DNA from: a virus
Virus record (IMG/VR): IMGVR_UViG_3300044213_000060
Location: 28,903-92,902 of that record
Reading direction: 5' to 3' (one strand)
Length of the DNA stretch: 64,000 nt
Positions 1 through 64,000 of the stretch are shown here, one piece after another; the first letter of the stretch is position 1, and every line of letters begins with the position of its first letter. The notes below the pieces were generated by a model. The model was not told where the DNA came from. It saw nothing but the letters and a program-made list of their open reading frames with translations, and did not search any database. Position numbers and translations under genes: made by a program.

Positions 1-3000
1 AGATATTTAACCGCCTTATCTCAGTTTGGCAACGTTACAACAAACAAACACCTACAACCAACAGACATTCAAATTAATGGGTATGTTAACACAGATGGAA
101 CTGTTGTTCGCACAGCTGGCTATATAAACTGGGTACGTGATTACTTGACTAATTTAGGCATTAGCAATAGTTCTAGTTATATTAAAAATATTTTGCTAAA
201 TCTTAATGTGCAGTTAGCTTATCACGTTGGTGGTTATACTGATAAAAATTATATAACAGTCTTAGCAGAACAAAGCAGTCCTAGCAGTATCAACGATAGC
301 ATCGTAGTTCCAAATGAAAACTATACTATCACATTGAACAAATCTTCGCCTACTGGTAAAATTTCTTATAGCGCAGTTATTGTTGAACGAACAAACAGTG
401 GATACACAGTAACTGGATATAATTTAGCTAGTCCTTATTTTACAGTGATTCCAAGTCAAGTTGACAATAATTTTTATACTATAAAATCTGGCAGTGCCAG
501 TGTATCAGTATACAGAAACTACAGACCTGTAAAAGTGCAGTTTAATTATGGCACTGAATTTACTTCTGTTCAACAGTTAGCTGATTTTCTAGTAGGATAC
601 CAACGATATTTAAAAAGTCAAGGGTTTGTATTTACAAATGTAGATCCGGATCTTCAAGAAACACTAGATTGGACTGTGAGTATCAAAGAATTTTTGCACT
701 GGAGTCAACAAGGTTGGGCCCCAGGCAATGTTATTGTATTAAGTCCAGTCAATACAAAATTAACTGCTGTTACCAAGTTATCGGTTGTTGATGAAATAAA
801 AAATGCACCGTACAGCAGTAAAGTGTTAGATGTTAACTTTGCTACAATTAAATCTAACAATTTCTCAATTGCTAGAACTGGTAATCAATTTGACATTACG
901 AGCATCAGTGGACAAACAATTGCATTTGCAGAATTAGATCTAGTACAGTTTGAGCAGACCATTGTGTTTGATAACCAAACAGTGTTTAATGATATTATTT
1001 ACAGTCCCGAAACCGGTAATAGACAATATCGTTTAAAACTTGTTGGCAACAAAACCGGTGACTGGGATGGTAGTTTTAGTATTCCAGGATTTGTATATAA
1101 CAATAATCAAATCAATGATTGGCAACCCGGCACAGATTATCAGAAAGGTGATCTAGTCAAGTACAAATCAAGTTATTATACTGCCATAGCAGACACATCG
1201 GGCTCGGCTACATTTGTTATTGCCAATTGGTCATTGATAGATGGTGCAACCATCAAGTCTGGTTTATTAAATAATTTTGGTTATAACTCGGGTAAGTTTA
1301 ATCGCGTTTATGACATTGACAATCCAGTTGAAGATGCATCTTTGTTACAATTCAGTCAAGGCTTAACTGGATTTAGATCTAGAAGTTATCTAACAGATAT
1401 CGGTGTAGACAACGACACACAAGCCAAGTTTTATCAAGGCTTTATTAAACAAAAAGGCACATTAAATGCTGTGAACGCATTCCAAGGTGCACAGTTTGGT
1501 GCGATAACTTCTAACATAGCATACAATGAAGAATGGGCTATTCGTGTTGGTGAATACGGTGCGTTAGACAGCAACAACTACATTGAAGTTGTTCTGCCTG
1601 AAACTAATATTCATACAAGTCCAACACCGATAGAATTTATTGAAAATACTGCAGAACGTCCTTACGATATACAAAGTTATAATGAAAATGATGTCTATAG
1701 AATATCAGGATCGTATAGCCCTGATATATTAAAAACACGTACTAGAGATGTTGTTAACACACAAGACTTGCCGACTGCAGGCTATGTTAACCTAAATGAT
1801 GTTGACGCCACTATTTTTGACATAAGAAACTATGCGGTACTAGATGCGGTTATCAACAACATCCGCGACGGATATAAAATTTGGGCTGCAAAAAGTTTTG
1901 ATGGACAATGGAATGTTTATAGATCTTCGGGACTAAACAATACAGTTTTGCAAATGAGCTATACAAACGATAGCCTTGTAAAAGTATATCTAAACCGAAC
2001 ACATAATTTGTCCAGTGGTGATGTTGTTGTAATTAAAAACTTTGATTCACGCTTTGATGGTTTTTATCAAGTGTTTGGATCAGATAGTAGTACAACATTT
2101 TTTGTGGTAATGTACCAAAATCTTGACGTCGTACAAAAATTAAAAACCTTATACGGATCTGGTGTTATATTCCACTTGACCAGTATGCGTATCACACAAC
2201 CTAGTCAAGTACTACAACTTACTCCGCCTACCGGATGGATAAATGGCGACAAAGTTTGGATAGATGGCACGGCCACAACAAATTGGGAAGTCTATAACAA
2301 AACTGATCCTTGGGCATTTGAACAAACACTATCACTAAATCCAAGTGAATACATCGGTAATGATCAATTTGGTACCAGTGTAAAATTTAATTCAGACTCT
2401 ACAGTACTATATAGTGGAAGTCCTAATACTGGAATGGGCCGACTGGCAATATTCCAACGCAGTAGTGCCGATAATTCTTGGTCTTCTGCAGGAACTATAG
2501 CACCAAACGGAAATGCAACAGTACAGTTTGGACAAGCAGTTGATACTGGTAAGCAAACAGTTGTAGTCGCTGCTCCTGGCAGTAATTCTGGTGCAGGATA
2601 TGTTTATGTTTATAAAGCACAAAGTGCTGGTGTTGGCTTATCACAGATTTTAACCGCACCAAATGTTGCATTAACAAATGCTGGGTTTGGGACTGCAGTT
2701 TCTGTTAGCAAAGACGATCGTTGGATGTACATAAGTTCCCCGGGAGTAGGTGAAGTATATGCTTATGCTAAAGTAAGCCAGCCTATTGTTAATACTACTT
2801 TCACTGTATACGGCAACGAAGTTACAGCTAACTTATCGTCACAAGGTATCGGTAGTACATTAACAAATGTTGGTGGCAACAGCGGAAACTTTACTGTTTA
2901 TAATGGTTTAACTTCTTTAATTCCCGGTAACGATTATACATTTACTGCACATTCTATTAGTCTAACAGCACCTGCAACTCAAAGCAATGCTAGTGTTTCT

Positions 3001-6000
3001 GGTACCGGTGTAATAAATCAAGTTTATACATCACCGTTTGTTATTGGACCTGTAAAACGAATTCGTGTTGATAATAATGATGGCTCTGGTAGTATTATAA
3101 AAACAGAAGGAAACATAGACGCTGGACAAGGCGACTACAGAATTTTTGCAAATAGTTCTTCGATTAGCACAATAGTATTTTCGTCAACTGCAACACCAAC
3201 ATTAAATGCAAACATTTATATTGAAAATGGTACAAATTATGTATTTTATCAAAATGATTACTATACTCTAGAACACGTAATTTCTGCAGATCACACAACT
3301 AGTTTTGGCAGCAGCATAAAGTCTAGTACCGATGGTACACAATTGGCTGTTGGTGCTAAAAAATATTCAGTAAACGGATTTAATGAAGCCGGGGCGGTAT
3401 TTGTATACGGACGCAGCATTGAGAAATTTACCGGATCTGGAACAAACAATAGATTTATTACAAAAGATCCAGTGCCACCAATACACTATGTTGAATTAAA
3501 TGGTGTTACACAACGAGAAAACGTTGATTACGCAGTAGTGGCTGGTACAGTAACTTTTGCAGTTCCTCCTACGCCAGGAAGTACAATAAGCGTAGACACA
3601 AATCAATTTAGATTAATAAATTATTTTACTGATACGGCTCCTAGCGCATACGAACACTATGGAGAATCGGTTGAAATATGCCCACTTGATTGCACAGTAT
3701 ACGCAACAGCACCAAGATATAAAACTGCACACTATGTTGAAGGAGCAGTTTTTAGATATACTAACCAAGGAAAAGTCTACGGAACTATTCTTGGAACTGT
3801 ACAAAATCCTACAGTAACACCAGGAGACTGGTTCTCTATTAACGGATTTAAAGTTTCTTTTGATGGATCAACACTAGATAGCGTTGTAAAAAATATTAAC
3901 AATGCATCAATACTTGGTGTGCAGGCTAGCAACTTAAATGGATATCTATATATTGAAAGTATTTTGTTAACATCATTTAAGAAATTAGATATTAATCCTG
4001 GCAGTGGGACTGCATTAACTGATTTAGGATTGAATGTTTTTGTTTATACTCAAACAATAACAAATCCTGTGGCAATTAACAATCAAAGATTTGCATCTGG
4101 TATCGCAGTAGCCGATACTGCAGATACAATTTTAGTTTCTAGCAGTGGCTCGACTACATATTTAGATAATACGTTTGATTCAATAACAACAACATTTGAT
4201 AGTGGTGCAACTAAATTTACGCATCCTATACCAAATGCTGGCGCAGTTTACGTGTTTGATCTAATGACAAATACCAGCGCAAGTGCAGCTAATCCAGCAT
4301 TATTTGCTTATACTCAGCAATTAGAAGCACCAAATATTTCCGGTGGAATGAATTTTGGTGCCAGCATGGCGGTAGCCAATAACTATATGGCAATTGGCAG
4401 CAACCTAGACTCTGAATACAAAAATAATGGTGGAGTTGTATCTGTGTTAGCAGGGTCAGGTGTAAAAGGTTGGGAATTGATTAGAAGCCAATCACCTGCA
4501 GTAGATTTAAACAGTCTTGGGCATGCATTTATATACAATAATAAAACACAGCAGATTATTCAACATTTAGATTATATTGATCCTGCTAAAGGTAAGATAC
4601 TCGGGGCCGCGGAACAATTTATTGACATTAAGTCTGAGTTTGACCCGGCGGTATATAATAGTGCGTTGCGTACCGATGTGGTTAATAAAATAGAATTAAA
4701 TTGGAATAGTCAACAACGTGGACGTACTTGGTGGGACTTGAGTACAATTAGATACGTTGACTATGAACAAGATACAATAACATACAGAAGCAAAAACTGG
4801 GGAAGATTATTTCCAGGATCTGTAGTGACAGTGTACGAATGGGTAGAAAGCAATTACTTACCAAGTCAATATGTGTCAAGCGGTGGTGATGGCACACCAA
4901 AATATCCCGACGATACAGCATACTGTTCTGTGGTACAAGTTAATCCGTCTACAGGAATAGTCACAAGTACATATTATTTCTGGGTAAGCAAAAAAGTTAA
5001 TGTTGATTTTATTTCTGATAATGGTAGAAAAATCAGCACAATTGAATTAGAAAACATTATACGTAGTCCCGAAAGTCAGGGTATATCGTACTCGGCGTTG
5101 TTGGCACCTAACGCAATGAATTTATATAATATTTCTGATAAATTAGTTGCCAACGAAGTAGTACTACATCTAGATACAACACAGTTAACAAATACAAATA
5201 TTATTCACAGTGAATATCAATTGATAACAGAGTCATCTGCTGATACTGTGTTTCCAAAACGTATTATTACTAAACTAAGGGATAGTCTTAGTGGATTGAA
5301 TTCTACAGGCCAAGTTGTTCCAGATCCTACATTAAAAGCCAGTGATAGATATGGTGTATTGATTAGACCTCGTCAAGGATTGTTTATTAACCGTCAGACC
5401 GCAGTTGAAAACTTTGTTGACAAAGTCAATCAAGTAATGGCTGCAAACCCTGTTGCGTTACAATACAATATTACTACACTAAAATCAAGTCAACCTGTAC
5501 CAGCTGGCTCTTATGATCTTGCAGTTGATATGTATTCTGAACTCGATTATATCAATCGCTCAACACTATCGGATGGATCCCGCGTATTAGTTAATAGTGA
5601 TTCTAACAATAACGGATTATGGGTAATCTACAGTTATGTTGCTGCTGACGATTCGTGGACAGTCAATAGAATTCAAAGTTATAATACTTCGTTGTATTGG
5701 ACTTACTCTGACTGGTATGCAGTTGGATTTGATACATCGCGAAAAATTACCAAACAAGTTGCAATATACGCCGACATAAAATTATTATCTTATTCTGCTG
5801 GTGATATTATTAAAGTATTAAACAACGGAAATGGAAACTGGTCATTGTACGAAGTACTTGACAATTTGTCTTTGCAAATTGCCGGGGTACAAAATGGAAC
5901 AGTACAACTATTACCAAGTGTATACAATTTGGCCGAAGGCAGCATGGGATTTGATGCTGATAACTTTGGTATAATCAGATACGATCAGAATCCGTTTATT

Positions 6001-8457
6001 GAGTTAGGATACATCTTTGATGCAATTTATAACGATATATTTGTTGGCGATCTAAGTATAGAATTTAATAATTTATTCTTTACGTTGGTAAATTATATCT
6101 TTACAGAACAACTAGCACCCGATTGGATATTTAAAACCAGTTTTGCAACAGTAACACACTATTTGCGTACTCTAGCTCAACTGCCAAGTTTTGTTAATGA
6201 TAATCAAACATATTATCAAGATTACATCAACGAAATCAAACCTTATCGTACACAAGTGAGAGAATACCTTCCTGTATACTCTGGCACAGATCAAGCCGAC
6301 GGTCGTATCACAGACTTTGATTTGCCGGTGTATTTTGATACAACATACAACAGGTATCGTCCACTTGATAATGCTAATATTTTTGATGCCAACGTTATCG
6401 CTACCACGGATGAGTATCAAGATTGGTTGTTAAATTACACCTATAGTGTAACTGAATTGTTGATTGAAAATCCTGGATCTGGATATACAGTTCCTCCTAT
6501 TATTACTATTAGCGGTGGCGGAGGATCTGGGGCAACAGCGATTGCTGAAATTAATTTAGACTTTGGTACAGTCACAAATATTATAATTACAAATCCTGGG
6601 TCAGGATATACAACTACACCTACAGTAACAATTAACGGTAACGGCATTGGTGCTACTGCATATGCAATATTAAATAATGAATATTATTCTACTAGTACCG
6701 CATCAAGTTACAATAAAGTTAGAAACTTAAACACTACAATTAAATTTGATAGAATAAACTATACAAGTAACGTACAAACTTGGTCTGCAAATACTGCGTA
6801 TGCAAACAATGCCATTGTTAGCTATAATGGAGTAGCATACCAGGCAGTATCAGCTTGGAATACATATACAGACACAGTATTTGATCCATCTAAATATACA
6901 GAACTAACAGGCGACTTCTTTACACAAGCAACAGATAGAATCTCTGCTTACTATCAACCAGCAACAGGTATGCCGGGGCGTGATTTTGCACAGTTAATGA
7001 CTGGTATAGATTATCCTGGTACTGAAGTTAAAGGATTAGAATTTACTGCTAATACACTTAACATATCTTCAAATGTTATAGGTTTTAACTATCAAGGCAT
7101 GACTATAACCAGTGCCAATACTTCTAAAATTGATTTTGTGGCGCTAGGATTCTCTGCGGATAAAACTATTGAAGTACGCGGATTAGTTCCGTTTGCATTT
7201 GACAATAATGCTAGATATACCATTTTAAGCGTTACATCAAATGCTATGATGCTAACCGGAGCACCTGTAACAACTATTAGTAGTTTAGTATTGTCATCTA
7301 ATGTAACAGTTAACGCTGGGGATTTCGTACAACAAACATATAGTCCATCTGGTACCGGATTAGTAACTGCCAATGGTAGAGTGGTTAGCTCAACAACAAA
7401 CTCTAATGTTATATCTGTTATTAGTACCAATGAATATGTTGTTTCAAATACCAATTATTTGTTAGTTAACAATGCAAATGTACATGCTACAGTTGCAAAT
7501 GTAATGCCAACTGGAACTGCTGATGTTGAACTAATTTATTTTGATGACGCGAACACTAGTAGACTTGATACTATTATTCAAAGTAGTTATACTGATACTG
7601 CGTTAGGTACAAGACCTGAAGATATTAATGTTGATGGTGGTGCTTATGTTGATCAATACAATAGTCATGCACCAGAAGAACTAATACCTGGTCGTATGTA
7701 TGATACATTAAGTCTAAAAGTAATGCATGTTGATGGTGGATATTCTTGGGCATGGGAATATTTCTACGATATGAACGGTTCTAGACAGTACTATCGTCTA
7801 AGTGATCAACACTCTACGACGCTTCGTGCCAACTTGAATGTTACAGATTCCAATATTCAAGTGGTAAATGCTGCTAGACTATCTGCACCAAATACTCCAC
7901 TTGCACTTCCTGGTGTAGTCTACATTAACGGTGAAAAAATAACATATTATGGAATTGACTACACAAATAATGTATTAACACAGATACGTAGAGGAGTCGA
8001 TGGTACGGGAACACCTCAGCGCCACCTAGTGAATTCAACTGCATTCGACAACAGTCTAACACAAGAAATACCTTGGAATTATGTTAATACTGAATTGTAC
8101 TTAACTGGTACAGGTACTAAAACCGCATTTAACAGTAATGTTGACATTTATGGGGTCACTTCTGTTAAAGTTAATGGAAATATAGTACAAAATTACAAAT
8201 TTGTATCTAATACTATTTCACCAGTTAGTGAGTGGGATATAGAATTTTCAACTGCACCGCCACTAGGAGCAAATATCGCAATTACTAACCAATCAGAACG
8301 TAGTTTCTTAACCATGACCGGAAATACAATTGTTATTGATTCCCACAGCGGCGGATTTATAGTTGCAAATACAGTTGCTGCAACTTTTATGAAACAATAC
8401 GGGTTAGCTTCATTCTTGAGTAATACATTCTCGTATACGGATCAAAAAATTAGTTGA
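1..8457 (+). CDS. Giant virion structural protein (baseplate/tail-associated), 5'-truncated, >2818 aa; FG-GAP-like propeller repeats and two CBM5/12-like motifs
   Basis: Frame is open from base 1 (RYLTALSQFG...), so the TTG at 145 is not the true start. About 7 FG-GAP-like units (FGTSVKF, FGQAVDT, FGTAVSV, FGSSIKS, YGESVEI, FASGIAV, FGASMAV); WQPGTDYQKGDLVKY and WSANTAYANNAIVSY; NPGSGYT..P.(I/V)TI repeats typical of myovirus tail/baseplate proteins. Confidence 0.75.
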   Translation, partial: RYLTALSQFGNVTTNKHLQPTDIQINGYVNTDGTVVRTAGYINWVRDYLTNLGISNSSSYIKNILLNLNVQLAYHVGGYTDKNYITVLAEQSSPSSINDSIVVPNENYTITLNKSSPTGKISYSAVIVERTNSGYTVTGYNLASPYFTVIPSQVDNNFYTIKSGSASVSVYRNYRPVKVQFNYGTEFTSVQQLADFLVGYQRYLKSQGFVFTNVDPDLQETLDWTVSIKEFLHWSQQGWAPGNVIVLSPVNTKLTAVTKLSVVDEIKNAPYSSKVLDVNFATIKSNNFSIARTGNQFDITSISGQTIAFAELDLVQFEQTIVFDNQTVFNDIIYSPETGNRQYRLKLVGNKTGDWDGSFSIPGFVYNNNQINDWQPGTDYQKGDLVKYKSSYYTAIADTSGSATFVIANWSLIDGATIKSGLLNNFGYNSGKFNRVYDIDNPVEDASLLQFSQGLTGFRSRSYLTDIGVDNDTQAKFYQGFIKQKGTLNAVNAFQGAQFGAITSNIAYNEEWAIRVGEYGALDSNNYIEVVLPETNIHTSPTPIEFIENTAERPYDIQSYNENDVYRISGSYSPDILKTRTRDVVNTQDLPTAGYVNLNDVDATIFDIRNYAVLDAVINNIRDGYKIWAAKSFDGQWNVYRSSGLNNTVLQMSYTNDSLVKVYLNRTHNLSSGDVVVIKNFDSRFDGFYQVFGSDSSTTFFVVMYQNLDVVQKLKTLYGSGVIFHLTSMRITQPSQVLQLTPPTGWINGDKVWIDGTATTNWEVYNKTDPWAFEQTLSLNPSEYIGNDQFGTSVKFNSDSTVLYSGSPNTGMGRLAIFQRSSADNSWSSAGTIAPNGNATVQFGQAVDTGKQTVVVAAPGSNSGAGYVYVYKAQSAGVGLSQILTAPNVALTNAGFGTAVSVSKDDRWMYISSPGVGEVYAYAKVSQPIVNTTFTVYGNEVTANLSSQGIGSTLTNVGGNSGNFTVYNGLTSLIPGNDYTFTAHSISLTAPATQSNASVSGTGVINQVYTSPFVIGPVKRIRVDNNDGSGSIIKTEGNIDAGQGDYRIFANSSSISTIVFSSTATPTLNANIYIENGTNYVFYQNDYYTLEHVISADHTTSFGSSIKSSTDGTQLAVGAKKYSVNGFNEAGAVFVYGRSIEKFTGSGTNNRFITKDPVPPIHYVELNGVTQRENVDYAVVAGTVTFAVPPTPGSTISVDTNQFRLINYFTDTAPSAYEHYGESVEICPLDCTVYATAPRYKTAHYVEGAVFRYTNQGKVYGTILGTVQNPTVTPGDWFSINGFKVSFDGSTLDSVVKNINNASILGVQASNLNGYLYIESILLTSFKKLDINPGSGTALTDLGLNVFVYTQTITNPVAINNQRFASGIAVADTADTILVSSSGSTTYLDNTFDSITTTFDSGATKFTHPIPNAGAVYVFDLMTNTSASAANPALFAYTQQLEAPNISGGMNFGASMAVANNYMAIGSNLDSEYKNNGGVVSVLAGSGVKGWELIRSQSPAVDLNSLGHAFIYNNKTQQIIQHLDYIDPAKGKILGAAEQFIDIKSEFDPAVYNSALRTDVVNKIELNWNSQQRGRTWWDLSTIRYVDYEQDTITYRSKNWGRLFPGSVVTVYEWVESNYLPSQYVSSGGDGTPKYPDDTAYCSVVQVNPSTGIVTSTYYFWVSKKVNVDFISDNGRKISTIELENIIRSPESQGISYSALLAPNAMNLYNISDKLVANEVVLHLDTTQLTNTNIIHSEYQLITESSADTVFPKRIITKLRDSLSGLNSTGQVVPDPTLKASDRYGVLIRPRQGLFINRQTAVENFVDKVNQVMAANPVALQYNITTLKSSQPVPAGSYDLAVDMYSELDYINRSTLSDGSRVLVNSDSNNNGLWVIYSYVAADDSWTVNRIQSYNTSLYWTYSDWYAVGFDTSRKITKQVAIYADIKLLSYSAGDIIKVLNNGNGNWSLYEVLDNLSLQIAGVQNGTVQLLPSVYNLAEGSMGFDADNFGIIRYDQNPFIELGYIFDAIYNDIFVGDLSIEFNNLFFTLVNYIFTEQLAPDWIFKTSFATVTHYLRTLAQLPSFVNDNQTYYQDYINEIKPYRTQVREYLPVYSGTDQADGRITDFDLPVYFDTTYNRYRPLDNANIFDANVIATTDEYQDWLLNYTYSVTELLIENPGSGYTVPPIITISGGGGSGATAIAEINLDFGTVTNIIITNPGSGYTTTPTVTINGNGIGATAYAILNNEYYSTSTASSYNKVRNLNTTIKFDRINYTSNVQTWSANTAYANNAIVSYNGVAYQAVSAWNTYTDTVFDPSKYTELTGDFFTQATDRISAYYQPATGMPGRDFAQLMTGIDYPGTEVKGLEFTANTLNISSNVIGFNYQGMTITSANTSKIDFVALGFSADKTIEVRGLVPFAFDNNARYTILSVTSNAMMLTGAPVTTISSLVLSSNVTVNAGDFVQQTYSPSGTGLVTANGRVVSSTTNSNVISVISTNEYVVSNTNYLLVNNANVHATVANVMPTGTADVELIYFDDANTSRLDTIIQSSYTDTALGTRPEDINVDGGAYVDQYNSHAPEELIPGRMYDTLSLKVMHVDGGYSWAWEYFYDMNGSRQYYRLSDQHSTTLRANLNVTDSNIQVVNAARLSAPNTPLALPGVVYINGEKITYYGIDYTNNVLTQIRRGVDGTGTPQRHLVNSTAFDNSLTQEIPWNYVNTELYLTGTGTKTAFNSNVDIYGVTSVKVNGNIVQNYKFVSNTISPVSEWDIEFSTAPPLGANIAITNQSERSFLTMTGNTIVIDSHSGGFIVANTVAATFMKQYGLASFLSNTFSYTDQKIS

Positions 8458-8476
8458 TAGGATTTAACCCGATAAA

Positions 8477-9148
8477 ATGAACACGATAAATAATAATATG
8501 AACAACAACGAACAATCACAAACCGTTGACGAAGCAGGTGCTTTATATGTCCGCGGGCATATTAAAATATTTGATCCCGAATCCGGGGAAGTGTTTGTTA
8601 ACAAAACAAATGCCATTCACTACGAAAATATCAGTGAAGCTATTGCTTACTGTTTGGCCAATAAAGGACAAAGTTATATATTTGAAATGAATTTTGGTAA
8701 TGGTGGAACAAGTATTGATCCAACTGGTATTATTACATATCTACCACCAAATACAAATACTCAAAATGCTACGTTGTATAATGCTACATTTACTAAAATT
8801 GTAGATGACACCAGCAGTTATAATCCTGACCCGGCAAGAAACAAGATACAAATACGTCATATTCCTGGAAATATCTACAGTGACATAGTTGTTACCTGTT
8901 TAATTGACTACGGCGAGCCTAGTACACAAAGTGCCTTTGATACAAGCACAACACTTAATGATACATTCACGTTTGATGAATTGGGACTAAGAGCTAGAAG
9001 TACAGACGGCACTATTGGACTTGCTAGTACCGGTAAATTATTGACACACGTAATCTTTCATCCTGTACAAAAAAGTTTAAATCGTTTAATTCAAATTGAC
9101 TATACAGTCCGTATTCAAACTCTAACAAATTTGAGTTCACTGGGGTAA
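8477..9148 (+). CDS. Putative virion/baseplate structural protein (start may be 8498)
   Basis: 223-aa ORF in the structural module; C-terminal FDELGL...LLTHVIFHPVQKSLNR resembles phage tail/baseplate proteins. Confidence 0.55.
   Translation: MNTINNNMNNNEQSQTVDEAGALYVRGHIKIFDPESGEVFVNKTNAIHYENISEAIAYCLANKGQSYIFEMNFGNGGTSIDPTGIITYLPPNTNTQNATLYNATFTKIVDDTSSYNPDPARNKIQIRHIPGNIYSDIVVTCLIDYGEPSTQSAFDTSTTLNDTFTFDELGLRARSTDGTIGLASTGKLLTHVIFHPVQKSLNRLIQIDYTVRIQTLTNLSSLG
8485..8492 (+). promoter_or_regulatory. Putative late promoter (GATAAATA, T4-like TAAATA core)
   Basis: Lies 5 nt before the in-frame ATG at 8498; the same core precedes other genes (12664, 12698, 43055, 53384). Confidence 0.45.
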
Positions 9149-9151
9149 TCA

Positions 9152-10840
9152 ATGAGTTATCAAATTAACAAAAGCAACGGTGATAGTATTATAGTATTAG
9201 ATGGTACTAAAGATACCACCAGCACAAGTTTGACTCTTATTGGTCGCAAAAGTTTAAATTATGGGCAGTATGAAAATCAAAATTTTGTAAGACTGTTAGA
9301 AAATTTTGCATATACATTACCACCGGTAAATGCTATAACTGGACAACTTTGGTATAATACTTCTAATCAGACATTAAATTTATATAATACGCAAACTTGG
9401 AAACCATTGGCAACAGAAGAATTTGTTGCCAACTTATTTTCAAATAGTACAGAGTTAGCCAATGTAGTAGTAACAAATTATGTAACAACATATGGTTATT
9501 CTGATTCTAATGTTGCTGCATATATACCAACTGATCCTAGTTTTACAATTTTACAAGCTAATGTTGCAGCTCTTTCTCTAGGATTAACGGCTGCAAATGC
9601 TTATTCGGTATCTACAAATGCAACAACGCAGGCAGCGATTACAAGTTTAAATTCATTTATTAGTGTAGTTAACACCCAATTAAATTCATCAATTTCTAGT
9701 ATATCTGCAAATATTGGTGCATTTGAAACGTATGCTAATATTAGTTTTGATACAAAATCAACTACAAACTCTATACAAGCAAACATTGGTGCATTTGAAA
9801 CTTATGCTAATTTACAGTTTTTGTTAGTTCAAGGAAATACCGCAACTATAACAAATCAACTTGTTTCATATGAATTGTATGCAAATGCACAAATGTCATC
9901 GATCCAAGGCTATGTGAATTCTGTTAATTCTAATGTTGGTACTCTTGCATCTAATTTAACTACATTTGAAACTTATGCTAATTTAGCATTTGGCCCCAGT
10001 TCGCCAAGTTCATATAGTAATAGTAATGTAGCCGCATATTTGCCAACTGATCCTACTATTAAATCTATACAGGCAAACATTGGTGCATTTGAAAATTACG
10101 CCAACACAACATTTACTGTAAGTAGTTATAACAATAGTAATGTAGCATCTTACCTGCCATCTGATCCTACTATTACAACAATACAAGCAAACATTGGTGC
10201 ATTTGAAACGTATGCTAATACTCAAATACGAACTCAATCAAATCTCATATCAAACATAAATGCCAATATTGGTGCATTTGAAACTTATGCTAATGCTACG
10301 TTTTCAACAAGTGGCGGAAGTAGTTATGGCAATACAAATGTAGCTGCATATTTGCCATCGTACACAGGAAATGTATCTGCTAATTATGTTACTGCAAATA
10401 GATTTAACTTTGCAAATGGTGTAAACATACTAAGCACAGTTAGCGGCGGCAGTGGCGCACTACCATCACGAACAACAGTAACAGTTAGTACTGGAAATTT
10501 ATCTGCGGGTGCAAGTGCAAATATTAATGTTGCTGGATATAAAGGCTATGCCTTATATGCAATATCAACAACTGCTAACGCATGGGTAACAGTCTACTCA
10601 TCAAACAGTTCTTTATCTAGTGATTATAGTAGAAGTATCACAACTGATCCATCGCCTGGATCAGGGGTAATAGCAGAAATGATTTCTACAACAGGTTCTG
10701 CAACACAATATTTTACTCCGGCAGTTGTTGGGTTTAATACCGAATCACCGGTTACTACTAACATTCCTATCAAAGTATATAATAATGGGGGCACTGGTAC
10801 TATATCAGTAACGTTAACATTATTACAAACGGAAAGCTAA
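9152..10840 (+). CDS. Tail fibre-like protein with N-terminal anchor domain and internal repeats
   Basis: N-terminus is paralogous to 12731 (SLTLIG...YG...NFV.LLENFA...GQLW); Ser/Thr/Asn-rich repeats; C-terminal beta-rich domain. Confidence 0.65.
   Translation: MSYQINKSNGDSIIVLDGTKDTTSTSLTLIGRKSLNYGQYENQNFVRLLENFAYTLPPVNAITGQLWYNTSNQTLNLYNTQTWKPLATEEFVANLFSNSTELANVVVTNYVTTYGYSDSNVAAYIPTDPSFTILQANVAALSLGLTAANAYSVSTNATTQAAITSLNSFISVVNTQLNSSISSISANIGAFETYANISFDTKSTTNSIQANIGAFETYANLQFLLVQGNTATITNQLVSYELYANAQMSSIQGYVNSVNSNVGTLASNLTTFETYANLAFGPSSPSSYSNSNVAAYLPTDPTIKSIQANIGAFENYANTTFTVSSYNNSNVASYLPSDPTITTIQANIGAFETYANTQIRTQSNLISNINANIGAFETYANATFSTSGGSSYGNTNVAAYLPSYTGNVSANYVTANRFNFANGVNILSTVSGGSGALPSRTTVTVSTGNLSAGASANINVAGYKGYALYAISTTANAWVTVYSSNSSLSSDYSRSITTDPSPGSGVIAEMISTTGSATQYFTPAVVGFNTESPVTTNIPIKVYNNGGTGTISVTLTLLQTES
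9497..10360 (+). repeat. Intragenic repeats: ANIGAFE(T/N)YAN x5 (+2 degenerate) and Yx(N/D)(S/T)NVA(A/S)Y(L/I)P x4
   Basis: Visible in the protein and in DNA (attggtgcatttgaaa recurs near 9713, 9786, 10079, 10193, 10268). Confidence 0.9.
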
Positions 10841-10841
10841 T

Positions 10842-12668
10842 ATGGCAGTATTAGCAAACGTTTTGGCGTCTACTGCACCAAATTCGGCTACAACGTCTAT
10901 AGCTGATACTAATGAAGTTATAACCGCAAGTGTTCTAATAAGAAAATCAACATTTAACGGCATGTCGTTAAAAGAGTATGCCGACGGCATTATAAACGGT
11001 ACAATAACAAAAATATTATCTCATGATGAATTTAAAGATGCATTTGGCTCATCTCGTGATGAGCTGGCTCTTGTTGCTAACTATGTGCAACAATACGGTA
11101 TCACAGTGCCAGAGACACATAGAACTAGTGGCACAGTAAAAATGCAAGGAACAGTGGGTGCATTTAATTCTGCGTTTGGGATTACAATTATAAATGTAAT
11201 TGACTCTGATAGAAGTTATATAAGTTATACAGGGCAAATAACTGTTCCCGATAATCTAGCAAGCATCGTAGAAAATATTCTAGGATTAGACACATCATTT
11301 CAAGCTAGCCATTATGCTGTTGTTGGGGACAGGGCAGCATTAACTAACGCAAATCCCAATGCTGGATCTTATGCACCATTAACTCCTATGCAGGTAGCGC
11401 AAGCGTATAAAATGCCTGCTAGTTCGGGGTATGGTCAAACCATTGGTATTGTTGAATTAGGCGGCGGCTATACCGCAAACAATTTATTGAAAACTTTTGT
11501 CACGGGCGGGTATGACTATGTAACAACGAACACTTATCCTGGCTATGGATTTAGCAAAGTTCCAACCGTTGTTGACTATCTTTACAATGGTGCTAGTAAT
11601 ATACCTGATTTAAGTGCGTCTGTTGAAGTGATGTTAGATATATCAGTATCGGCAGGCATAGCGCCTGGTGCTAAAATTATAATGTATTTTGCAAAAAATA
11701 CTGACAGTGATTTTGTTGGGGTATTTAATGCTGCCGTAAACGATAATGTAAATAACCCGAGTGTACTATCATTGAGTTGGGGAGGTGCAGATTGGGCGTA
11801 TTCTGATTCATTGATTGCATCATTTGAATCAGTTTTTCAAACTGCAGTTGTAAAAGGCATAACAATTTGTGTAGCCACAGGAGATTATGGCTCTCAAGCA
11901 GTCAACGGCGATCTTGCACCGTTAACGGTACAATATCCTGGATCTAGTCCTTATGTATTGGCCTGCGGTGGCACCAATTTATTGCTAAATTCCGATAATT
12001 CAATATTATCAGAAGTAACTTGGAATACAAATGATAACGGAACCGGCGGTGGCGTTAGTGGGGTAGCTCCAAGCCAATCAGTTATTAATACAGGTTTTCC
12101 ACCTTCGGGCGGAGTCCCGCAGTATACTGCAAAACATTTTGCAGTACCAAGTTGGCAATCTGGAATAACCAGTCAAACATGGCAAGTAACTCCAGGAACA
12201 AAAATTGCTTTAACCGGCAGAGGGGTACCAGATGTCTGCGGCAATGCTTATCAACTAAGTGGATATTACTTCTGGTATGGCCCCGATCCTAGGCCGTTTT
12301 ATGCTCCCCAAGTTGGTGGCACAAGTGCAGCTTCACCACTTTGGGCAGGGTACATTGCTAGATTAAATGCGTTAACTGGTCGTAGGCAAGGATTTATTAA
12401 CGCTAAACTATATGCAAATCCTGGATTATTAAATGACATCAACGATGGTGGTAATAATGCCTGTACAAATCTTGCAGTAAACGGGTATATTGGATATTAT
12501 GCAGGAGCAGGGTGGGACGCATGTACTGGCCTTGGCAGCCCCAACGGAACAGCAACTTATAAAAGTTTAAAAGTAGGTAGTACATTTCCTAGATCAAATT
12601 ATGGATTTAGGCCTGCAACAGGACAAGCATATCCACGCCTTGCTGCAAAGGTACAAAGAAATGCATAA
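10842..12668 (+). CDS. S53 family (sedolisin/kumamolisin) serine-carboxyl peptidase with pro-domain
   Basis: Catalytic EVMLD (Glu/Asp), oxyanion GDYG, nucleophile GGTSAASPLW, Ca-binding GWDACTGLGSPNG; N-terminal pro-kumamolisin-like region; no signal peptide. Confidence 0.92.
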   Translation: MAVLANVLASTAPNSATTSIADTNEVITASVLIRKSTFNGMSLKEYADGIINGTITKILSHDEFKDAFGSSRDELALVANYVQQYGITVPETHRTSGTVKMQGTVGAFNSAFGITIINVIDSDRSYISYTGQITVPDNLASIVENILGLDTSFQASHYAVVGDRAALTNANPNAGSYAPLTPMQVAQAYKMPASSGYGQTIGIVELGGGYTANNLLKTFVTGGYDYVTTNTYPGYGFSKVPTVVDYLYNGASNIPDLSASVEVMLDISVSAGIAPGAKIIMYFAKNTDSDFVGVFNAAVNDNVNNPSVLSLSWGGADWAYSDSLIASFESVFQTAVVKGITICVATGDYGSQAVNGDLAPLTVQYPGSSPYVLACGGTNLLLNSDNSILSEVTWNTNDNGTGGGVSGVAPSQSVINTGFPPSGGVPQYTAKHFAVPSWQSGITSQTWQVTPGTKIALTGRGVPDVCGNAYQLSGYYFWYGPDPRPFYAPQVGGTSAASPLWAGYIARLNALTGRRQGFINAKLYANPGLLNDINDGGNNACTNLAVNGYIGYYAGAGWDACTGLGSPNGTATYKSLKVGSTFPRSNYGFRPATGQAYPRLAAKVQRNA

Positions 12669-12705
12669 ATACAAGAAATTCGGTGTTTTTGTAGCATCAT
12701 AAATA
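12664..12705 (+). promoter_or_regulatory. Tandem putative late promoters (CATAAATA at 12664 and 12698)
   Basis: Two identical CATAAATA boxes upstream of the RBS (AGGA) of 12731. Confidence 0.5.
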
Positions 12706-12730
12706 ATTAAAAGGTTAGGAACAAACAAAA

Positions 12731-14215
12731 ATGGCTTATACAATTAACTTATCAAACGGCAACAGCCTACTAGGAACAACAGGCCTGCCTGATGGTACTG
12801 TTGATACAACATCATCGAGTTTAACACTTATTGGTAAGAATTATCCTGGGTACGGTACTTTCTTAAATGAAAATTTTGTATATCTATTAGAAAATTTTGC
12901 AAAAAGTACCAGTCCGGCTAATCCATTGCCCGGACAACTATGGTGGGATTCTGGTAACAAGATTTTAAAAGTTAATGCGGCTAGCGCACCTGGAACCGCA
13001 GTTTGGAAAGCATTGGCTGCGATTTCAAGTAACAGCAGCGCACCATCAACACCAAACATTGGTGATATGTGGTGGAATACGAGTACAGGACAGTTAAATG
13101 TATATTCTGGCGCAACAGGTTGGACAGTCATTGGACCGTTAAGTTCAAGTGCAGTTGGTAATTCTGGTGCTATCCCCGATCTTATTGTTGATTCTAGCAG
13201 CCAAACACACGTTGTTATTAAATTTTATGTTAGTAGTGTGCTTGTTGGTGTATGGAGTAAAGATTCAACATTTAGTACAACTATCGCTGGCTTAACAACA
13301 ATTAATCCAGGTCTAACACTCACTGGAGGTATCAACCAACAGTTTTCTGGTAATGCAAGTGCTGCATATGGTTTAATAAATTCTTTAAGTGGTGCAGTTA
13401 TTTCTGGGCAGAATTTCTTACGTAAAGACATTGCAGACAATACACCTAACGCATTTAGTGTATTAAATAACACTGGATTTACAGTTGGTAATAACAGTGA
13501 TCACAACATCTATGTTGACGGTTATGGAGTTGTTAGAAGTAGAAATACGGTTGTAAACAAAGATTATGTAATCAGTATTAACAATGGCTCGCAAGTTGAC
13601 GTAATGAAAGCTAATGCAACTTCTGGTAAAATGGAATTGTACGGCGATCCTATTACAAGTTTAGGTATAGCAACAAAACAATATGTAGATAATATATTAG
13701 GTGGCGGAGTAGGTGGTAATAGCACTTTTACCAGTAATATTGTGCCAACCGCAAACTTAGCATATAATCTTGGTAGTAGTACTGCATGGTGGAATAATAT
13801 TTACGGAACTGCCATCCACGCACAATATGCCGACTTAGCAGAACGTTTTGAATCAGACATGCCACTTGATGCTGGAACGGTAGTTGAAATTGGTGGTCCT
13901 GCAGAAATCACCGCAGTTGGCGATGATTTAAGTGAAAATGTATTCGGCGTCATAAGTACACAAGCAGCTTATTTAATGAATTCTGGTGCAGGAACAAATG
14001 AAACACATCCACCAGTTGCAGTGCAAGGACGAGTTCCTGTTAAAGTAACTGGTCGAGTTTGTAAAGGCGATAGGCTTGTAAGCGCAGGTAATGGATTAGC
14101 CAGATCTGCTGCTAAATCTGAGATTACCCCATGGAATGTTATCGGAAGAGCATTAGCATCTAAAGACACAGACTCGGTTGGTGTAGTTGAGGCAATAGTA
14201 AAAATTAACAGTTAA
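12731..14215 (+). CDS. Tail fibre/baseplate protein with C-terminal intramolecular-chaperone-like (peptidase G2/S74-type) domain
   Basis: Shared anchor N-terminus; G(Q/D)(L/M)WW(D/N) repeats; ATKQYVD; YADLAERF...GRVPVKV.G...KGD.LV. Confidence 0.7.
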   Translation: MAYTINLSNGNSLLGTTGLPDGTVDTTSSSLTLIGKNYPGYGTFLNENFVYLLENFAKSTSPANPLPGQLWWDSGNKILKVNAASAPGTAVWKALAAISSNSSAPSTPNIGDMWWNTSTGQLNVYSGATGWTVIGPLSSSAVGNSGAIPDLIVDSSSQTHVVIKFYVSSVLVGVWSKDSTFSTTIAGLTTINPGLTLTGGINQQFSGNASAAYGLINSLSGAVISGQNFLRKDIADNTPNAFSVLNNTGFTVGNNSDHNIYVDGYGVVRSRNTVVNKDYVISINNGSQVDVMKANATSGKMELYGDPITSLGIATKQYVDNILGGGVGGNSTFTSNIVPTANLAYNLGSSTAWWNNIYGTAIHAQYADLAERFESDMPLDAGTVVEIGGPAEITAVGDDLSENVFGVISTQAAYLMNSGAGTNETHPPVAVQGRVPVKVTGRVCKGDRLVSAGNGLARSAAKSEITPWNVIGRALASKDTDSVGVVEAIVKINS

Positions 14216-14229
14216 TCAGGATAATATAA

Positions 14230-15195
14230 ATGACATACGCTTCAGGTCAGTTAATAACAACAACAGAATATAATACATTTGTTCAAGGCGGTGACGCTGC
14301 AACAGCAAACGTAGCCTGTATAAACAATATATGGGGTACAGGATACGGTAGTGTAGGCTATGGCCAAGGTACAACACTAAGTGCAGTAAGTTCTCAAGGA
14401 ACTATTACTGCTACACAATGGGCTTCTTTGTTTGCTAGAGTTAATAGTATTATTACACACCAGACAAACACGACACCAAATTTTGTACAACCAACTGCAG
14501 GAACAATTGTTAGTGCAAATGCAACTGTAAATACCAACATCACAAACGGTTATAACAATGCAGCAACTTTTGGTAGTTTAGGTACAACAACTACAGGCAG
14601 CAACTTTACTGCAACATGTACAGTAGCAACCACTACTAGTGCAAACACATTTAGTATCACACGTACAGTAACTTTTGCAAGTGCAGACCAAGCACGTTAT
14701 TTCTTTAATGCTGGTGGTCAGTTGACATTTGCAGTAACAGCAACAAATAATGACGGTACAAGCCGCTCTGGCGACCTAGTAACACTAGCACAGACTAACC
14801 TAGCTACATTTAGTAGATTTAGTTCTGCTGGTTCGGGAACCACAACAAGTGCCACAGGTGGTACAGGTAGAAGTGGTACAGGGGGTACTGCAAACACTAA
14901 TGCTACAAATATCGGTTACTATCAACTAACTGCAAGTCCACAGACATTAGTGTCTCTAACAAGTACAACCAGTGCATACACAAGTGATACTGCAGTATTA
15001 ACAGTCACAGGTGGTGCAGGTACTTCAACAGGTGGTCGTGGTGCAGTAGTTACATTCACCTTAACAATGACATCTGCGGCACGTAGTAGCTCGTTTAACC
15101 AAAGTATTGGCGTAACATATACAACACGGGTTGATATTGTTAATCCGGAAACAACTAACTTGTCCAACAGTTGGGGCACTATTACTATTACCTAA
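14230..15195 (+). CDS. Thr/Gly-rich virion structural protein
   Basis: 321 aa, extremely T/S/G-rich, ARYFFNAGG motif, last gene of the structural block. Confidence 0.55.
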   Translation: MTYASGQLITTTEYNTFVQGGDAATANVACINNIWGTGYGSVGYGQGTTLSAVSSQGTITATQWASLFARVNSIITHQTNTTPNFVQPTAGTIVSANATVNTNITNGYNNAATFGSLGTTTTGSNFTATCTVATTTSANTFSITRTVTFASADQARYFFNAGGQLTFAVTATNNDGTSRSGDLVTLAQTNLATFSRFSSAGSGTTTSATGGTGRSGTGGTANTNATNIGYYQLTASPQTLVSLTSTTSAYTSDTAVLTVTGGAGTSTGGRGAVVTFTLTMTSAARSSSFNQSIGVTYTTRVDIVNPETTNLSNSWGTITIT

Positions 15196-15211
15196 TAGTA
15201 GCCAGTTAGAC

Positions 15212-15240
15212 TTGACAATATATGGACAGGTTGTTATAAT
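15212..15240 (+). promoter_or_regulatory. Perfect sigma70-type promoter TTGACA-N17-TATAAT
   Basis: TTGACA 15212-15217, TATAAT 15235-15240, TG extended -10. Confidence 0.85.
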
Positions 15241-15256
15241 CTGTCCATATTCTTTT
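15220..15256 (+). terminator. 10-bp hairpin ATATGGACAG-N11-CTGTCCATAT followed by TCTTTT, overlapping the promoter
   Basis: Perfect inverted repeat 15220-15229/15241-15250. Confidence 0.5.
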
Positions 15257-15267
15257 ATATATACTAT

Positions 15268-15588
15268 ATGTCTAACTTAGAAAATCTAGTAAATCAAACA
15301 CGTTTGGCAACAGATTACGCCAAAAACAAAACTTTATTACGAGAAAAGATTCAAACGGATCTACATTTTGCCTACAACGGTGGATTGTTTCGAGCAGATC
15401 CCGCACAATACACATTTGTAATATTGTGGCAAGGTGATTCGGATGCATTGTTTTTGGAAGATACTTATGGTAATCCTATAAAGATCGAACAAAAAGAATT
15501 TGTCAAACTATCCACAGAACACTATCAACGAGTAATGAACCGTTGGCATCAAGAACATGCAGAACTCAAACGAATCCGTAAAGTCTAA
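15268..15588 (+). CDS. Hypothetical protein
   Basis: 106-aa ORF directly after the promoter; overlaps the next gene. Confidence 0.6.
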   Translation: MSNLENLVNQTRLATDYAKNKTLLREKIQTDLHFAYNGGLFRADPAQYTFVILWQGDSDALFLEDTYGNPIKIEQKEFVKLSTEHYQRVMNRWHQEHAELKRIRKV

Positions 15589-16369
15589 AGGTGTGTTAAT
15601 ATTTGCATTTAATACTGCTGAAACCGATTATGTCGGTATTGCAGATCGTGCTGCTGCTCTTGCACAAAAAAATTTACAATTACCAGTAACATTAATCACT
15701 GACACAGATAGCCAGCCTAAATTTGCATACGATAAAATTGTACGCATTACACAAGAAGACAGCAAAAATGTTAGACAAACAGTAGAAACAAATCAAACAG
15801 TGACCTGGCGTAATCTTGGAAGATATCAAGCATATAATCTTAGTCCTTACGATCAAACTATATTAATTGACAGTGATTATTTTGTTCTTGACTCAAGTCT
15901 CGCAACATTATTTGATAAATCAGAATATCAAATAATGTATAATAATTATGGACTTAATGGGCACATCAATAATATTATGGGTCCAATGAGTTTGCAGTAT
16001 GTATGGGCAACTGTTATTGTATTTGATCGGTCTAATTTGTCTGAAGCGTTATTTGATCTTGCAGGAAAAATACAACGTAATTATGGGTATTATTGCAGTT
16101 TGTTTAATGTTCCTGCAACGAACTATAGAAATGATTATGCGTTTGCAATGGCGCACTATATCGTATCAAACGATCCTGGGCATTTTATACCTTACAGTAT
16201 GTTTACCGTTGACACAGCCATAGACTCTATTGAACTTGCTGAACGTATTACTATTAAAACTCCTAATACCGCACATATTGTTCCTGTGCAAAATTTACAT
16301 ATAATGAGTAAACAATTTTTGACCAGCAACAAATTTGACCGATTTTATCAGGCAGCAATAAATGTTTAA
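15557..16369 (+). CDS. GT-A fold glycosyltransferase-like protein (GT8/GT77-like)
   Basis: SPYDQTILIDSDY (DxD), downstream YRNDYAFA and LHIMSK. Confidence 0.65.
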   Translation: MQNSNESVKSKGVLIFAFNTAETDYVGIADRAAALAQKNLQLPVTLITDTDSQPKFAYDKIVRITQEDSKNVRQTVETNQTVTWRNLGRYQAYNLSPYDQTILIDSDYFVLDSSLATLFDKSEYQIMYNNYGLNGHINNIMGPMSLQYVWATVIVFDRSNLSEALFDLAGKIQRNYGYYCSLFNVPATNYRNDYAFAMAHYIVSNDPGHFIPYSMFTVDTAIDSIELAERITIKTPNTAHIVPVQNLHIMSKQFLTSNKFDRFYQAAINV

Positions 16370-17201
16370 TCATCAAGCACAACAGGGATTTTTAACATTA
16401 GCCATTGGCGCAGATTATCTACGTATGGCTTATGCACAAGCATTGAGTGTCAAAACTGCAATGCCTGATGCACTATATGCAGTGGCAGTTGATGCAGAAA
16501 CAAAACTATTGATTACAGATAAACACATGACAGTATTTGATTATGTAGTTGATGTTCCTGAATTTAACAATCCAATGCAAGCAGAGCCTGAGTTATTTTG
16601 GGTCACTCCGTTTAAAGAAACAATTAAGTTAGAAGCAGACTTGTTAATACCGCGCAACATCAACCATTGGTGGACGGCATTAAGGCACAGAGAGTTAGTT
16701 ATTAGTACCAACTGCAGAGACTATCGCGGCAACATTGTTGTGGATACAACATATAGACGATTATGGGCAGATAATAATTTACCAAATGTCTATAATGGTC
16801 TAATGTATTTTAGATTTACTAGAGAAAATTTAGAATTCTTTATGTTAGCACGTGATATATTTGCTAACTGGGATGCCATTAAAGAAGAATTAAAAAATTG
16901 TAGAGATGATGCGCCCGAAACAGATCAAGTATATGCATTGGCTGCTAGCATACACGGTGTTGAAAGATCTACTATGCCCAGTTTAGATTTTTTCACAATG
17001 ACCCACATGAAACCACACATACAAGGATGGCCGTATGACACAGTTTGGCCTACTGCGGTTATTACCGAAGTTTACGATTCAGTTATAAGAATTAATAATG
17101 TAGAACAACTGTATCCGTTTCATTATCATGAGAAAGACTGGCTAACTGAAGATATAATAAATACATATGAATCAATTAGATCCCTTAGAAGAATTTCTTA
17201 A
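16362..17201 (+). CDS. GT-A fold glycosyltransferase-like protein
   Basis: TPFKETIKLEADLL (ExD variant), NVYNGLMYF, TDQVYALA, THMK; paralogous to the previous gene. Confidence 0.62.
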   Translation: MFNHQAQQGFLTLAIGADYLRMAYAQALSVKTAMPDALYAVAVDAETKLLITDKHMTVFDYVVDVPEFNNPMQAEPELFWVTPFKETIKLEADLLIPRNINHWWTALRHRELVISTNCRDYRGNIVVDTTYRRLWADNNLPNVYNGLMYFRFTRENLEFFMLARDIFANWDAIKEELKNCRDDAPETDQVYALAASIHGVERSTMPSLDFFTMTHMKPHIQGWPYDTVWPTAVITEVYDSVIRINNVEQLYPFHYHEKDWLTEDIINTYESIRSLRRIS

Positions 17202-17529
17202 AGCACTAGCATCATTGCCCGAACCAGTTGTGCCAGAACCAAAAGAGTATAGAATATACTACAATGAAACTGGTAGAATAACAATGTTGTCCATGACCAA
17301 TCACCCCGAAGGTGATTATATTGTTGTAGATTTAGAAACTTTTGAAAACTATACTAGATACGCCGGAGTCAAGGATAAAAAACTCATACCGGTTGCACAA
17401 AACAGTGGATATCAAGTACAATTGTCAAAAGGTTTATTGGGTTTTACAGTAGTAGCAGGACATGCTGGATTACTAATAGAAGACGAATCTTATCAAAATA
17501 CGGAGAACTATGGCTACACAAATCGTTGA
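17167..17529 (+). CDS. Hypothetical protein
   Basis: 120-aa ORF overlapping both neighbours. Confidence 0.6.
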
Positions 17530-17566
17530 TGTTGCAACAATTTTCTACGTTCGTTGGACGCTTTAA
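17510..17566 (+). pseudogene. Vestigial 5' end of the glycosyltransferase gene at 18173 (MATQIVDVA...)
   Basis: GGAG RBS at 17502, ATG 17510; IVDVA matches IIDVA at the start of 18173; stop after 18 codons. Confidence 0.6.
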
Positions 17567-18092
17567 CTCCGGCGGCAATTTTGTCTTTTGTCTCTTGAGA
17601 ATACACCCGCCGTTTATTGGATTCTGCTATTTCGGCTTTGGATTCTGGGGTATGTTGTGGACCAGCAACTTTGCCCTTCTTGTGAGAAGGTCTCCCTTTA
17701 AGTTTTTCGGACCGTTGTTTCTTTTCTTCCTCGGTCCATAGTCTTCTTTTCTTTTTATGTGTAAACGTTTTTCCTTGCATTTGCAATCCTTTAGCAAGGC
17801 GTTGACTTGTAGTCCACACCCTTCCGGATGTTCCGTCACCACCATCGGTTTGATTTCGGAGTATCCCAGTTCCCAAGTCTTTGCGTCCGTACCATTTTAT
17901 AAGTTGTCGCTCAATTGCAAGAGCACCAATTTCTGTTAAATTTTGTTCAATTATAATGATACGATTTAGTTCGCTTGGTATTCTGATATATTTGCGATTG
18001 TCCGAAAATGCTCGCTTACCTGAGTCTTTTCCTATATAATAAGGGGTGCCATCTGTTCTTAGATAGGCATAGACATAAAAGTGTAAATACAT
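17514..18092 (-). mobile_element. Free-standing GIY-YIG homing endonuclease with NUMOD3-like basic tail
   Basis: FYVYAY...PYYIGK..G.R, conserved E (AIERQLI) and N ([10 protein letters not shown]); C-terminal repeats [33 protein letters not shown]; antisense to the operon. Confidence 0.88.
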
Positions 18093-18163
18093 TGCTGATA
18101 GTTCCTTATAAACTGTTAGAGCAGGTGGATGCTTCCAACATCGCGATCTGCACTATTATTTAT
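18093..18163 (-). promoter_or_regulatory. Late promoter (ATAAATA 18163-18157) and structured leader of the endonuclease
   Basis: Minus strand: GCAGAT-CGC-GATG-TTGGAAG-CATC-C-ACCTGC stem-loop, then an AGTT-TATAAGG-AACT hairpin containing the AAGGA RBS. Confidence 0.55.
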
Positions 18164-18172
18164 TAAAAAAAA

Positions 18173-19078
18173 ATGAAAAATCCTGAAATAATCGATGTAG
18201 CTGATCTTGATACAATATATTTGACATATGATGAACCTCAAAAAGAAGAATTCTGGATTAAAATCCAAAATATGGTACCTTGGGCAAAGCGTGTTGATGG
18301 AGTTAAGGGCAGCGATGCTGCCCATAAGGCCGCAGCCGATGCCAGTGAAACTGATCGTTTTGTGCTTATTGACGGAGATAATTTGCCCGACGCTGATTTC
18401 TTTAACCTGCAGTTACGTTTGGATAGTACCAATGCTGATTGCGTGTTTCGTTGGCGGGCTCGCAATAGTATAAACGGCCTAATGTATGGCAACGGCGGAA
18501 TGAGTTGTTGGACCAAAGACTTTGTTTATAATATGAAAACACACGAAGCATCCGACGGTGCTGATGATACTGCAGTGGAGTTTTGTTTTGACCCCAAATA
18601 TTGGGCCATGCACGACTGCTACTCAACTACATACCCAGACGCAACCCCATTCCAAGCATGGCGTGCTGGATATCGTGAAGGTGTTAAGATGTGTTTAGAC
18701 CGTGGCACTAAACCTACTATTGCCGAATTTGAGCAAAGAGTAAACGGCCGGAACTACGACAACTTATGCATTTGGCAATCAGTTGGAGCAGACAACCCCA
18801 ATGGTCTGTGGGCTATATATGGTGCACGACTAGGTACTATTATGACCATGAACGAAGAAACCTGGAACTATAGAGATGTGCAAGACTTTGATAAACTAAA
18901 AGACCTTTGGCAAACATTCGGCAAACTTGATCCGGCTAAAGAATTAGAAAAACTAACCAAGTCTTTAACTAATAGACTAGGATTGCCGGTTACATTATTA
19001 AATGCCGAAGCAAGCCGGTTCTTCAAGCATCATTATCGTGCAGTATTTCGAAATCAAGGACCAATGGTACGTGAGTAA
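18173..19078 (+). CDS. GT-A fold glycosyltransferase-like protein
   Basis: AHKAAA...FVLIDGDN (DxD); homologous to the C-terminal domain of 47750..51964. Confidence 0.65.
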   Translation: MKNPEIIDVADLDTIYLTYDEPQKEEFWIKIQNMVPWAKRVDGVKGSDAAHKAAADASETDRFVLIDGDNLPDADFFNLQLRLDSTNADCVFRWRARNSINGLMYGNGGMSCWTKDFVYNMKTHEASDGADDTAVEFCFDPKYWAMHDCYSTTYPDATPFQAWRAGYREGVKMCLDRGTKPTIAEFEQRVNGRNYDNLCIWQSVGADNPNGLWAIYGARLGTIMTMNEETWNYRDVQDFDKLKDLWQTFGKLDPAKELEKLTKSLTNRLGLPVTLLNAEASRFFKHHYRAVFRNQGPMVRE

Positions 19079-19778
19079 TTTAACAGCAATTTCTTTTTAT
19101 CCCAGAGGCGGAGGAAATAGATACCTACGTTATATTAAGGGGGATGATTTTAGTTTACCAAATATGTCATATGATCAATTTATTAAAGATCAAATTTTAG
19201 AACATAGATATTTATTGTCAAGTCCGCCAAAAACCAATAATGATTTTGTACTAACGCATTGTGCTAATGTTAAAAGAATAAACGAAGTTCTTGCCCCGAC
19301 AAACATTATTTTTATAAAAACTGACTTTAAAAACAGTTTGCAAAGAGAATGGATGCTACATGGAAAATTTAGATATTCATCTACTAGAATTAAAAAAACT
19401 TATGATAAATTATTGTTAGAAACATATAACGATATCCGTGCTATGCATTGGCCAATAATTGATACGATAGATGAATTTTATTGTTTAAATGAAAACATAA
19501 AAAATGAAGTTATTACACAAATTAAAAATTTAACAATAAATGAAACGCTAAACTCGGCGTGGGCTACTATTTGCTGGCATCACCAATACTACGAACGCTA
19601 CACAGCTGATTGTAGAGTAGATGTTAATGTTGATAATGATAATAATGAATTTGCTAATATGATGCGTGAAGAGCTAGCAAGATATCCAAGTGAATTATTT
19701 GATTTTTGCTGGAAAATTTATACACAATATAGACCTAACGCTAAAATAACAGACTTATACGAAAATGACAAAAAGTGA
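19002..19778 (+). CDS. Hypothetical protein, possible sulfotransferase-like N-terminus (start may be GTG 19071)
   Basis: ISFYPRGGGNRYLR resembles the YPRSGT PAPS-binding loop; AT-rich gene. Confidence 0.4.
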   Translation: MPKQAGSSSIIIVQYFEIKDQWYVSNLTAISFYPRGGGNRYLRYIKGDDFSLPNMSYDQFIKDQILEHRYLLSSPPKTNNDFVLTHCANVKRINEVLAPTNIIFIKTDFKNSLQREWMLHGKFRYSSTRIKKTYDKLLLETYNDIRAMHWPIIDTIDEFYCLNENIKNEVITQIKNLTINETLNSAWATICWHHQYYERYTADCRVDVNVDNDNNEFANMMREELARYPSELFDFCWKIYTQYRPNAKITDLYENDKK

Positions 19779-21150
19779 TTTTATGGCTAGTGCCGAGTGG
19801 ATGAAAGATAATCTCGGCGAAGGCTTGTGTTTAGCTAAATGGAAGCAAGTTAGCCTGCATTTACCTACAGGCTTAAACAACAGTTGCTATCATCCTCCAC
19901 TGCATGCTATTGACGCCGATGTATTAAAAGACAATCCGGGAGCATTACATAATACAGCACACAAAAAAGCTCAACGTAAAATAATGCTTCGTCATGAACG
20001 TCCTGGTGAATGTCAATATTGCTGGAACATGGAAGACTTGGGTAAACTAAGTGATCGTCATTATAGATCTGGAGAACGTTGGGCCGCAGAGGAATATGAT
20101 ACAATTGTAAATAGTACAGGAGACGAAAACGATGTTATCCCTTCATACGTTGAGGTTAATTTTAACCACGCTTGTAATTTGGCTTGCAGCTATTGCAGTC
20201 CTCAGTTTAGCAGTACGTGGCAAACAGAAATCGACCGTTATGGTGGCTATCCTACTAGTACTATTCACAACGACCCTAGTCATTTCACTGGGCGCAATCG
20301 TCCTATTCCCGCCTCCACTGATAACCCCTATGTAACGGCATTTTGGGAATGGTGGCCCACTTTATATCCTAAATTAAAACACTTTCGTATGACTGGCGGT
20401 GAGCCATTAATGGACAAGAATACATACCGAGTATTTGATTATGTGTTGGCTATACCTAACCCAGAATTGCATTTAAATGTAACAAGTAATTTTAGTGTCG
20501 AAGATGCATTGTTTGAAAAATATATAAATTATGTAAAACAGTTATGCAGTACCAATATTGAACATTTCATGCAGTATGTAAGTTTAGATTCTGGAAAATA
20601 CACTCACGCCGAATATATTAGACACGGCTTAAACTTTCATCGTATGCAAAATAATGTGCATAGATTCCTTGGTGAGATTCCATATCGTAATAGTCTTACA
20701 TTTATTATTACAATGAATAATTTAAGTGTATTGGGCTTACAACAACAACTGGAATGGATATTGGATTTACGTAAATCCTATAGCTCAACTTATCAACGTG
20801 TATGGTTTGACACTCCAGTATTGCGTCGACCAGAATGGCAGAGCCTGCAACTGTTACCACCTGTGTATGCAGGAGTATTAGAACGTACTGCAGACTGGAT
20901 GGAAGCAAACTTAGAAACCCCAGATAAACCATTTTGTGGATTTAAAGATTATGAAGTTCAGCGTTTACGCAGAGACATAGCATGGATGCGAGAAGGTAGC
21001 AATCTAGACCCTGACTATGTTAAACTACACAAAGGGAACTTTTATCGATTCTTTAACGAACACGATAAACGTAGAAAAACAAATTTTTTATCAACTTTCC
21101 CGCAGATGAAAGAATTCTGGAAAGAATGTGAATACTATGCCAAAAATTAA
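19765..21150 (+). CDS. N-terminal twitch-domain radical SAM protein 1
   Basis: CLAKW..SCYHP..ECQYCW; CNLACSYC; GGEP. Confidence 0.9.
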   Translation: MTKSDFMASAEWMKDNLGEGLCLAKWKQVSLHLPTGLNNSCYHPPLHAIDADVLKDNPGALHNTAHKKAQRKIMLRHERPGECQYCWNMEDLGKLSDRHYRSGERWAAEEYDTIVNSTGDENDVIPSYVEVNFNHACNLACSYCSPQFSSTWQTEIDRYGGYPTSTIHNDPSHFTGRNRPIPASTDNPYVTAFWEWWPTLYPKLKHFRMTGGEPLMDKNTYRVFDYVLAIPNPELHLNVTSNFSVEDALFEKYINYVKQLCSTNIEHFMQYVSLDSGKYTHAEYIRHGLNFHRMQNNVHRFLGEIPYRNSLTFIITMNNLSVLGLQQQLEWILDLRKSYSSTYQRVWFDTPVLRRPEWQSLQLLPPVYAGVLERTADWMEANLETPDKPFCGFKDYEVQRLRRDIAWMREGSNLDPDYVKLHKGNFYRFFNEHDKRRKTNFLSTFPQMKEFWKECEYYAKN

Positions 21151-22297
21151 TTTAGTAGAAAATAAGACATTTTGTATGCTACCTTTTATTCATACTATGT
21201 TAGATGAACACGATAATTTAAGACTTTGTTGTTTTTCTAATAAAGTAAAATCTTTCCCTGTTGATTTTAATTTTAAAAGCGACAAAATTCTTAATGATGT
21301 TAGATCAAAGATGCTAGTAGGCGATAAAGTATCTTATTGTGAAACATGCTATAGTATAGAGGACTCCGGAGGCGAAAGTTTTCGTAGTATAAATTCTCTG
21401 GAATGGATGGAAAAATTAGGTATATCAGACACTGATGATTTAGAACCAGAGTTAATTTATTACGACATACGTAATGATAATTTATGTAATTTAGCATGTA
21501 GAATTTGCCACCCGGCGGCAAGTAGTCAGTTAGAAAAAGAATATAAAAAACTCAATTGGGTAATATGGCCGCGTTCACCAAAATTAAAGATAACAGATAT
21601 TGTAAATTATTCTACAGTTAAAAAGATGTATATAGCCGGGGGCGAACCTACAATTATGCCATCATTTAGAGAATTTTTAGTTAAAGCAATCGAAAATAAT
21701 AGAACTGATATCGAGATAAGAATGTTAACCAATGCAACAAATCTAAACAAAGATATCTTGTCATTATTGTCTAATTTTAATCATCTAGAAGTATCTATTA
21801 GTATTGATGGGTTTGATGACGTAAACACTTATATAAGATGGCCAAGTGATTGGAATTCTATAGTAAACAATATAGAAAAAATACTAAAAATAACTAATTC
21901 TGTGTCTATCGGAATCGATGTAAATATTTGGAATATATGCAGTTTATATAAATTAATTGATTTTTTGGAGAATAAATTCCCGGGGGTAATTATTAATTTA
22001 ACTGAAGGATGGCCAACAGAAGGTATAAACATTAGACCATTTAATTTTCCAAATAAAGAATTGGCGGTCGAAAGATTAAATTTAATTAAACATTCTATTA
22101 CATACCAAACTAAAACTTTGTTTAAAAATAAAATTGATTATTTTATAACTCGAATTCAAACAGAACCTATAGATTATGATGCACTAAAAAAGTTTTTTAC
22201 CTATAATGATGCACTTGATGCTAGTAGAGAAGTTAAATTAAAAGATTATATACCGGAATTAGAAGCATGCCGAGAATTAATAACGAAACAGATTTAG
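21128..22297 (+). CDS. N-terminal twitch-domain radical SAM protein 2
   Basis: FCMLPF..LCC..CETC; CNLACRIC; GGEP; TNAT; SIDG. Confidence 0.9.
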   Translation: MNTMPKINLVENKTFCMLPFIHTMLDEHDNLRLCCFSNKVKSFPVDFNFKSDKILNDVRSKMLVGDKVSYCETCYSIEDSGGESFRSINSLEWMEKLGISDTDDLEPELIYYDIRNDNLCNLACRICHPAASSQLEKEYKKLNWVIWPRSPKLKITDIVNYSTVKKMYIAGGEPTIMPSFREFLVKAIENNRTDIEIRMLTNATNLNKDILSLLSNFNHLEVSISIDGFDDVNTYIRWPSDWNSIVNNIEKILKITNSVSIGIDVNIWNICSLYKLIDFLENKFPGVIINLTEGWPTEGINIRPFNFPNKELAVERLNLIKHSITYQTKTLFKNKIDYFITRIQTEPIDYDALKKFFTYNDALDASREVKLKDYIPELEACRELITKQI

Positions 22298-23616
22298 AAT
22301 ACAAACACAGAGTGATTGATGTTAAGTCAACATCATTCTGTGGAGCAAAATGGTACAACGCCACTATCTGGTTGGGGTCAGGCATGACCACCAGTTGCCA
22401 TCACCCATTGCCGCATAAAGTGGAGGTTGGTGATGTAGTACGAAATCCCAAAGCATTGCACAACACGCAACAAAAAAAGATGGAGCGTGAACAAATGCAA
22501 AAAGGTGAACGACCAAGTGGTTGTGAATACTGCTGGAAGATAGAAGATATCGGCCGCGATAATATTAGTGACCGTGTTTATAAGACAGTTATCTATTCAG
22601 ATGAAGATTTAGCTTATGCATATCGTACTCCTGCAAGCCGAGATATTAATTTACAGACTCTTGAGATCGCCTTTGATCGTACTTGCCAGCTTGCTTGCAG
22701 TTATTGCAACCCAGCTTTCAGTTCTACCTGGGTCCGTGATATTGATCGTAATGGGCCTTATACCGATCTTGTCAGTGATGGCCGTAACCATTTTACGCAT
22801 AATCACAGATCATCGCAACTATACCGATTTGGCGAAGAAAATCCATATGTCACAGCCTTCCACAAATGGTGGGAATCAGATTTACATCGAACACTAAAAG
22901 AACTACGTATTACAGGTGGGGAACCGCTTATGTCAGGCGAAACGTGGCGACTTATTGATTGGTTTAAAAGTAACAAAGGTAAGTCAAAGACTAGGTTAGC
23001 CATTAACAGTAATTTAGGCCCCGATGTAGATATAGATCGTTTGTTAGATTCAATTGACGGGGTCGAAGTAGACTTATATACTAGTAATGAGTCTATGAGT
23101 TTGCAAGCAGAATATATTCGCGATGGTCTTGTGTTTGATGACTGGGCAAACAATGTAGAACGATTGCTTGATAGCGGTAAGTTTCGTGGACTACATGTTA
23201 TGTGTACAATAAATGCATTGTGTTTAGACAGTATTGATAGTTTTCTAGAATGCGTTTTACAATGGAAAACCGAATATGGTCAAGATGCTATTAATTTTAC
23301 ATTAAATATATTAAGGTTCCCAAGTTTTCAATCGCCATTGGTGTTTACTGATGATTTACGTTCTTATTACAAAAACAAGTTAGAAACTTGGTTTAAGAAT
23401 AATAAGCATTCAGAGTTTTTACATGAAATGGAACAAAATCAAGTTCAACGATTAATTGATTATCTTGATGTTGTTAAAACTCCGCATGCTGATGCCGCAG
23501 AAAGATCTATGCTAGAGAAAGATTTCAAACAGTTTTATACTCAATACGATTTAAGAAGAAATAAAAATTTTGTTGACGCATTTCCAAATATAGCAGACTG
23601 GTACAATTCGATATGA
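22267..23616 (+). CDS. N-terminal twitch-domain radical SAM protein 3
   Basis: FCGAKW..SCHHP..GCEYCW; CQLACSYC; GGEP. Confidence 0.9.
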   Translation: MPRINNETDLEYKHRVIDVKSTSFCGAKWYNATIWLGSGMTTSCHHPLPHKVEVGDVVRNPKALHNTQQKKMEREQMQKGERPSGCEYCWKIEDIGRDNISDRVYKTVIYSDEDLAYAYRTPASRDINLQTLEIAFDRTCQLACSYCNPAFSSTWVRDIDRNGPYTDLVSDGRNHFTHNHRSSQLYRFGEENPYVTAFHKWWESDLHRTLKELRITGGEPLMSGETWRLIDWFKSNKGKSKTRLAINSNLGPDVDIDRLLDSIDGVEVDLYTSNESMSLQAEYIRDGLVFDDWANNVERLLDSGKFRGLHVMCTINALCLDSIDSFLECVLQWKTEYGQDAINFTLNILRFPSFQSPLVFTDDLRSYYKNKLETWFKNNKHSEFLHEMEQNQVQRLIDYLDVVKTPHADAAERSMLEKDFKQFYTQYDLRRNKNFVDAFPNIADWYNSI

Positions 23617-24953
23617 TCAAAGTATTCGATCCTTTAGAATATAAAAAAATAAAGATTGATAGCAAATCCACAAGTTTTTGTGGAGCAAAATATTATCTTG
23701 CAACTATGTGGCTACAAGCAGGAATGACGGCCAGTTGTCATCATAATCCTTCGCATGCAATAGATATTAACGAAATTGCATTAAATCCTAGTGCACTACA
23801 TAATACAAAACAAAAAAAACAAGAACGTGAAGATATGCGGCAAGGATTAAAACCCAGTGGTTGTCATTATTGTTGGAATATAGAATCTATTGGCGATCTA
23901 GCTGTAAGTGATAGAATTTGGAATAGTCATGCAAACAGTGATGAAGAATTAGATCGAGCTTTTGCAGCAGACTATGACGAAAATTTTAATTTAACTAGAT
24001 TGGAAATTAGTTTTGACAGAACTTGCCAATTCGCTTGTAGTTATTGTAGTCCATGGGTAAGTAGTTCATGGCACAAAGATATAAAAATAAACGGCACATA
24101 TAAAAATCTAGAGGTAGAAACTAGACGGCAATATACATCACCAGTAGACAACGATATGCCATATGCACCAAATGAATCTAATCCATATATAGATGCATTT
24201 TTTAAATGGTGGGAATCAGATCTACATAAAACATTAAAAGAACTACGCATCACTGGCGGGGAACCTTTTATGAGTGGACATTTTTGGAGATTGATAGGTT
24301 GGCTACAACATCATAAAGATCAAACAACTGCAACATTTGCTATTAACACTAATCTCGGTTATAATATAAATGAATTAGAGAAATTGTTTAATAAAATAAA
24401 TGGGAATAATGTAGCCTTTTATGTTAGTATTGAATCCGTCGGAGGAAAAAGTGAATATGCACGTGATGGGTTAGATTGGAACGTATTTCATAACAATTTA
24501 GAATATCTTTTTAAACAAAACTGTAAAGTATACATAATGAGTACAGTGAGTGCTATAACATTAGACGGAATGGTTGATTTTTTAGAATACAGCATGAACT
24601 ACAAACTTAAATACGGAATTTCTATATTACAATATACTATAGCTATAGTAGATCATCCTAATTTCCAAAGCCCACTAGTATTACCCTACTATATAAGAAA
24701 ACAATATGCAGACGAAATACAACAATGGGTTAACAAATATAAACACAATTATCCCATGATCTTGCAAGAAGAATCGCATATTGAGAGATTAATACAATTT
24801 TTAAAAACTCCTGACTCAGAAGAAATAAACGGAGTCCCAATAAAAGATTTAAGATCTGGATTTAAAAGTTTTTTCACACAATATGATCAACGAAGAGGAA
24901 AAAGTTTCACAGACACTTTTCCTAGATTAGCAGAATGGTACAACACACTATGA
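23613..24953 (+). CDS. N-terminal twitch-domain radical SAM protein 4 (close paralog of protein 3)
   Basis: FCGAKY..SCHHN..GCHYCW; CQFACSYC; GGEP. Confidence 0.9.
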   Translation: MIKVFDPLEYKKIKIDSKSTSFCGAKYYLATMWLQAGMTASCHHNPSHAIDINEIALNPSALHNTKQKKQEREDMRQGLKPSGCHYCWNIESIGDLAVSDRIWNSHANSDEELDRAFAADYDENFNLTRLEISFDRTCQFACSYCSPWVSSSWHKDIKINGTYKNLEVETRRQYTSPVDNDMPYAPNESNPYIDAFFKWWESDLHKTLKELRITGGEPFMSGHFWRLIGWLQHHKDQTTATFAINTNLGYNINELEKLFNKINGNNVAFYVSIESVGGKSEYARDGLDWNVFHNNLEYLFKQNCKVYIMSTVSAITLDGMVDFLEYSMNYKLKYGISILQYTIAIVDHPNFQSPLVLPYYIRKQYADEIQQWVNKYKHNYPMILQEESHIERLIQFLKTPDSEEINGVPIKDLRSGFKSFFTQYDQRRGKSFTDTFPRLAEWYNTL

Positions 24954-26272
24954 GTATACAAAAAAATTATGATTACCTGTCTAGATATCCTATGTATATT
25001 GACAAAAATCAATTAACTGAACAACAAGAATTTCGTCTTGTTAAAAGTGATCGTTTTTGCATGATGCCATGGGTTCATATGCATGCGTTTCCGGATGGTC
25101 GTGCATATCCGTGTTGTCTAAGTGATTACTGGCACCCGGTTGGGGATTTGCGTAAAAATACAATGCAGGAAGTCTGGAACCAAAACAGGTATAAAACAAT
25201 GCGCAGAAATATGTTAAATGACAAGCCGTCTAAGGAGTGCGTAAAATGTTATGAACAAGAACAACACGGTGCATTCAGCATGCGTAATGACGCTAATAGA
25301 AACTATGGACATCACATTGCTGAAGTAGATAAAACTACTGAAGATGGTGAAAATCCAGATTTTAAAATTCGTTATTGGGATGTTAGATTTAGCAATCTTT
25401 GTAATTTTAAATGCCGTACCTGTGGTCCTATTTTTAGCAGCAATTGGTACAACGACCATGTAAAATTATTTGGTGTAGTTCCGGATGTATTATCACGACC
25501 CATGGAGCGAGTAGAATATACTACTGGTACTGAAGATGGCATGCTTGCACAAATGGAAGAACATATCCCTTACCTTGAGCAAGTTTATTTTGCTGGTGGT
25601 GAGCCACTTATTATGAAAGAACATTATTACCTGCTTGAAAAATTAATCGAGTACGGTAAAACAGATGTTAGAATTTTATATAATACCAACTTTAGTGAAT
25701 TGCATTATAAAGATAAACATGTATTTGAATATTGGCGGCATTTTAAAAATGTCAGTGTTGGTGCAAGTTTAGATGCTAGTGGTTCAAGAGCAGAATTGAT
25801 GCGTAGTGGTACGGACTGGCAGCAAACACTAGATAATCGTCGTCGCATGATGAAAGAAGTTCCGCATGTAGATTTTTATGTAGGCTCCACAGTAAGTTCA
25901 ATGAATGTGCTGCATGTGTTAGACTTTCATAGAGAGTGGACCGAATTAGGATTAATACGAGCAAAAGATTGGAATGTAAATATTTGTCAAAGTCCGGATT
26001 GTTATAGAGCAGATATATTTCCGGAACAGTTTAAACAGGAAGTTATTAAACCTGCATATGAACGACATATAGAGTGGATCGACAGCCAAGATAATCTAAG
26101 ACGTGCAACCAACGGTTTTAAAAGTATGTTAAGTTTTATATTAAACAATAACGGAGTAGAACATTGGGGTAAATTTATTGAAGAAATTAACAGACTTGAT
26201 CAAGTAAGAAATGAAAATTTTTGGAAAACATTTCCTGAACTTGCAGAATTAAAAAATTATGAACCTACCTAA
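24950..26272 (+). CDS. N-terminal twitch-domain radical SAM protein 5
   Basis: FCMMPW..PCC..ECVKC; CNFKCRTC; GGEP; start set at the ATGA overlap (24950). Confidence 0.9.
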   Translation: MSIQKNYDYLSRYPMYIDKNQLTEQQEFRLVKSDRFCMMPWVHMHAFPDGRAYPCCLSDYWHPVGDLRKNTMQEVWNQNRYKTMRRNMLNDKPSKECVKCYEQEQHGAFSMRNDANRNYGHHIAEVDKTTEDGENPDFKIRYWDVRFSNLCNFKCRTCGPIFSSNWYNDHVKLFGVVPDVLSRPMERVEYTTGTEDGMLAQMEEHIPYLEQVYFAGGEPLIMKEHYYLLEKLIEYGKTDVRILYNTNFSELHYKDKHVFEYWRHFKNVSVGASLDASGSRAELMRSGTDWQQTLDNRRRMMKEVPHVDFYVGSTVSSMNVLHVLDFHREWTELGLIRAKDWNVNICQSPDCYRADIFPEQFKQEVIKPAYERHIEWIDSQDNLRRATNGFKSMLSFILNNNGVEHWGKFIEEINRLDQVRNENFWKTFPELAELKNYEPT

Positions 26273-27473
26273 TACTATTTGTATGTTGCCTTGGATTAGC
26301 ATAGAAACTAGTCCTGTTGGAACTGCACGCCCATGTTGTATGGCACACGAAGAAATCACCGACGAACACGGGGAAAAATACGATTTAAATCAAACTGATT
26401 TAACCACGATATACCGTAGTGAATATATGCAAAATTTGCGCAGGCAATTTCGCAATGGCCTAAAACCTGAAACATGCTCGCGATGCTGGGATGAAGAAGA
26501 CGCCGGCAGAACCAGTAAACGATTGCACACACAAGATCGATTGAAGGAACTATTTGCACAAGTTGATTGGACCAATGATAACCCTGAACAACTGTGGTTT
26601 ATTGATTTAAAGTTAGGCAATATCTGTAATTTAAAATGTCGTATCTGCGGTTCGTGGTCTAGCAGTAAATGGGCCGAAGAAGAACTAGCATACATGCCCG
26701 AATTAGAAGATAAAAAATCTCATCTTGCATACAAACTGCTACGTGCCGGAGCATGGCCTCGTAAAACAGAAACATTTTGGGACGATTTAAAATCACTGCT
26801 ACCTAACATCAAATACTTTGAGTTTACTGGCGGCGAACCCTGGATGATTCAAGAACATTTTGACCTTCTACAATATGCAGTGGATACGGGGCATAGTCAT
26901 CATATTGATATTCACTATAATACTAATGGTTCCCAGTGGCCTAAGAATCCGCTATTATGGAAAGAATTTGGCCGGGTGGATATTGCATTCAGTATTGACA
27001 ATGTGGGCGATCGATTTGAGTATGAACGCTATGGTGCCAAGTGGGATGAAGCAAATAAAATTATTGATGCCACACATGTTTTAAAAGATACAAGTTTACC
27101 AAATATTACCACACAACTTTGCTTTACGATCAACGTACAAAATGTTTACTACTTAGATGAACTTCTTGCGTGGGCAGATACAAAAGGATTTGGAGATATC
27201 TATTTTAACATGATGCATGGCCCTGCACACATGAGTGTTCAATACATGCCCTTGGCTGCTAAAGAATTAGTATTAAACAAATTAAAAACAACATCTTGGA
27301 CAACCAATAATTATCAACAAGAAATTAACAATATTATTAATTTTATTGAATTAGGTCCTGGCAGCGACGGAAAAGAATTTTTAATTAAAATGAAAATAAC
27401 GGATCAATATCGCCGACAAAACTTTATGGATACACATCCAGAAATAGCTGCAGCAATGGGTTATGGACGCTGA
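26259..27473 (+). CDS. N-terminal twitch-domain radical SAM protein 6
   Basis: ICMLPW..PCC..TCSRCW; CNLKCRIC; GGEP; TNG. Confidence 0.9.
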   Translation: MNLPNTICMLPWISIETSPVGTARPCCMAHEEITDEHGEKYDLNQTDLTTIYRSEYMQNLRRQFRNGLKPETCSRCWDEEDAGRTSKRLHTQDRLKELFAQVDWTNDNPEQLWFIDLKLGNICNLKCRICGSWSSSKWAEEELAYMPELEDKKSHLAYKLLRAGAWPRKTETFWDDLKSLLPNIKYFEFTGGEPWMIQEHFDLLQYAVDTGHSHHIDIHYNTNGSQWPKNPLLWKEFGRVDIAFSIDNVGDRFEYERYGAKWDEANKIIDATHVLKDTSLPNITTQLCFTINVQNVYYLDELLAWADTKGFGDIYFNMMHGPAHMSVQYMPLAAKELVLNKLKTTSWTTNNYQQEINNIINFIELGPGSDGKEFLIKMKITDQYRRQNFMDTHPEIAAAMGYGR

Positions 27474-28473
27474 TTTAATATTTCACCGGCAACATAGAAA
27501 TTTGCCTTCGCCAAAAACAGTTACTAATACCTGTGACTGGCCATGGCATCAATTAAACATTGACAGCCAAGGGCGATTGTTTGTCTGCGGGTGTGATGCA
27601 TGGGTACCGTTTAGTGCAGGTACTGTAAATGATTTTGGTAGTTTTGCACAGGTGTTTGCAAGTCCGGTTGCACAGCAAGTACAAAATGCTATTACCGCAG
27701 GTACATTTGATTACTGCGATACCCGCCATTGCGGAGTTATGCAAAACAATCAAACAACACAATATGATTATTATTTGCATATAGGTATAGATGACAGTTG
27801 TAATTTGTTATGTCCAAGCTGTCGAAAAGATAAAATATTTAGAAGTGATGCTGAATGGATTGATCCTAGACTACAATGGATAGAACAAATAAATCAATGG
27901 ATACAACAAGTTCCTGATAAGACGGTACATATTATGATAGGTGCAAATGGTGATCCATTTGCAAGTTTAATTTATAGACACTTGATTAAACGTGTTGATT
28001 TCGCTCAAAATGTCAGTTTTAGTTTTCGCACCAATGGATTGTTAATGCAAAAACATCTGGCAGAATTTACCATACTGCCCAGGATACGCAATTTAGATAT
28101 TAGCATAGATGCCGCAACTGCTAAAACCTATGCTATTACACGTCGTGGCGGTGATTGGGACATACTAATAGAAAATTTAAAATTTGCTCAGAGTATAAAA
28201 GAACAGTACAATATTAATCTTGTTGGCAATTTCGTAGTACAACGTGCAAACTTTAGAGAAGTTCCTGAATTTGCACAATTGTGTTGGCAGTACGAGTTAG
28301 TGCCTAGTTATCAAATATTACAAGATTGGGGTACATACAAAAACTTTAAAGAAGAATGTGTACATTTCACTGATAGCCTACACTATAATGAATTCTGCCA
28401 AATATTTAAAGACGCCAGCTGGCAAACAGACAAGATTTATTTAAACGCGGTCCATGAGTATATTAAAACCTGA
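27463..28473 (+). CDS. N-terminal twitch-domain radical SAM protein 7 (divergent)
   Basis: CDWPW..CGC..YCDTRHC; CNLLCPSC; NGDPF in place of GGEP; TNG; SIDA. Confidence 0.85.
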   Translation: MDADLIFHRQHRNLPSPKTVTNTCDWPWHQLNIDSQGRLFVCGCDAWVPFSAGTVNDFGSFAQVFASPVAQQVQNAITAGTFDYCDTRHCGVMQNNQTTQYDYYLHIGIDDSCNLLCPSCRKDKIFRSDAEWIDPRLQWIEQINQWIQQVPDKTVHIMIGANGDPFASLIYRHLIKRVDFAQNVSFSFRTNGLLMQKHLAEFTILPRIRNLDISIDAATAKTYAITRRGGDWDILIENLKFAQSIKEQYNINLVGNFVVQRANFREVPEFAQLCWQYELVPSYQILQDWGTYKNFKEECVHFTDSLHYNEFCQIFKDASWQTDKIYLNAVHEYIKT

Positions 28474-29758
28474 TACACTATGTATGGCTCCGTGGACTCA
28501 CACATATCTAAGTCCACAAACAGAAAGACGCATGTGCTGTGCGTCGCGAGAGCCTGCGCAGAATTTTCAGCAGTATATTGATACTGGTAGTGGTACTGGT
28601 CAGTATATACCGATCACTTTGGATGAACATTGGAATGGGGAGCATCTAAGATCAGTGCGCCTGCGCATGTTGCGCGGGGAAACCCTCCCAGAGTGTGAAG
28701 TATGCAATGACAAGCTATTGAACACTGATGTTTACCGTAGTTATTTTAATCAACTGTTTGGGCATAAGTACGATAGTGTAATTGAAACTACAGATAGCAC
28801 GGGTTATACAACAATGAAACCAGTGTCGTGGGATTATCGTTTTAGTAATCTCTGTAATTTCAAATGCCGTATGTGCGGAGACATGTTAAGCAGTGCTTGG
28901 GAGTCAGAGCAACGCCAACACAACATGGTCGATTATGCTAATCCAAAAAATAATTGGATGCGACCTGAAGTCAAGCAACAAATTGAACAGTTTCAATCTA
29001 CTCAAGTAGAGCAAGAATTTGCCGATGCAGTTGAAGAACACCGTGTCGAAGAGGTCTACTGGGTAGGAGGAGAACCGTTGATGTACGAACAACACTGGAA
29101 GTACATGCAACGTATTGTTGAATTAGGAGATGGACCAAATGTTTACGCACGTTACAACACCAACCTTTCAAGGGTTCGTTACAAAGGTGTTAATTTATAC
29201 AGCGATATTCTTGGGCATTTGCGCGATTGGCAAATTTGTGCGTCAATTGATGGCACCGGCCAAATCGGAGAATACATCCGAACAGGCCTTGACTATGATC
29301 AATGGCTTAGAAACTTCCGTGAAGGAGTTGAGATCGCAACTAACCGACGTCAAATGCGAATTGACTTCACACTCACATTGCCAGGTATGTTCGAAACCCA
29401 TAACATTATGCGATTGTCGCGAGAGCTAGATGTAGATATACTAGCTAAAGTAATTTTTAGTTTTAGCCCGGACATAGTTATGTCACCTTTAGCCCTACCT
29501 AGAGAACTTTTAGAACCCTGGATAGACGAAACAATTAGCAAATTAGCAAGTGGTAGCAACCCGTTAAAGGATATACTTGTCCAACTAAAAACTAGACCTA
29601 CATTTGCGGAACAATGGCCCAATGAATATGCCAACGCCATTGCTCGAGGCAAGGCTCGTGTGTTAAAATTAGAAAGTATACGCACACAGCCTATTACAAT
29701 GGCCGAAATATTAAAGGAAAGACCTGATGTCTACAACTGGTGGCAATCAATTGCTTGA
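28454..29758 (+). CDS. N-terminal twitch-domain radical SAM protein 8
   Basis: LCMAPW..MCC..ECEVC; CNFKCRMC; GGEP; SIDG. Confidence 0.9.
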   Translation: MSILKPDTLCMAPWTHTYLSPQTERRMCCASREPAQNFQQYIDTGSGTGQYIPITLDEHWNGEHLRSVRLRMLRGETLPECEVCNDKLLNTDVYRSYFNQLFGHKYDSVIETTDSTGYTTMKPVSWDYRFSNLCNFKCRMCGDMLSSAWESEQRQHNMVDYANPKNNWMRPEVKQQIEQFQSTQVEQEFADAVEEHRVEEVYWVGGEPLMYEQHWKYMQRIVELGDGPNVYARYNTNLSRVRYKGVNLYSDILGHLRDWQICASIDGTGQIGEYIRTGLDYDQWLRNFREGVEIATNRRQMRIDFTLTLPGMFETHNIMRLSRELDVDILAKVIFSFSPDIVMSPLALPRELLEPWIDETISKLASGSNPLKDILVQLKTRPTFAEQWPNEYANAIARGKARVLKLESIRTQPITMAEILKERPDVYNWWQSIA

Positions 29759-30836
29759 TCAATTTGAAATAGTTTTACAGGATAATAATGATCCACTAAC
29801 TGTTTATGTTGATGTGTATGACAATTCACTTGGCCGTAAATGGCTATCTGCACTTAATGATTTAATTGCAAACAATTATCACCTTGAAAAGAATTACTGT
29901 TTTTTTGGATTTGTCAATAGCAAGCGCAATGGTCAGTATATGCTTAATCAAGTAAATCAGTCAATCTCTGCAATTAATAATGCTAATTTAGGATATCACA
30001 TAGATGATTATTTTTCCATGGATAATTGTATCAGTGATAAATCCGAAGATGGTAGAGCATTTGGCAGAAACATTGTGCACGATAAATTTAATCATCTGCA
30101 TAGATATTTTGAAGACCTTCAAGGAGTTAGCGGACAAATGTCGCCGTTCTATCAACAAGCCAATGACGCAATACGTTGGCATATACGACAATTAAATTTA
30201 TTGTGTCACGAATTTGAATCTTGGGCACTTAGTTATCGTAAACAAATAGAAGCACCAGAATGGCAACGGCCCAGCCAATTGATGTGTTGGTTGCATGCCC
30301 CTCGGTTCACGCTAGATGAAGAAGATTATGAATTATTTGGTGTTGACACTATAAATCGCAGTCTCGGGGGAGTCTATGTTGGAGTTAATAAAGCGGTTGG
30401 CAAACATCATTGGGAAGTATTTAATGACGAAGGTAGAGATAGTAGGATAGATGAATTAACAACAACAACACTAAGAAGTCAAACCGAAGCTGCCGGAGAT
30501 TTTGATATAGAATGGGCAAACGATCCTGGAAAATATCATTGGCAACAGCGCAGACTACAAGAATTCAGAGATTGGCTTACTGCAAACAACTTTGACCCTG
30601 ATGATAAAAGTTTAACCATAGGACATCCAAAAGTTGGACAAGTTGATTTAGTTCGTAGTTTTGGTACAGAAAATTATGAAATAATCTGGCGCTTATTGTT
30701 GGATAGATTAAATGTGCAGAGTATATCTACATCTACTGCACAAGCTGTATACAACTATAATTGGTCCAACGCTGATTATATGCAACAACAAATTGAAAGT
30801 TTAAAACCAGGATATGATCTTAGTAGCCGGGGGTGA
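29727..30836 (+). CDS. Hypothetical protein (His/Glu motifs)
   Basis: 369 aa; NHLHRYFE, LCHEFE, GKHHWE. Confidence 0.6.
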   Translation: MSTTGGNQLLDQFEIVLQDNNDPLTVYVDVYDNSLGRKWLSALNDLIANNYHLEKNYCFFGFVNSKRNGQYMLNQVNQSISAINNANLGYHIDDYFSMDNCISDKSEDGRAFGRNIVHDKFNHLHRYFEDLQGVSGQMSPFYQQANDAIRWHIRQLNLLCHEFESWALSYRKQIEAPEWQRPSQLMCWLHAPRFTLDEEDYELFGVDTINRSLGGVYVGVNKAVGKHHWEVFNDEGRDSRIDELTTTTLRSQTEAAGDFDIEWANDPGKYHWQQRRLQEFRDWLTANNFDPDDKSLTIGHPKVGQVDLVRSFGTENYEIIWRLLLDRLNVQSISTSTAQAVYNYNWSNADYMQQQIESLKPGYDLSSRG

Positions 30837-31548
30837 TAGTTTTATTTTTGGAAATGAATTAACAGATTGGCAATTAAATAAATCAACGCCAAGTAAATTT
30901 ACATTTCCTGCGCTAATTGCAGATTATCTAAGGTTAGATTATTCATGTTGTGCAATACCAGGAAATGCCAATGATGCTATTGCAAGAATGACCATAGATA
31001 GATGCGAAATGCTGTTAAACGAAGGCAAACAAGTTGCAGTGATAGTCGCTTGGACTTTCCCGGAAAGATTTGAATTTCCCTTTGAATTTGAAATTAACAG
31101 CCCTATTAGCCCATGGTCAAGCATTACTGTAAATGATCTAATCAATAAACCTGAAACAAGAAGTTTTGCACGAGAGTTTTATAAAAATATTAATTCTGGT
31201 TGGTTTGCAGAATACAATACAGTAAAAAACATAATTATGCTAGAACAATATTTAAAATCGAAAAATATCAATTATGTTTTTACTGTTGCAGACAACATAC
31301 TTTTAAAAAATCGAAACGATCAAGCATTAAAACCCTATTGGGATTTAATAGATTTTGATTCTTGGTTTCTATTTCCTGCGGCAACAGAGCCACATAATAC
31401 TGTAACACCAAGAGGTTTTTACCAATGGGCTCAAGAGAATAAATATCCAGTAGGCCCTGATCAACATCCACTTGAGCAAGCACATCAAATAGCCGCCACA
31501 CTAATCCAGGAGAAATTTAATGAAATGGTTAAAAAATCTGTACAATAA
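30814..31548 (+). CDS. SGNH/GDSL-like hydrolase or acyltransferase
   Basis: GDSFIFG block I, PGNAN block II, C-terminal QHP. Confidence 0.65.
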   Translation: MILVAGGDSFIFGNELTDWQLNKSTPSKFTFPALIADYLRLDYSCCAIPGNANDAIARMTIDRCEMLLNEGKQVAVIVAWTFPERFEFPFEFEINSPISPWSSITVNDLINKPETRSFAREFYKNINSGWFAEYNTVKNIIMLEQYLKSKNINYVFTVADNILLKNRNDQALKPYWDLIDFDSWFLFPAATEPHNTVTPRGFYQWAQENKYPVGPDQHPLEQAHQIAATLIQEKFNEMVKKSVQ

Positions 31549-31621
31549 AATTGTACTGGAAATTCGCTATCGTAAAAAACTACGAGAACTACGCAAAAGA
31601 GATCCGTTTATTTACAAATGA
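31520..31621 (+). CDS. Small 33-aa basic protein MKWLKNLYNKIVLEIRYRKKLRELRKRDPFIYK (absent from ORF track)
   Basis: AGGAG RBS at 31508; its stop overlaps the next start (ATGA 31618-31621); fills the only gap in this part of the operon. Confidence 0.75.
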   Translation: MKWLKNLYNKIVLEIRYRKKLRELRKRDPFIYK

Positions 31622-32280
31622 TTCAAAGTATTTTAACAATCGGTGATAGCTTTACCTACGGTGAAGAATTAGATAATCGGGAACATGCCTGGCCTTATTA
31701 TCTTGCACGAGGACTAAAAGCCGATGTAGTAAATTTAGGTCAGCCCAGTGCCGGCAACACCGGAATGGTTCGCAAGGCCATGAGTTATAGTGTAACCGAT
31801 GCTCCTGTGGACCTAGTTATAGTAGCATGGTCGAGTGCAGGACGCATGGAGTTTGCTGACGAAAATGGCACCTATGATATATGGCCCGGGTATCTTGGCG
31901 GTAAGTTTACAAGAGACGATCAACTCTGGAGATTTGAAATATTAGAATATATCAACAAATATCATAGTCCAGAATATTTGTTCCAACAATATCTCGTAAA
32001 CATAATATCATTGCAGAGTTTTTTCAAAGCTAACAATCAACGATATCTAATGTTAGATATTGTTGGGCGAGACTACTATAAAAATACATATACAACACGC
32101 ATGCCTCAATTGGCAGGAATGGTTGACCCTACATATTTTATTGGGTGGCCCAATGATGGCATGGCAGAATGGACACAAGGATGTAGACGTGGCTCAGGTG
32201 GGCATTTTCTAGAAGATGGTCACAAGAAAGTGACTGCAAAAATTTATGAACATATTCGGAATCTCGGCTGGATTTCATGA
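31618..32280 (+). CDS. SGNH/GDSL-like hydrolase or acyltransferase
   Basis: GDSFTYG, NLGQPSAGN, GGHF. Confidence 0.68.
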   Translation: MIQSILTIGDSFTYGEELDNREHAWPYYLARGLKADVVNLGQPSAGNTGMVRKAMSYSVTDAPVDLVIVAWSSAGRMEFADENGTYDIWPGYLGGKFTRDDQLWRFEILEYINKYHSPEYLFQQYLVNIISLQSFFKANNQRYLMLDIVGRDYYKNTYTTRMPQLAGMVDPTYFIGWPNDGMAEWTQGCRRGSGGHFLEDGHKKVTAKIYEHIRNLGWIS

Positions 32281-33760
32281 TGCAGCCATAACAGTATTGC
32301 AGGACAACAAAATTGTCTTTGCAGGGCACGCTGAACGATACAGCAAAAGAAAAAACGATGCTAATCTCAATGACGATCTTGTTGCAGATGCTTTATCTTA
32401 TGGCAATCCAGATCAAATAGTGTACTACGAACGTCCTTGGATTAAGAAATTACAACAACTATATTCGGGACAGTACAATGAAGCTGCAAATTTTGATAAT
32501 TTTACTATTGGTCAGCATATTCGCAAATATATACATGTTCCTGTTCATCAGGAGCGACTACTATCTTGCCCTAGACGAAATATGTCCCATCATTTATCAC
32601 ACGCTGCCGCGGGATTCCAAACAAGTCCTTACCAAAAAGCCACAGTTGTGGTTATAGATGCTATCGGTGAATTAGATACCGTTAGTATTTACGGTGCAGA
32701 GTATGTTAATGGGCGGGCTCAGTATCGAAAACTATGGGGACAACGTTATCCACATAGCATAGGATTATTTTATAGTGCAATGACACAAGCAGTTGGATTA
32801 AAGCCTAACGAAGAAGAATATATAATGATGGGCATGAGTGCATATGGTACTGATGCTGTAATCACAGATGGGCTATCTACGGTTATAAAAAATAAATTTG
32901 TTGCAGACGAATATGCAATTGAATTTAAGGAAAACTTACATGCAGGTGCTGATTTGCATCCATTTGATTATTTAGAAAAAGAAGATATTGCTTATGGTGC
33001 ACAACGATTAGCTGAACGTTTGATATACAATGTTATGCATCGTGCTAAGATGTTCGACTTTAGTTCAAACTTGGTTTATATGGGCGGTGTGGCACTTAAC
33101 TGTTTAGCAAATAGAAACTTAGGAGATTATTTTGATAATATATGGATTATGCCTAATCCTGGTGATGCTGGCAGTAGCCTGGGCGCTGCCGCCCTTGCTT
33201 ATGGCGGTCCTCTTGTGTGGCGCGATGCTTACCTTGGGACTAATATTGCCGGTGACTATCCTGTTAATGGATTGTTGGATACTTTACTCACTGAAAAAAT
33301 TGTCGGAGTTGCCTCGGGACGAGCAGAATTCGGGCCCAGGGCACTAGGCAATCGTAGTTTGTTAGCGGACCCAAGAGGGCCAGATATAAAGGATCGTGTA
33401 AATGAAATTAAACGAAGACAAAAATTTCGACCTTTTGCCCCAGTTATTCTGGAAGAGATGGTTGATGAGTACTTTGATGTTCCTCGTGGTTGGAGTGACA
33501 GCAGGTATATGCAGCTCGTCGGTAAGTGTAGGCGTCCTGACTTATTTCCTGCTATCGTTCACGTGGATGGGACTAGTCGTATTCAGACCGTTCCACAAGA
33601 TGGATCAGGAATAAGACAACTGTTAGAAAAATGGTATGTAATGACAGATTGCCCAATGTTGTTAAATACTAGTTTGAACATACGCGGAGAACCTATGGTT
33701 AATGACCGCGCAGATGCTGATAGATTTGAAAAAATGTATAACGTAAAGGTATGTAGTTAA
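32246..33760 (+). CDS. O-carbamoyltransferase (NodU/CmcH/TobZ family)
   Basis: GFHDAA, ERYSKRKND, HHLSHAA, DAIGE, GGVALNC, GDAG, EFGPRALGNRS, FRPFAP, HVDGTSRIQTV, NTSLN. Confidence 0.95.
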   Translation: MNIFGISAGFHDAAITVLQDNKIVFAGHAERYSKRKNDANLNDDLVADALSYGNPDQIVYYERPWIKKLQQLYSGQYNEAANFDNFTIGQHIRKYIHVPVHQERLLSCPRRNMSHHLSHAAAGFQTSPYQKATVVVIDAIGELDTVSIYGAEYVNGRAQYRKLWGQRYPHSIGLFYSAMTQAVGLKPNEEEYIMMGMSAYGTDAVITDGLSTVIKNKFVADEYAIEFKENLHAGADLHPFDYLEKEDIAYGAQRLAERLIYNVMHRAKMFDFSSNLVYMGGVALNCLANRNLGDYFDNIWIMPNPGDAGSSLGAAALAYGGPLVWRDAYLGTNIAGDYPVNGLLDTLLTEKIVGVASGRAEFGPRALGNRSLLADPRGPDIKDRVNEIKRRQKFRPFAPVILEEMVDEYFDVPRGWSDSRYMQLVGKCRRPDLFPAIVHVDGTSRIQTVPQDGSGIRQLLEKWYVMTDCPMLLNTSLNIRGEPMVNDRADADRFEKMYNVKVCS

Positions 33761-34081
33761 ATGACTCACTTAGTCACAGATAATTGTATTAAATGTAAAC
33801 ACACAGATTGTGTAGATGTGTGCCCGGTAGATTGTTTTTATGAAGGACCTAATTTTTTAGCAATCAACCCTGATGAATGTATTGATTGTGCAGTATGTAT
33901 TCCCGAATGTCCGGTTAATGCAATTAAAGCCGAAGAAGATGTACCGGATCGAGACATATGGTTTGATATTAACAAAAGATTAAGTGCAAAATGGCCCAAT
34001 ATCAAACGCAGTAAAGAATCATTGCCGGATGCCGACGAATGGAACGGTCGGCCCAATAAGTTGCCGTTATTAGAAGAATGA
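33761..34081 (+). CDS. fdxA: 7Fe ferredoxin (FdxA type)
   Basis: [18 protein letters not shown] and [12 protein letters not shown]; 106 aa, Azotobacter FdI-like. Confidence 0.93.
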
Positions 34082-34821
34082 CGTTGGAAAATAATTTATA
34101 TTATACCAACAAAGAAAAAAATATATTTTTTGTTGGAGATAGTTTTTGCGCAAGCTATAATAGAGAATTATTTCATAAATTAGGATCTCGTAATTCTCAA
34201 TACGGCAAAAATAATTCTTACATAGACTTAGTAGCAAGGCATTTTAACTGTATTTTACAACCTCATGGTTATGGTGGAAAAAGTTGGTGGTGGTCAAGAG
34301 TTAGATTTTATAGAGATTTAGAGTCCATAGATCTAAATTCAATTTTTGCTATAGTATTTTGTCATACTGATCACAAAAGAATAAACAATTCTTGGAATGA
34401 TAATAATGAACTACAACATCCAGATCTATCGTCAGAAGCCAAAATTTTTTACAAATATTATTACGACAACGAGTTCAACAAATGGGCATGCGAAAATTGG
34501 TTTAAAGAAATCAACGAAAAATTTGCAGATGTAAAGACCGTGCATTTTAATTGTTTTCGGGATACAGTTGAATTGTCGCGTCAATTAAACGGTGTAGTAA
34601 TTAACACTCCTCTTATAGATTTAAGTCTTAAAGAGTTTCCGACATCTACTAATATACGGAAAATGATACTAAATGACAAAAGAACTAATCATTTTAGTTC
34701 GAGAAATAATCAAGTGTTAGCCAATTATATTATTAGACATTTAGAAAACTATACACCTGGTCAATATGAATTGAATTTGTCAGATTTTGAACTTCGAGGA
34801 TTATCTAATACATGGGAATAA
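34078..34821 (+). CDS. SGNH-like protein
   Basis: GDSFC, GYGGKS, C-terminal NHF; AT-rich. Confidence 0.55.
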
Positions 34822-34825
34822 TAAA

Positions 34826-35446
34826 ATGACACGAAAAATATTAGTAATGGGTTTACCGGGTTCAGGTAAAACAACATTCAGTCAAAACTTAGTTAAACGA
34901 CTTATGCTGTCGCATAGTGTAAGTTGGTATAATGCCGACAGTGTGCGTGAACAGTTTGACGACTGGGATTTTAGTCCAGAAGGTCGTGCACGACAAGTTC
35001 AACGCATGATTGATTTATCAAACAATTCAGGCAGTGATTTTGCTGTCTGCGACTTTGTTTGCCCTACAGATGAATTGCGCCAAGAGTTCGATGCTGACAT
35101 AGTTATTTGGATAGATACTATTACCGCTGGTAGGTTTGAGGATACCAATAAATTATTTGAGCCACCAACAACATTTACCTACCGTATTACAGACTGGGAT
35201 GAGCATTGGGTAAAATCTATCGCCGCAGATCTGCGCCAAGATCTAAGTGATACACATGTTCGAAGTATAGTTAAAGCTATTTCCTGGAGAGTAATTGGAA
35301 CCACAGAAACATTTTTAATTAGCTGGCTTATAACTGGTCGCGCAGGAACCGCTGGTGGCATTGCAGCAGTACAAGCAGTTGCATCAACTGCATTGTATTG
35401 GTGGCATGAACGAACATGGCTAAAAATTAAATGGGGTAAACAATGA
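34826..35446 (+). CDS. Adenylylsulfate-kinase-like P-loop kinase fused to a DUF2061-like membrane domain
   Basis: GLPGSGKTT, NADSVR, DFSPEGRARQ, FVCP, FEPP; C-terminal RSIVKAISWR...YWWHERTW. Confidence 0.75.
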   Translation: MTRKILVMGLPGSGKTTFSQNLVKRLMLSHSVSWYNADSVREQFDDWDFSPEGRARQVQRMIDLSNNSGSDFAVCDFVCPTDELRQEFDADIVIWIDTITAGRFEDTNKLFEPPTTFTYRITDWDEHWVKSIAADLRQDLSDTHVRSIVKAISWRVIGTTETFLISWLITGRAGTAGGIAAVQAVASTALYWWHERTWLKIKWGKQ

Positions 35447-35607
35447 CCGAAAATAAAAAACCAAATTTTATGGATGCAATCAAAGCTGCACAAGCACAAA
35501 AGAAACGAGTGCCGCAGGCAACAAGTGCAAAAGTTCAACAAGCAAAATTTAAAAATCAAGGATTAAACAGCAGACCCGTTAAACGTTCAGGGGCTCGTGG
35601 CGGCTAA
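35443..35607 (+). CDS. Small 54-aa Lys/Gln-rich protein ending in RSGARGG (absent from ORF track)
   Basis: ATGA overlap with the previous stop; ends 3 nt before the next ATG. Confidence 0.7.
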   Translation: MTENKKPNFMDAIKAAQAQKKRVPQATSAKVQQAKFKNQGLNSRPVKRSGARGG

Positions 35608-35610
35608 ACA

Positions 35611-35967
35611 ATGGACCGCGATGAATGGCAACAACATATTATTGCCATATCCGGATATCCGCCTAATGGATTGCCTGGAGTAGAATGGGTTTGGTGGCGT
35701 AATCCAACTAACGCAAAGTCTTTAAGATTGAACCGTCCGGGATACGAGTTTATACAAAAAAACACCAAACTAGAATTCTACGATGTTGCGGTTATACATG
35801 AATTTTTTCCAAAGCATTTATTACAATTAGAACGATTAATTTCGGCTCCATACTATTTAAAACGTGGCAAAATTTGCTTGCTAGATCAGAAAGATGCAGT
35901 CATGCTGCAACTGCACGGTGGTAATCTGGCACAGTATCTAGACAATCTAGAAATCAACGCACGTTGA
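35611..35967 (+). CDS. Hypothetical protein
   Basis: 118-aa ORF. Confidence 0.6.
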   Translation: MDRDEWQQHIIAISGYPPNGLPGVEWVWWRNPTNAKSLRLNRPGYEFIQKNTKLEFYDVAVIHEFFPKHLLQLERLISAPYYLKRGKICLLDQKDAVMLQLHGGNLAQYLDNLEINAR

Positions 35968-35992
35968 CTTGTTTGAATTATTCTAGTATAAT
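35964..35992 (+). promoter_or_regulatory. sigma70-type promoter TTGACT-N17-TATAAT, probably leaderless
   Basis: ATG 35999 follows the -10 box after 6 nt; no RBS. Confidence 0.7.
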
Positions 35993-35998
35993 AATAAA

Positions 35999-37141
35999 AT
36001 GATTGACAAATATTATCAGCAAATCTGTGCAGAATGGGGGATAACACCCACCGCTGACGTTTCCACTGGCTACGAATCAGTATATGATCAACTACGAGTA
36101 TTAAGCAAAGAACGCTGGCTGGCTGCTGATGATGCTGGACGAGAGGCTATACAAGAATCTGCTTTTGAAATTTATCGCAGTGTTGGTATTGTTCCTATCA
36201 CTTACTACAGCCTAGATGGATGCCAGCAACAAATACGTGAACTAACAGAATCTACTAAATCTGTTCGAAATCGCACTCTTGCCATTGGCGGATCAGCAGG
36301 ATCCTCATTTAGTCGTTTTTGGTTTCCGGGTATGCAAGAAGCAGCCTGGGGAGACAATGATACAGTTGGCCTACGTGCAAGATTTAATCACGACGCTAAA
36401 CTACGTCGTGCTATACGTATTTGTTATCAGTTTAGAGACAACGGTGATCAAGCGGTGTTTCCCGCGGCACTGAGAACCGCACTTGAACTAGTCAACGGTG
36501 GTACCATAACGAATTTTAAACCAATGAACGCTCGTGCGGTATGGGAATATATTTGTCCGGTCTGGGGAGGTCGTGTATTAGATTTCAGTGCAGGATTTGG
36601 TGGACGCATGATGGGCGCAATGACCAGTCGCATGCGATATCACTATACTGGCATAGATCCAAATACAAAAACCTATGCTGGATTACAAGCACTTGGTGCA
36701 TTAATCTCAAATGTGGTTGGCACCGACTCTGAGGTGCATTGTATCGGCAGTGAAGATTTTGTACCCGATGCCGGCACATACAATGCGGCATTTAGTTCGC
36801 CGCCGTATTTTAATTGTGAACGATACAATGATGAGCCCACACAATGCTATAATAAGTTTACCAATTTAGACGCTTGGTTTGAACAGTATGCAGAACCTAC
36901 TCTACGTATGGTACATACCGCACTGGCACCAGATGCAATCTATGCGGTAAATATTGCCGACTACCGACAAGGTAAGGCAACATTTGAAATTGTTGATCGG
37001 TGGCGAGCACTAAGTGAACGTATTGGATTTGAATATCAAGAAACTGTTGACATGCTATTAACTACTCGTCCCGGAGTTGGCAATAACCGTAGTGAAAACT
37101 CTACAAAATCGGAGGGCATATATGTCTTTAGAAGAAGATAA
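35999..37141 (+). CDS. Amino (N4-C/N6-A) DNA methyltransferase
   Basis: Motif I VLDFSAGFGGR; motif IV FSSPPYF. Confidence 0.85.
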   Translation: MIDKYYQQICAEWGITPTADVSTGYESVYDQLRVLSKERWLAADDAGREAIQESAFEIYRSVGIVPITYYSLDGCQQQIRELTESTKSVRNRTLAIGGSAGSSFSRFWFPGMQEAAWGDNDTVGLRARFNHDAKLRRAIRICYQFRDNGDQAVFPAALRTALELVNGGTITNFKPMNARAVWEYICPVWGGRVLDFSAGFGGRMMGAMTSRMRYHYTGIDPNTKTYAGLQALGALISNVVGTDSEVHCIGSEDFVPDAGTYNAAFSSPPYFNCERYNDEPTQCYNKFTNLDAWFEQYAEPTLRMVHTALAPDAIYAVNIADYRQGKATFEIVDRWRALSERIGFEYQETVDMLLTTRPGVGNNRSENSTKSEGIYVFRRR

Positions 37142-37442
37142 AGATTTAACATGGGCAATCCTTAAAGGTGATGCAAGAGAAATTGCACATTTATATGGTC
37201 CTGAATTGCAAGCACTCGCTCGACATCGGGGGAAGGTACGTTTTCATCGCAGATTTGATGAATTGCTAGAATTTATAATGCAGGTATTACCTAACAAAAT
37301 TGATGTATGTGCAGTTATTAGATGTTGGTTGATTAGATATAACTTACCCGTTGATCCTGAAAAACTACAAAATTTTGATCTTTTTCACAAAAATTACGGG
37401 CATTTTATAGTAGCAGAATCCCAAAATATACCGTGGTTGTAA
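37122..37442 (+). CDS. Hypothetical protein
   Basis: GGAGG RBS at 37111 supports ATG 37122. Confidence 0.55.
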   Translation: MSLEEDKDLTWAILKGDAREIAHLYGPELQALARHRGKVRFHRRFDELLEFIMQVLPNKIDVCAVIRCWLIRYNLPVDPEKLQNFDLFHKNYGHFIVAESQNIPWL

Positions 37443-37497
37443 AAAAACAACACTCAAAAACCCGCAGATTGTGCGGGTTATTTTTTGATGTTATAAT
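37436..37497 (+). promoter_or_regulatory. Early promoter module copy 1: GTTGT-N6-ACAAC box, GC hairpin over -35 (TTGTGC), TG-n-TATAAT
   Basis: AACCCGCA-GATTG-TGCGGGTT; 17-nt spacer. Confidence 0.7.
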
Positions 37498-37529
37498 AAT
37501 CACTGTAGCAACAAAAAAAGGATACACTT

Positions 37530-38012
37530 ATGGGAACACGTTCAGTTATTGCAGTTATGCATGGGTCTAATGCCAAAGCAGTTTATTGTCATTGGGACGG
37601 GTATTTAGAACATAATGGCGCTATTTTGTTTCAGTACTACAATACCAGTCCGTTAGCTAATCACCTAGTATCACTTGGTGATATTTCTAGCCTTGGCAAA
37701 GTAATTGGTGAGGCACATCCTTTTAGTCAGTTTGATATCAACAAGGATGACCCAGACTTTGACAAATTGATGGCCTTGCACGAGATGGCAGACAAAGAAG
37801 GCTGGACTACATTCTACGGACGCGATCGCGGCGAAACAGGTACAGAACATAAAACATTCACAGACTTCGATCAGTTTGAAGAATATTTTGATTCATGCGG
37901 TGCAGAATATGCATATATCATGAAAGACGGCGAATGGTTTATGTTTGACTGTAACAATCGCGGTATTCGTACACTTGCAGGTGAGTTGCAGGAAAACAAC
38001 ATTAAAATCTAA
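37530..38012 (+). CDS. Phage early hypothetical protein (MGTRS...YCHWDGY type)
   Basis: RBS AAGGA; motif recalled from many phage hypothetical proteins. Confidence 0.65.
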   Translation: MGTRSVIAVMHGSNAKAVYCHWDGYLEHNGAILFQYYNTSPLANHLVSLGDISSLGKVIGEAHPFSQFDINKDDPDFDKLMALHEMADKEGWTTFYGRDRGETGTEHKTFTDFDQFEEYFDSCGAEYAYIMKDGEWFMFDCNNRGIRTLAGELQENNIKI

Positions 38013-38054
38013 AATGACCCGCTGATTGTGCGGGGTATTATTTGATGCTATAAT
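37985..38054 (+). promoter_or_regulatory. Early promoter module copy 2
   Basis: GTTGC-AGGAAA-ACAAC; CCCGCTGATTGTGCGGG; TTGTGC-N17-TATAAT with TG. Confidence 0.7.
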
Positions 38055-38082
38055 AGAATACATAATTTAACAGGAGTAAAAA

Positions 38083-39195
38083 ATGTCAAGTTCTAGTAAA
38101 GTCAGCGAAGCTCGTACAATTACGCCTAACGAAGCTCGTAGTAGAATTCTTCGTTGTTTCAAGGCTAAACGTCCGGTATTCCTATGGGGTCCTCCCGGTA
38201 TTGGTAAATCAGAAGTCGTTGCTGGCTTAACTGAAGAACTAGGTGGCATTATGTACGATGCTCGCCTTGGCCAAATGGAGCCCACAGACATTCGTGGTAT
38301 TCCGTTCTTTAACAAAGATCTAGGTAAGATGGATTGGGCTCCACCAATTGATTTGCCTGATGAGGAAACTGCTAGCCAGTACCCTGTTGTGGTGTTGTTC
38401 TTGGATGAGATGAACTCGGCAGCTCCTGCAGTACAGGCCGCAGGTTATCAACTTATTCTTAACCGTCGTATTGGTAAGTATGTGTTGCCAGATAACGTCG
38501 TTATTGTTGCCGCAGGTAATCGCGAAAGCGACAAAGGTGTTACTTATCGTATGCCTACTCCACTGGCAAATCGTTTTGTGCACTTGGAAATGAAGCAAGA
38601 TTTTGATTCTTGGCAACAATGGGCTGTTAATAACAAAATCCACAAAGACGTGGTTGGTTATTTGAGCTTTGCCAAACAAGACATGTTTGACTTTGATCCA
38701 CGTAGCCCAAGCCGTAGTTTTGCTACACCACGTTCATGGACTTTTGTAAGTCAGTTCTTGGCCGACGATGGTGCTACAGATGCAGAACTTACTGATTTGA
38801 TTGCAGGTACAGTAGGTGAAGGTCTTGCAGTTAAGTTTATGGCACACCGTAAGGTTGCCGGACAGATGCCTAACCCAATGGACATCTTGACAGGTAAGGT
38901 CAAGGACCTTAAAGTCAAAGAAGTATCGGCGATGTACTCACTAACTATTAGTATGTGTTATGAGCTCCAGGACCAACACGTTAAGTTAGGCAAAGACAAA
39001 TTGTCAGAGTGGCACGCCTTGGCCGACAACTTCTTGCGTTTTATGATTGACAACTTTACAACAGAGTTGGTGGTTATGGGCACAAGGGTTGCGTTGACAA
39101 CTTATAACTTGCCAATGGTACCAGGTAAGATGAAGAACTTTGACGAGTTCCATGCCAAATACGGCAAGTACATTATTGCCGCAAGTGGTAAGTAA
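38083..39195 (+). CDS. MoxR-like AAA+ ATPase
   Basis: Walker A GPPGIGKS, Walker B LFLDE, AAGNR, PLANRF, TPRSW. Confidence 0.9.
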   Translation: MSSSSKVSEARTITPNEARSRILRCFKAKRPVFLWGPPGIGKSEVVAGLTEELGGIMYDARLGQMEPTDIRGIPFFNKDLGKMDWAPPIDLPDEETASQYPVVVLFLDEMNSAAPAVQAAGYQLILNRRIGKYVLPDNVVIVAAGNRESDKGVTYRMPTPLANRFVHLEMKQDFDSWQQWAVNNKIHKDVVGYLSFAKQDMFDFDPRSPSRSFATPRSWTFVSQFLADDGATDAELTDLIAGTVGEGLAVKFMAHRKVAGQMPNPMDILTGKVKDLKVKEVSAMYSLTISMCYELQDQHVKLGKDKLSEWHALADNFLRFMIDNFTTELVVMGTRVALTTYNLPMVPGKMKNFDEFHAKYGKYIIAASGK

Positions 39196-39197
39196 AT

Positions 39198-39222
39198 AAA
39201 AAAGGGGCCGAGGCCCCTTTTT
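39198..39222. terminator. Bidirectional intrinsic terminator
   Basis: AAAAAAGGGGC-CGAG-GCCCCTTTTT. Confidence 0.85.
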
Positions 39223-39240
39223 AACACACTTGGAGTTTTT

Positions 39241-39516
39241 ATGATTGTAACCAAGTTGGATCAAAGATATTCTGGATGGTATGTGTATCCTTATATGGTC
39301 GAACCATTAAAAGGAACAAGATATAGCCTAGACCGTCGCAATGAATTTTTAGTCTGGAGAACATGGTGTTGGGACGCATTTGGTCCTGGCATGGAAAGAG
39401 ACTTTGCTGTGGCCGCAGATGAAAAACCTGTGTGGGCATGGTACAGTGAAAATGCTAAGTTTAGAATATATGTTACCGAACCTGCGCTCACATTATTTAA
39501 ACTAAAATGGGTGTAA
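39241..39516 (+). CDS. Hypothetical protein
   Basis: GGAG RBS; 91 aa. Confidence 0.6.
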   Translation: MIVTKLDQRYSGWYVYPYMVEPLKGTRYSLDRRNEFLVWRTWCWDAFGPGMERDFAVAADEKPVWAWYSENAKFRIYVTEPALTLFKLKWV

Positions 39517-39521
39517 AAAGT

Positions 39522-39565
39522 GTTGCAAAAATACAACATACCGCCGTACAAAAGTGTGTTATAAT
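39522..39565 (+). promoter_or_regulatory. Early promoter module copy 3: GTTGC-N6-ACAAC box plus extended -10
   Basis: TGTTGCAAAAATACAACA, then TG-T-TATAAT at 39557-39565. Confidence 0.65.
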
Positions 39566-39588
39566 ATAAACATATTAAGGAGAAAGCA

Positions 39589-40842
39589 ATGACAGAAGTC
39601 GCAGAAAAACCCCAAACTGATCCCAAAATTGACCGTGCTGCACAAGAAAAACTTGTTACTGCTCGTATTGGACTATTGCTTAAAGCACCGTTCTTTGGCA
39701 ACCTTGCTACAAGAATGCAGTTAATCAATGCCGATGGCTGGTGCACAACCGCCGCGACTGACGGTCGTAATTTTTACTATAGTTCTGAATTTATCAATTC
39801 GTTGCCACTTAAACAAGTTGAGTTCCTAGTAGGCCACGAAGTGTTGCATGCAGTCTATGACCATATGGGACGTCGTGGTGATCGTGATCCCAAAATTGCT
39901 AACATTGCCGCAGACTATTGTGTAAACTTTGACTTGGTAGAACAAAGAGTTGGTGAAAAAATCAGTGTAGTTCCTATTTTGTATGACACCAAATACAAAG
40001 ACTGGAGTTATGAACAAGTCTACGACGACTTGATACAAAATGCATCTAAGATGAATCTAGATGAACTAGCCAAAAAAATCTTAGACGAGCACTTAGATGG
40101 TGATGGAGAAGATGGCAACGGCGACAGCAAAAAACGTACGCATAGTGGCGGTAGTCGTCCTAAGTTAACTGAGGAAGAAAAGCGTCAAATCCGCGATGAG
40201 ATCAAAGAAGCAGTTCTTGCAAGTGCACAGGCAGTTGGTGCTGGCAACTTGCCTGGTGGTGTTAAACGTTTAATCCAAGACTTGACTGCTCCGGTTATTA
40301 ACTGGAGAGAGTTGTTGCAACAACAAATCGAGTCTACTATTAAATCAGACTTTACTTGGATGAAGCCTAGTCGTAGAGGGTGGCACATGGACGCTGTTAT
40401 GCCTGGAATGATTCCTGGCAATACTGTCGACATCACTGTTGCTATTGACACGTCTGGTAGTATCAGTAACGAGGACCTAAAGATCTTTTTAAGTGAGATC
40501 AAAGGCATCATGGACAGTTACGATGAATATTCTATCAATGTTTTTACTTGGGATACTGCTGTGCACAATCCACAGACATATACAAGTGATAATCTAGAAG
40601 ATATTCTAGACTATGAGCCAGGTGGCGGTGGCGGTACTGATCCTCATGTTATCTGGACTCACTTAAAAGACAATGGCCTAGAACCAAAAAAACTTGTGGT
40701 GTTTACAGACTTTTGTTTCTTTGGTTGGAGTCCAGAAGAAGTAGAGCCATATTGTGATACAGTTTGGATTATTAAAGGCAACCCAAGTGCTCGACCTGAG
40801 TTTGGCGTTTGGGCTCACTACGAAAAAGAAGCTGGACGATAA
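39589..40842 (+). CDS. DUF2201-type metallopeptidase/VWA protein
   Basis: TAATDG, HEVLH (HExxH), MIDAS DTSGS, GGGGT, FTD. Confidence 0.85.
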   Translation: MTEVAEKPQTDPKIDRAAQEKLVTARIGLLLKAPFFGNLATRMQLINADGWCTTAATDGRNFYYSSEFINSLPLKQVEFLVGHEVLHAVYDHMGRRGDRDPKIANIAADYCVNFDLVEQRVGEKISVVPILYDTKYKDWSYEQVYDDLIQNASKMNLDELAKKILDEHLDGDGEDGNGDSKKRTHSGGSRPKLTEEEKRQIRDEIKEAVLASAQAVGAGNLPGGVKRLIQDLTAPVINWRELLQQQIESTIKSDFTWMKPSRRGWHMDAVMPGMIPGNTVDITVAIDTSGSISNEDLKIFLSEIKGIMDSYDEYSINVFTWDTAVHNPQTYTSDNLEDILDYEPGGGGGTDPHVIWTHLKDNGLEPKKLVVFTDFCFFGWSPEEVEPYCDTVWIIKGNPSARPEFGVWAHYEKEAGR

Positions 40843-40843
40843 T

Positions 40844-40933
40844 ATGGCGTGGGCGGGTGTCTTTTTGTTAATAATGTTTGGGCACCCAATCCTTGGGTTT
40901 TTGTTAGCATTCGTAATTACAGTATCGGAGTAA
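40844..40933 (+). CDS. Small 29-aa hydrophobic peptide
   Basis: MAWAGVFLLIMFGHPILGFLLAFVITVSE; starts 1 nt after the previous stop. Confidence 0.5.
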   Translation: MAWAGVFLLIMFGHPILGFLLAFVITVSE

Positions 40934-40937
40934 TAAA

Positions 40938-41039
40938 ATGGTTCAAGTGTGGGATAATGATTTATTTTTGTTTTATTGTGATGAATTGGAAGCAGACTTG
41001 TATGCGGATCAAGGTTTCAACATTGTGAGAGAATCATGA
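40938..41039 (+). CDS. Small 33-aa acidic peptide
   Basis: GGAG RBS; ATGA overlap with 41036. Confidence 0.55.
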   Translation: MVQVWDNDLFLFYCDELEADLYADQGFNIVRES

Positions 41040-41437
41040 GCGGATACACAACTTATCAACGCTGGCAACGCATCGAAGCACAGGCAGCTATGATGGGATT
41101 TCGATTGGCCAATCCCAAACATGGGGCATGGTGTGGTATTGATCGTGGACCAGATCAAGTTGCTTTGTATGCAAGAAATGATTCGTTGCCCGCATACTCG
41201 CGAGACGCTGAACTATTTGTTGGCACATTCAGCGAAGTAGAAACATTCTTGATAGGTTGGGGCAAAGCACAACAGTATGATTATCTGCTGCGGATGACCG
41301 ACCCAAAGCGTCGCCTTCGGTTTGAAGCAAAGGAAATCGAGCGTCAGCGTTTGGAAAAGGAACGTTTGGAAAAGCGCAAAATGTTTGCTGTGTTGTCCAG
41401 TCGTACCGAAGAGGCTGTTGATCGGCTGGTCAAATAG
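41036..41437 (+). CDS. Hypothetical protein
   Basis: 133-aa ORF. Confidence 0.6.
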   Translation: MSGYTTYQRWQRIEAQAAMMGFRLANPKHGAWCGIDRGPDQVALYARNDSLPAYSRDAELFVGTFSEVETFLIGWGKAQQYDYLLRMTDPKRRLRFEAKEIERQRLEKERLEKRKMFAVLSSRTEEAVDRLVK

Positions 41438-41524
41438 GAACAACTCATGTTGAGAGACGAAGACGTATATTATCCTACCCATAATCATATGTGGGATTAT
41501 ATACTAATTGGCAGTAATTGCCTG

Positions 41525-41553
41525 TTGGTATTTTGGGAAATCTATGTTATAAT
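41525..41553 (+). promoter_or_regulatory. sigma70-type promoter TTGGTA-N17-TATAAT with extended -10
   Basis: Upstream of the AGGAG RBS and ATG 41577. Confidence 0.55.
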
Positions 41554-41576
41554 AAAATGCTTAATAGGAGATTAAA

Positions 41577-41870
41577 ATGGAAATGATTTATTCACAAAAA
41601 GTTAAAACAATTAAACTTGCTCGACCAATTATTGATGATCTCCAGGAGAGATTGCTTCGTGCAGAAGATCTATTACAAGATTTAAGTAGAGCAGTAGAAA
41701 TCGCACAATATTCAGGCCAATACCAATTGGTAGACAGCTTTAGGCAGTCGGCAGAAACTCACTTACAAGATCGCTTGGAAAGGCCTGATTCTAGCATATC
41801 CGCAGACCAACAACGAATTGTTCTTGTCTCTGGTACTGACAAAACAAACGAAAGTGCACATACAACTTAA
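41577..41870 (+). CDS. Hypothetical protein
   Basis: 97 aa, AGGAG RBS. Confidence 0.6.
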   Translation: MEMIYSQKVKTIKLARPIIDDLQERLLRAEDLLQDLSRAVEIAQYSGQYQLVDSFRQSAETHLQDRLERPDSSISADQQRIVLVSGTDKTNESAHTT

Positions 41871-41882
41871 AAGGATTCGCAA

Positions 41883-42362
41883 ATGATTACATTAAAAGAA
41901 TGGTTAGAAATTGTAGATTATCGTATTACTGAAGGCAGTGACTATTACAATTCTGAATATGGCGATAGTGTTTACTCATTGGACAGTTGGAATGGTGAAC
42001 AAACTGGTCACAGTTTTTCAATAATTTTTGATACCAAAACTCAATCTGTATTCGAAGTGCAGGCACACGACTTCAAACACAATAGGGCATATCGTATGAT
42101 TGCTGATGGGTTTACAAAAAATGATGATAAAGCCTGGGACGACGTTAACTATGTTGATCTAGACGTCGATGACGACTTTATCCAAAAAGCATTAGCAATT
42201 AAAGCCGGAGAAGACTACGATACTCGAGTTAGTATTGAATTAGATCTTGACACAGATTTAGAAATCGAATTATATCGTATAGCGCATAAACGAGATATAA
42301 CTGTGAATCAATTGGTTGTAGAAATTATCGAACACATGCTTAAGAGAGAAAGCAATGATTAA
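41883..42362 (+). CDS. Hypothetical protein with possible C-terminal ribbon-helix-helix-like segment
   Basis: LYRIAHKRDITVNQLVVEII. Confidence 0.55.
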   Translation: MITLKEWLEIVDYRITEGSDYYNSEYGDSVYSLDSWNGEQTGHSFSIIFDTKTQSVFEVQAHDFKHNRAYRMIADGFTKNDDKAWDDVNYVDLDVDDDFIQKALAIKAGEDYDTRVSIELDLDTDLEIELYRIAHKRDITVNQLVVEIIEHMLKRESND

Positions 42363-42735
42363 ATCATTAACATCCTCAACCCCTTATTTAGAAGTATCTG
42401 GGGGCAACAATTACAATAGTTTCCATATAGATTCGTATAAGGTTCAGCAAGGTATTGCAGGGCAGGTTCGACACAATGGCAATGATTTTGAAATCAACGA
42501 TGGATCAAGTTGGAGACTATTAGGATCTTCCTATAATACCAATATAAATCTGTCACATGGTGCTACGGCCGCACTCGATTGGGCACAACATAAAATGAAA
42601 GTTGAACGTGAAGCAGAATCACTTGCTGCCTCCAGTGAAACAGTAAAAGCCGCGTTAGCAGAATATCGTGCTATATTACAAATAGCCGAAGAAAGACTCA
42701 ATGTGGTTGTGACGCTAGTCAAAGAACATGCTTAA
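42355..42735 (+). CDS. Hypothetical protein
   Basis: 126 aa, overlaps both neighbours. Confidence 0.6.
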   Translation: MIKSLTSSTPYLEVSGGNNYNSFHIDSYKVQQGIAGQVRHNGNDFEINDGSSWRLLGSSYNTNINLSHGATAALDWAQHKMKVEREAESLAASSETVKAALAEYRAILQIAEERLNVVVTLVKEHA

Positions 42736-43027
42736 ATATCAAGAACCCAATCCGCTAAACATCCACGGACTCAGGCAGTTAGACTATCAACCGCCACACT
42801 TTACGCCCGTTCATTTTGAATTATATACGTCAGCAAGAGAATTAGAAAATTGGATTTGGGAGAACCTTGAAGGTAGATTTTATTTTGGGGATCATTTCCA
42901 AAATGTGGTTGAAGACAACAATCGCATACATATTGTCAAGTGTGCGGCTTTTGAAAATGCCAGTGAAGCCAGTTATTTTAGTCTTGTTTTATCTACAATT
43001 AACGTAAAAGAAGAATCAATCTTCTAA
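42728..43027 (+). CDS. Hypothetical protein
   Basis: 99 aa. Confidence 0.6.
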   Translation: MLKYQEPNPLNIHGLRQLDYQPPHFTPVHFELYTSARELENWIWENLEGRFYFGDHFQNVVEDNNRIHIVKCAAFENASEASYFSLVLSTINVKEESIF

Positions 43028-43054
43028 AAAAAATTTCATCGATTCTAACTCGGT

Positions 43055-43074
43055 TAAATAACTATAGTTATTTA
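43055..43074. promoter_or_regulatory. Perfect 20-bp palindrome TAAATAACTATAGTTATTTA (two facing TAAATA boxes)
   Basis: Read directly; intergenic, upstream of the GGAG RBS of 43090. Confidence 0.6.
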
Positions 43075-43089
43075 CAAACGGAGTAATCT

Positions 43090-43338
43090 ATGAACGATGA
43101 TACAATTTCTACTACACCGCAACCACAGGCAAGCGCACCAAATTTAGCGTTAGCAGACTTAGTTGCAGTAGTAAACCTAATTCAGATTGTTAGCCAGCGG
43201 GGTGCTATTCGTCCCGAAGAAATGGCAGTAGTTGGGCCACTATATGATAAATTAATTGGCTTCTTAAAAAGCACAGGAGCATTAACTCCGCCGCCGGCTG
43301 CACCTGAAACACCAGATCAACAAGGAGAATCCGAATGA
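43090..43338 (+). CDS. Hypothetical protein
   Basis: 82 aa, GGAG RBS. Confidence 0.65.
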   Translation: MNDDTISTTPQPQASAPNLALADLVAVVNLIQIVSQRGAIRPEEMAVVGPLYDKLIGFLKSTGALTPPPAAPETPDQQGESE

Positions 43339-44024
43339 TAAAACATGTGGGAAAACACAACAGTAAAAAAGTTGTGATATTATATAGACAAGTTCCCGGA
43401 GAAGACCATATGGCATTAGTTACCTACAGTGAAACCCTGCCACGGTTAGTACATGACGAAGTCATGAAAGCACTAGAAAGCCCAATTGGTCAAAATGCCA
43501 AAGAGTTTAGCGATGTATTGTTTAGAACAGTTATGGCCGATGGCACTAATGCTTTAACAACACTTCATAAAATGGGATGGATTAAAAAAGTTCCAGCAAA
43601 TCAAGTTTTGGTTACGCCAAATGCTCAAAGCAGTGTGCGTCTTGATGAACTAAATGAAATTCTAAATGAAATGGCTAAAGGTGAAGAAGCAATCTCTAAA
43701 TTAGCCGAACTTGACAGCCAACGTGGGATGGCGCCAAACAAGCGTTCACCTAAACAAGCAAGTCCTGCCGAAGTAGGTATTCGTACCAGTCGTGAAGCAC
43801 AAGGTAATACAAGTGCTGCAGAGTATCTCAAAGACACACTCGATGATACAGATTTAGCAACTCAGCGACTAGCACAAGCATTAAAAATGGAAAATGAAGC
43901 CAAAGGTCTTTTGGCAGAAGCAGCACGACTAAAAGCAGAAGCAAATGCATTACAACCCACAAAAACTAAAAATGTCGGAACAAAAACCAAAAAAGCAACG
44001 ACAGCCAAAAAGCAAGCGGCTTAA
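43335..44024 (+). CDS. Hypothetical protein with coiled-coil/basic tail
   Basis: 229 aa, AAGGAG RBS, ATGA overlap. Confidence 0.65.
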   Translation: MIKHVGKHNSKKVVILYRQVPGEDHMALVTYSETLPRLVHDEVMKALESPIGQNAKEFSDVLFRTVMADGTNALTTLHKMGWIKKVPANQVLVTPNAQSSVRLDELNEILNEMAKGEEAISKLAELDSQRGMAPNKRSPKQASPAEVGIRTSREAQGNTSAAEYLKDTLDDTDLATQRLAQALKMENEAKGLLAEAARLKAEANALQPTKTKNVGTKTKKATTAKKQAA

Positions 44025-44316
44025 TGTCAGCAGTAAAAAACAATGGGAAGAACTTCTTAAAGGTGTAAACAAAACAGAAGTTCCTGTTAGTTTGTTATTG
44101 AAATTAAACGTTAACTTGAAAGACGGCACAGTAGTAACTATCGACATTCGCCAACTATTAAATGAGGGGTTGAGTGAAGATGAATTACAATACCGTATTG
44201 AAGAAAAATTAGATTCATTAGAACAAGTCATCAACGATGTTGATTTCTTTATTAATGTAGATGCAGTTGTTAGCACAGTTAAACCAGTGACAGATAAGTT
44301 ATTAAAAAATTTATGA
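43972..44316 (+). CDS. Hypothetical protein
   Basis: ORF-track 43945..44316; in-frame ATG at 43972; ATGA overlap with folA. Confidence 0.55.
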   Translation: MSEQKPKKQRQPKSKRLNVSSKKQWEELLKGVNKTEVPVSLLLKLNVNLKDGTVVTIDIRQLLNEGLSEDELQYRIEEKLDSLEQVINDVDFFINVDAVVSTVKPVTDKLLKNL

Positions 44317-44810
44317 TAAACGCAATATTCGCAGTTGATAGTACAGGAAGTTTAGGCCTAGATGGGTCTTTACCATGGGCCCCTATTGCTGAGGATTTTG
44401 CTTGGTTTAAAGAAAATACAATGAATGGCGTCGTGGTTATGGGCAGACGTACCTGGGATGATCCTAAAATGCCAAAACCATTGCCAGGACGCACTTCATA
44501 TGTGTTTACTAGTCGTCCAATCGCCAATGCATACACCGCATCTGGTGATGTTTGTGAAAAACTGAAAAAAATTGAACATGCCTATCCAACAAAAACTATC
44601 TGGGTAATTGGCGGAAAAGACATACTTGAATCGGCAAGGCCTGTGTTAGATAATCTTTATCTAACCTATATTAAAGCACCACATCGTGCAGATGTTAAAA
44701 TACATTTAAATGATTATTTGGTTGGATTTCGTGCAATGACTGCTATACCCACAGAGCACCGTCGTTGTACATTTATGATATATAAAAACGTACTAAAGAC
44801 ACTTGACTAA
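44313..44810 (+). CDS. folA: Dihydrofolate reductase
   Basis: LPW, EDFAWFK, VVMGRRTW, PLPGR, WVIGG. Confidence 0.93.
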   Translation: MINAIFAVDSTGSLGLDGSLPWAPIAEDFAWFKENTMNGVVVMGRRTWDDPKMPKPLPGRTSYVFTSRPIANAYTASGDVCEKLKKIEHAYPTKTIWVIGGKDILESARPVLDNLYLTYIKAPHRADVKIHLNDYLVGFRAMTAIPTEHRRCTFMIYKNVLKTLD

Positions 44811-44832
44811 CACTCATAGTGTTGTGTACAAT
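44803..44832 (+). promoter_or_regulatory. Promoter TTGACT-N18-TACAAT, probably leaderless, for thyA
   Basis: ATG 44838 follows the -10 box after 5 nt; the spacer contains an AACACT-CAT-AGTGTT hairpin. Confidence 0.5.
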
Positions 44833-44837
44833 ACACT

Positions 44838-45749
44838 ATGAAAACATACTTAGCAGCATTAGAAGAAGTACTGAATAAAGGTACTGTTAAAACGGATCGT
44901 ACTGGAACGGGCACTATTAGCCTATTTGGTATGCAACAACGTTATGATCTTACACAAGGGTTTCCTGCAGTTACTACTAAGAAGTTAGCATGGAAGGCTG
45001 TATGCGGAGAACTACTTTGGTTCATCGAAGGCTCAGGTGACGAACGCAGGCTAGCAGAAATCACACATGGATCGGCAGATGGCAAAGTAACTATCTGGAC
45101 GCCAAATGCATTATCTAGTTACTGGAAACCTAAGGCCAAGTATGCAGGCGATTTGGGTCGTGTCTACGGAGTGCAGTGGCGTCACTGGCGTACTCCTATA
45201 GAGCACAAGAAAGAAACTTTTGTAGACGATTTTGCAAATCGATACAACAGGCAAGGGCTGTTACATGTTCATGAGGTCGACCAACTATCTATGCTGGTAG
45301 AAGGTATACGAAAAGACCCACACGGACGAAGACATATATTATCAGCATGGAACCCAGGAGAGTTAGATCAAATGGCACTCCCCCCGTGTCATGTAATGGC
45401 CCAGTTTTATGTCAGCGGAGACAATCGTTTAAGTTGTCAAATGTATCAACGTAGTTGTGACATGTTTTTAGGCGTCCCATTTAACATTGCAAGCTATAGC
45501 CTGCTCACACACATGGTTGCTCAAGTGTGCGATTTGGCAGTAGGCGAGTTCGTTCACGTTCTCGGCGACGCACATATATATTTAAATCATGTAGAGCAGG
45601 TAAAAGAACAATTAAGGCGTGAACCATTACCTAGCCCACAACTATGGTTGAATCCTGACATCCGCGACATTACTAAGTTTACCATGGCAGATATTCGCTT
45701 AGACGGATATCAAAGCCTTGGCGCTATTCGAGCGGAAATGGCGGTATGA
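44838..45749 (+). CDS. thyA: Thymidylate synthase
   Basis: DRTGTGT, ELLWF, YGVQWR, MALPPCH, YQRSCD..LGVPFNIASY, GDAHIY.NH. Confidence 0.97.
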   Translation: MKTYLAALEEVLNKGTVKTDRTGTGTISLFGMQQRYDLTQGFPAVTTKKLAWKAVCGELLWFIEGSGDERRLAEITHGSADGKVTIWTPNALSSYWKPKAKYAGDLGRVYGVQWRHWRTPIEHKKETFVDDFANRYNRQGLLHVHEVDQLSMLVEGIRKDPHGRRHILSAWNPGELDQMALPPCHVMAQFYVSGDNRLSCQMYQRSCDMFLGVPFNIASYSLLTHMVAQVCDLAVGEFVHVLGDAHIYLNHVEQVKEQLRREPLPSPQLWLNPDIRDITKFTMADIRLDGYQSLGAIRAEMAV

Positions 45750-46702
45750 GATATTTAATAACAGGTGGACTAGGCTTTATTGGGCATAGAGTTAGCAATT
45801 ACCTGAGCCAGTTTCATAATGTAACTATTATTGATAGTTTAACTGACTACGGAATAATCCCCAAGTTAGAGTTAGATCAGTTAATTTGCGAACGTTTAGA
45901 ATACGTTAATAAATGTACATTCCTAAAAAACGACATTCGGCAGTTAGCGCATCCTATATTTGAAGTAGATACTGTGATTCATCTTGCAGCCTTTCCAAGA
46001 GCAAAAGTTGTAAATAACAATCCCGTAGAGGGTGCAGATGTATTAACCGCAGGATTATTAAATTTATTAACATTATCTGCACGAGAAAAAATTAAAAGAT
46101 TTGTCTATGTTAGCAGTAGTATGGTCTATGGTGATTTTGAAAATGGCACCACCGAAGATGCTGTGTGCGATCCGCAAGGTATATATGGTATATTAAAATA
46201 CACCGGAGAATTATTAGTTCGCGATTTTTGTACACGGCACGGCATTGAATTTGTTATACTGCGTCCGAGTGCGGTGTATGGTCCTCGTGATGTCGAGGAC
46301 CGTGTAATCAGCAAGTTTCTTGTGGCAGCAATGAATAATCGTGACTTAACTGTTCATGGTGCCGGTGAAATATTAGATTTTAGTTTTGTTGATGATGTGT
46401 CGTTGGCAGTTTGCCAAGCAGCAACAAGTTCTCGAAGTGCTGGAAATACCTATAACATAACACTAGGACATGGGTATACCTTATTAGAAGCTGCAGAATT
46501 AGCAGTTAAAATAACCAACAGTCAAAGTCAAATAATTGTTACAGATAAAAATCCCGATTTCCCTAGTCGTGGCGCATTAAACAGCGATCGTGCTCGAGAG
46601 GACTTTCAATTCTCTCCTACAGTAGAATTAGAAACAGGGTTAACAAAGTACTATGAGTGGCTCAAAAATAATCCCATTTTTCGGAATACAACGTCAGTAT
46701 AA
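45746..46702 (+). CDS. NAD-dependent NDP-sugar epimerase/dehydratase
   Basis: TGGLGFIG, HLAA, SSSMVYG, YGILK (YxxxK), VYGP. Confidence 0.92.
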   Translation: MRYLITGGLGFIGHRVSNYLSQFHNVTIIDSLTDYGIIPKLELDQLICERLEYVNKCTFLKNDIRQLAHPIFEVDTVIHLAAFPRAKVVNNNPVEGADVLTAGLLNLLTLSAREKIKRFVYVSSSMVYGDFENGTTEDAVCDPQGIYGILKYTGELLVRDFCTRHGIEFVILRPSAVYGPRDVEDRVISKFLVAAMNNRDLTVHGAGEILDFSFVDDVSLAVCQAATSSRSAGNTYNITLGHGYTLLEAAELAVKITNSQSQIIVTDKNPDFPSRGALNSDRAREDFQFSPTVELETGLTKYYEWLKNNPIFRNTTSV

Positions 46703-47762
46703 AAATCTCCGAAACGAATTACTTGATATAACTGATCGAGTATACACCAGCGGCCAAGTATTAGATGGCAACTACACCAAGTACTTCGAACTAGAAATTT
46801 CAGAAAGATGCGATAGAGCCTATGCGGTAGCAATGGGTTCTTGTACGCAGGCACTTATATTTGCAAATGCATTTGGGGCGAAAAAAACAAATAAAGTTAT
46901 GATACCGGCAATAAGTTTTGCTGCAACATTAAACAGTGTAATAATGGGTGGATGCGAACCTGTGTTCTGTGATACTGATGACGCTGGTTTAATTGATTTG
47001 GCAAGTGTTGATTTTGCTATTGCTGGTGCAGGAGTGTCAACAATAAACTATGTGAATCTATGGGGACATACTGTTAACTGGGACAAATTTAGAATACACA
47101 CAGAATTCTTTAACCAGGATCTGTTTATTATAGAAGATGCGGCACAGAGTTTTGGTGCAAGCTACAAGGAAATTCCGTCGGGCAAAATGGGCACAGTAAG
47201 TTGTTTGAGCTTTGATCCTACCAAAAATCTCAACAACTACGGGTCCGGGGGCATGTTGCTTACCGATGATGTAGACATATACAATGCTGCAGTTAACTTT
47301 AGGGACAATGGTAAAATGGACGGGCATCATGACATCGGAACTAACTCAAAAATGAGTGAAGCAGACTGTGCACAGATGTTGGTAAAGTTGAGACACTTTG
47401 ATGCATGGCAGACACGCAGACAACAAATAGCCGACTACTATGCCAGCAACCTATACAGTTATGTGGATTGTGTGTTGCCCAAACACGATGTTACAAGTGC
47501 CTGGAGTAAGTTTGTTATTAGGTTAACTCACAGACACGGACTACGAACACATCTTAGCAACAACGGCGTAGAAACAAAGATACACTACGATAAAATCTTA
47601 ACAGAGTTGCCGATTGGCTATGAATATACTGATTATATAAATGAATCTTTTAGAGAAGCACACGCATTTACTAGAGAGTGTTTGAGTTTGCCAATCTACC
47701 CCGAACTCACAGACGCCGAAGTAGAGCACATTGTTAAATGTACTCTAGATTACTTGCGTTGA
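46653..47762 (+). CDS. DegT/DnrJ/EryC1/StrS sugar aminotransferase
   Basis: IEDAAQSFG, SFDPTKNL (PLP lysine), GGM, LSLPIYP. Confidence 0.93.
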   Translation: MSGSKIIPFFGIQRQYKNLRNELLDITDRVYTSGQVLDGNYTKYFELEISERCDRAYAVAMGSCTQALIFANAFGAKKTNKVMIPAISFAATLNSVIMGGCEPVFCDTDDAGLIDLASVDFAIAGAGVSTINYVNLWGHTVNWDKFRIHTEFFNQDLFIIEDAAQSFGASYKEIPSGKMGTVSCLSFDPTKNLNNYGSGGMLLTDDVDIYNAAVNFRDNGKMDGHHDIGTNSKMSEADCAQMLVKLRHFDAWQTRRQQIADYYASNLYSYVDCVLPKHDVTSAWSKFVIRLTHRHGLRTHLSNNGVETKIHYDKILTELPIGYEYTDYINESFREAHAFTRECLSLPIYPELTDAEVEHIVKCTLDYLR

Positions 47763-50700
47763 TAATAATCGTTTAACCAAGCCCATTCAAACGATAACTT
47801 TAGTTTTTCGTAATCCCCGCTGACACTATTGTAATAGTCAACAGCATCACGAGCTCCGGCCAAACAATCTTCAGCAAATGCACCTTTGGCTTGAGTTAGC
47901 CACACATCAAGTCTATGTGCAGTTTCAAGCGTTGGTTCCGTAGCATCAAAGTGTTTTAGTTTAACAACTTCGCGGAAAGCAGTGCGCCAGGTCATCCAAG
48001 CACTTTGGTTAAAATGTGCTGTTCCTGACAGTATTGGCACAGATTCGTGTGGTTGGCTTAGTGTAAAGTCAATACCTGGATTGTTATTTTGCAGAACCAA
48101 ATTCTTGTTGTAACATATTATTCCTTGGTGCCCATATTCCAATCCGTTTAAGGGATTACGTGCATTGAAGATATAGTGCTTGGGTCCTTGCCAGTAGTCG
48201 GGTTGCCAGGTAAACCATGGAAATTCTCCTCCGGCAACTTCCAACTTGGCAAACACAGCAAAGAACCAAGGTGTGCGACTACGACGTGCAGCTTCTTGGT
48301 AGGCCGCAGTACGTCCATTGACTCCACGCACCCATTCAATGTCATTGGTATTGCTTTGATAGCACAGGTGCTCATACCAACGTTGTTCGTCGGGTTCTCC
48401 GTTGCTGATATATACAATATCAATGCCCGGCATAGCACGGCCAGGATAGTAGCCATTATAGGCTTTTTCTATGCGGTCTAGGTAAGGATAATCGTAGATT
48501 TGTGTCCTTAAATCAGCCTTTATGTCCCGGGGTACTATACACGTAGCACCGTTGTTGGTTACTCTTACTACAGTACGATCTTTTTTGGTCCATAAACACG
48601 GAGATTCAGTTCGAAACTGTGATACAGCATCATTGGTAAACATCACATACGGAGTCTCGAAGTTGTAGTTCTTGATTTCTTCTATCAAGTCATCAGATTC
48701 ATAAACATGGACCGGCATTGGGAACACCGGAGCCTGATTTGTTTCAATGTAGTTGATCACATTAAACCAATCCAACAACTCCAACTCAACCATTTGTGTC
48801 TTGAATGATTCCACATGTATGTAGAATGTGTCACCACGTGGTCTACGGGCAGATCCAAAGCAATGTATCATTTCGCGTTGCCAGGGTTCTGGTTGCCAGG
48901 TAAAGTCAAAGTAATCGTAGTTGACCGTACTGTTTAGTATCCAAACAAATTCTGTTTCGGCGGTAGTCATAATACGTTTAAATGTATCAAGATAGTTGTC
49001 TACAAAACGTGTGCGCACAATCTCTGGATATTCGGCTTGTAATATTTTAAACGAAGTGTCGCTTTCGGGATTGCCGTGGTCAACAAAGTAAATGTTATTT
49101 AGATTTTCAGGCTTTGTTACTGTTTGGTTTGTTACAAAGTTCAAGTTGGGAAATTGTTCAATGCCGGCGGCCCAGCGACTGTGTCGTTCAAACTCCCACC
49201 GGTTGATCAAGAATGTGTCTGACCATTTGTTGTGTTGACTTGGGAATACGTGTGTCATATAACTCTGCCAAGGTTGAGCGTGCCAGGTAAAGTCAAATGT
49301 GTTATAGTTGTATTCGCTGCTAATAACCCAAAACTTATTTGTTTTCGAACGTGCCACGCATCTTTGTATAGTGGCCATTATTGAATTTGCATAACGTATA
49401 CGCTGTATGTTAGGGTACTGAGCTTGTAATCGATCAAATCGTACACCGGCAGTGGCATTGTTGCGATCAACAAAGAATATATCTAAGACTTCTACAGATT
49501 TTTTTAATTTTATAATACGAGGTATTTCAGATTCAAATCTAATATCTGTAGCACCGGGTACTGTGTAGGTTAACCCTACGCTGACTTGATGTTCAGTGCC
49601 AAAGTGATAGATGTACGGTGGGTTGCCAGGATCAGGTACCCACGAAAAGTCTATGTTTGCAGCATCTACTTCTTCGGGCACAGTCCACTGTGTTTGATCT
49701 GCAGGTAGTCTAGCACGTGGTTCATCCATGTACTTGCGTTCTGTGGCTCCGGGCATGTGATACTCTACTGTGGCCATTTTTTCTGCGGGATACCACTGAT
49801 TACCAAACACATAGATGTAGGCCGGAGATCCAGGTTCAGGATGCCAGGAGTAATCCCATTCACAGTCAATGATGGTATGCCAATGATGATCGCGATGTTC
49901 GGTCAACTGTGCCGTCGGATACTGCATGTACTTGCGTTCTGTAGCACCTGGCATATGATATTCAACAGTAGCATCAATTTCGGCAGCATAATATTGATTA
50001 CCAAACACATAGTTGTATGCAGGAGATCCGGGTTCAGGCTCCCACGAATAATCAAACGTGATATTTGGATAGTTTCTTATAAACTTATCAGGATTACCAA
50101 TTCTACGAGCCTTTGGCTCTGACATGTATTTTCGTTCTGTGGCGCCATCAACTTGATATTCCAATGCCGGGCGAATCTCGGCAGACATCCACTGATTACC
50201 AAATACATAAATATAAGGAGGATCAGTGGGGTTAGGTTTCCAACTATAATCAAATTCTTCTATGTTGTCTAATAAAATCCAATTTCGATACTTGGCTGAT
50301 ATCTTTGCTACTGCTTCCATGTATTTTATTTCATCTCCGCCGGCACGGAATATCACTGTGGGTTCTAATACAGCAGGATTCCATTGATTGCCCCAGATAT
50401 AAGTCAGTGGGGGTTCTTTGGGGTTTGGATGCCAACTGTAATCAAATTCATCTATGTCGAATTGGTTTTCAAACAACTCAGGTTGTGGTAATCTAACAGT
50501 TCTGGCTTCCATGTATTTTACTTCTGCTGCACCCGGTACAACATATCTTAGACTAGTATGGTATTCTGCAGGCCAATGTTGATTGCCCCATTCATAGATA
50601 TATGCAGGATCACGAGGATTGGGTACCCAAGACCAGTCCCAAATATTTTCGTCAATGGGTTCTAGTATTTCCCAATTTATTCGTGATGGTAACAGGCGTG

Positions 50701-51964
50701 CAACTATGCCTTCTACAAATTTTTCTTCTACAGCACCCGGCACAGTATATTTTACTGTGGGCATGATTGTTCCAGGATAGTGTTGATTGCCAAACACATA
50801 GATATAAGGGGGATCACCAGGATCTGGATGCCAAGAGTAGTCAAACTTTATTGCATGGTCAACAACAATTGTCCAATTTGTATCTGTTGGAGTTAATGTT
50901 GCAATTAATTCATCTACATATTTTTGTTCGGTGGCACCTTCTACATGGTATTCAACTGTAGACATTTTTTCTGCAGCATGCCATTGATTGCCGAACACAT
51001 AGATATAAGGTGGTGCACCTGGATCAGGTTCCCATGAATAATCAAATACACACTGTGCATTTATTTTAAAATTGCCAGGAACACTTCGACGTCGTACCTG
51101 TAATTCTGATACAAATTTATTTTCTGTGGCACCAGGAACACAGTACACCACTGATGCACGAACTTCTGGTGGATGCCATTGATTACCGAACACATAGTTG
51201 TATGGCGGATCTGTTGGATTAGGGCGCCAACTAAAATCAAACTCTTCTACTTCATCTAATATTTCCCAGTTAGTTATGTCTGCGGCCACTTGGGCAACAA
51301 CGTCATCAATATATTTTATTTCTGTAGCATCATGAACTGTGTAAACAATTGTAGGTTCTAATACTGCAGGATTCCATTGGTTACCAAACACATAAGTGTA
51401 TGGCGGATCAAGCGGATTAGGATGCCATGAATAATCAAATTCGGCAACTGCAATGTTAACGCCAAATGCCTGTGGATTATCTATAGCACGAACAACAAAT
51501 GCATCCACTAACTTGACTTCGGTGGCACCTGGTACTACATATGTCACACCTGATGCACTTTGATGTTGATCAGGGAAGTGATAGATGTAAGCGGGGTCCA
51601 TGGGATTGGGACTCCAACGCCAGTTGATGCTTGCAGGATCTATGTGGTCTGGAATTGACCACTGTTCTTTCACCGGCAGTCTATGCACTCGCATGCCGCC
51701 GTCATGATAGCACTCGGCACCTGCAGGATTTTGTGTTAGATACACATTGCCGTTGTTGTTGTGTTGATCAGGCCAGATGTGAGTATAGTCAGATTCCCAA
51801 GGTACAGGTTGATATTCAAAATCAAATCCAGTATAGTCATTGCCGCCATAAATATACCAGTAGAAGCCAGTTCTACTTTTCTTGGCAGCATCTTCCAAGC
51901 TGTCAGCAGCTTGTTCAAATTCAAACAAATTGGGCTTTGGCCCATAATAAAAAACGTCAAACAT
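47750..51964 (-). CDS. 1404-aa protein: 11 tandem Trp/Pro-rich repeats plus three degenerate GT-A-like domains
   Basis: Repeat consensus FDYSWxPxPxxPPYIYVFGNQW...YxVPGATExKY; the last domain aligns with 18173..19078. Confidence 0.75.
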   Translation of the reverse strand: MFDVFYYGPKPNLFEFEQAADSLEDAAKKSRTGFYWYIYGGNDYTGFDFEYQPVPWESDYTHIWPDQHNNNGNVYLTQNPAGAECYHDGGMRVHRLPVKEQWSIPDHIDPASINWRWSPNPMDPAYIYHFPDQHQSASGVTYVVPGATEVKLVDAFVVRAIDNPQAFGVNIAVAEFDYSWHPNPLDPPYTYVFGNQWNPAVLEPTIVYTVHDATEIKYIDDVVAQVAADITNWEILDEVEEFDFSWRPNPTDPPYNYVFGNQWHPPEVRASVVYCVPGATENKFVSELQVRRRSVPGNFKINAQCVFDYSWEPDPGAPPYIYVFGNQWHAAEKMSTVEYHVEGATEQKYVDELIATLTPTDTNWTIVVDHAIKFDYSWHPDPGDPPYIYVFGNQHYPGTIMPTVKYTVPGAVEEKFVEGIVARLLPSRINWEILEPIDENIWDWSWVPNPRDPAYIYEWGNQHWPAEYHTSLRYVVPGAAEVKYMEARTVRLPQPELFENQFDIDEFDYSWHPNPKEPPLTYIWGNQWNPAVLEPTVIFRAGGDEIKYMEAVAKISAKYRNWILLDNIEEFDYSWKPNPTDPPYIYVFGNQWMSAEIRPALEYQVDGATERKYMSEPKARRIGNPDKFIRNYPNITFDYSWEPEPGSPAYNYVFGNQYYAAEIDATVEYHMPGATERKYMQYPTAQLTEHRDHHWHTIIDCEWDYSWHPEPGSPAYIYVFGNQWYPAEKMATVEYHMPGATERKYMDEPRARLPADQTQWTVPEEVDAANIDFSWVPDPGNPPYIYHFGTEHQVSVGLTYTVPGATDIRFESEIPRIIKLKKSVEVLDIFFVDRNNATAGVRFDRLQAQYPNIQRIRYANSIMATIQRCVARSKTNKFWVISSEYNYNTFDFTWHAQPWQSYMTHVFPSQHNKWSDTFLINRWEFERHSRWAAGIEQFPNLNFVTNQTVTKPENLNNIYFVDHGNPESDTSFKILQAEYPEIVRTRFVDNYLDTFKRIMTTAETEFVWILNSTVNYDYFDFTWQPEPWQREMIHCFGSARRPRGDTFYIHVESFKTQMVELELLDWFNVINYIETNQAPVFPMPVHVYESDDLIEEIKNYNFETPYVMFTNDAVSQFRTESPCLWTKKDRTVVRVTNNGATCIVPRDIKADLRTQIYDYPYLDRIEKAYNGYYPGRAMPGIDIVYISNGEPDEQRWYEHLCYQSNTNDIEWVRGVNGRTAAYQEAARRSRTPWFFAVFAKLEVAGGEFPWFTWQPDYWQGPKHYIFNARNPLNGLEYGHQGIICYNKNLVLQNNNPGIDFTLSQPHESVPILSGTAHFNQSAWMTWRTAFREVVKLKHFDATEPTLETAHRLDVWLTQAKGAFAEDCLAGARDAVDYYNSVSGDYEKLKLSFEWAWLNDYYQRK
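49535..51665 (-). repeat. 11 tandem ~65-aa repeats with higher-order period of five
   Basis: Units 2-6 match units 7-11 pairwise (e.g. NPAVLEPT in 2 and 7; PNPTDPPY in 3 and 8). Boundaries are approximate. Confidence 0.85.
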
Positions 51965-53105
51965 GTATAATCTTCACAGTCATTATGAGAATGTGTTTAA
52001 TCTATTGAACACTATTATAACAGATCCTAGAGTACTTTATCTACATCCTTTTGGATCAACTAAACCAGAAAATCTGGAATTATTGGCACAAAATACAGAT
52101 GGGTGGGATAGTCGTGTCCGGTGGCACAGAGGACCATTGTTTATAATGTATGATCAAGAACCTATACTAGATGTATTTAATGATGAATTATTTACGCATA
52201 TACAAAATTCGTTTCGTGGACCTTTTATATTGGTGACCACAGAAAAAAATAGTGAGACTGTTGATAGGGTTAAAGAAAAATTTGGGTGGCCAATTGTTTA
52301 TTATTTTCATCATGTATTCGCTGCACATGATTGGTACAGGGGGTATCAATTTGATAGTTTATTGATACCGCCAGAAAAAAGAACAATTAATAAAAAATAT
52401 ATAACATTTAATAGACTACATAGTGCAGGAAGAATTTATCGTTGCTTACTTATAAATGAATTAATTAAACATGAAATTTTAGATCAAGGACATGTTAGTC
52501 TCAATGATGTGTGTCCAGAAAATAATTTAGATTATCAAACTAATTTATTACAAACAACTTTTCCAATACCAAAAGAATTAGTAACAGAAACAATAGCAAA
52601 TATAGATCGAGTTCCTAAACCATTAAGAATTGATTATAAAGATCAAGAGTCTATTCCTAACCATAGTATGGTGTTAAGTGCGGTAAGAGAAACTCAAGAA
52701 AGTTTTTTATATGTAGTTACAGAAACCTGTTATTGGGAACAAAAATGTCATTTAACAGAAAAAATATTTAAACCGATTGTAAGTCGTATGCCATTTATAC
52801 TAGTAGGTCCGGCACATAATCTTGAGTATTTAAAATCTTATGGATTTAAAACTTTTGATTGTTGGATAGATGAAAGTTATGACTCTATCAAAGATCCAAT
52901 TCAACGTATGACTGCTGTTGGACAAGTATTAAAATATGTATGCGATAAAACTACAGATGAATTAAAAACAATGCTCTTAGAGATGCAACCTGTTATAGAA
53001 TATAATTATAATTTATTTTACAGTCCAGGATTTTTACAATATGCCTGGGATGAATTTAAAAGTAATTTACAACTAGGGATAAATTCTATCCCCGGCCTTA
53101 AGTAA
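51963..53105 (+). CDS. Putative GT-B/GT10-like glycosyltransferase
   Basis: VVTET...LTEKIFKPI...PFILVG resembles the E...TEK donor-binding motif of GT10 fucosyltransferases. Confidence 0.45.
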   Translation: MYNLHSHYENVFNLLNTIITDPRVLYLHPFGSTKPENLELLAQNTDGWDSRVRWHRGPLFIMYDQEPILDVFNDELFTHIQNSFRGPFILVTTEKNSETVDRVKEKFGWPIVYYFHHVFAAHDWYRGYQFDSLLIPPEKRTINKKYITFNRLHSAGRIYRCLLINELIKHEILDQGHVSLNDVCPENNLDYQTNLLQTTFPIPKELVTETIANIDRVPKPLRIDYKDQESIPNHSMVLSAVRETQESFLYVVTETCYWEQKCHLTEKIFKPIVSRMPFILVGPAHNLEYLKSYGFKTFDCWIDESYDSIKDPIQRMTAVGQVLKYVCDKTTDELKTMLLEMQPVIEYNYNLFYSPGFLQYAWDEFKSNLQLGINSIPGLK

Positions 53106-53360
53106 CACAACAGAAAATTTATCTGTTTTAAATTGTGTATTAAGTTTCTTTGCAAGATTGATGGCATGTCCCGGATTAGAAAAAGAACATTTACGATATT
53201 TAGGACCAGGATAACTGATCAGTGCATTTGATGTTTTTAGATTAATAGGCATGTTGTCATAAAACACCGCCCAGATACCTTCGCTAGACAATACTTGATC
53301 ACTTTTATAGGTAGTTTTGTTAACATTTTCAAGTAGGATAGTTGGCTTGGGTCTTGACAT
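53073..53360 (-). CDS. Hypothetical protein (MSRPKP...FSNPGHA)
   Basis: AAGGA RBS and TAAATA box upstream. Confidence 0.65.
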   Translation of the reverse strand: MSRPKPTILLENVNKTTYKSDQVLSSEGIWAVFYDNMPINLKTSNALISYPGPKYRKCSFSNPGHAINLAKKLNTQFKTDKFSVVLLKAGDRIYP

Positions 53361-53402
53361 TATATTTCCTTGATTACTTATTTATCTCTTTAAATACGCA
53401 CT

Positions 53403-53624
53403 TTATTTGAAAGCCCCACCATCCATAGAAATTTGGACAATTTCTGAAGTGTTTACTGCAACTGGTTCACTAGCTAATTCTGCAAAATTTGCTAATAATG
53501 TAAAGATATCGGCCTGTAGCGCACGTGCTTCTTCGGCACTTAACATTAGTTGTCGACTGTTACTTTGATTCATGACCTGTAGTTTTTCATTAAACTTACG
53601 CATGTGAATACTTAACTGTTGCAT
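53403..53624 (-). CDS. Hypothetical protein
   Basis: 73 aa. Confidence 0.55.
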   Translation of the reverse strand: MQQLSIHMRKFNEKLQVMNQSNSRQLMLSAEEARALQADIFTLLANFAELASEPVAVNTSEIVQISMDGGAFK

Positions 53625-54079
53625 TGGTTTATCCTTTGTTGTGCTTCGTCTGCAGTTTTAAACGGGCCTTGGAATTCGTATCTTTTTAATGTAATAATTT
53701 TTGGACAATATGTTTTTACCCATTGCTGGTTATATTTTACCAGATAATGTCCGGCACAATAAAAACTCTTACTTTTTAAAGTTTTGCTGTATATTGGCAA
53801 TCGTCGGCGTACATCCCATATCTCATTGTGCGGCCTAGAGCTACATGGATAGCCGTGCACGTTGTGACTAATGTTTGTAGATTTTGCTAAACGAGATCGA
53901 TCAAACACAATGTTATATTTTTCGCTTATTAATTTTATAGTGGAAAATACTTCACGTTGATCATCGTGTACATAAACAAAGCCTCTTGGCTCTAATGCCA
54001 TAATAGTAGCAACTTTACTACCATCTTTTTCTACTACCCAACATTTATTTTTAACTATCGATTTTGCTAGCATATTCAT
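53612..54079 (-). CDS. Hypothetical protein
   Basis: 155 aa. Confidence 0.6.
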   Translation of the reverse strand: MNMLAKSIVKNKCWVVEKDGSKVATIMALEPRGFVYVHDDQREVFSTIKLISEKYNIVFDRSRLAKSTNISHNVHGYPCSSRPHNEIWDVRRRLPIYSKTLKSKSFYCAGHYLVKYNQQWVKTYCPKIITLKRYEFQGPFKTADEAQQRINQCNS

Positions 54080-54080
54080 A

Positions 54081-54443
54081 TTATGAAAGTATGAGACCTA
54101 TTGTAAGATAGGTTATTTGATGAGCCATTTGGTCTAGGCCAAAATCACACCAGAACTGTTTTTCTTTAATATTGTTGTTACCGTAGTTCATTTTCACCCA
54201 ATCTATGTGATAATGAATAATTCCGTCAAATAGTCCTAGTAATAATCCAGCAATAACAAAATTACTACCCCCGGGAATCATTACACATATTAGTGTACCA
54301 AATCCATGTTTGACGCTATGCATTATACCTTTGTAGTCACCATAGATACCTTTGTGATCAATTTCTGTTTGTGTTTGTATTACAAAGTCGCAGTACCAGT
54401 GCTTTATTTGTAATAAAATCAACAAAAAGAAAATTTCGGTCAT
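54081..54443 (-). CDS. DUF3307-like membrane protein
   Basis: KHWYCDFVIQ, HYHIDWVK, DQMAH. Confidence 0.7.
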   Translation of the reverse strand: MTEIFFLLILLQIKHWYCDFVIQTQTEIDHKGIYGDYKGIMHSVKHGFGTLICVMIPGGSNFVIAGLLLGLFDGIIHYHIDWVKMNYGNNNIKEKQFWCDFGLDQMAHQITYLTIGLILS

Positions 54444-55429
54444 GCGGGATATCCTGCAGATAAAAATTCACTAATCTGTGAGACATTGTCGCTAAGCCGA
54501 TTAAGTTCGTACTTACCACAGAACTTTAAAAACTGTGCGCCAACCATCGGACGAGATTTCGTTACAGAATTTGTCGAAATAGTTTCTGTAATAATCTTTT
54601 TAATATTTTCAGGCTGTGCAGTTAGATCAACTAACACACGATTGCGTTCATAGTCATCTAATACACGATGTTCCTGGCCTTCGTGGTCGGTCCAACGTTG
54701 CAGCATTAGATTATTCCACGCATAACCCTTTTTCTCACGGTCTGCGAACGCTTCTTGTAAACCGACTTTATTTTTGGTACCTTTAGTCCGAACACCCGGG
54801 TAGGCGGAGAATATGTTATCGGTTGGATCGCCGCGAACGCATTTTTCAAATAAGATCCAAGTTGGGTCAGGGACCGCTTTTGGCTCCTTAGTTTTTTTAT
54901 CTTTGACTGGGGCACCTTTTTTGTCAAATATGCCCGTGATCGTGTGTAGCTCATCTGTAATTCCGTTATATTGATTCACGTTAGCGGCCAGCAGTTGATG
55001 AAAGTCTGAATCCGAACTTACGATGGTATGGTGATCCTCAGGGTGACTCGAGATCCATCCTGCCACCAAGTCATCTGCTTCCAAGTGCTCGTGCCGGAGA
55101 ACAGTACAATTGGACTTTTCTGATAAGAAGGTTTTGAGATTGTCAAAAGCTTCCCAAAATAGTTGATCTTCTTCTTGTTCTTTTTCTGTGAGCGCGGCTC
55201 GGGCAACTGCGCGGTTTTTCTTGTATGGCTCATAATAATCCTTACGCCACGAACGGCCTTCTAAGCAGAATACAACATGATCGGCATGTTGGTCACGCCA
55301 ACATTTTAATACGCTACTAAGCGTAACATGGATTGCAAAACCCAAACGATCCCAAGTATCACTTTGACGGTGAGCGGCATGTCTGGCACGAAAAAATGTG
55401 TTAGCTGTGTCAACGATTAAATAGTTCAT
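54440..55429 (-). CDS. 5'-3' exonuclease (T4 RNase H/FEN family)
   Basis: IVDTANTFFR, YKKNR, EADD, SSDSDFHQL, GDPTDNI..PGV. Confidence 0.88.
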   Translation of the reverse strand: MNYLIVDTANTFFRARHAAHRQSDTWDRLGFAIHVTLSSVLKCWRDQHADHVVFCLEGRSWRKDYYEPYKKNRAVARAALTEKEQEEDQLFWEAFDNLKTFLSEKSNCTVLRHEHLEADDLVAGWISSHPEDHHTIVSSDSDFHQLLAANVNQYNGITDELHTITGIFDKKGAPVKDKKTKEPKAVPDPTWILFEKCVRGDPTDNIFSAYPGVRTKGTKNKVGLQEAFADREKKGYAWNNLMLQRWTDHEGQEHRVLDDYERNRVLVDLTAQPENIKKIITETISTNSVTKSRPMVGAQFLKFCGKYELNRLSDNVSQISEFLSAGYPA

Positions 55430-55435
55430 AGTATA

Positions 55436-55464
55436 ATAATAGCATATTATTATCGTTGTGTCAA
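55436..55464 (-). promoter_or_regulatory. Promoter TTGACA-N17-TATTAT with TG, probably leaderless
   Basis: -35 at 55464-55459, -10 at 55441-55436, ATG 6 nt downstream. Confidence 0.7.
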
Positions 55465-56160
55465 GAAATATTCTGCTATTTTTTGGTGAGTTTTTGGTCC
55501 AGGATGCGATCCATCTCTAGCCAAATCAAGCATTCCATACTGAGAAAAAAAAGTATTTGAATCTAATTCGTTAATACTAAAGTTGTATATTTTTGATAAC
55601 ATATAAACTATAGCTTGATTTTTAAAAAACCGATTAGCAGATTCACTTTTAGACATATACCATACATCTTCAATTGATGCAGATTTTGATACTATATTTA
55701 TAATTGGTATTATTTCTGGCCGATTGGGGTAATATTTTTCAAATCTTGATGCTTCTGGCCAAAAAATATATGCAGTCTGCACAGAAAAAAGAGAAACAAC
55801 GTTGGTCATTATTCTTGCAACAGTATCTGTTGTACCACCACCGACTCCAAAATTCAGCATAGGAATACCAGTGGCCTGTTCTATTAAGTTAGACCAACGC
55901 ATGCTTTCTGCAATACCAACCCCCAAAGTATGACTACATCCCAGTGCAATATTTACTTTTTTATCTCGGTACAGATCTAAATTGTATGTTCGAAATCCTG
56001 TACTATTATATACATACGGAATATCAATATTCATCCATTCTTGTCTGTTGGGATTTTTATTTAAATTTTCTTCGGTGTCGGTAGCGTCCCAATACAAAGT
56101 TGTATTACGTGGAGCAGCAGTATATGGTAAAATTCCATGTCTCCAAAAGTTTTCGATCAT
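55450..56160 (-). CDS. SGNH-like protein
   Basis: GCSHTLG, NFGVGGGT, DGSHP; start set at the ATGA overlap. Confidence 0.65.
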   Translation of the reverse strand: MIENFWRHGILPYTAAPRNTTLYWDATDTEENLNKNPNRQEWMNIDIPYVYNSTGFRTYNLDLYRDKKVNIALGCSHTLGVGIAESMRWSNLIEQATGIPMLNFGVGGGTTDTVARIMTNVVSLFSVQTAYIFWPEASRFEKYYPNRPEIIPIINIVSKSASIEDVWYMSKSESANRFFKNQAIVYMLSKIYNFSINELDSNTFFSQYGMLDLARDGSHPGPKTHQKIAEYFLTQR

Positions 56161-56858
56161 CTTGTTAATTCCATTTCTACCATATATTTGAATAAAAAAT
56201 CGGCCCATGCAGAGTGTGCATCTGCGCCAAAGTGGAAAGATTTTGGATTAACTGTTTTGAAACCATTTTTTCGGCACCAATTATAGTAAGTATACTCATT
56301 ATCGTATGGTTTTACGTATCTATGATCCCAGTTGTATACTGGTAAACGATATATATTAAAAGATTCATAACAGGTAAAAAACACATGCGGAATTTCTAAT
56401 AAATTTAGAAAATGGTGAAATTCCCAGATTTTAGCTTCTGATTCCTGTGCTTTTTCTTGGAAGTTTACACTAACAATCCATTCTTTATACCGTTGTTTTA
56501 CAGCCGCAGGCCAATCTTCTCCTACGCCTCCGGCATTGACCTGCCACCAACGATCTTCTTCGAACCATTCTTCTCGTTCCCAAGTGCTCCAACCAATAAC
56601 AACATAATCTGGACGATTGGTCTTTAGATATTCTTTAGTCGTTCTAATAATACGATCATTGCTGCTAGCCGACTCAGCATCACAATGTAAAACTGCAGAC
56701 ATCCGATTAGCAAGTTCACAACCCCAACTTACACGGAGATTGTCTGGATGCGGTTGCCGACCCAATCCACGATATAAGTAGTCATCTTCGGCAAAACAAT
56801 GTGGATTAACTGCTTCGGCTCCGGCTGTATGGCTGTCGCCGTTTACATATAAAATCAT
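56157..56858 (-). CDS. SGNH-like protein
   Basis: GDSHTAG, ASSN, VIGWS, FHF. Confidence 0.62.
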   Translation of the reverse strand: MILYVNGDSHTAGAEAVNPHCFAEDDYLYRGLGRQPHPDNLRVSWGCELANRMSAVLHCDAESASSNDRIIRTTKEYLKTNRPDYVVIGWSTWEREEWFEEDRWWQVNAGGVGEDWPAAVKQRYKEWIVSVNFQEKAQESEAKIWEFHHFLNLLEIPHVFFTCYESFNIYRLPVYNWDHRYVKPYDNEYTYYNWCRKNGFKTVNPKSFHFGADAHSAWADFLFKYMVEMELTR

Positions 56859-57058
56859 GATAATTTTAGAATTAAAAAACTAGATACAAAAGGGTCTTTG
56901 ACCCAAATCTTTTTAGATTTCAAGTCTATATACCAGCCAAGTCCTCCAACACGATTGTGCAGCCAATACTGTTGAGGACCAACATGCTGGATTAGTAGGT
57001 TTACTGCATCTGTAGTTCTACCACAAAAAGGAAACTCAGCTGATCTCTGTTCTTCCAT
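56855..57058 (-). CDS. Hypothetical protein
   Basis: 67 aa, overlaps both neighbours. Confidence 0.5.
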   Translation of the reverse strand: MEEQRSAEFPFCGRTTDAVNLLIQHVGPQQYWLHNRVGGLGWYIDLKSKKIWVKDPFVSSFLILKLS

Positions 57059-57440
57059 TTCCTAGGTCCTGTCGGTCAATAACCCGTGGTCTAAGTCCCG
57101 ATGGTTGATTGGCCTCCCACTGTTCAAAGTTTTCCATAACCACATTACGGCAAACATCCTGGAACCAACGATCTACCATGTCGGCATCTGTTTTACCTTG
57201 ATATCCAGCACGAACTAGATTAGTAATAAATTTATCATTCCAGTCTAATTCAAACGCACCATTGCCAATATTATCAGGATCAAGTTCAACCGCAACAACA
57301 CTAACCCATGGCTCACCACGTTCTGTGGCAATATCCTTTTCAGATTTCTTAGGTGCACGCGGCTTTGGTTCTTTTTTTGGTGCCTCGGGTTCTGGTGCCG
57401 AGTCTGATTTTTTCTTGAAAGTGTTGAAGATGTTGAACAT
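57036..57440 (-). CDS. Hypothetical protein
   Basis: 134 aa; GEPWV, FELDWND. Confidence 0.6.
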   Translation of the reverse strand: MFNIFNTFKKKSDSAPEPEAPKKEPKPRAPKKSEKDIATERGEPWVSVVAVELDPDNIGNGAFELDWNDKFITNLVRAGYQGKTDADMVDRWFQDVCRNVVMENFEQWEANQPSGLRPRVIDRQDLGNGRTEIS

Positions 57441-57441
57441 T

Positions 57442-58728
57442 TTAATATCTATATGTGTCGGGTTTATATGGTCCGTTAACGTCCACGGAAATATAATCTG
57501 CTTGTTTTTCAGTTAATCTAGTTAGTGTAGCACCAATTTGTTCAAGATGCAACCTAGCGACCATTTCATCTAAATGTTTAGGTAACAAATATATTTGCCC
57601 ACGTTGATAGTTATCAGGATTGTTAAATAATTCAATTTGTGCAATTGTTTGATTTGTAAAACTATTACTCATTACAAAACTTGGATGTCCGGTAGCACAA
57701 CCCAAATTTACCAAACGACCTTTTGCCAACAGAATAATGCGTTTACCATCTGGAAAAATAACATGATCCACTTGCGGTTTAATTTCTTCCCAACCACAAT
57801 CACTTAATCCTGCAACATCAATTTCAGTATCAAAGTGCCCAATGTTACAGACGATGGCTTGATCTTTCATTGCATCCATGTGTGCACGAGTGACAACATC
57901 AACGTTGCCAGTTGCAGTAACAAAAATATCTGCTTTATCTGCGGCATAATCCATAGTGACTACACGAAATCCCTCCATAGCAGCCTGCAATGCACAAATA
58001 GGATCCACTTCAGTTACCCATACCTGTGCACTAAGTGCACGCAGAGCCTGTGCGGAACCTTTCCCAACATCGCCGTATCCGGCAACAACCGCAACTTTAC
58101 CTGCGATCATAACATCAGTTGCACGCTTGATTCCATCGACTAGACTTTCTCGGCAACCATATAAGTTATCAAATTTACTTTTGGTAACCGAGTCATTCAC
58201 ATTAATTGCAGGAATCTTTAAGGTACCTGCAGCAATACGTTCTAGAAGTTTATGTATGCCAGTTGTGGTTTCTTCGGTAACTCCGATGATACCATCCAAT
58301 AAATCACTGTGGCGATCGTGAATATAACCAGTTAGGTCATGTCCGTCATCAAGGATCATATTGGGAGTCCAACCATTGGGTCCGCGAACAGTTTGTTCTA
58401 TACACCACCAATACTCTTCTTCGGTTTCGCCTTTCCAAGCAAACACAGGTATCCCAAGATCAGCAACTGCAGCAGCAGCATGATCCTGAGTAGAAAAAAT
58501 ATTACAACTACTCCAACGTACACTAGCCCCAAGTGCAACTAGAACTTTAATAAGTACTGCAGTCTGTATAGTCATATGCAGTGACCCTACAATACGAGCA
58601 CCAGCCAAGGGTTGTTGATCTCGATATTTTTCCAATACTGCTCTCAAACCAGGCATTTCATGCTCGGCGATAGCAATTTCTTTATGACCCCACTTTGCTA
58701 AATTTATATCTGCTACTTTATAATCCAT
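57442..58728 (-). CDS. ahcY: S-adenosylhomocysteine hydrolase
   Basis: [69 protein letters not shown]. Confidence 0.97.
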
Positions 58729-58730
58729 TA

Positions 58731-59138
58731 TTAATCCTTATGATATTTCCATGCTTCATCTGATCCGCCTAGGTGTCCCCAGTCACTATCGGCTACCATA
58801 GTGCTACTTATACCTCCTCTAGGACGAAATTCTATTTCAATACGAATACGAGTTGGTTCGTAAGCAGTTTTAAGATGCTGATACATTACATTTAAACTTC
58901 TTTCGTAACTTATGATCGTATCTCTATACTGATACAAATATTCTTTTAAACTTTTTAATTCTATGGTCTTTTCGTTACCATAAAACCAAATTTTAATTGC
59001 ACCAAAATCGGGTTGATCATGAACACCCAGGAATGTAAATTCAGGTATTGATATTCTCTGCTCAAAGCCCTTAGCTGAATTTGGTAATGATTTTAGTATA
59101 TCGCCGCGTATACTTTGCCATAATTTTTTATCACTCAT
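58731..59138 (-). CDS. QueF-like T-fold protein lacking the catalytic cysteine
   Basis: [16 protein letters not shown] (QueF motif), PRGGI; no Cys anywhere in the protein. Confidence 0.8.
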
Positions 59139-59150
59139 TATTATATTTTC

Positions 59151-60254
59151 TTAAAACAAATTAATTTGTTCCCAAGGCAAATCAGACTTGCCGAAATGAC
59201 CATAGTTTGTTGTAGAACTATATATAGGACGGAAAAGATTAAAACGTTTGATAATACCAGCTGGAGTTAGATCAACATTATTATTTATCCATGCAGTAAG
59301 ATCTCTATTTAACTCAGTGCCACCGGTTTCTATATAAAAACTCATCGGATCTTTCATACCAATGGCATAACTAATTTGGCAAGTTGCGTTTGGTGCTCGA
59401 CCCGATGCTACAATATTTTTAGCAATGTACCTCATCATATATGCAGCAGATCTATCAACTTTGGTAGGATCTTTTCCACTAAATGCACCACCACCATGCG
59501 GGCTATATCCACCGTATGTGTCAACAATAATCTTGCGACCAGTTAATCCACAGTCGCCATCCGGACCACCTATAACAAATCTTCCAGTCGGATTAATATA
59601 AAATTCGGTGTTATTGTCAACATAATTTGAAGGTAATAACGCACGAATGATTTTTTCTACTTCTGCACGTACAGTATCAATGCCGATATCTGCAGAATGT
59701 TGGGTTGAACAAACAACTTTAGCAATACGTACCGGTTGACGATTATCATCATACTCAAAAGTAACTTGGCTCTTTGCATCAGGTCCTAACCAACTGAAAT
59801 GATTATTAGTTTTTCGAACTCGAGCAAGTTCTTGCACAATCCGATGACTCCAATAAATGGCGCTAGGCATGTAGGTGTCAGTTTCGTTACAGGCATAACC
59901 AAACATCAAGCCCTGATCGCCTGCACCAAACGTATCTGTGCCTAATGCGATATCTGCTGACTGTCCATGTAGCTCATTATAGATCTTTACAGTGCGCCAA
60001 TCAAATCCTTCTTGTTCGTATCCAATGTCTTTGATAGTTTTACGGATAGTACTTTCTACTTCTTCTTTGTGTAAAATACCTTTATATTCACCAGCAACGG
60101 TAACCATATTTGTTGTTACTAATGTTTCGCAGGCACATCGTAACGAGGTATCTTCTTTAGCCATTATCAAATCTAATACTGCATCACTAATAGCATCTGC
60201 TACTTTATCAGGGTGCCCTTCACCAACACTTTCACTTGTAAATAGATAACTCAT
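59151..60254 (-). CDS. metK: S-adenosylmethionine synthetase
   Basis: FTSESV.EGHPDK, GAGDQG, PDAKSQV, GLTGRKIIVDTYGG, GGGAFSGKDPTKVDRS. Confidence 0.98.
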   Translation of the reverse strand: MSYLFTSESVGEGHPDKVADAISDAVLDLIMAKEDTSLRCACETLVTTNMVTVAGEYKGILHKEEVESTIRKTIKDIGYEQEGFDWRTVKIYNELHGQSADIALGTDTFGAGDQGLMFGYACNETDTYMPSAIYWSHRIVQELARVRKTNNHFSWLGPDAKSQVTFEYDDNRQPVRIAKVVCSTQHSADIGIDTVRAEVEKIIRALLPSNYVDNNTEFYINPTGRFVIGGPDGDCGLTGRKIIVDTYGGYSPHGGGAFSGKDPTKVDRSAAYMMRYIAKNIVASGRAPNATCQISYAIGMKDPMSFYIETGGTELNRDLTAWINNNVDLTPAGIIKRFNLFRPIYSSTTNYGHFGKSDLPWEQINLF

Positions 60255-60592
60255 TTATTTTCCTTTTTAAATTCCTTTACTGCCTTAACCGCAGTTTCTA
60301 ATGTTCGTGCATAGTCTAGGGCCTGTTGCTCGGTCATAACGATGCTTGCTTCGTATTTGACATATCCTGTAGTTAGCAATTGCCAAATATGTTGCCATCT
60401 GTTTTTGCTCCACCAATTTGTCTTTTGTTGAGTATATGTAGTAACCGAAACACCGCTGGCGTCGGCTTCTACCCAGACATTATGATTACAATCGCTATTG
60501 CCACATTGGCAAACTACTCCATACACCATAGAGCCGCCCCAGTCGTTTTGTTTGTACACACCTGCTAAGGGTTCTGTGATTTTAGTAGCCAT
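60251..60592 (-). CDS. Hypothetical protein with CxC/CxH (possible Zn site)
   Basis: VCQCGNSDCNH. Confidence 0.55.
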   Translation of the reverse strand: MATKITEPLAGVYKQNDWGGSMVYGVVCQCGNSDCNHNVWVEADASGVSVTTYTQQKTNWWSKNRWQHIWQLLTTGYVKYEASIVMTEQQALDYARTLETAVKAVKEFKKENK

Positions 60593-60837
60593 AGTACATG
60601 TTCCTTACTATCATGCCAACGAAATTCAAAAACAGGATCACCGGGCCCAGTCCACATCGCCGACCCTTCCACGGCAGTTGTTAACCACAACCAACGACCA
60701 GTTATATTACAACGGCGTGGCCACCACAGGAAACGTTCCATCCATACTGCTCGACGATAAAACGATTCTTCTAACTGATCTCTATCCCACCCCGGAGGTG
60801 CTTGTGACACTGAATCCAACGGCATCATGTACCCCAA
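60565..60837 (-). CDS. Hypothetical Trp-rich protein
   Basis: 90 aa. Confidence 0.5.
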   Translation of the reverse strand: MGYMMPLDSVSQAPPGWDRDQLEESFYRRAVWMERFLWWPRRCNITGRWLWLTTAVEGSAMWTGPGDPVFEFRWHDSKEHVLWLLKSQNP

Positions 60838-61673
60838 GCGTTCCGGAATAAGGGAACTTGGAGTCTATCGCTATAACGCCAACCACGTTTCATTGCCGCA
60901 AGTGCAACATTCTTAGCGTTTAAATTATAAACACTTTCTACACCACCTGTGGGCATTAAGTATACATGTCCACTAAACCCGGCCGCTCTATATTCTTTAA
61001 CTGCTCGGTTTGCATCTTTAACATCCTCATCTGTGGCTACTACAAATTTTAAATATGCAGTTCCGTAGTCTTGATAGTCAAACACAATCTCCGGCTTAAT
61101 TGCATCTTCCCATGTTTCTCCACTAACAGGAAGTTTAGCACTAACACTAAAGGTAATTTCTCTGCCGGGTTTACTAGCGGTCCACTCTGTTAAGTATTGT
61201 TTGAATTCTGGAGTTAATGATTGAGTGCCATTTGTTTCAAAAGTAATTTCTTTTAATCCTGTCATTGCAGGATGATCCAACAAGTCTGGGTAAGCACGTT
61301 GCCAACCTAACAATGGCTCGCCTCCGGTGATGACAAGATGCTCGTCCCTCCAGGTGTTATGTGGGAGAATGTGCATGATTCTATCTGCAATGGCATCACT
61401 TGAAAGCATAGGACTAAGTTCTTTAAAATCAGGATGCCAACTAGCGTAACTATCACAACCTGTAGAAACGAGAGGAAGTTCTTCATAATTATTAAATAAA
61501 TGTACCACTTGTGCAATTTCTTCGGCTTCGGTGCTTAGTTCGCCTTTGGGCATGCCAAAACCGGCACATTTAAAATTACAGCCAAAGACACGCAAGAACA
61601 CACTAGGTACCCCCATGTATCTACCTTCACCTTGGATGCTATAAAATAACTCTGCGACTTTTAGTTTACTCAT
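60825..61673 (-). CDS. queE: 7-carboxy-7-deazaguanine synthase-like radical SAM protein
   Basis: ELFYSIQGEG..GVPSVFLR.FGCN..C...CDS, TGGEPLL, ETNGT, SAK, YLMP, RLQ. Confidence 0.85.
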   Translation of the reverse strand: MSKLKVAELFYSIQGEGRYMGVPSVFLRVFGCNFKCAGFGMPKGELSTEAEEIAQVVHLFNNYEELPLVSTGCDSYASWHPDFKELSPMLSSDAIADRIMHILPHNTWRDEHLVITGGEPLLGWQRAYPDLLDHPAMTGLKEITFETNGTQSLTPEFKQYLTEWTASKPGREITFSVSAKLPVSGETWEDAIKPEIVFDYQDYGTAYLKFVVATDEDVKDANRAVKEYRAAGFSGHVYLMPTGGVESVYNLNAKNVALAAMKRGWRYSDRLQVPLFRNAWGT

Positions 61674-62025
61674 AAATTGATGACCATTTTTTAAGTTTGT
61701 TGAATTTTGCCTGTTTGTTTTCGTCTAACTTGTCTGTATTTAGAATACCTTGATCTACTAGAATATCTATCATTGCTAACACATCGCCTACTTCTTGTTC
61801 GAGAGTTGCTCGATGCGTTAAATGGGTATGGTATGACATTTCGTCTATACCAAATCTTTGTATTTTACTTACTTCTTGGATTATTTCGGCACATTCTTCG
61901 GAAAGAATAACTAATGCTTCTAATATTTTGCTATCAACTGCATTGATTTTTTTGTATACAGTAAAATTACGTGATTCTCGTTCAGCACGTTGTTCTATGT
62001 GATTATTTAATTTTTTTGCTAACAT
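61666..62025 (-). CDS. MazG-like nucleotide pyrophosphohydrolase
   Basis: EECAE...EQEVGD; start set at the TAATG overlap. Confidence 0.7.
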   Translation of the reverse strand: MLAKKLNNHIEQRAERESRNFTVYKKINAVDSKILEALVILSEECAEIIQEVSKIQRFGIDEMSYHTHLTHRATLEQEVGDVLAMIDILVDQGILNTDKLDENKQAKFNKLKKWSSIYE

Positions 62026-62204
62026 TATTGATTCCAATGACGTATAACACCTGCTACAATGAACAGATTTGTTACTATAGATATTAACACAATTGTTGTA
62101 CGGATGCAAGCAATTAAATCTGCTTCTTTGTCCGAATCACCGGCCTTTTCACCTAATGCCTTTGCCCATAATCTCCAGCATTTTTTAATGATTTCTTTTA
62201 CCAT
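62025..62204 (-). CDS. Small membrane protein (WRLWAKALGEK type)
   Basis: One hydrophobic C-terminal helix; start uncertain. Confidence 0.55.
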   Translation of the reverse strand: MVKEIIKKCWRLWAKALGEKAGDSDKEADLIACIRTTIVLISIVTNLFIVAGVIRHWNQ

Positions 62205-62526
62205 CAAATACACAATTGAATAATAAATTTTGTTCGCCATCATTTATTACACGATGGAAAGCACCATCTGGAATTAGTACAATATCTCCAGCGGTAACAT
62301 AAAATGGTTCATCTGACTCATCACCAACAATCATCTGTCCGTGTCCGGAGACAAAAATATAAACTTCTTCTTGTCCTGGGTGACGATGTCCTCTAGTTTG
62401 TTGCCCTACTCGTAATTTGGTACTACTTAATACCAGATTTTTTAATGTCTTGTTATCTTTTAACACATAGGTTTCGTTGTCTTTTACAACTTCTCCACCT
62501 ATGTCATAAATGCTATACTTATTCAT
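62185..62526 (-). CDS. Cupin domain protein
   Basis: GHRH..QEEVY...G.G and GD...IP.G..H...N. Confidence 0.85.
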   Translation of the reverse strand: MNKYSIYDIGGEVVKDNETYVLKDNKTLKNLVLSSTKLRVGQQTRGHRHPGQEEVYIFVSGHGQMIVGDESDEPFYVTAGDIVLIPDGAFHRVINDGEQNLLFNCVFDGKRNH

Positions 62527-63031
62527 AATCTGCTTCTGTTTTAATAACTACATTGCCCTCATCGTTGGCTTCAATGATACGCACAATATCGCCTGCTTCA
62601 TTTTTAATGGCAATCGGACCCCAGATCCACCAGTCAGTATCACTTTGACGCCAACGATCATCTTCACGATCTTCTAATTCATATGGACTATTTTCCTCAA
62701 GGAATTCACGAATTTCTTCCTCTTCCTCTTCATCAAGTCCTTCGATTTCAATATCATACCAGCAACCGCCATCAAACAGTTCAACAAGTTCAACATACTC
62801 AATATTATTAACTTCACAGTCTAGCATGTTGATACTATCTTTTTTACCATCGCCTCCAGGAAGTTCTACAAACTCAAACTCGGGTGGATTGTCGTCTGTA
62901 GTATCTACCGTCCATTCTCCGTAACGATAACCATTAACAACAGTTACCTTACCTTCGCCTTCACGTTGATAGTATGTTTCAACTTCTTGAACATTCTTTT
63001 TATGATATGTACTTACATTCCATGTTGCCAT
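62519..63031 (-). CDS. Highly acidic hypothetical protein
   Basis: 170 aa, E/D-rich. Confidence 0.6.
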   Translation of the reverse strand: MATWNVSTYHKKNVQEVETYYQREGEGKVTVVNGYRYGEWTVDTTDDNPPEFEFVELPGGDGKKDSINMLDCEVNNIEYVELVELFDGGCWYDIEIEGLDEEEEEEIREFLEENSPYELEDREDDRWRQSDTDWWIWGPIAIKNEAGDIVRIIEANDEGNVVIKTEADYE

Positions 63032-63032
63032 T

Positions 63033-63362
63033 TTAATTCTCCTGCAAAAATATTTCTAATTTTAATTGAAGTTCGGGACCTAACCATCTTACACCTTCGG
63101 AATGATCTCTAAGATCATCCTTGATACTTTCATGTAGCAATATACTATTTGTCTCATGATTGACTCGCAAGAATGATTCTATAAAGTCTTTATTATACGT
63201 GGAATATACAACTTGGTACATAGGTAATGGGTGAGGACCTACGGGTTGATCCCAAACTCTACCTAGTGTACATCCAGGCTGATTGGTGAACCATTCCCTT
63301 ATTGCCATAGCTGTGTATCGTTCAGTGGGTGTACCCCAGTATATGTGTGCGTGATAGTCCAT
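63033..63362 (-). CDS. DOPA 4,5-dioxygenase family protein
   Basis: YHAHIY, PVGPHPLPMYQV, SILLH, DH...WLG. Confidence 0.8.
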   Translation of the reverse strand: MDYHAHIYWGTPTERYTAMAIREWFTNQPGCTLGRVWDQPVGPHPLPMYQVVYSTYNKDFIESFLRVNHETNSILLHESIKDDLRDHSEGVRWLGPELQLKLEIFLQEN

Positions 63363-63535
63363 TATTTAAACGTTATAGTATCAAAAATTATTACCATGCC
63401 TGTGAATAACATCACCAGACTAATGGAACCGGGGTCAACGATATAAGTAGCCAATCCTGCGCCTATATTATAACCTCCTAGAGCGTACCCGATTCTTTTT
63501 CGATGCCTACTAAACCAATCTAAAAATTTATTCAT
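63362..63535 (-). CDS. Small 57-aa membrane protein (absent from ORF track)
   Basis: MNKFLDWFSRHRKRIG...IIFDTITFK; ATGA and TAATG overlaps at its two ends. Confidence 0.6.
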   Translation of the reverse strand: MNKFLDWFSRHRKRIGYALGGYNIGAGLATYIVDPGSISLVMLFTGMVIIFDTITFK

Positions 63536-63771
63536 TCTTCAACTCCAAAATGTTTTCGAATCTGTTCGCCAATACTTCGACCGGCCCACGTAGGATGGTC
63601 CTCACAAGTCTGTAACATTTTTCGCACAATCAACTCAGCGAACTTGGCCAATTCTTCATCATAGTTGCTTGACCAGTCAATAGTGTCGCCTTCGGGTCGC
63701 CAACTTTCATCAGCCCAAAAGATAAATCCAGCCTGCTCTGCTAATTCTAAAAATCTTTCTTTGTTCATCAT
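63532..63771 (-). CDS. Small hypothetical protein (KFAELIV...KHFGV family)
   Basis: Paralogous to the next ORF. Confidence 0.6.
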   Translation of the reverse strand: MMNKERFLELAEQAGFIFWADESWRPEGDTIDWSSNYDEELAKFAELIVRKMLQTCEDHPTWAGRSIGEQIRKHFGVEE

Positions 63772-63980
63772 TTAACTCCGAAATGTTTTAATACACTATT
63801 CTTTACCTTTAACCGAACATCAGGATGTGAATTTACAGGCATACTTACTTCAGCAACACCAGCACATTCTTTCACAATCAACTCGGCAAACTTTTCAAAC
63901 TTGTGTTCAATGCCTAATCGTTCCATTTCAGGCTGATGGAATCCTGCCTCATTGAATAAGTGTAGTAATCGTTTATTCAT
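63768..63980 (-). CDS. Small hypothetical protein (KFAELIV...KHFGV family)
   Basis: Paralogous to the previous ORF. Confidence 0.6.
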   Translation of the reverse strand: MNKRLLHLFNEAGFHQPEMERLGIEHKFEKFAELIVKECAGVAEVSMPVNSHPDVRLKVKNSVLKHFGVK

Positions 63981-64000
63981 TCCAGCAGATCCTCTTCCCA

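Follow-up and report, generated by a model that had tools for sequence, protein, structure and literature searches.

In T4-like phages, free-standing endonucleases of the seg and mob type move by intronless homing, in the course of which flanking sequences are co-converted (PMC2988022). These genes combine a GIY-YIG or HNH nuclease with a modular DNA-binding region, are present or absent at one site between close relatives, replace the flanking markers of the recipient with those of the donor, include different endonucleases occupying one locus in different phages, overlap neighboring genes with their ORF ends and, in the case of segD, are placed antisense (PMC2988022). Each of these features has a counterpart at the locus described here. 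The T4 elements either occupy intergenic positions or divide a gene into two parts that remain functional (mobE in nrdA, mobA in genes 39/60). Unlike in T4, the present insertion interrupts one of two overlapping genes within its first codons, a second, apparently foreign gene start is supplied while the native start is left as a stub, and the host belongs to a lineage of jumbo phages that is not related to T4.

In fungal mitochondria, mobile endonuclease ORFs create gene hybrids, as described for atp6 of Allomyces and for atp6, atp9, cox2 and nad3 of Glomus (PMC3630166). There, as it appears here, the mobile endonuclease brings along a host-gene segment that takes the place of the native end; the latter persists as an unexpressed remnant matching a close relative, in contrast to the diverged inserted end (PMC3630166). 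The corresponding parts of the present locus are the stub, the near-identical protein P0243 and a short N-terminal patch. The arrangement is a mirror image, as the 5' end of the gene is concerned here and the 3' end in the fungal hybrids. Moreover, the present endonuclease is a separate antisense gene, whereas the fungal ORF is co-oriented with the host gene and often in frame with it; selection presumably retains the stub as the end of another gene, and the setting is a phage rather than an organelle. The case is a variant of known homing that mirrors the fungal mitochondrial hybrids: the element works like this class but is not a member of it, because it has a separate, antisense ORF and resides in a phage genome.

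One-sided homing with illegitimate double-strand-break repair was established for the td intron of phage T4 (Parker, Belisle and Belfort, 1999, as summarised in PMC2988022). According to this summary, there is homology on one side of the break, none on the other, and a homology-free junction results. The matching elements here are the gene body to the right, which is conserved, and the upstream gene to the left, which evolves fast. The td system, as summarised, is an engineered laboratory system, whereas the present pathway is deduced from natural sequence.

The gene overlap and its endonuclease cassette

The DNA analyzed is a stretch of 64,000 nucleotides (the window) comprising positions 28,903 to 92,902 of the IMG/VR record IMGVR_UViG_3300044213_000060, part of a freshwater jumbo phage of the ~350-kb class. 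A blastn search against phage records gave no matches, and Ralstonia phage RsoM2USA was the sole tblastn match (38%). The locus consists of an upstream gene, here called “up,” and a downstream GT-A-like gene, separated by a cassette that carries an endonuclease gene (Table 1). Most relatives have an overlap of ~20 nt between “up” (120 aa) and the GT-A-like gene (300 aa). Homologues of “up” precede the GT-like gene in 65 of 80 related loci, and the junction is free of an endonuclease in 71. The earlier note, made from the window alone, had predicted that endonuclease-free relatives would show a contiguous M..IVDVADLD start overlapping the upstream gene. This layout, in which “up” abuts or overlaps the downstream start without an insert, was observed in 56 of the 80 loci, and the protein P0243 likewise has the contiguous start. 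The last 20 nt of “up” double as the native start region of the downstream gene, and its stop codon TGA falls within a conserved TTGAT of the downstream gene's codons.

Table 1. Features of the junction, in window coordinates.
Feature	Position	Strand	Basis or remark
Gene “up,” 120 aa, no family	17167..17529	+	ORF list
GGAG Shine-Dalgarno of the old start, within the “up” coding sequence	17502..17505	+	direct reading
Native-start remnant, 9 codons (MATQIVDVA), ATG at 17510	17510..17536	+	equals residues 1-9 of relatives
Free-standing homing endonuclease, 192 aa, GIY-YIG and NUMOD3-type region	17514..18092	-	phrog matches, fold, homologues
Inserted cassette proper: endonuclease ORF body and leader, 629 bp	17537..18165	.	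absent from relatives
TAAATA box, inside endonuclease codons 2-3	18084-18089		
Conserved structured leader, 73 nt, abutting the endonuclease start codon	18093..18165	+	16 copies, covariation
Leader hairpin 1	18095-18119	+	
Leader hairpin 2	18121-18151	+	
Leader U-rich tail, after hairpin 2	18154-18162	+	
Replacement 5' end: A-run leader (18166-18172) and codons 1-14 (18173-18214)	18166..18214	+	P0243/P0259 comparison
Downstream gene, 301 aa, GT-A-like nucleotide-diphospho-sugar transferase fold	18173..19078	+	predicted model

The elements that the earlier note had described to the left of the insertion, namely the ribosome site, the start codon, the nine-codon remnant, its run into antisense endonuclease sequence and the subsequent stop, are all in place. 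The stub frame continues for nine further codons through antisense endonuclease sequence to a TAA at 17564-17566, and the remnant now opens an 18-codon dead-end ORF ending at 17566. Its nine residues equal residues 1-9 of P0243, P0008, P0009, P0241 and others, and at least nine database proteins of the closest clade start with exactly these residues, followed by DLDC. The DNA of the window is conserved with the related loci L001 and L023 up to position 17536 and unrelated past it. The seven nucleotides that follow the stop of “up” (17530-17536), which are now under constraint from no gene, are identical in L023, L034 and L075, and six of the seven are kept in L001. Because of these clade proteins and this nucleotide identity, the match of the stub to a native start exceeds chance. 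The stub has presumably been preserved because “up” has its 3' end and stop codon within the first 20 nt. The point at which similarity to endonuclease-free relatives ends defines the left edge of the cassette, and the end of the leader element common to 15 other loci defines the right edge.

The cassette is antisense and begins 7 nt past the stop of “up.” As had been claimed, the antisense of the old start encodes the last residues of the endonuclease and its stop: the C-terminus LQHQRFV and stop are read from the antisense of 17514-17537, creating a tail-to-tail overlap of 16 nt with “up” (stop at 17527-17529). The protein consists of a nuclease domain (residues ~1-80) followed by a NUMOD3-type DNA-binding region, and it matches phrog_15526 and phrog_314, annotated as “homing endonuclease.” PF07460 was matched by 17 of 19 homologues (best E 1.6e-11), and residues 119-186 share 62% identity with the part of the L043 protein that bears NUMOD3. 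PF01541 was matched weakly by nine of the 19 homologues (best E 0.018) and by the window protein not at E <= 1; a profile search of PDB sequences reached only E 0.06, to a GIY-YIG protein. In a predicted model with a pLDDT of only 67.5, residues 1-80 align with PD-T4-3 (Z 7.5, rmsd 2.6, 73 aligned), the UvrC N-domain (Z 6.7, rmsd 3.0, 71 aligned) and the I-TevI catalytic domain (Z 5.4, rmsd 4.0, 76 aligned), the top three among 48,161 chains, with unrelated chains at Z <= 4.8. The best ten Foldseek matches of the model were all GIY-YIG proteins (E 0.17-0.5). Residues Y6, Y8, Y18-Y19-I20-G21, R27, R33, E61 and N80 are invariant in the 19 homologues and kept in the window protein, and the Y, YIG, R, E and N residues among them appear to be those of the GIY-YIG motif. 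The protein is full length, keeps every residue invariant across the homologues and has a GIY-YIG fold in the model, so that it looks intact.

The homologues end 2-5 residues past RRK. The tail of the closest one, P0122 (79% identical), is not decodable as this junction. For P0125, P0127, P0129 and P0137, the tail can be read as antisense to genuine N-termini in the downstream gene family, which is only a lead that these endonucleases might be sited at the same junction. Among 80 endonuclease relatives on viral contigs, none adjoins this gene pair, and L180 was the sole close endonuclease relative among the matches listed in a metagenome search with the endonuclease alignment.

At L180, an endonuclease 78% identical to that of the window, with the same leader, precedes a 70%-identical downstream homologue with yet another N-terminus, which suggests that the cassette is a mobile unit. 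The last 230 nt of L180 are unrelated and represent a chimeric end. L059 carries at the same junction a NUMOD3-bearing endonuclease with an HNH-type motif by sequence reading; its stub MSTELI is the start found in L076 (86% identical), the endonuclease-free relative nearest to it, and the new start of L059 is diverged. L043 has an HNH and NUMOD3 endonuclease at the same junction, with the stub MPLID. The combination of native stub, antisense endonuclease and diverged new start is thus also found with HNH endonucleases (L059, L043). These loci bear on the possibility that a chimera was assembled from two strains of the metagenome. The record does derive from metagenome assembly, and L180 demonstrates that chimeric ends do occur; however, all ORFs are intact, the junctions are coherent, the same layout is present in four independent assemblies (L180, L043/L070, L059), and a chimera would not leave an entire gene flanked by a stub on one side and a full start on the other. 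An assembly artefact is therefore hardly credible.

The new start and the product of the downstream gene

The earlier note had described a restart of the downstream gene behind a poly-A leader without a ribosome site, and the start at 18173, 8 nt past the cassette, is indeed preceded by an A-run and lacks a Shine-Dalgarno sequence. An earlier start is excluded because an in-frame stop lies just upstream. The coupling of the gene to “up” is lost in the window allele. Position 18203 is the first base of codon 11, and joining it to 17536 keeps the frame and yields the peptide that the earlier note had given, a family-typical N-terminus. This in-frame join is what a group I intron with an antisense endonuclease would require, in which splicing out 17537-18202 would restore the native protein and the second start would be incidental. 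An intron is nevertheless exceedingly improbable: a search of 17000-18700 at E <= 1 matched no Rfam family, whether for an intron or for the leader, the endonuclease is encoded on the other strand, the leader adjoins free-standing endonuclease genes at unrelated sites, and in the window as well as in L180, L043 and L059, the cassette is followed by an ATG that opens a complete, conserved N-terminus. The reading of an intron-less invasion of the 5' end is thus supported by the antisense endonuclease, the Rfam result and the complete start of the gene itself.

The predicted model of the downstream protein (pLDDT 81.5, pTM 0.81) places residues 5-8 in the first beta strand, within the core sheet, and the N-terminus would accordingly be needed for the fold. 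Its 50 best VIA matches were all GT-A glycosyltransferases or nucleotidyltransferases (Z 6.5-8.2, 129-229 aligned), where values of Z <8 may reflect a common arrangement. Foldseek agreed weakly (E 0.002-0.03), and no Pfam family was found for the protein. A DGD motif (D67-G68-D69), corresponding to the DxD metal/nucleotide-sugar motif, is invariant in 34 homologues and follows a beta strand. The name glycosyltransferase used in the earlier note is a reasonable label based on fold; function is not thereby demonstrated, and the VIA matches include nucleotidyltransferases.

The origin of the new start is indicated by two related proteins. The nearest relative, P0243, starts with the nine residues of the stub, followed by DLDC, and is undivided. 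Beyond residue 14, it is identical to the window protein at 286 of 287 residues (99.7%), while the first 14 residues contain six changed positions, consisting of five substitutions and one extra codon; all differences but one are thus located within residues 1-14. The new string NPEIIDVADLDT also forms the N-terminus in the P0259 lineage, and P0259, 71% identical overall, is nonetheless identical at window residues 3-15. Discriminating residues within the patch are few, namely five at positions 3-7 and T14, a threonine present in only 11 of 207 sequences at this position. Because codons 1-14 match the P0259 lineage and the rest matches P0243, the downstream gene appears to be a mosaic (residues 1-14 P0259-like, 15-301 P0243-like). 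P0243 and P0259 were compared as proteins, from which the limits of the tract and the presumed absence (P0243) or presence (P0259 lineage) of the cassette are likewise read. A DNA pattern for the new N-terminus had no match in viral contigs, and a sliding DNA identity scan against L001 (78% identical) was too noisy to place the boundary of the tract. At the protein level only, the pattern corresponds to co-conversion of flanking donor sequence, and the replacement 5' end is most likely a donor flank that was carried in. The start had been described as duplicated in protein and recoded in DNA: the two 15-nt copies do share only 10 of 15 bases, and recoding in place is less likely than a donor flank.

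Recoding in place would correspond to a tandem duplication, in which ~30 bp of the recipient's own sequence were doubled without a foreign donor, and the right copy, freed from encoding the stop of “up,” changed by drift or by selection, either for ribosome-site-independent initiation or for escape from cutting. The right copy does lack the TTGAT that carries this stop, as expected once the constraint was lifted, and the N-terminal seven residues are variable across the family. However, even drift is incompatible with a single difference in 287 residues after residue 14 against five substitutions and a one-codon insertion in the first 14, and an existing distant lineage has the very same string, with the rare Thr14 included. 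Tandem duplication is consequently regarded as unlikely. Still less probable is the reverse polarity, in which the present start is native and a donor supplied the cassette along with the stub and the end of “up.” Among relatives, conservation of the left flank is poor (44% identity between “up” and its L001 counterpart), which makes its ancestry hard to trace, but the gene body belongs to a clade whose members all start like the stub, and P0243 has the stub-type start in one piece.

The structured leader

The leader is found in 16 copies that adjoin endonuclease ORFs of different families. Across these, 99.7% of cells pair, compensatory changes occur at four pairs, and none of 500 shuffles reached this level. 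Pairing amounts to 319/320 on the + strand versus 274/320 on the endonuclease-sense strand. The loop of hairpin 1 is complementary to the AAGGA ribosome site of the endonuclease (18103-18107).

Several other assignments were considered for this region. An origin of the leader from tRNA was dropped, as ARAGORN found none. A reading of the TAAATA boxes as T4-type late promoters is doubtful, because TATAAATA occurs once in the window versus ~9 expected. A consensus terminator scan did not flag the hairpin-2 region as an intrinsic terminator. The idea that the leader is a copy of the homing site acting as an operator was also abandoned, because only a short 7-mer is shared and because endonucleases at unrelated sites have the same leader.

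Proposed route of insertion and its implications

The findings are probably best explained by a GIY-YIG/NUMOD3 cassette that entered the overlap of “up” and the GT-A-like gene by homing, with homologous repair on the right co-converting the gene start and an illegitimate join on the left. In this model, a co-infecting phage carrying the cassette would produce the endonuclease, and the empty allele would be cut near codons 9-14; the left junction need not mark the putative cleavage site. At the right end, homologous recombination in the conserved gene body would copy the donor cassette together with the first ~14 donor codons. At the left end, recipient DNA would be kept up to the break and joined illegitimately, because “up” is too diverged for homology (44% amino acid identity versus 87% for the downstream gene). 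As a by-product, the endonuclease ORF would read seven codons into the antisense of the stub and then stop.

It is plausible that the split and altered target protects the allele against re-cutting; the only hint is the Cys codon usual at residue 14, which is absent from all four endonuclease-bearing alleles. The event appears to be recent because a near-identical phage, represented by P0243, lacks the change, and for this reason an intact downstream ORF alone is no proof of a working gene. The older alleles of L043, L059 and L180 argue that the downstream gene may still work after such an insertion.

The leader is common to GIY-YIG and HNH endonuclease genes of many freshwater phages. A tentative extension, which goes well beyond the homing model, would regard the cassette as a portable kit for gene overlaps, composed of an endonuclease, a short copy of the target's conserved 5' end that restores the gene and alters the site, and a universal leader acting as a cis-antisense RNA of ~70 nt that restrains the nuclease in the manner of a type I antitoxin. 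The leader could have this role because its folded strand is antisense to the ribosome site of the endonuclease. It represents a candidate regulatory RNA of homing endonucleases that is absent from Rfam.

The locus indicates that a selfish endonuclease can settle in a gene overlap with neither gene being destroyed, as the stub keeps “up” whole and the apparently imported start keeps the downstream gene whole. One junction occupied by two nuclease types with similar NUMOD3 regions also offers a case for studying nuclease-domain exchange. The window and P0243 form a natural near-isogenic pair that differs by one residue outside the 14-residue patch and allows cleavage, immunity and expression to be tested directly. 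In uncultured jumbo phages, homing would insert foreign patches of only ~45 nt at gene 5' ends, and such patches can mislead both start-site annotation and phylogenies.

An interrupted gene start and its undivided relatives

The earlier note had described a gene start interrupted by an endonuclease cassette and followed by a replacement start, and this observation was confirmed. All listed sequence details are present: the GGAG, the nine-codon remnant of the native start (the stub), the final seven residues and stop of the endonuclease as the antisense of the stub, and a downstream start with an A-run and without a Shine-Dalgarno sequence ahead of it. Codon 11 of the downstream gene begins at 18203, as the proposed join to 17536 requires.

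Coordinates of features in the window and in related loci (L handles)
Feature	Position	Strand	Remarks
Upstream ORF (“up”)	17167-17529	+	120 aa
GGAG	17502-17505		ahead of stub ATG at 17510
Stub	17510-17536	+	nine codons, MATQIVDVA; frame enters antisense endonuclease sequence, stop at 17564-17566
Endonuclease ORF	17514-18092	-	192 aa
Leader	ends 18165		73 nt between endonuclease start (18092) and A-run; right edge of cassette
Element of about 70 nt plus box	18084-18165	+	also in L180, L242-L247, L254, L261, L264, L266, L271, L286, L293, L319, L337, L345
Downstream ORF	18173-19078	+	301 aa
L025 inserted ORF	3352-4020	+	222 aa; also in L028, L030, L063, L080
L053 inserted ORF	3148-4011	+	287 aa
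L059 endonuclease	3062-3958	-
L043 endonuclease	3314-3991	-
L242 leader	2902-3008	-

The window covers 28903-92902 of its source record (92.9 kb), which is estimated to be 26% complete, and its relatives, all IMG/VR contigs, reach 354 kb; the phage is therefore a jumbo phage, from an uncultured, mostly freshwater lineage. An IMG/VR search with the 301-aa protein returned 80 loci with homologues. In 56 of them an “up” homologue touches the downstream start or overlaps it, leaving no room for an insert; in 15 no such homologue was detected, and in nine an insert separates the two genes. In overlapping alleles, the “up” stop is the TGA within a TTGAT that codes for Ile/Val-Asp of the downstream protein. 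The window equals these relatives base for base through 17536, including 7 nt past the “up” stop that are now unconstrained by any gene, and is unrelated to them beyond. In the closest clade (85-88% identical; 5.8 billion proteins searched), the N-terminus consists of Met, an optional Ala or Pro, and TQIVDVADLDC. This is the outcome that the earlier note had named as favouring its reading.

In other lineages, extra genes occupy this junction instead, namely a co-oriented ORF of no family (L025 and four further loci) and a co-oriented DUF6492 protein (L053). The inserted ORF of L025 carries the ...TNN-type tail and TTGAT stop normally belonging to “up,” whose end differs there; the overlap problem is here solved in the opposite way.

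The downstream protein has no match in Pfam or PHROG. Its structural model is good (pLDDT 81.5), and the best 50 structural matches are all nucleotide-diphospho-sugar transferase folds, GT-A glycosyltransferases and nucleotidyltransferases (Z 6.5-8.2). A DGD motif is invariant. “Glycosyltransferase” is a fair working label for its putative function.

A mosaic downstream gene and a model for its origin

The database protein P0243, a member of the window protein's 90% cluster, starts with the nine residues of the stub followed by DLDC. Beyond residue 14, 286 of 287 positions agree with the window protein, and the remaining differences, five substitutions and a one-codon insertion, all fall within residues 1-14. 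A search limited to residues 1-40 identified P0259, from a distant lineage, which is 71% identical overall, yet identical across window residues 3-15, including Thr14, a residue found in 11 of 207 family members examined. Given the match to P0243 beyond residue 14 and to P0259 over residues 3-15, the downstream gene is a mosaic of a 14-codon head like that of the distant lineage and a body like that of P0243, a pattern that drift spread evenly along the gene cannot yield. The head directly adjoins the cassette, the expected place of a co-conversion tract. Protein sequences are the basis for placing the tract boundaries, for taking P0243 as an empty allele and for the donor role assigned to the P0259 lineage.

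Stub, cassette, foreign head and near-isogenic relative are established parts of the case. The proposed start replacement by an invading cassette is supported by the undivided relatives, the stub and P0243, with the refinement that the second copy is best explained as a foreign (P0259-like) head, recoding in place being less likely. We infer homing from a co-infecting, cassette-carrying phage. On the right, where 70-88% conservation of the downstream gene provides good homology, homology-based repair would have copied donor sequence comprising the cassette and some 14 codons. On the left, identity is 44% for “up” in a comparison that gives 87% for the downstream gene, leaving no usable homology, and an illegitimate join would have kept recipient DNA up to the break. 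For the T4 td intron, one-sided homing of this kind is well established (PMC2988022, citing Parker et al. 1999). The stub would then have been retained because it holds the “up” stop. In the downstream model, residues 5-8 form the first strand of the core sheet, which explains the need for a head. The downstream gene has lost its coupling to “up” and has no ribosome-binding motif; its transcripts must either traverse the antisense endonuclease gene or begin at the leader.

The endonuclease and recurrence at the junction

The endonuclease matches PHROG families, one of which is annotated “homing endonuclease,” and its homologues carry NUMOD3 and, weakly, GIY-YIG. In its model (pLDDT 67.5), residues 1-80 resemble PD-T4-3 (Z 7.5), the UvrC N-domain (Z 6.7) and the I-TevI catalytic domain (Z 5.4), the top three structural matches of 48,161 chains. 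The protein is full length and keeps all residues invariant in 19 homologues. These end 2-5 residues after a conserved RRK, where the window protein runs on with LQHQRFV from the stub antisense. Four homologues (P0125, P0127, P0129 and P0137) end in RQ followed by FVS, FCS or SDS; these tails can be back-translated in such a way that the reverse complement spells ATG and N-terminal variants that do occur in the downstream family (MTQI, MNKI, MNQI), and the four may lie at the same junction in other phages.

L180 carries a 78%-identical endonuclease and the same leader ahead of a 70%-identical downstream homologue with yet another N-terminus. On this 1.6-kb metagenome contig, the endonuclease ORF matches through residue 79 only and continues as unrelated sequence (reverse complement 1-230), which indicates that either the contig end is an assembly chimera or the gene is truncated. 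The L059 endonuclease carries NUMOD3 and, as read from the sequence, an HNH-type motif; the six-codon stub to its left, MSTELI, equals the start of L076, the nearest endonuclease-free relative (86% identical), and the active downstream start differs from it. In L043/L070, an HNH endonuclease follows the five-codon stub MPLID and its stop overlaps the stub antisense; over 68 residues, the C-terminal region of this enzyme shares 62% identity with the window protein. The left junctions of three alleles lie after codons 5, 6, and 9, and the comparison thus shows the same solution in three or four independent alleles. The nuclease domains of L043 and L059 differ from that of the window (HNH-type versus GIY-YIG), whereas the NUMOD3-type C-terminal regions are 49-62% identical, which suggests that nuclease domains have been exchanged on a common DNA-binding module at one junction. 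The usual Cys codon at residue 14 is absent from all four distinct endonuclease-bearing alleles versus 6 of 45 endonuclease-free ones (Fisher p = 0.001, kinship of alleles ignored), a contrast that would fit a donor flank or an altered target alike.

A structured leader and comparison with known systems

The more unusual side result of the analysis is the structured leader that endonuclease genes share. Nearly unchanged copies adjoin the start codons of at least 15 further endonuclease ORFs, located at unrelated sites of other phage contigs, and these endonucleases comprise GIY-YIG enzymes of several subfamilies and two HNH types. The leader has two hairpins followed by a U-rich tail; 99.7% of cells pair, with compensatory changes at four pairs and one invariant G-U. 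Pairing is 319/320 on the strand antisense to the endonuclease versus 274/320 on the sense strand. Hairpin 1 has a loop complementary to the ribosome site of the endonuclease, and a TAAATA box lies within endonuclease codons 2-4. The leader has no Rfam entry and may act as an antisense RNA in cis or as a module for control in both directions. At the L242 site, it is accompanied by an eight-codon stub where the endonuclease ORF would be, which looks like loss of the endonuclease gene with the leader left behind. The T4 late-promoter octamer TATAAATA occurs once in the whole window versus about 9 times expected from shuffles, and is avoided, not used, in this phage.

Free-standing endonucleases of T4-like phages share enzyme types, presence/absence pattern, co-conversion, antisense placement and the replacement of one endonuclease by another at the same site, but, unlike the window cassette, lie between genes or divide a gene into two parts that both work. 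Closest in logic, by analogy, are fungal mitochondrial endonuclease ORFs that carry a foreign 3' end of atp6, atp9, cox2 or nad3, while the native gene end persists as a remnant that equals the sister species' sequence (PMC3630166). The window shows their mirror image: a 5' end is affected, the genome is that of a phage, and a second gene keeps the remnant in place. No paper on such an arrangement in phages was found in the limited literature searched, which is weak evidence of novelty. With these refinements, the interpretation of the earlier note is supported, and the case is a variant of endonuclease homing that is recent, recurrent and well documented.

Follow-up and report, generated by a model that had tools for sequence, protein, structure and literature searches.

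The window analyzed here is a stretch of 64,000 nucleotides (positions 28,903 to 92,902 of the IMG/VR record IMGVR_UViG_3300044213_000060), which forms part of a 92.9-kb virus contig of freshwater metagenome origin with a CheckV completeness of 26%. Judged from its relatives of 338–355 kb, the source virus is a jumbo phage. On the minus strand, the window encodes two enzymes of the SAM cycle, SAM synthetase (metK; 59151–60254; three S-AdoMet_synt domains, E-values from 1e-33 to 1e-59) and S-adenosylhomocysteine hydrolase (ahcY; 57442–58728; AdoHcyase, E-value 4e-130). Between them, on the same strand, lies an ATG-started open reading frame for a protein of 135 residues (58731–59138), which we refer to as X in the following. 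The three genes are closely spaced: metK precedes X in the same operon with a gap of 12 nt, and ahcY follows X after 2 nt.

Upstream of this block, and likewise on the minus strand, we find genes for a QueE-like radical SAM protein (60825–61673; phrog_2076, E-value 3e-50), a MazG-like pyrophosphohydrolase (61666–62109), a cupin (62185–62526), an acidic protein of 170 residues (62519–63031) and a member of the DOPA 4,5-dioxygenase family (63033–63362). Downstream of it, a minus-strand gene that matches DUF6071 just below the Pfam cut-off (56157–56858) adjoins another one without Pfam or PHROG match (55450–56208, minus strand). The remainder of the window includes a very long reading frame of at least 2818 residues, which is open at the window start (1–8457, plus strand), and one of 1404 residues (47750–51964, minus strand). 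At least eight tandem paralogous radical SAM genes, with products of 336–461 residues, occupy positions 19765–29758 on the plus strand and are followed by a carbamoyltransferase gene (32246–33760). Several members of this array have an N-terminal SPASM-like Fe-S domain, and the radical SAM load of the window is unusually large for a phage. No SAM riboswitch was found in the window.

The Pfam QueF model (PF14489) matches X with an E-value of 1e-18. The AlphaFold2 model of X (pLDDT 90.6) is a T-fold monomer, for which Foldseek returns Bacillus subtilis QueF as the best match (4fgc and 4f8b; E-value 6e-10, TM 0.76), with FolE and QueF-L ranking after QueF; X and QueF are of similar size and about 32% identical. 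In an alignment with 4f8b/4fgc, X retains the QueF residues Asp62 (Asp44 in X) and Glu97 (Glu79), Glu78 together with the motif for NADPH and substrate-N9 binding (ELKSLKEY, residues 60–67; 58938–58961), and the RGG triplet (residues 107–109) within PRGGI (residues 106–110; 58809–58823). The consensus of this QueF motif has been given as E(S/L)K(S/A)hK(L/Y)(Y/F/W) (PMC13740343, PMC10516641). By contrast, the catalytic Cys55 is replaced by Gly38 (codon 59025–59027) in a segment (residues 32–45; 59004–59045) whose loop is shorter by one residue, and Phe95-His96 is replaced by Ser77-Tyr78, such that the F-H-E-D of QueF (residues 95–98) reads S-Y-E-R in X (residues 77–80; 58899–58910); all these segments lie on the minus strand. 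The whole translation contains no cysteine, and the thioimide mechanism is therefore unavailable to X. Accordingly, the QueF mutants C55A and C55S are inactive (PMC13740343), and a census of the QueF family explicitly left out any sequence lacking Cys55, on the grounds that it is not a QueF (Mohammad et al., 2017; PMC5372742). Against TIGR03139, the curated NCBI equivalog model for preQ1 synthase with a cut-off of 86.9 bits, X scores 79.8 bits and bacterial members of its family score 84.7 and 86.5 bits. A first-pass annotation of the locus had described a cysteine-free QueF homolog between metK and ahcY, which has SYE for FHE, keeps ELKSLKxY and PRGGI, and cannot employ the known mechanism; the reading frame, the Pfam match, the alignment and the Foldseek result all bear out this description.

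The name attached to PHROG 5949, GTP cyclohydrolase I (FolE), is not appropriate for X: Pfam assigns QueF only and not PF01227, and FolE structures are distant fold matches with 11–16% identity. FolE, moreover, binds zinc via a Cys/His/Cys triad, and X has no cysteine to offer. Two other T-fold proteins provide instructive comparisons. QueF-L, the crenarchaeal archaeosine synthase (5JYX), is likewise a QueF paralog with a changed function (TMt 0.87 over about 100 residues). It keeps the thioimide-forming cysteine, acting on preQ0-tRNA, and has lost the NADPH-dependent reduction (PMC5485725, PMC10516641). X, at about 15% identity, is the opposite case, as it has lost the cysteine and kept the NADPH motif. 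DpdL is a cysteine-less phage paralog of QueD and has been proposed to be a CDG decarboxylase (Cui et al., 2023; PMC10516641). It resembles X in being a T-fold protein from the queuosine pathway of phages, in the loss of the catalytic cysteine and in having a new proposed activity; however, DpdL is of QueD/PTPS descent, its gene occurs together with those for DpdA, FolE, QueD and QueE, and it has a link to DNA modification, whereas X is a QueF descendant and shows no tie to DpdA. A literature search yielded no published account of a cysteine-less QueF family, nor of a link between such proteins and methylenetetrahydrofolate reductase (MTHFR) or methionine synthase. X thus belongs to a so far undescribed family without the cysteine, which is sister to unimodular QueF.

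This family is large. A word-indexed protein search with X returned 4372 relatives, the 120 nearest of which are 69–100% identical to it. All 119 of these that span the segment read PEFTFLG...QPDF, and SYE is present in every one that spans that motif, which is a degree of conservation far above chance. In an exhaustive HMMER search of 1.8 billion cluster representatives (871 matches), the top of the list is mostly occupied by cysteine-less, SYE-bearing clusters, which precede the canonical C-P-x-T-G-Q-P-D sequences. When 32 diverse members, down to 32% identity, are aligned, 15 columns are invariant, including E33, G38, D44, L61, K65, R72, S77, Y78, E79, R80, P95, R107, G108 and G109; the glycine at the position of Cys55 is thus a hallmark of the clade, and Asp44, Glu79 and the E60–Y67 motif are invariant or nearly so. 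In a quick maximum-likelihood tree, one branch (SH-aLRT 93) parts 61 cysteine-less sequences from 19 canonical QueFs, which points to a single origin of the former; among these, the phage proteins cluster together with branch support. The phage genes have a median dN/dS of 0.084, a value that is based on 33 usable pairs with largely saturated dS.

These data bear on the possibility that X is a nonfunctional QueF undergoing decay or that its cysteine is missing owing to an assembly error, as one might suspect from the missing nucleophile and from a score below the NCBIfam equivalog cut-off. Three further runs of freshwater metagenomes, which belong to different studies, yielded contigs in which the Gly38 codon is unchanged, and this independent agreement excludes a sequencing error. 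Likewise, decay of a singleton is at odds with a dN/dS that indicates purifying selection and with thousands of relatives that share new invariant residues in a clade of apparently single origin. We therefore regard this explanation as hardly credible, and the first-pass annotation, which had asked for confirmation in reads and for a clade under purifying selection, is answered in favor of a genuine protein. Judged from its sequence, X appears to be a neofunctionalized branch of the QueF family that has not been published before.

Some further observations concern the limits of the family. Longer relatives, in which X seems fused to Lar, FliM or low-complexity pieces, look like gene-call artefacts. 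A tblastn search against cultured and deposited phages found canonical, cysteine-bearing QueFs at less than 40% identity and no X; hence, no named phage in that collection carries it. The homolog of Chitinophaga varians (L046:8085–8426) has an in-frame stop just before PEFTFLG and is either a pseudogene or affected by a sequencing error in the assembly. Lastly, thousands of database entries of the family are labeled 7-cyano-7-deazaguanine reductase or preQ1 synthase, even though they do not possess the defining cysteine, and attempts to reconstruct queuosine metabolism or the modification of phage DNA are misled by this label.

Given its descent, X might act on or bind a 7-deazaguanine (preQ0, CDG or a derivative), be it as a new enzyme or to interfere with host queuosine synthesis by sequestration or a dominant-negative effect. 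The first-pass annotation had named a deazapurine, a pterin or a purine as possible substrates of a new T-fold activity and had alternatively proposed a protein that binds and diverts preQ0. The QueF fold, the retained preQ0-anchoring Glu79 and Glu60, and the QueE-like gene at a distance of about 1.7 kb in the window are in line with such roles. This gene is as real as metK and ahcY, but the TIGR QueE models match its product only far under their cut-offs, and in a related viral contig (L085) it travels with metK–ahcY in the absence of X. Its product also carries an insertion that separates the third cluster cysteine from the first two. No other gene of the deazaguanine pathway was found: the 92.9-kb contig encodes no TGT/DpdA, QueC, FolE or QueD, an absence that, at 26% completeness, proves little for this phage itself, and a complete 338-kb relative with X (G001) encodes none of these and no QueE-like protein either. 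TGT/DpdA (PF01702) and QueC are missing from all five phage records that we searched, i.e. the contig and G001–G004. The DpdA/TGT transglycosylase is the signature of phage 7-deazaguanine DNA modification (PMC10516641), and none is co-encoded with X in these records. A related phage contig, G003, does carry FolE, QueD and QueE-like genes together (C1:6960–13042), without QueC or TGT/DpdA, in a cluster that lies about 27 kb from its X–ahcY pair and that may constitute a partial, CDG-level pathway, unless the remainder is located off the contigs.

The literature on deazaguanines in phages covers QueF, DpdL, DpdM and DpdN and nothing like X (PMC10516641). Furthermore, bacterial homologs of X reside in methionine operons, with a SAM riboswitch rather than a preQ1 riboswitch, and a dominant-negative protein would not persist in a cell beside that cell's own QueF, a situation that we describe below. 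A deazaguanine role for X is therefore not supported, and we consider it improbable. Of the earlier suggestions, the deazapurine as substrate finds no support, and neither do the binding or diversion of preQ0 and the dominant-negative effect, in view of the complete phage without que genes, the coexistence with QueF and the methionine operons; the pterin is favored by the methionine-gene context and by the distribution of MetF described below.

In viruses, the neighborhood of X points to the SAM cycle. Among 33 viral loci with X, ahcY is the next gene in about 22; metK precedes X in seven of the 33, where the order metK–X–ahcY recurs, and in other loci X follows nrdA–nrdB. The adjacency of X and ahcY in phages probably represents one inherited arrangement and not many independent events. 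Conversely, among 78 ahcY loci of related phages with room upstream, X is present in 18 and absent from 60. In two related viral contigs (L054 and L085), metK abuts ahcY with no X between them, and in contigs of two other freshwater runs, position 58735 is joined to position 59169, with 28 other nucleotides replacing X. Hence, X is an optional cassette within the metK–ahcY pair. It also occurs without either partner's company: G001, which is complete with terminal repeats, encodes X (72% identity) without ahcY and carries it alone, a situation that fits an enzyme acting on host pools. None of the five phage records contains MetF (PF02219), and no MetH homocysteine domain was found in the phage records. 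A search for an alternative folate gene in the slot upstream of ahcY in phages lacking X yielded an RNAP-omega-like protein and proteins without assignment only. The former, a protein of 87 residues directly upstream of ahcY, is found at L083:2733–2996 and in 20 other viral loci without X and matches Rpb6/omega with an E-value of 3e-10.

Purines, like pterins, are known ligands of T-folds, and X could accordingly be an accessory protein of the SAM cycle with a purine or nucleoside as its ligand, for example one that handles adenosine or SAH or that regulates AhcY or MetK. The 2-nt and 12-nt distances to ahcY and metK and the frequent adjacency to ahcY are what one would expect of such a protein. 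Yet the anchoring glutamate is specific for 2-amino-4-oxo rings and not for adenine (PMC13740343), the NADPH motif is conserved, X is missing from most phage ahcY loci and is found in G001 without ahcY, and its bacterial partners, to which we turn now, are methionine synthesis genes and not ahcY. Together, these observations render the accessory function quite improbable.

Bacterial homologs, which have 49–56% identity and carry the motifs described above, were found in Chitinophaga, Crocinitomix and other Flavobacteriales, in Marinimicrobia, in a gammaproteobacterial MAG and in Pleionea mediterranea. In Crocinitomix (L043 and L044), X is situated behind a SAM-I riboswitch and between the two halves of a split metH, one gene encoding the homocysteine domain and the other the pterin, B12 and activation domains. 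This split-metH arrangement with X is found in four of twelve evenly sampled Bacteroidia carriers. In five Marinisomatota carriers, X adjoins a gene for a protein of 285–290 residues that matches methyl-THF:corrinoid methyltransferase and the folate domain of MetH; in the Marinisomatota genome G435, it overlaps the start of metE (L150:2866–5408), and in G375, a second genome of this phylum, it overlaps msrB, the gene for methionine sulfoxide reductase B (L148:4962–5968). No SAM riboswitch was found beside X in the Chitinophaga, Marinimicrobia and Pleionea loci. MetH, MetE and the methyltransferase-like protein have unrelated folds, and what they have in common is 5-methyl-THF. The B. subtilis protein YitJ is a fusion of a homocysteine domain with an MTHFR, and the order of a homocysteine-domain gene followed by X might be seen as mirroring this fusion. 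Unlike QueF, X is thus found in the context of methionine and SAM genes and not of que genes. Moreover, normal QueF is encoded alongside X in Pleionea, in a Marinimicrobia MAG and in the gammaproteobacterial MAG, and canonical QueF is also present in five of eight Marinisomatota carriers. As X coexists with normal QueF, it must have a different job.

The usual source of 5-methyl-THF is MetF, whose loss causes auxotrophy for methionine. For the analysis of its distribution, species were drawn evenly, in samples rich in uncultured aquatic lineages, and X was identified with a profile of the cysteine-less clade, which gives a bimodal score distribution (198–222 bits for X, 58–98 bits for canonical QueF). 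Among 301 Bacteroidia genomes, MetF is absent in all 12 carriers of X and in 19 of 289 non-carriers (Fisher p = 1.5e-13, a value that overstates the support, since the 12 carriers are not phylogenetically independent events). In Marinisomatota (151 genomes), it is absent in six of eight carriers and in four of 30 non-carriers tested (Fisher p = 0.0017). Two unpublished genomes, G108 and G186, were counted only among the MetF-positive non-carriers. All 12 Bacteroidia carriers possess a MetH-type homocysteine domain, which is absent in 12 of the 19 Bacteroidia that have neither X nor MetF. Of the carriers, 23 of 24 encode FolA and 24 of 25 encode FolD, and genome incompleteness thus does not explain the missing MetF. 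The same counts rule out that X replaces dihydrofolate reductase or FolD. Pleionea mediterranea DSM 25350 has X and no MetF, and of the 33 different carriers considered overall, 25 are without MetF. The complementarity has exceptions in both directions. MetF and X occur together in five Chitinophaga species, in the marine bacterium AO1-C and in G435, and G397, another member of Marinisomatota, has a weak MetF match. Seven sampled Bacteroidia, in turn, have MetH but no MetF and, even at E-values up to 1, no X; these must either solve the problem in yet another way or have incomplete assemblies. In 400 sampled Gammaproteobacteria, X was found in the seed genome G020 alone, and this sample provides no phyletic information.

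Taken together, it seems probable that X no longer takes part in queuosine synthesis and that its substrate is a folate of the methionine cycle. We infer its substrate, product and mechanism from the observed limits of the family, its conservation, its neighborhoods and its phyletic pattern. The specific reaction that we propose, at roughly even chances of being correct, is that of a flavin-independent, NADPH-dependent 5,10-methylene-THF reductase, which would make X a functional analog of MetF. The first-pass annotation was right, then, in judging the known mechanism impossible, and a novel activity of the T-fold, with a pterin as one potential substrate, is likely; the link that it drew to a diversion of preQ0 finds no support. 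We wish to emphasize that X is proposed to work like MetF and not to belong to its family; a Pfam search detected no PF02219 match in X. MetF is a FAD-dependent TIM barrel, to which X corresponds in the proposed reaction, in its operon place beside metH and in its complementary distribution. It differs from MetF, as well as from the mycobacterial reductase Mfr, in having no sequence or fold relation to either, being a T-fold of 135 residues with a predicted activity. What the mycobacterial enzymes contribute is the precedent of flavin-independent MTHFRs that receive a hydride directly from NADH in a different fold (PMC11094777, PMC10586308); since hydride transfer without flavin is feasible there, the chemistry envisaged for X is plausible.

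The proposed mechanism exploits the correspondence between deazaguanines and pterins. In the chemistry of GTP cyclohydrolase, guanine N7 becomes pterin N5, and N9 becomes N8. In QueF, Glu97 binds N1 and N2 of preQ0, Glu78 binds N9-H, and the hydride of NADPH is transferred to the carbon attached to C7 (PMC13740343). By analogy, Glu79 and Glu60 of X could hold the 2-amino-4-oxo-pyrimidine ring and N8-H of a reduced pterin. With C7 of 7-deazaguanine corresponding to N5 of the pterin, the exocyclic carbon of the methylene-THF 5-iminium ion would come to lie at the position of the preQ0 nitrile carbon and face NADPH. Opening of the imidazolidine ring might be catalyzed by Asp44 acting as a general acid. 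As the iminium carbon is already electrophilic, no covalent cysteine adduct would be needed, and direct hydride transfer would yield 5-methyl-THF. The smaller Gly38 and Ser77 may enlarge the pocket, and the new invariant residues Tyr78 and Arg80 may bind the larger folate. X is presumably an oligomer with active sites at the subunit interfaces. No T-fold pocket is known to accept a folate with its pABA-Glu tail, which counts against the proposal.

In the infected cell, phage X would then raise the level of 5-methyl-THF for the methionine synthase of the host (MetH or MetE), which would convert the homocysteine released by AhcY back to methionine, for MetK to form SAM. The SAM demand of the phage is unusually high, given the eight or more radical SAM genes of the window in addition to the QueE-like one.

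The coexistence of X and MetF in Chitinophaga, AO1-C and G435 counts against an MTHFR activity, unless X is an isozyme that some clades keep beside MetF and that has replaced it in others, as is seen with MetE/MetH or ThyA/ThyX. The coexistence would also be explained if X were an NADPH-dependent reductase of another folate or pterin of the methionine cycle that assists MetF, for instance by repairing 5-methyl-dihydrofolate to 5-methyl-THF or by reducing 5,10-methenyl-THF. Many carriers would then be expected to keep MetF; the neighborhoods with metH, metE and the methyltransferase-like gene would fit equally well, and the overlap with msrB, a methionine repair gene, would find a natural place. 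Such an assisting role, however, leaves the source of 5-methyl-THF for MetH or MetE unexplained in the 25 of 33 carriers that lack MetF, and with FolD and FolA present in nearly all carriers, the steps in question need no substitute. We regard it as possible but unlikely.

If X is indeed a methylene-THF reductase, it would represent a new fold and a flavin-free mechanism at a central step of one-carbon metabolism, and it would illustrate how a nitrile reductase can turn into an iminium reductase by the loss of its nucleophile. The cysteine-less QueF family might then, with about as much to be said for this as against it, be considered a third, structurally unrelated class of MTHFR, a small T-fold that uses NADPH directly and without flavin and that has taken the place of MetF in numerous aquatic Bacteroidia and Marinisomatota. 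It would close the ‘missing MetF’ gap in the synthesis of methionine by a large number of uncultured bacteria from freshwater and the sea. In jumbo phages, X would be a new auxiliary metabolic gene, which completes a phage-encoded SAM cycle of MetK, AhcY and X and drives the regeneration of methionine and SAM in the host.
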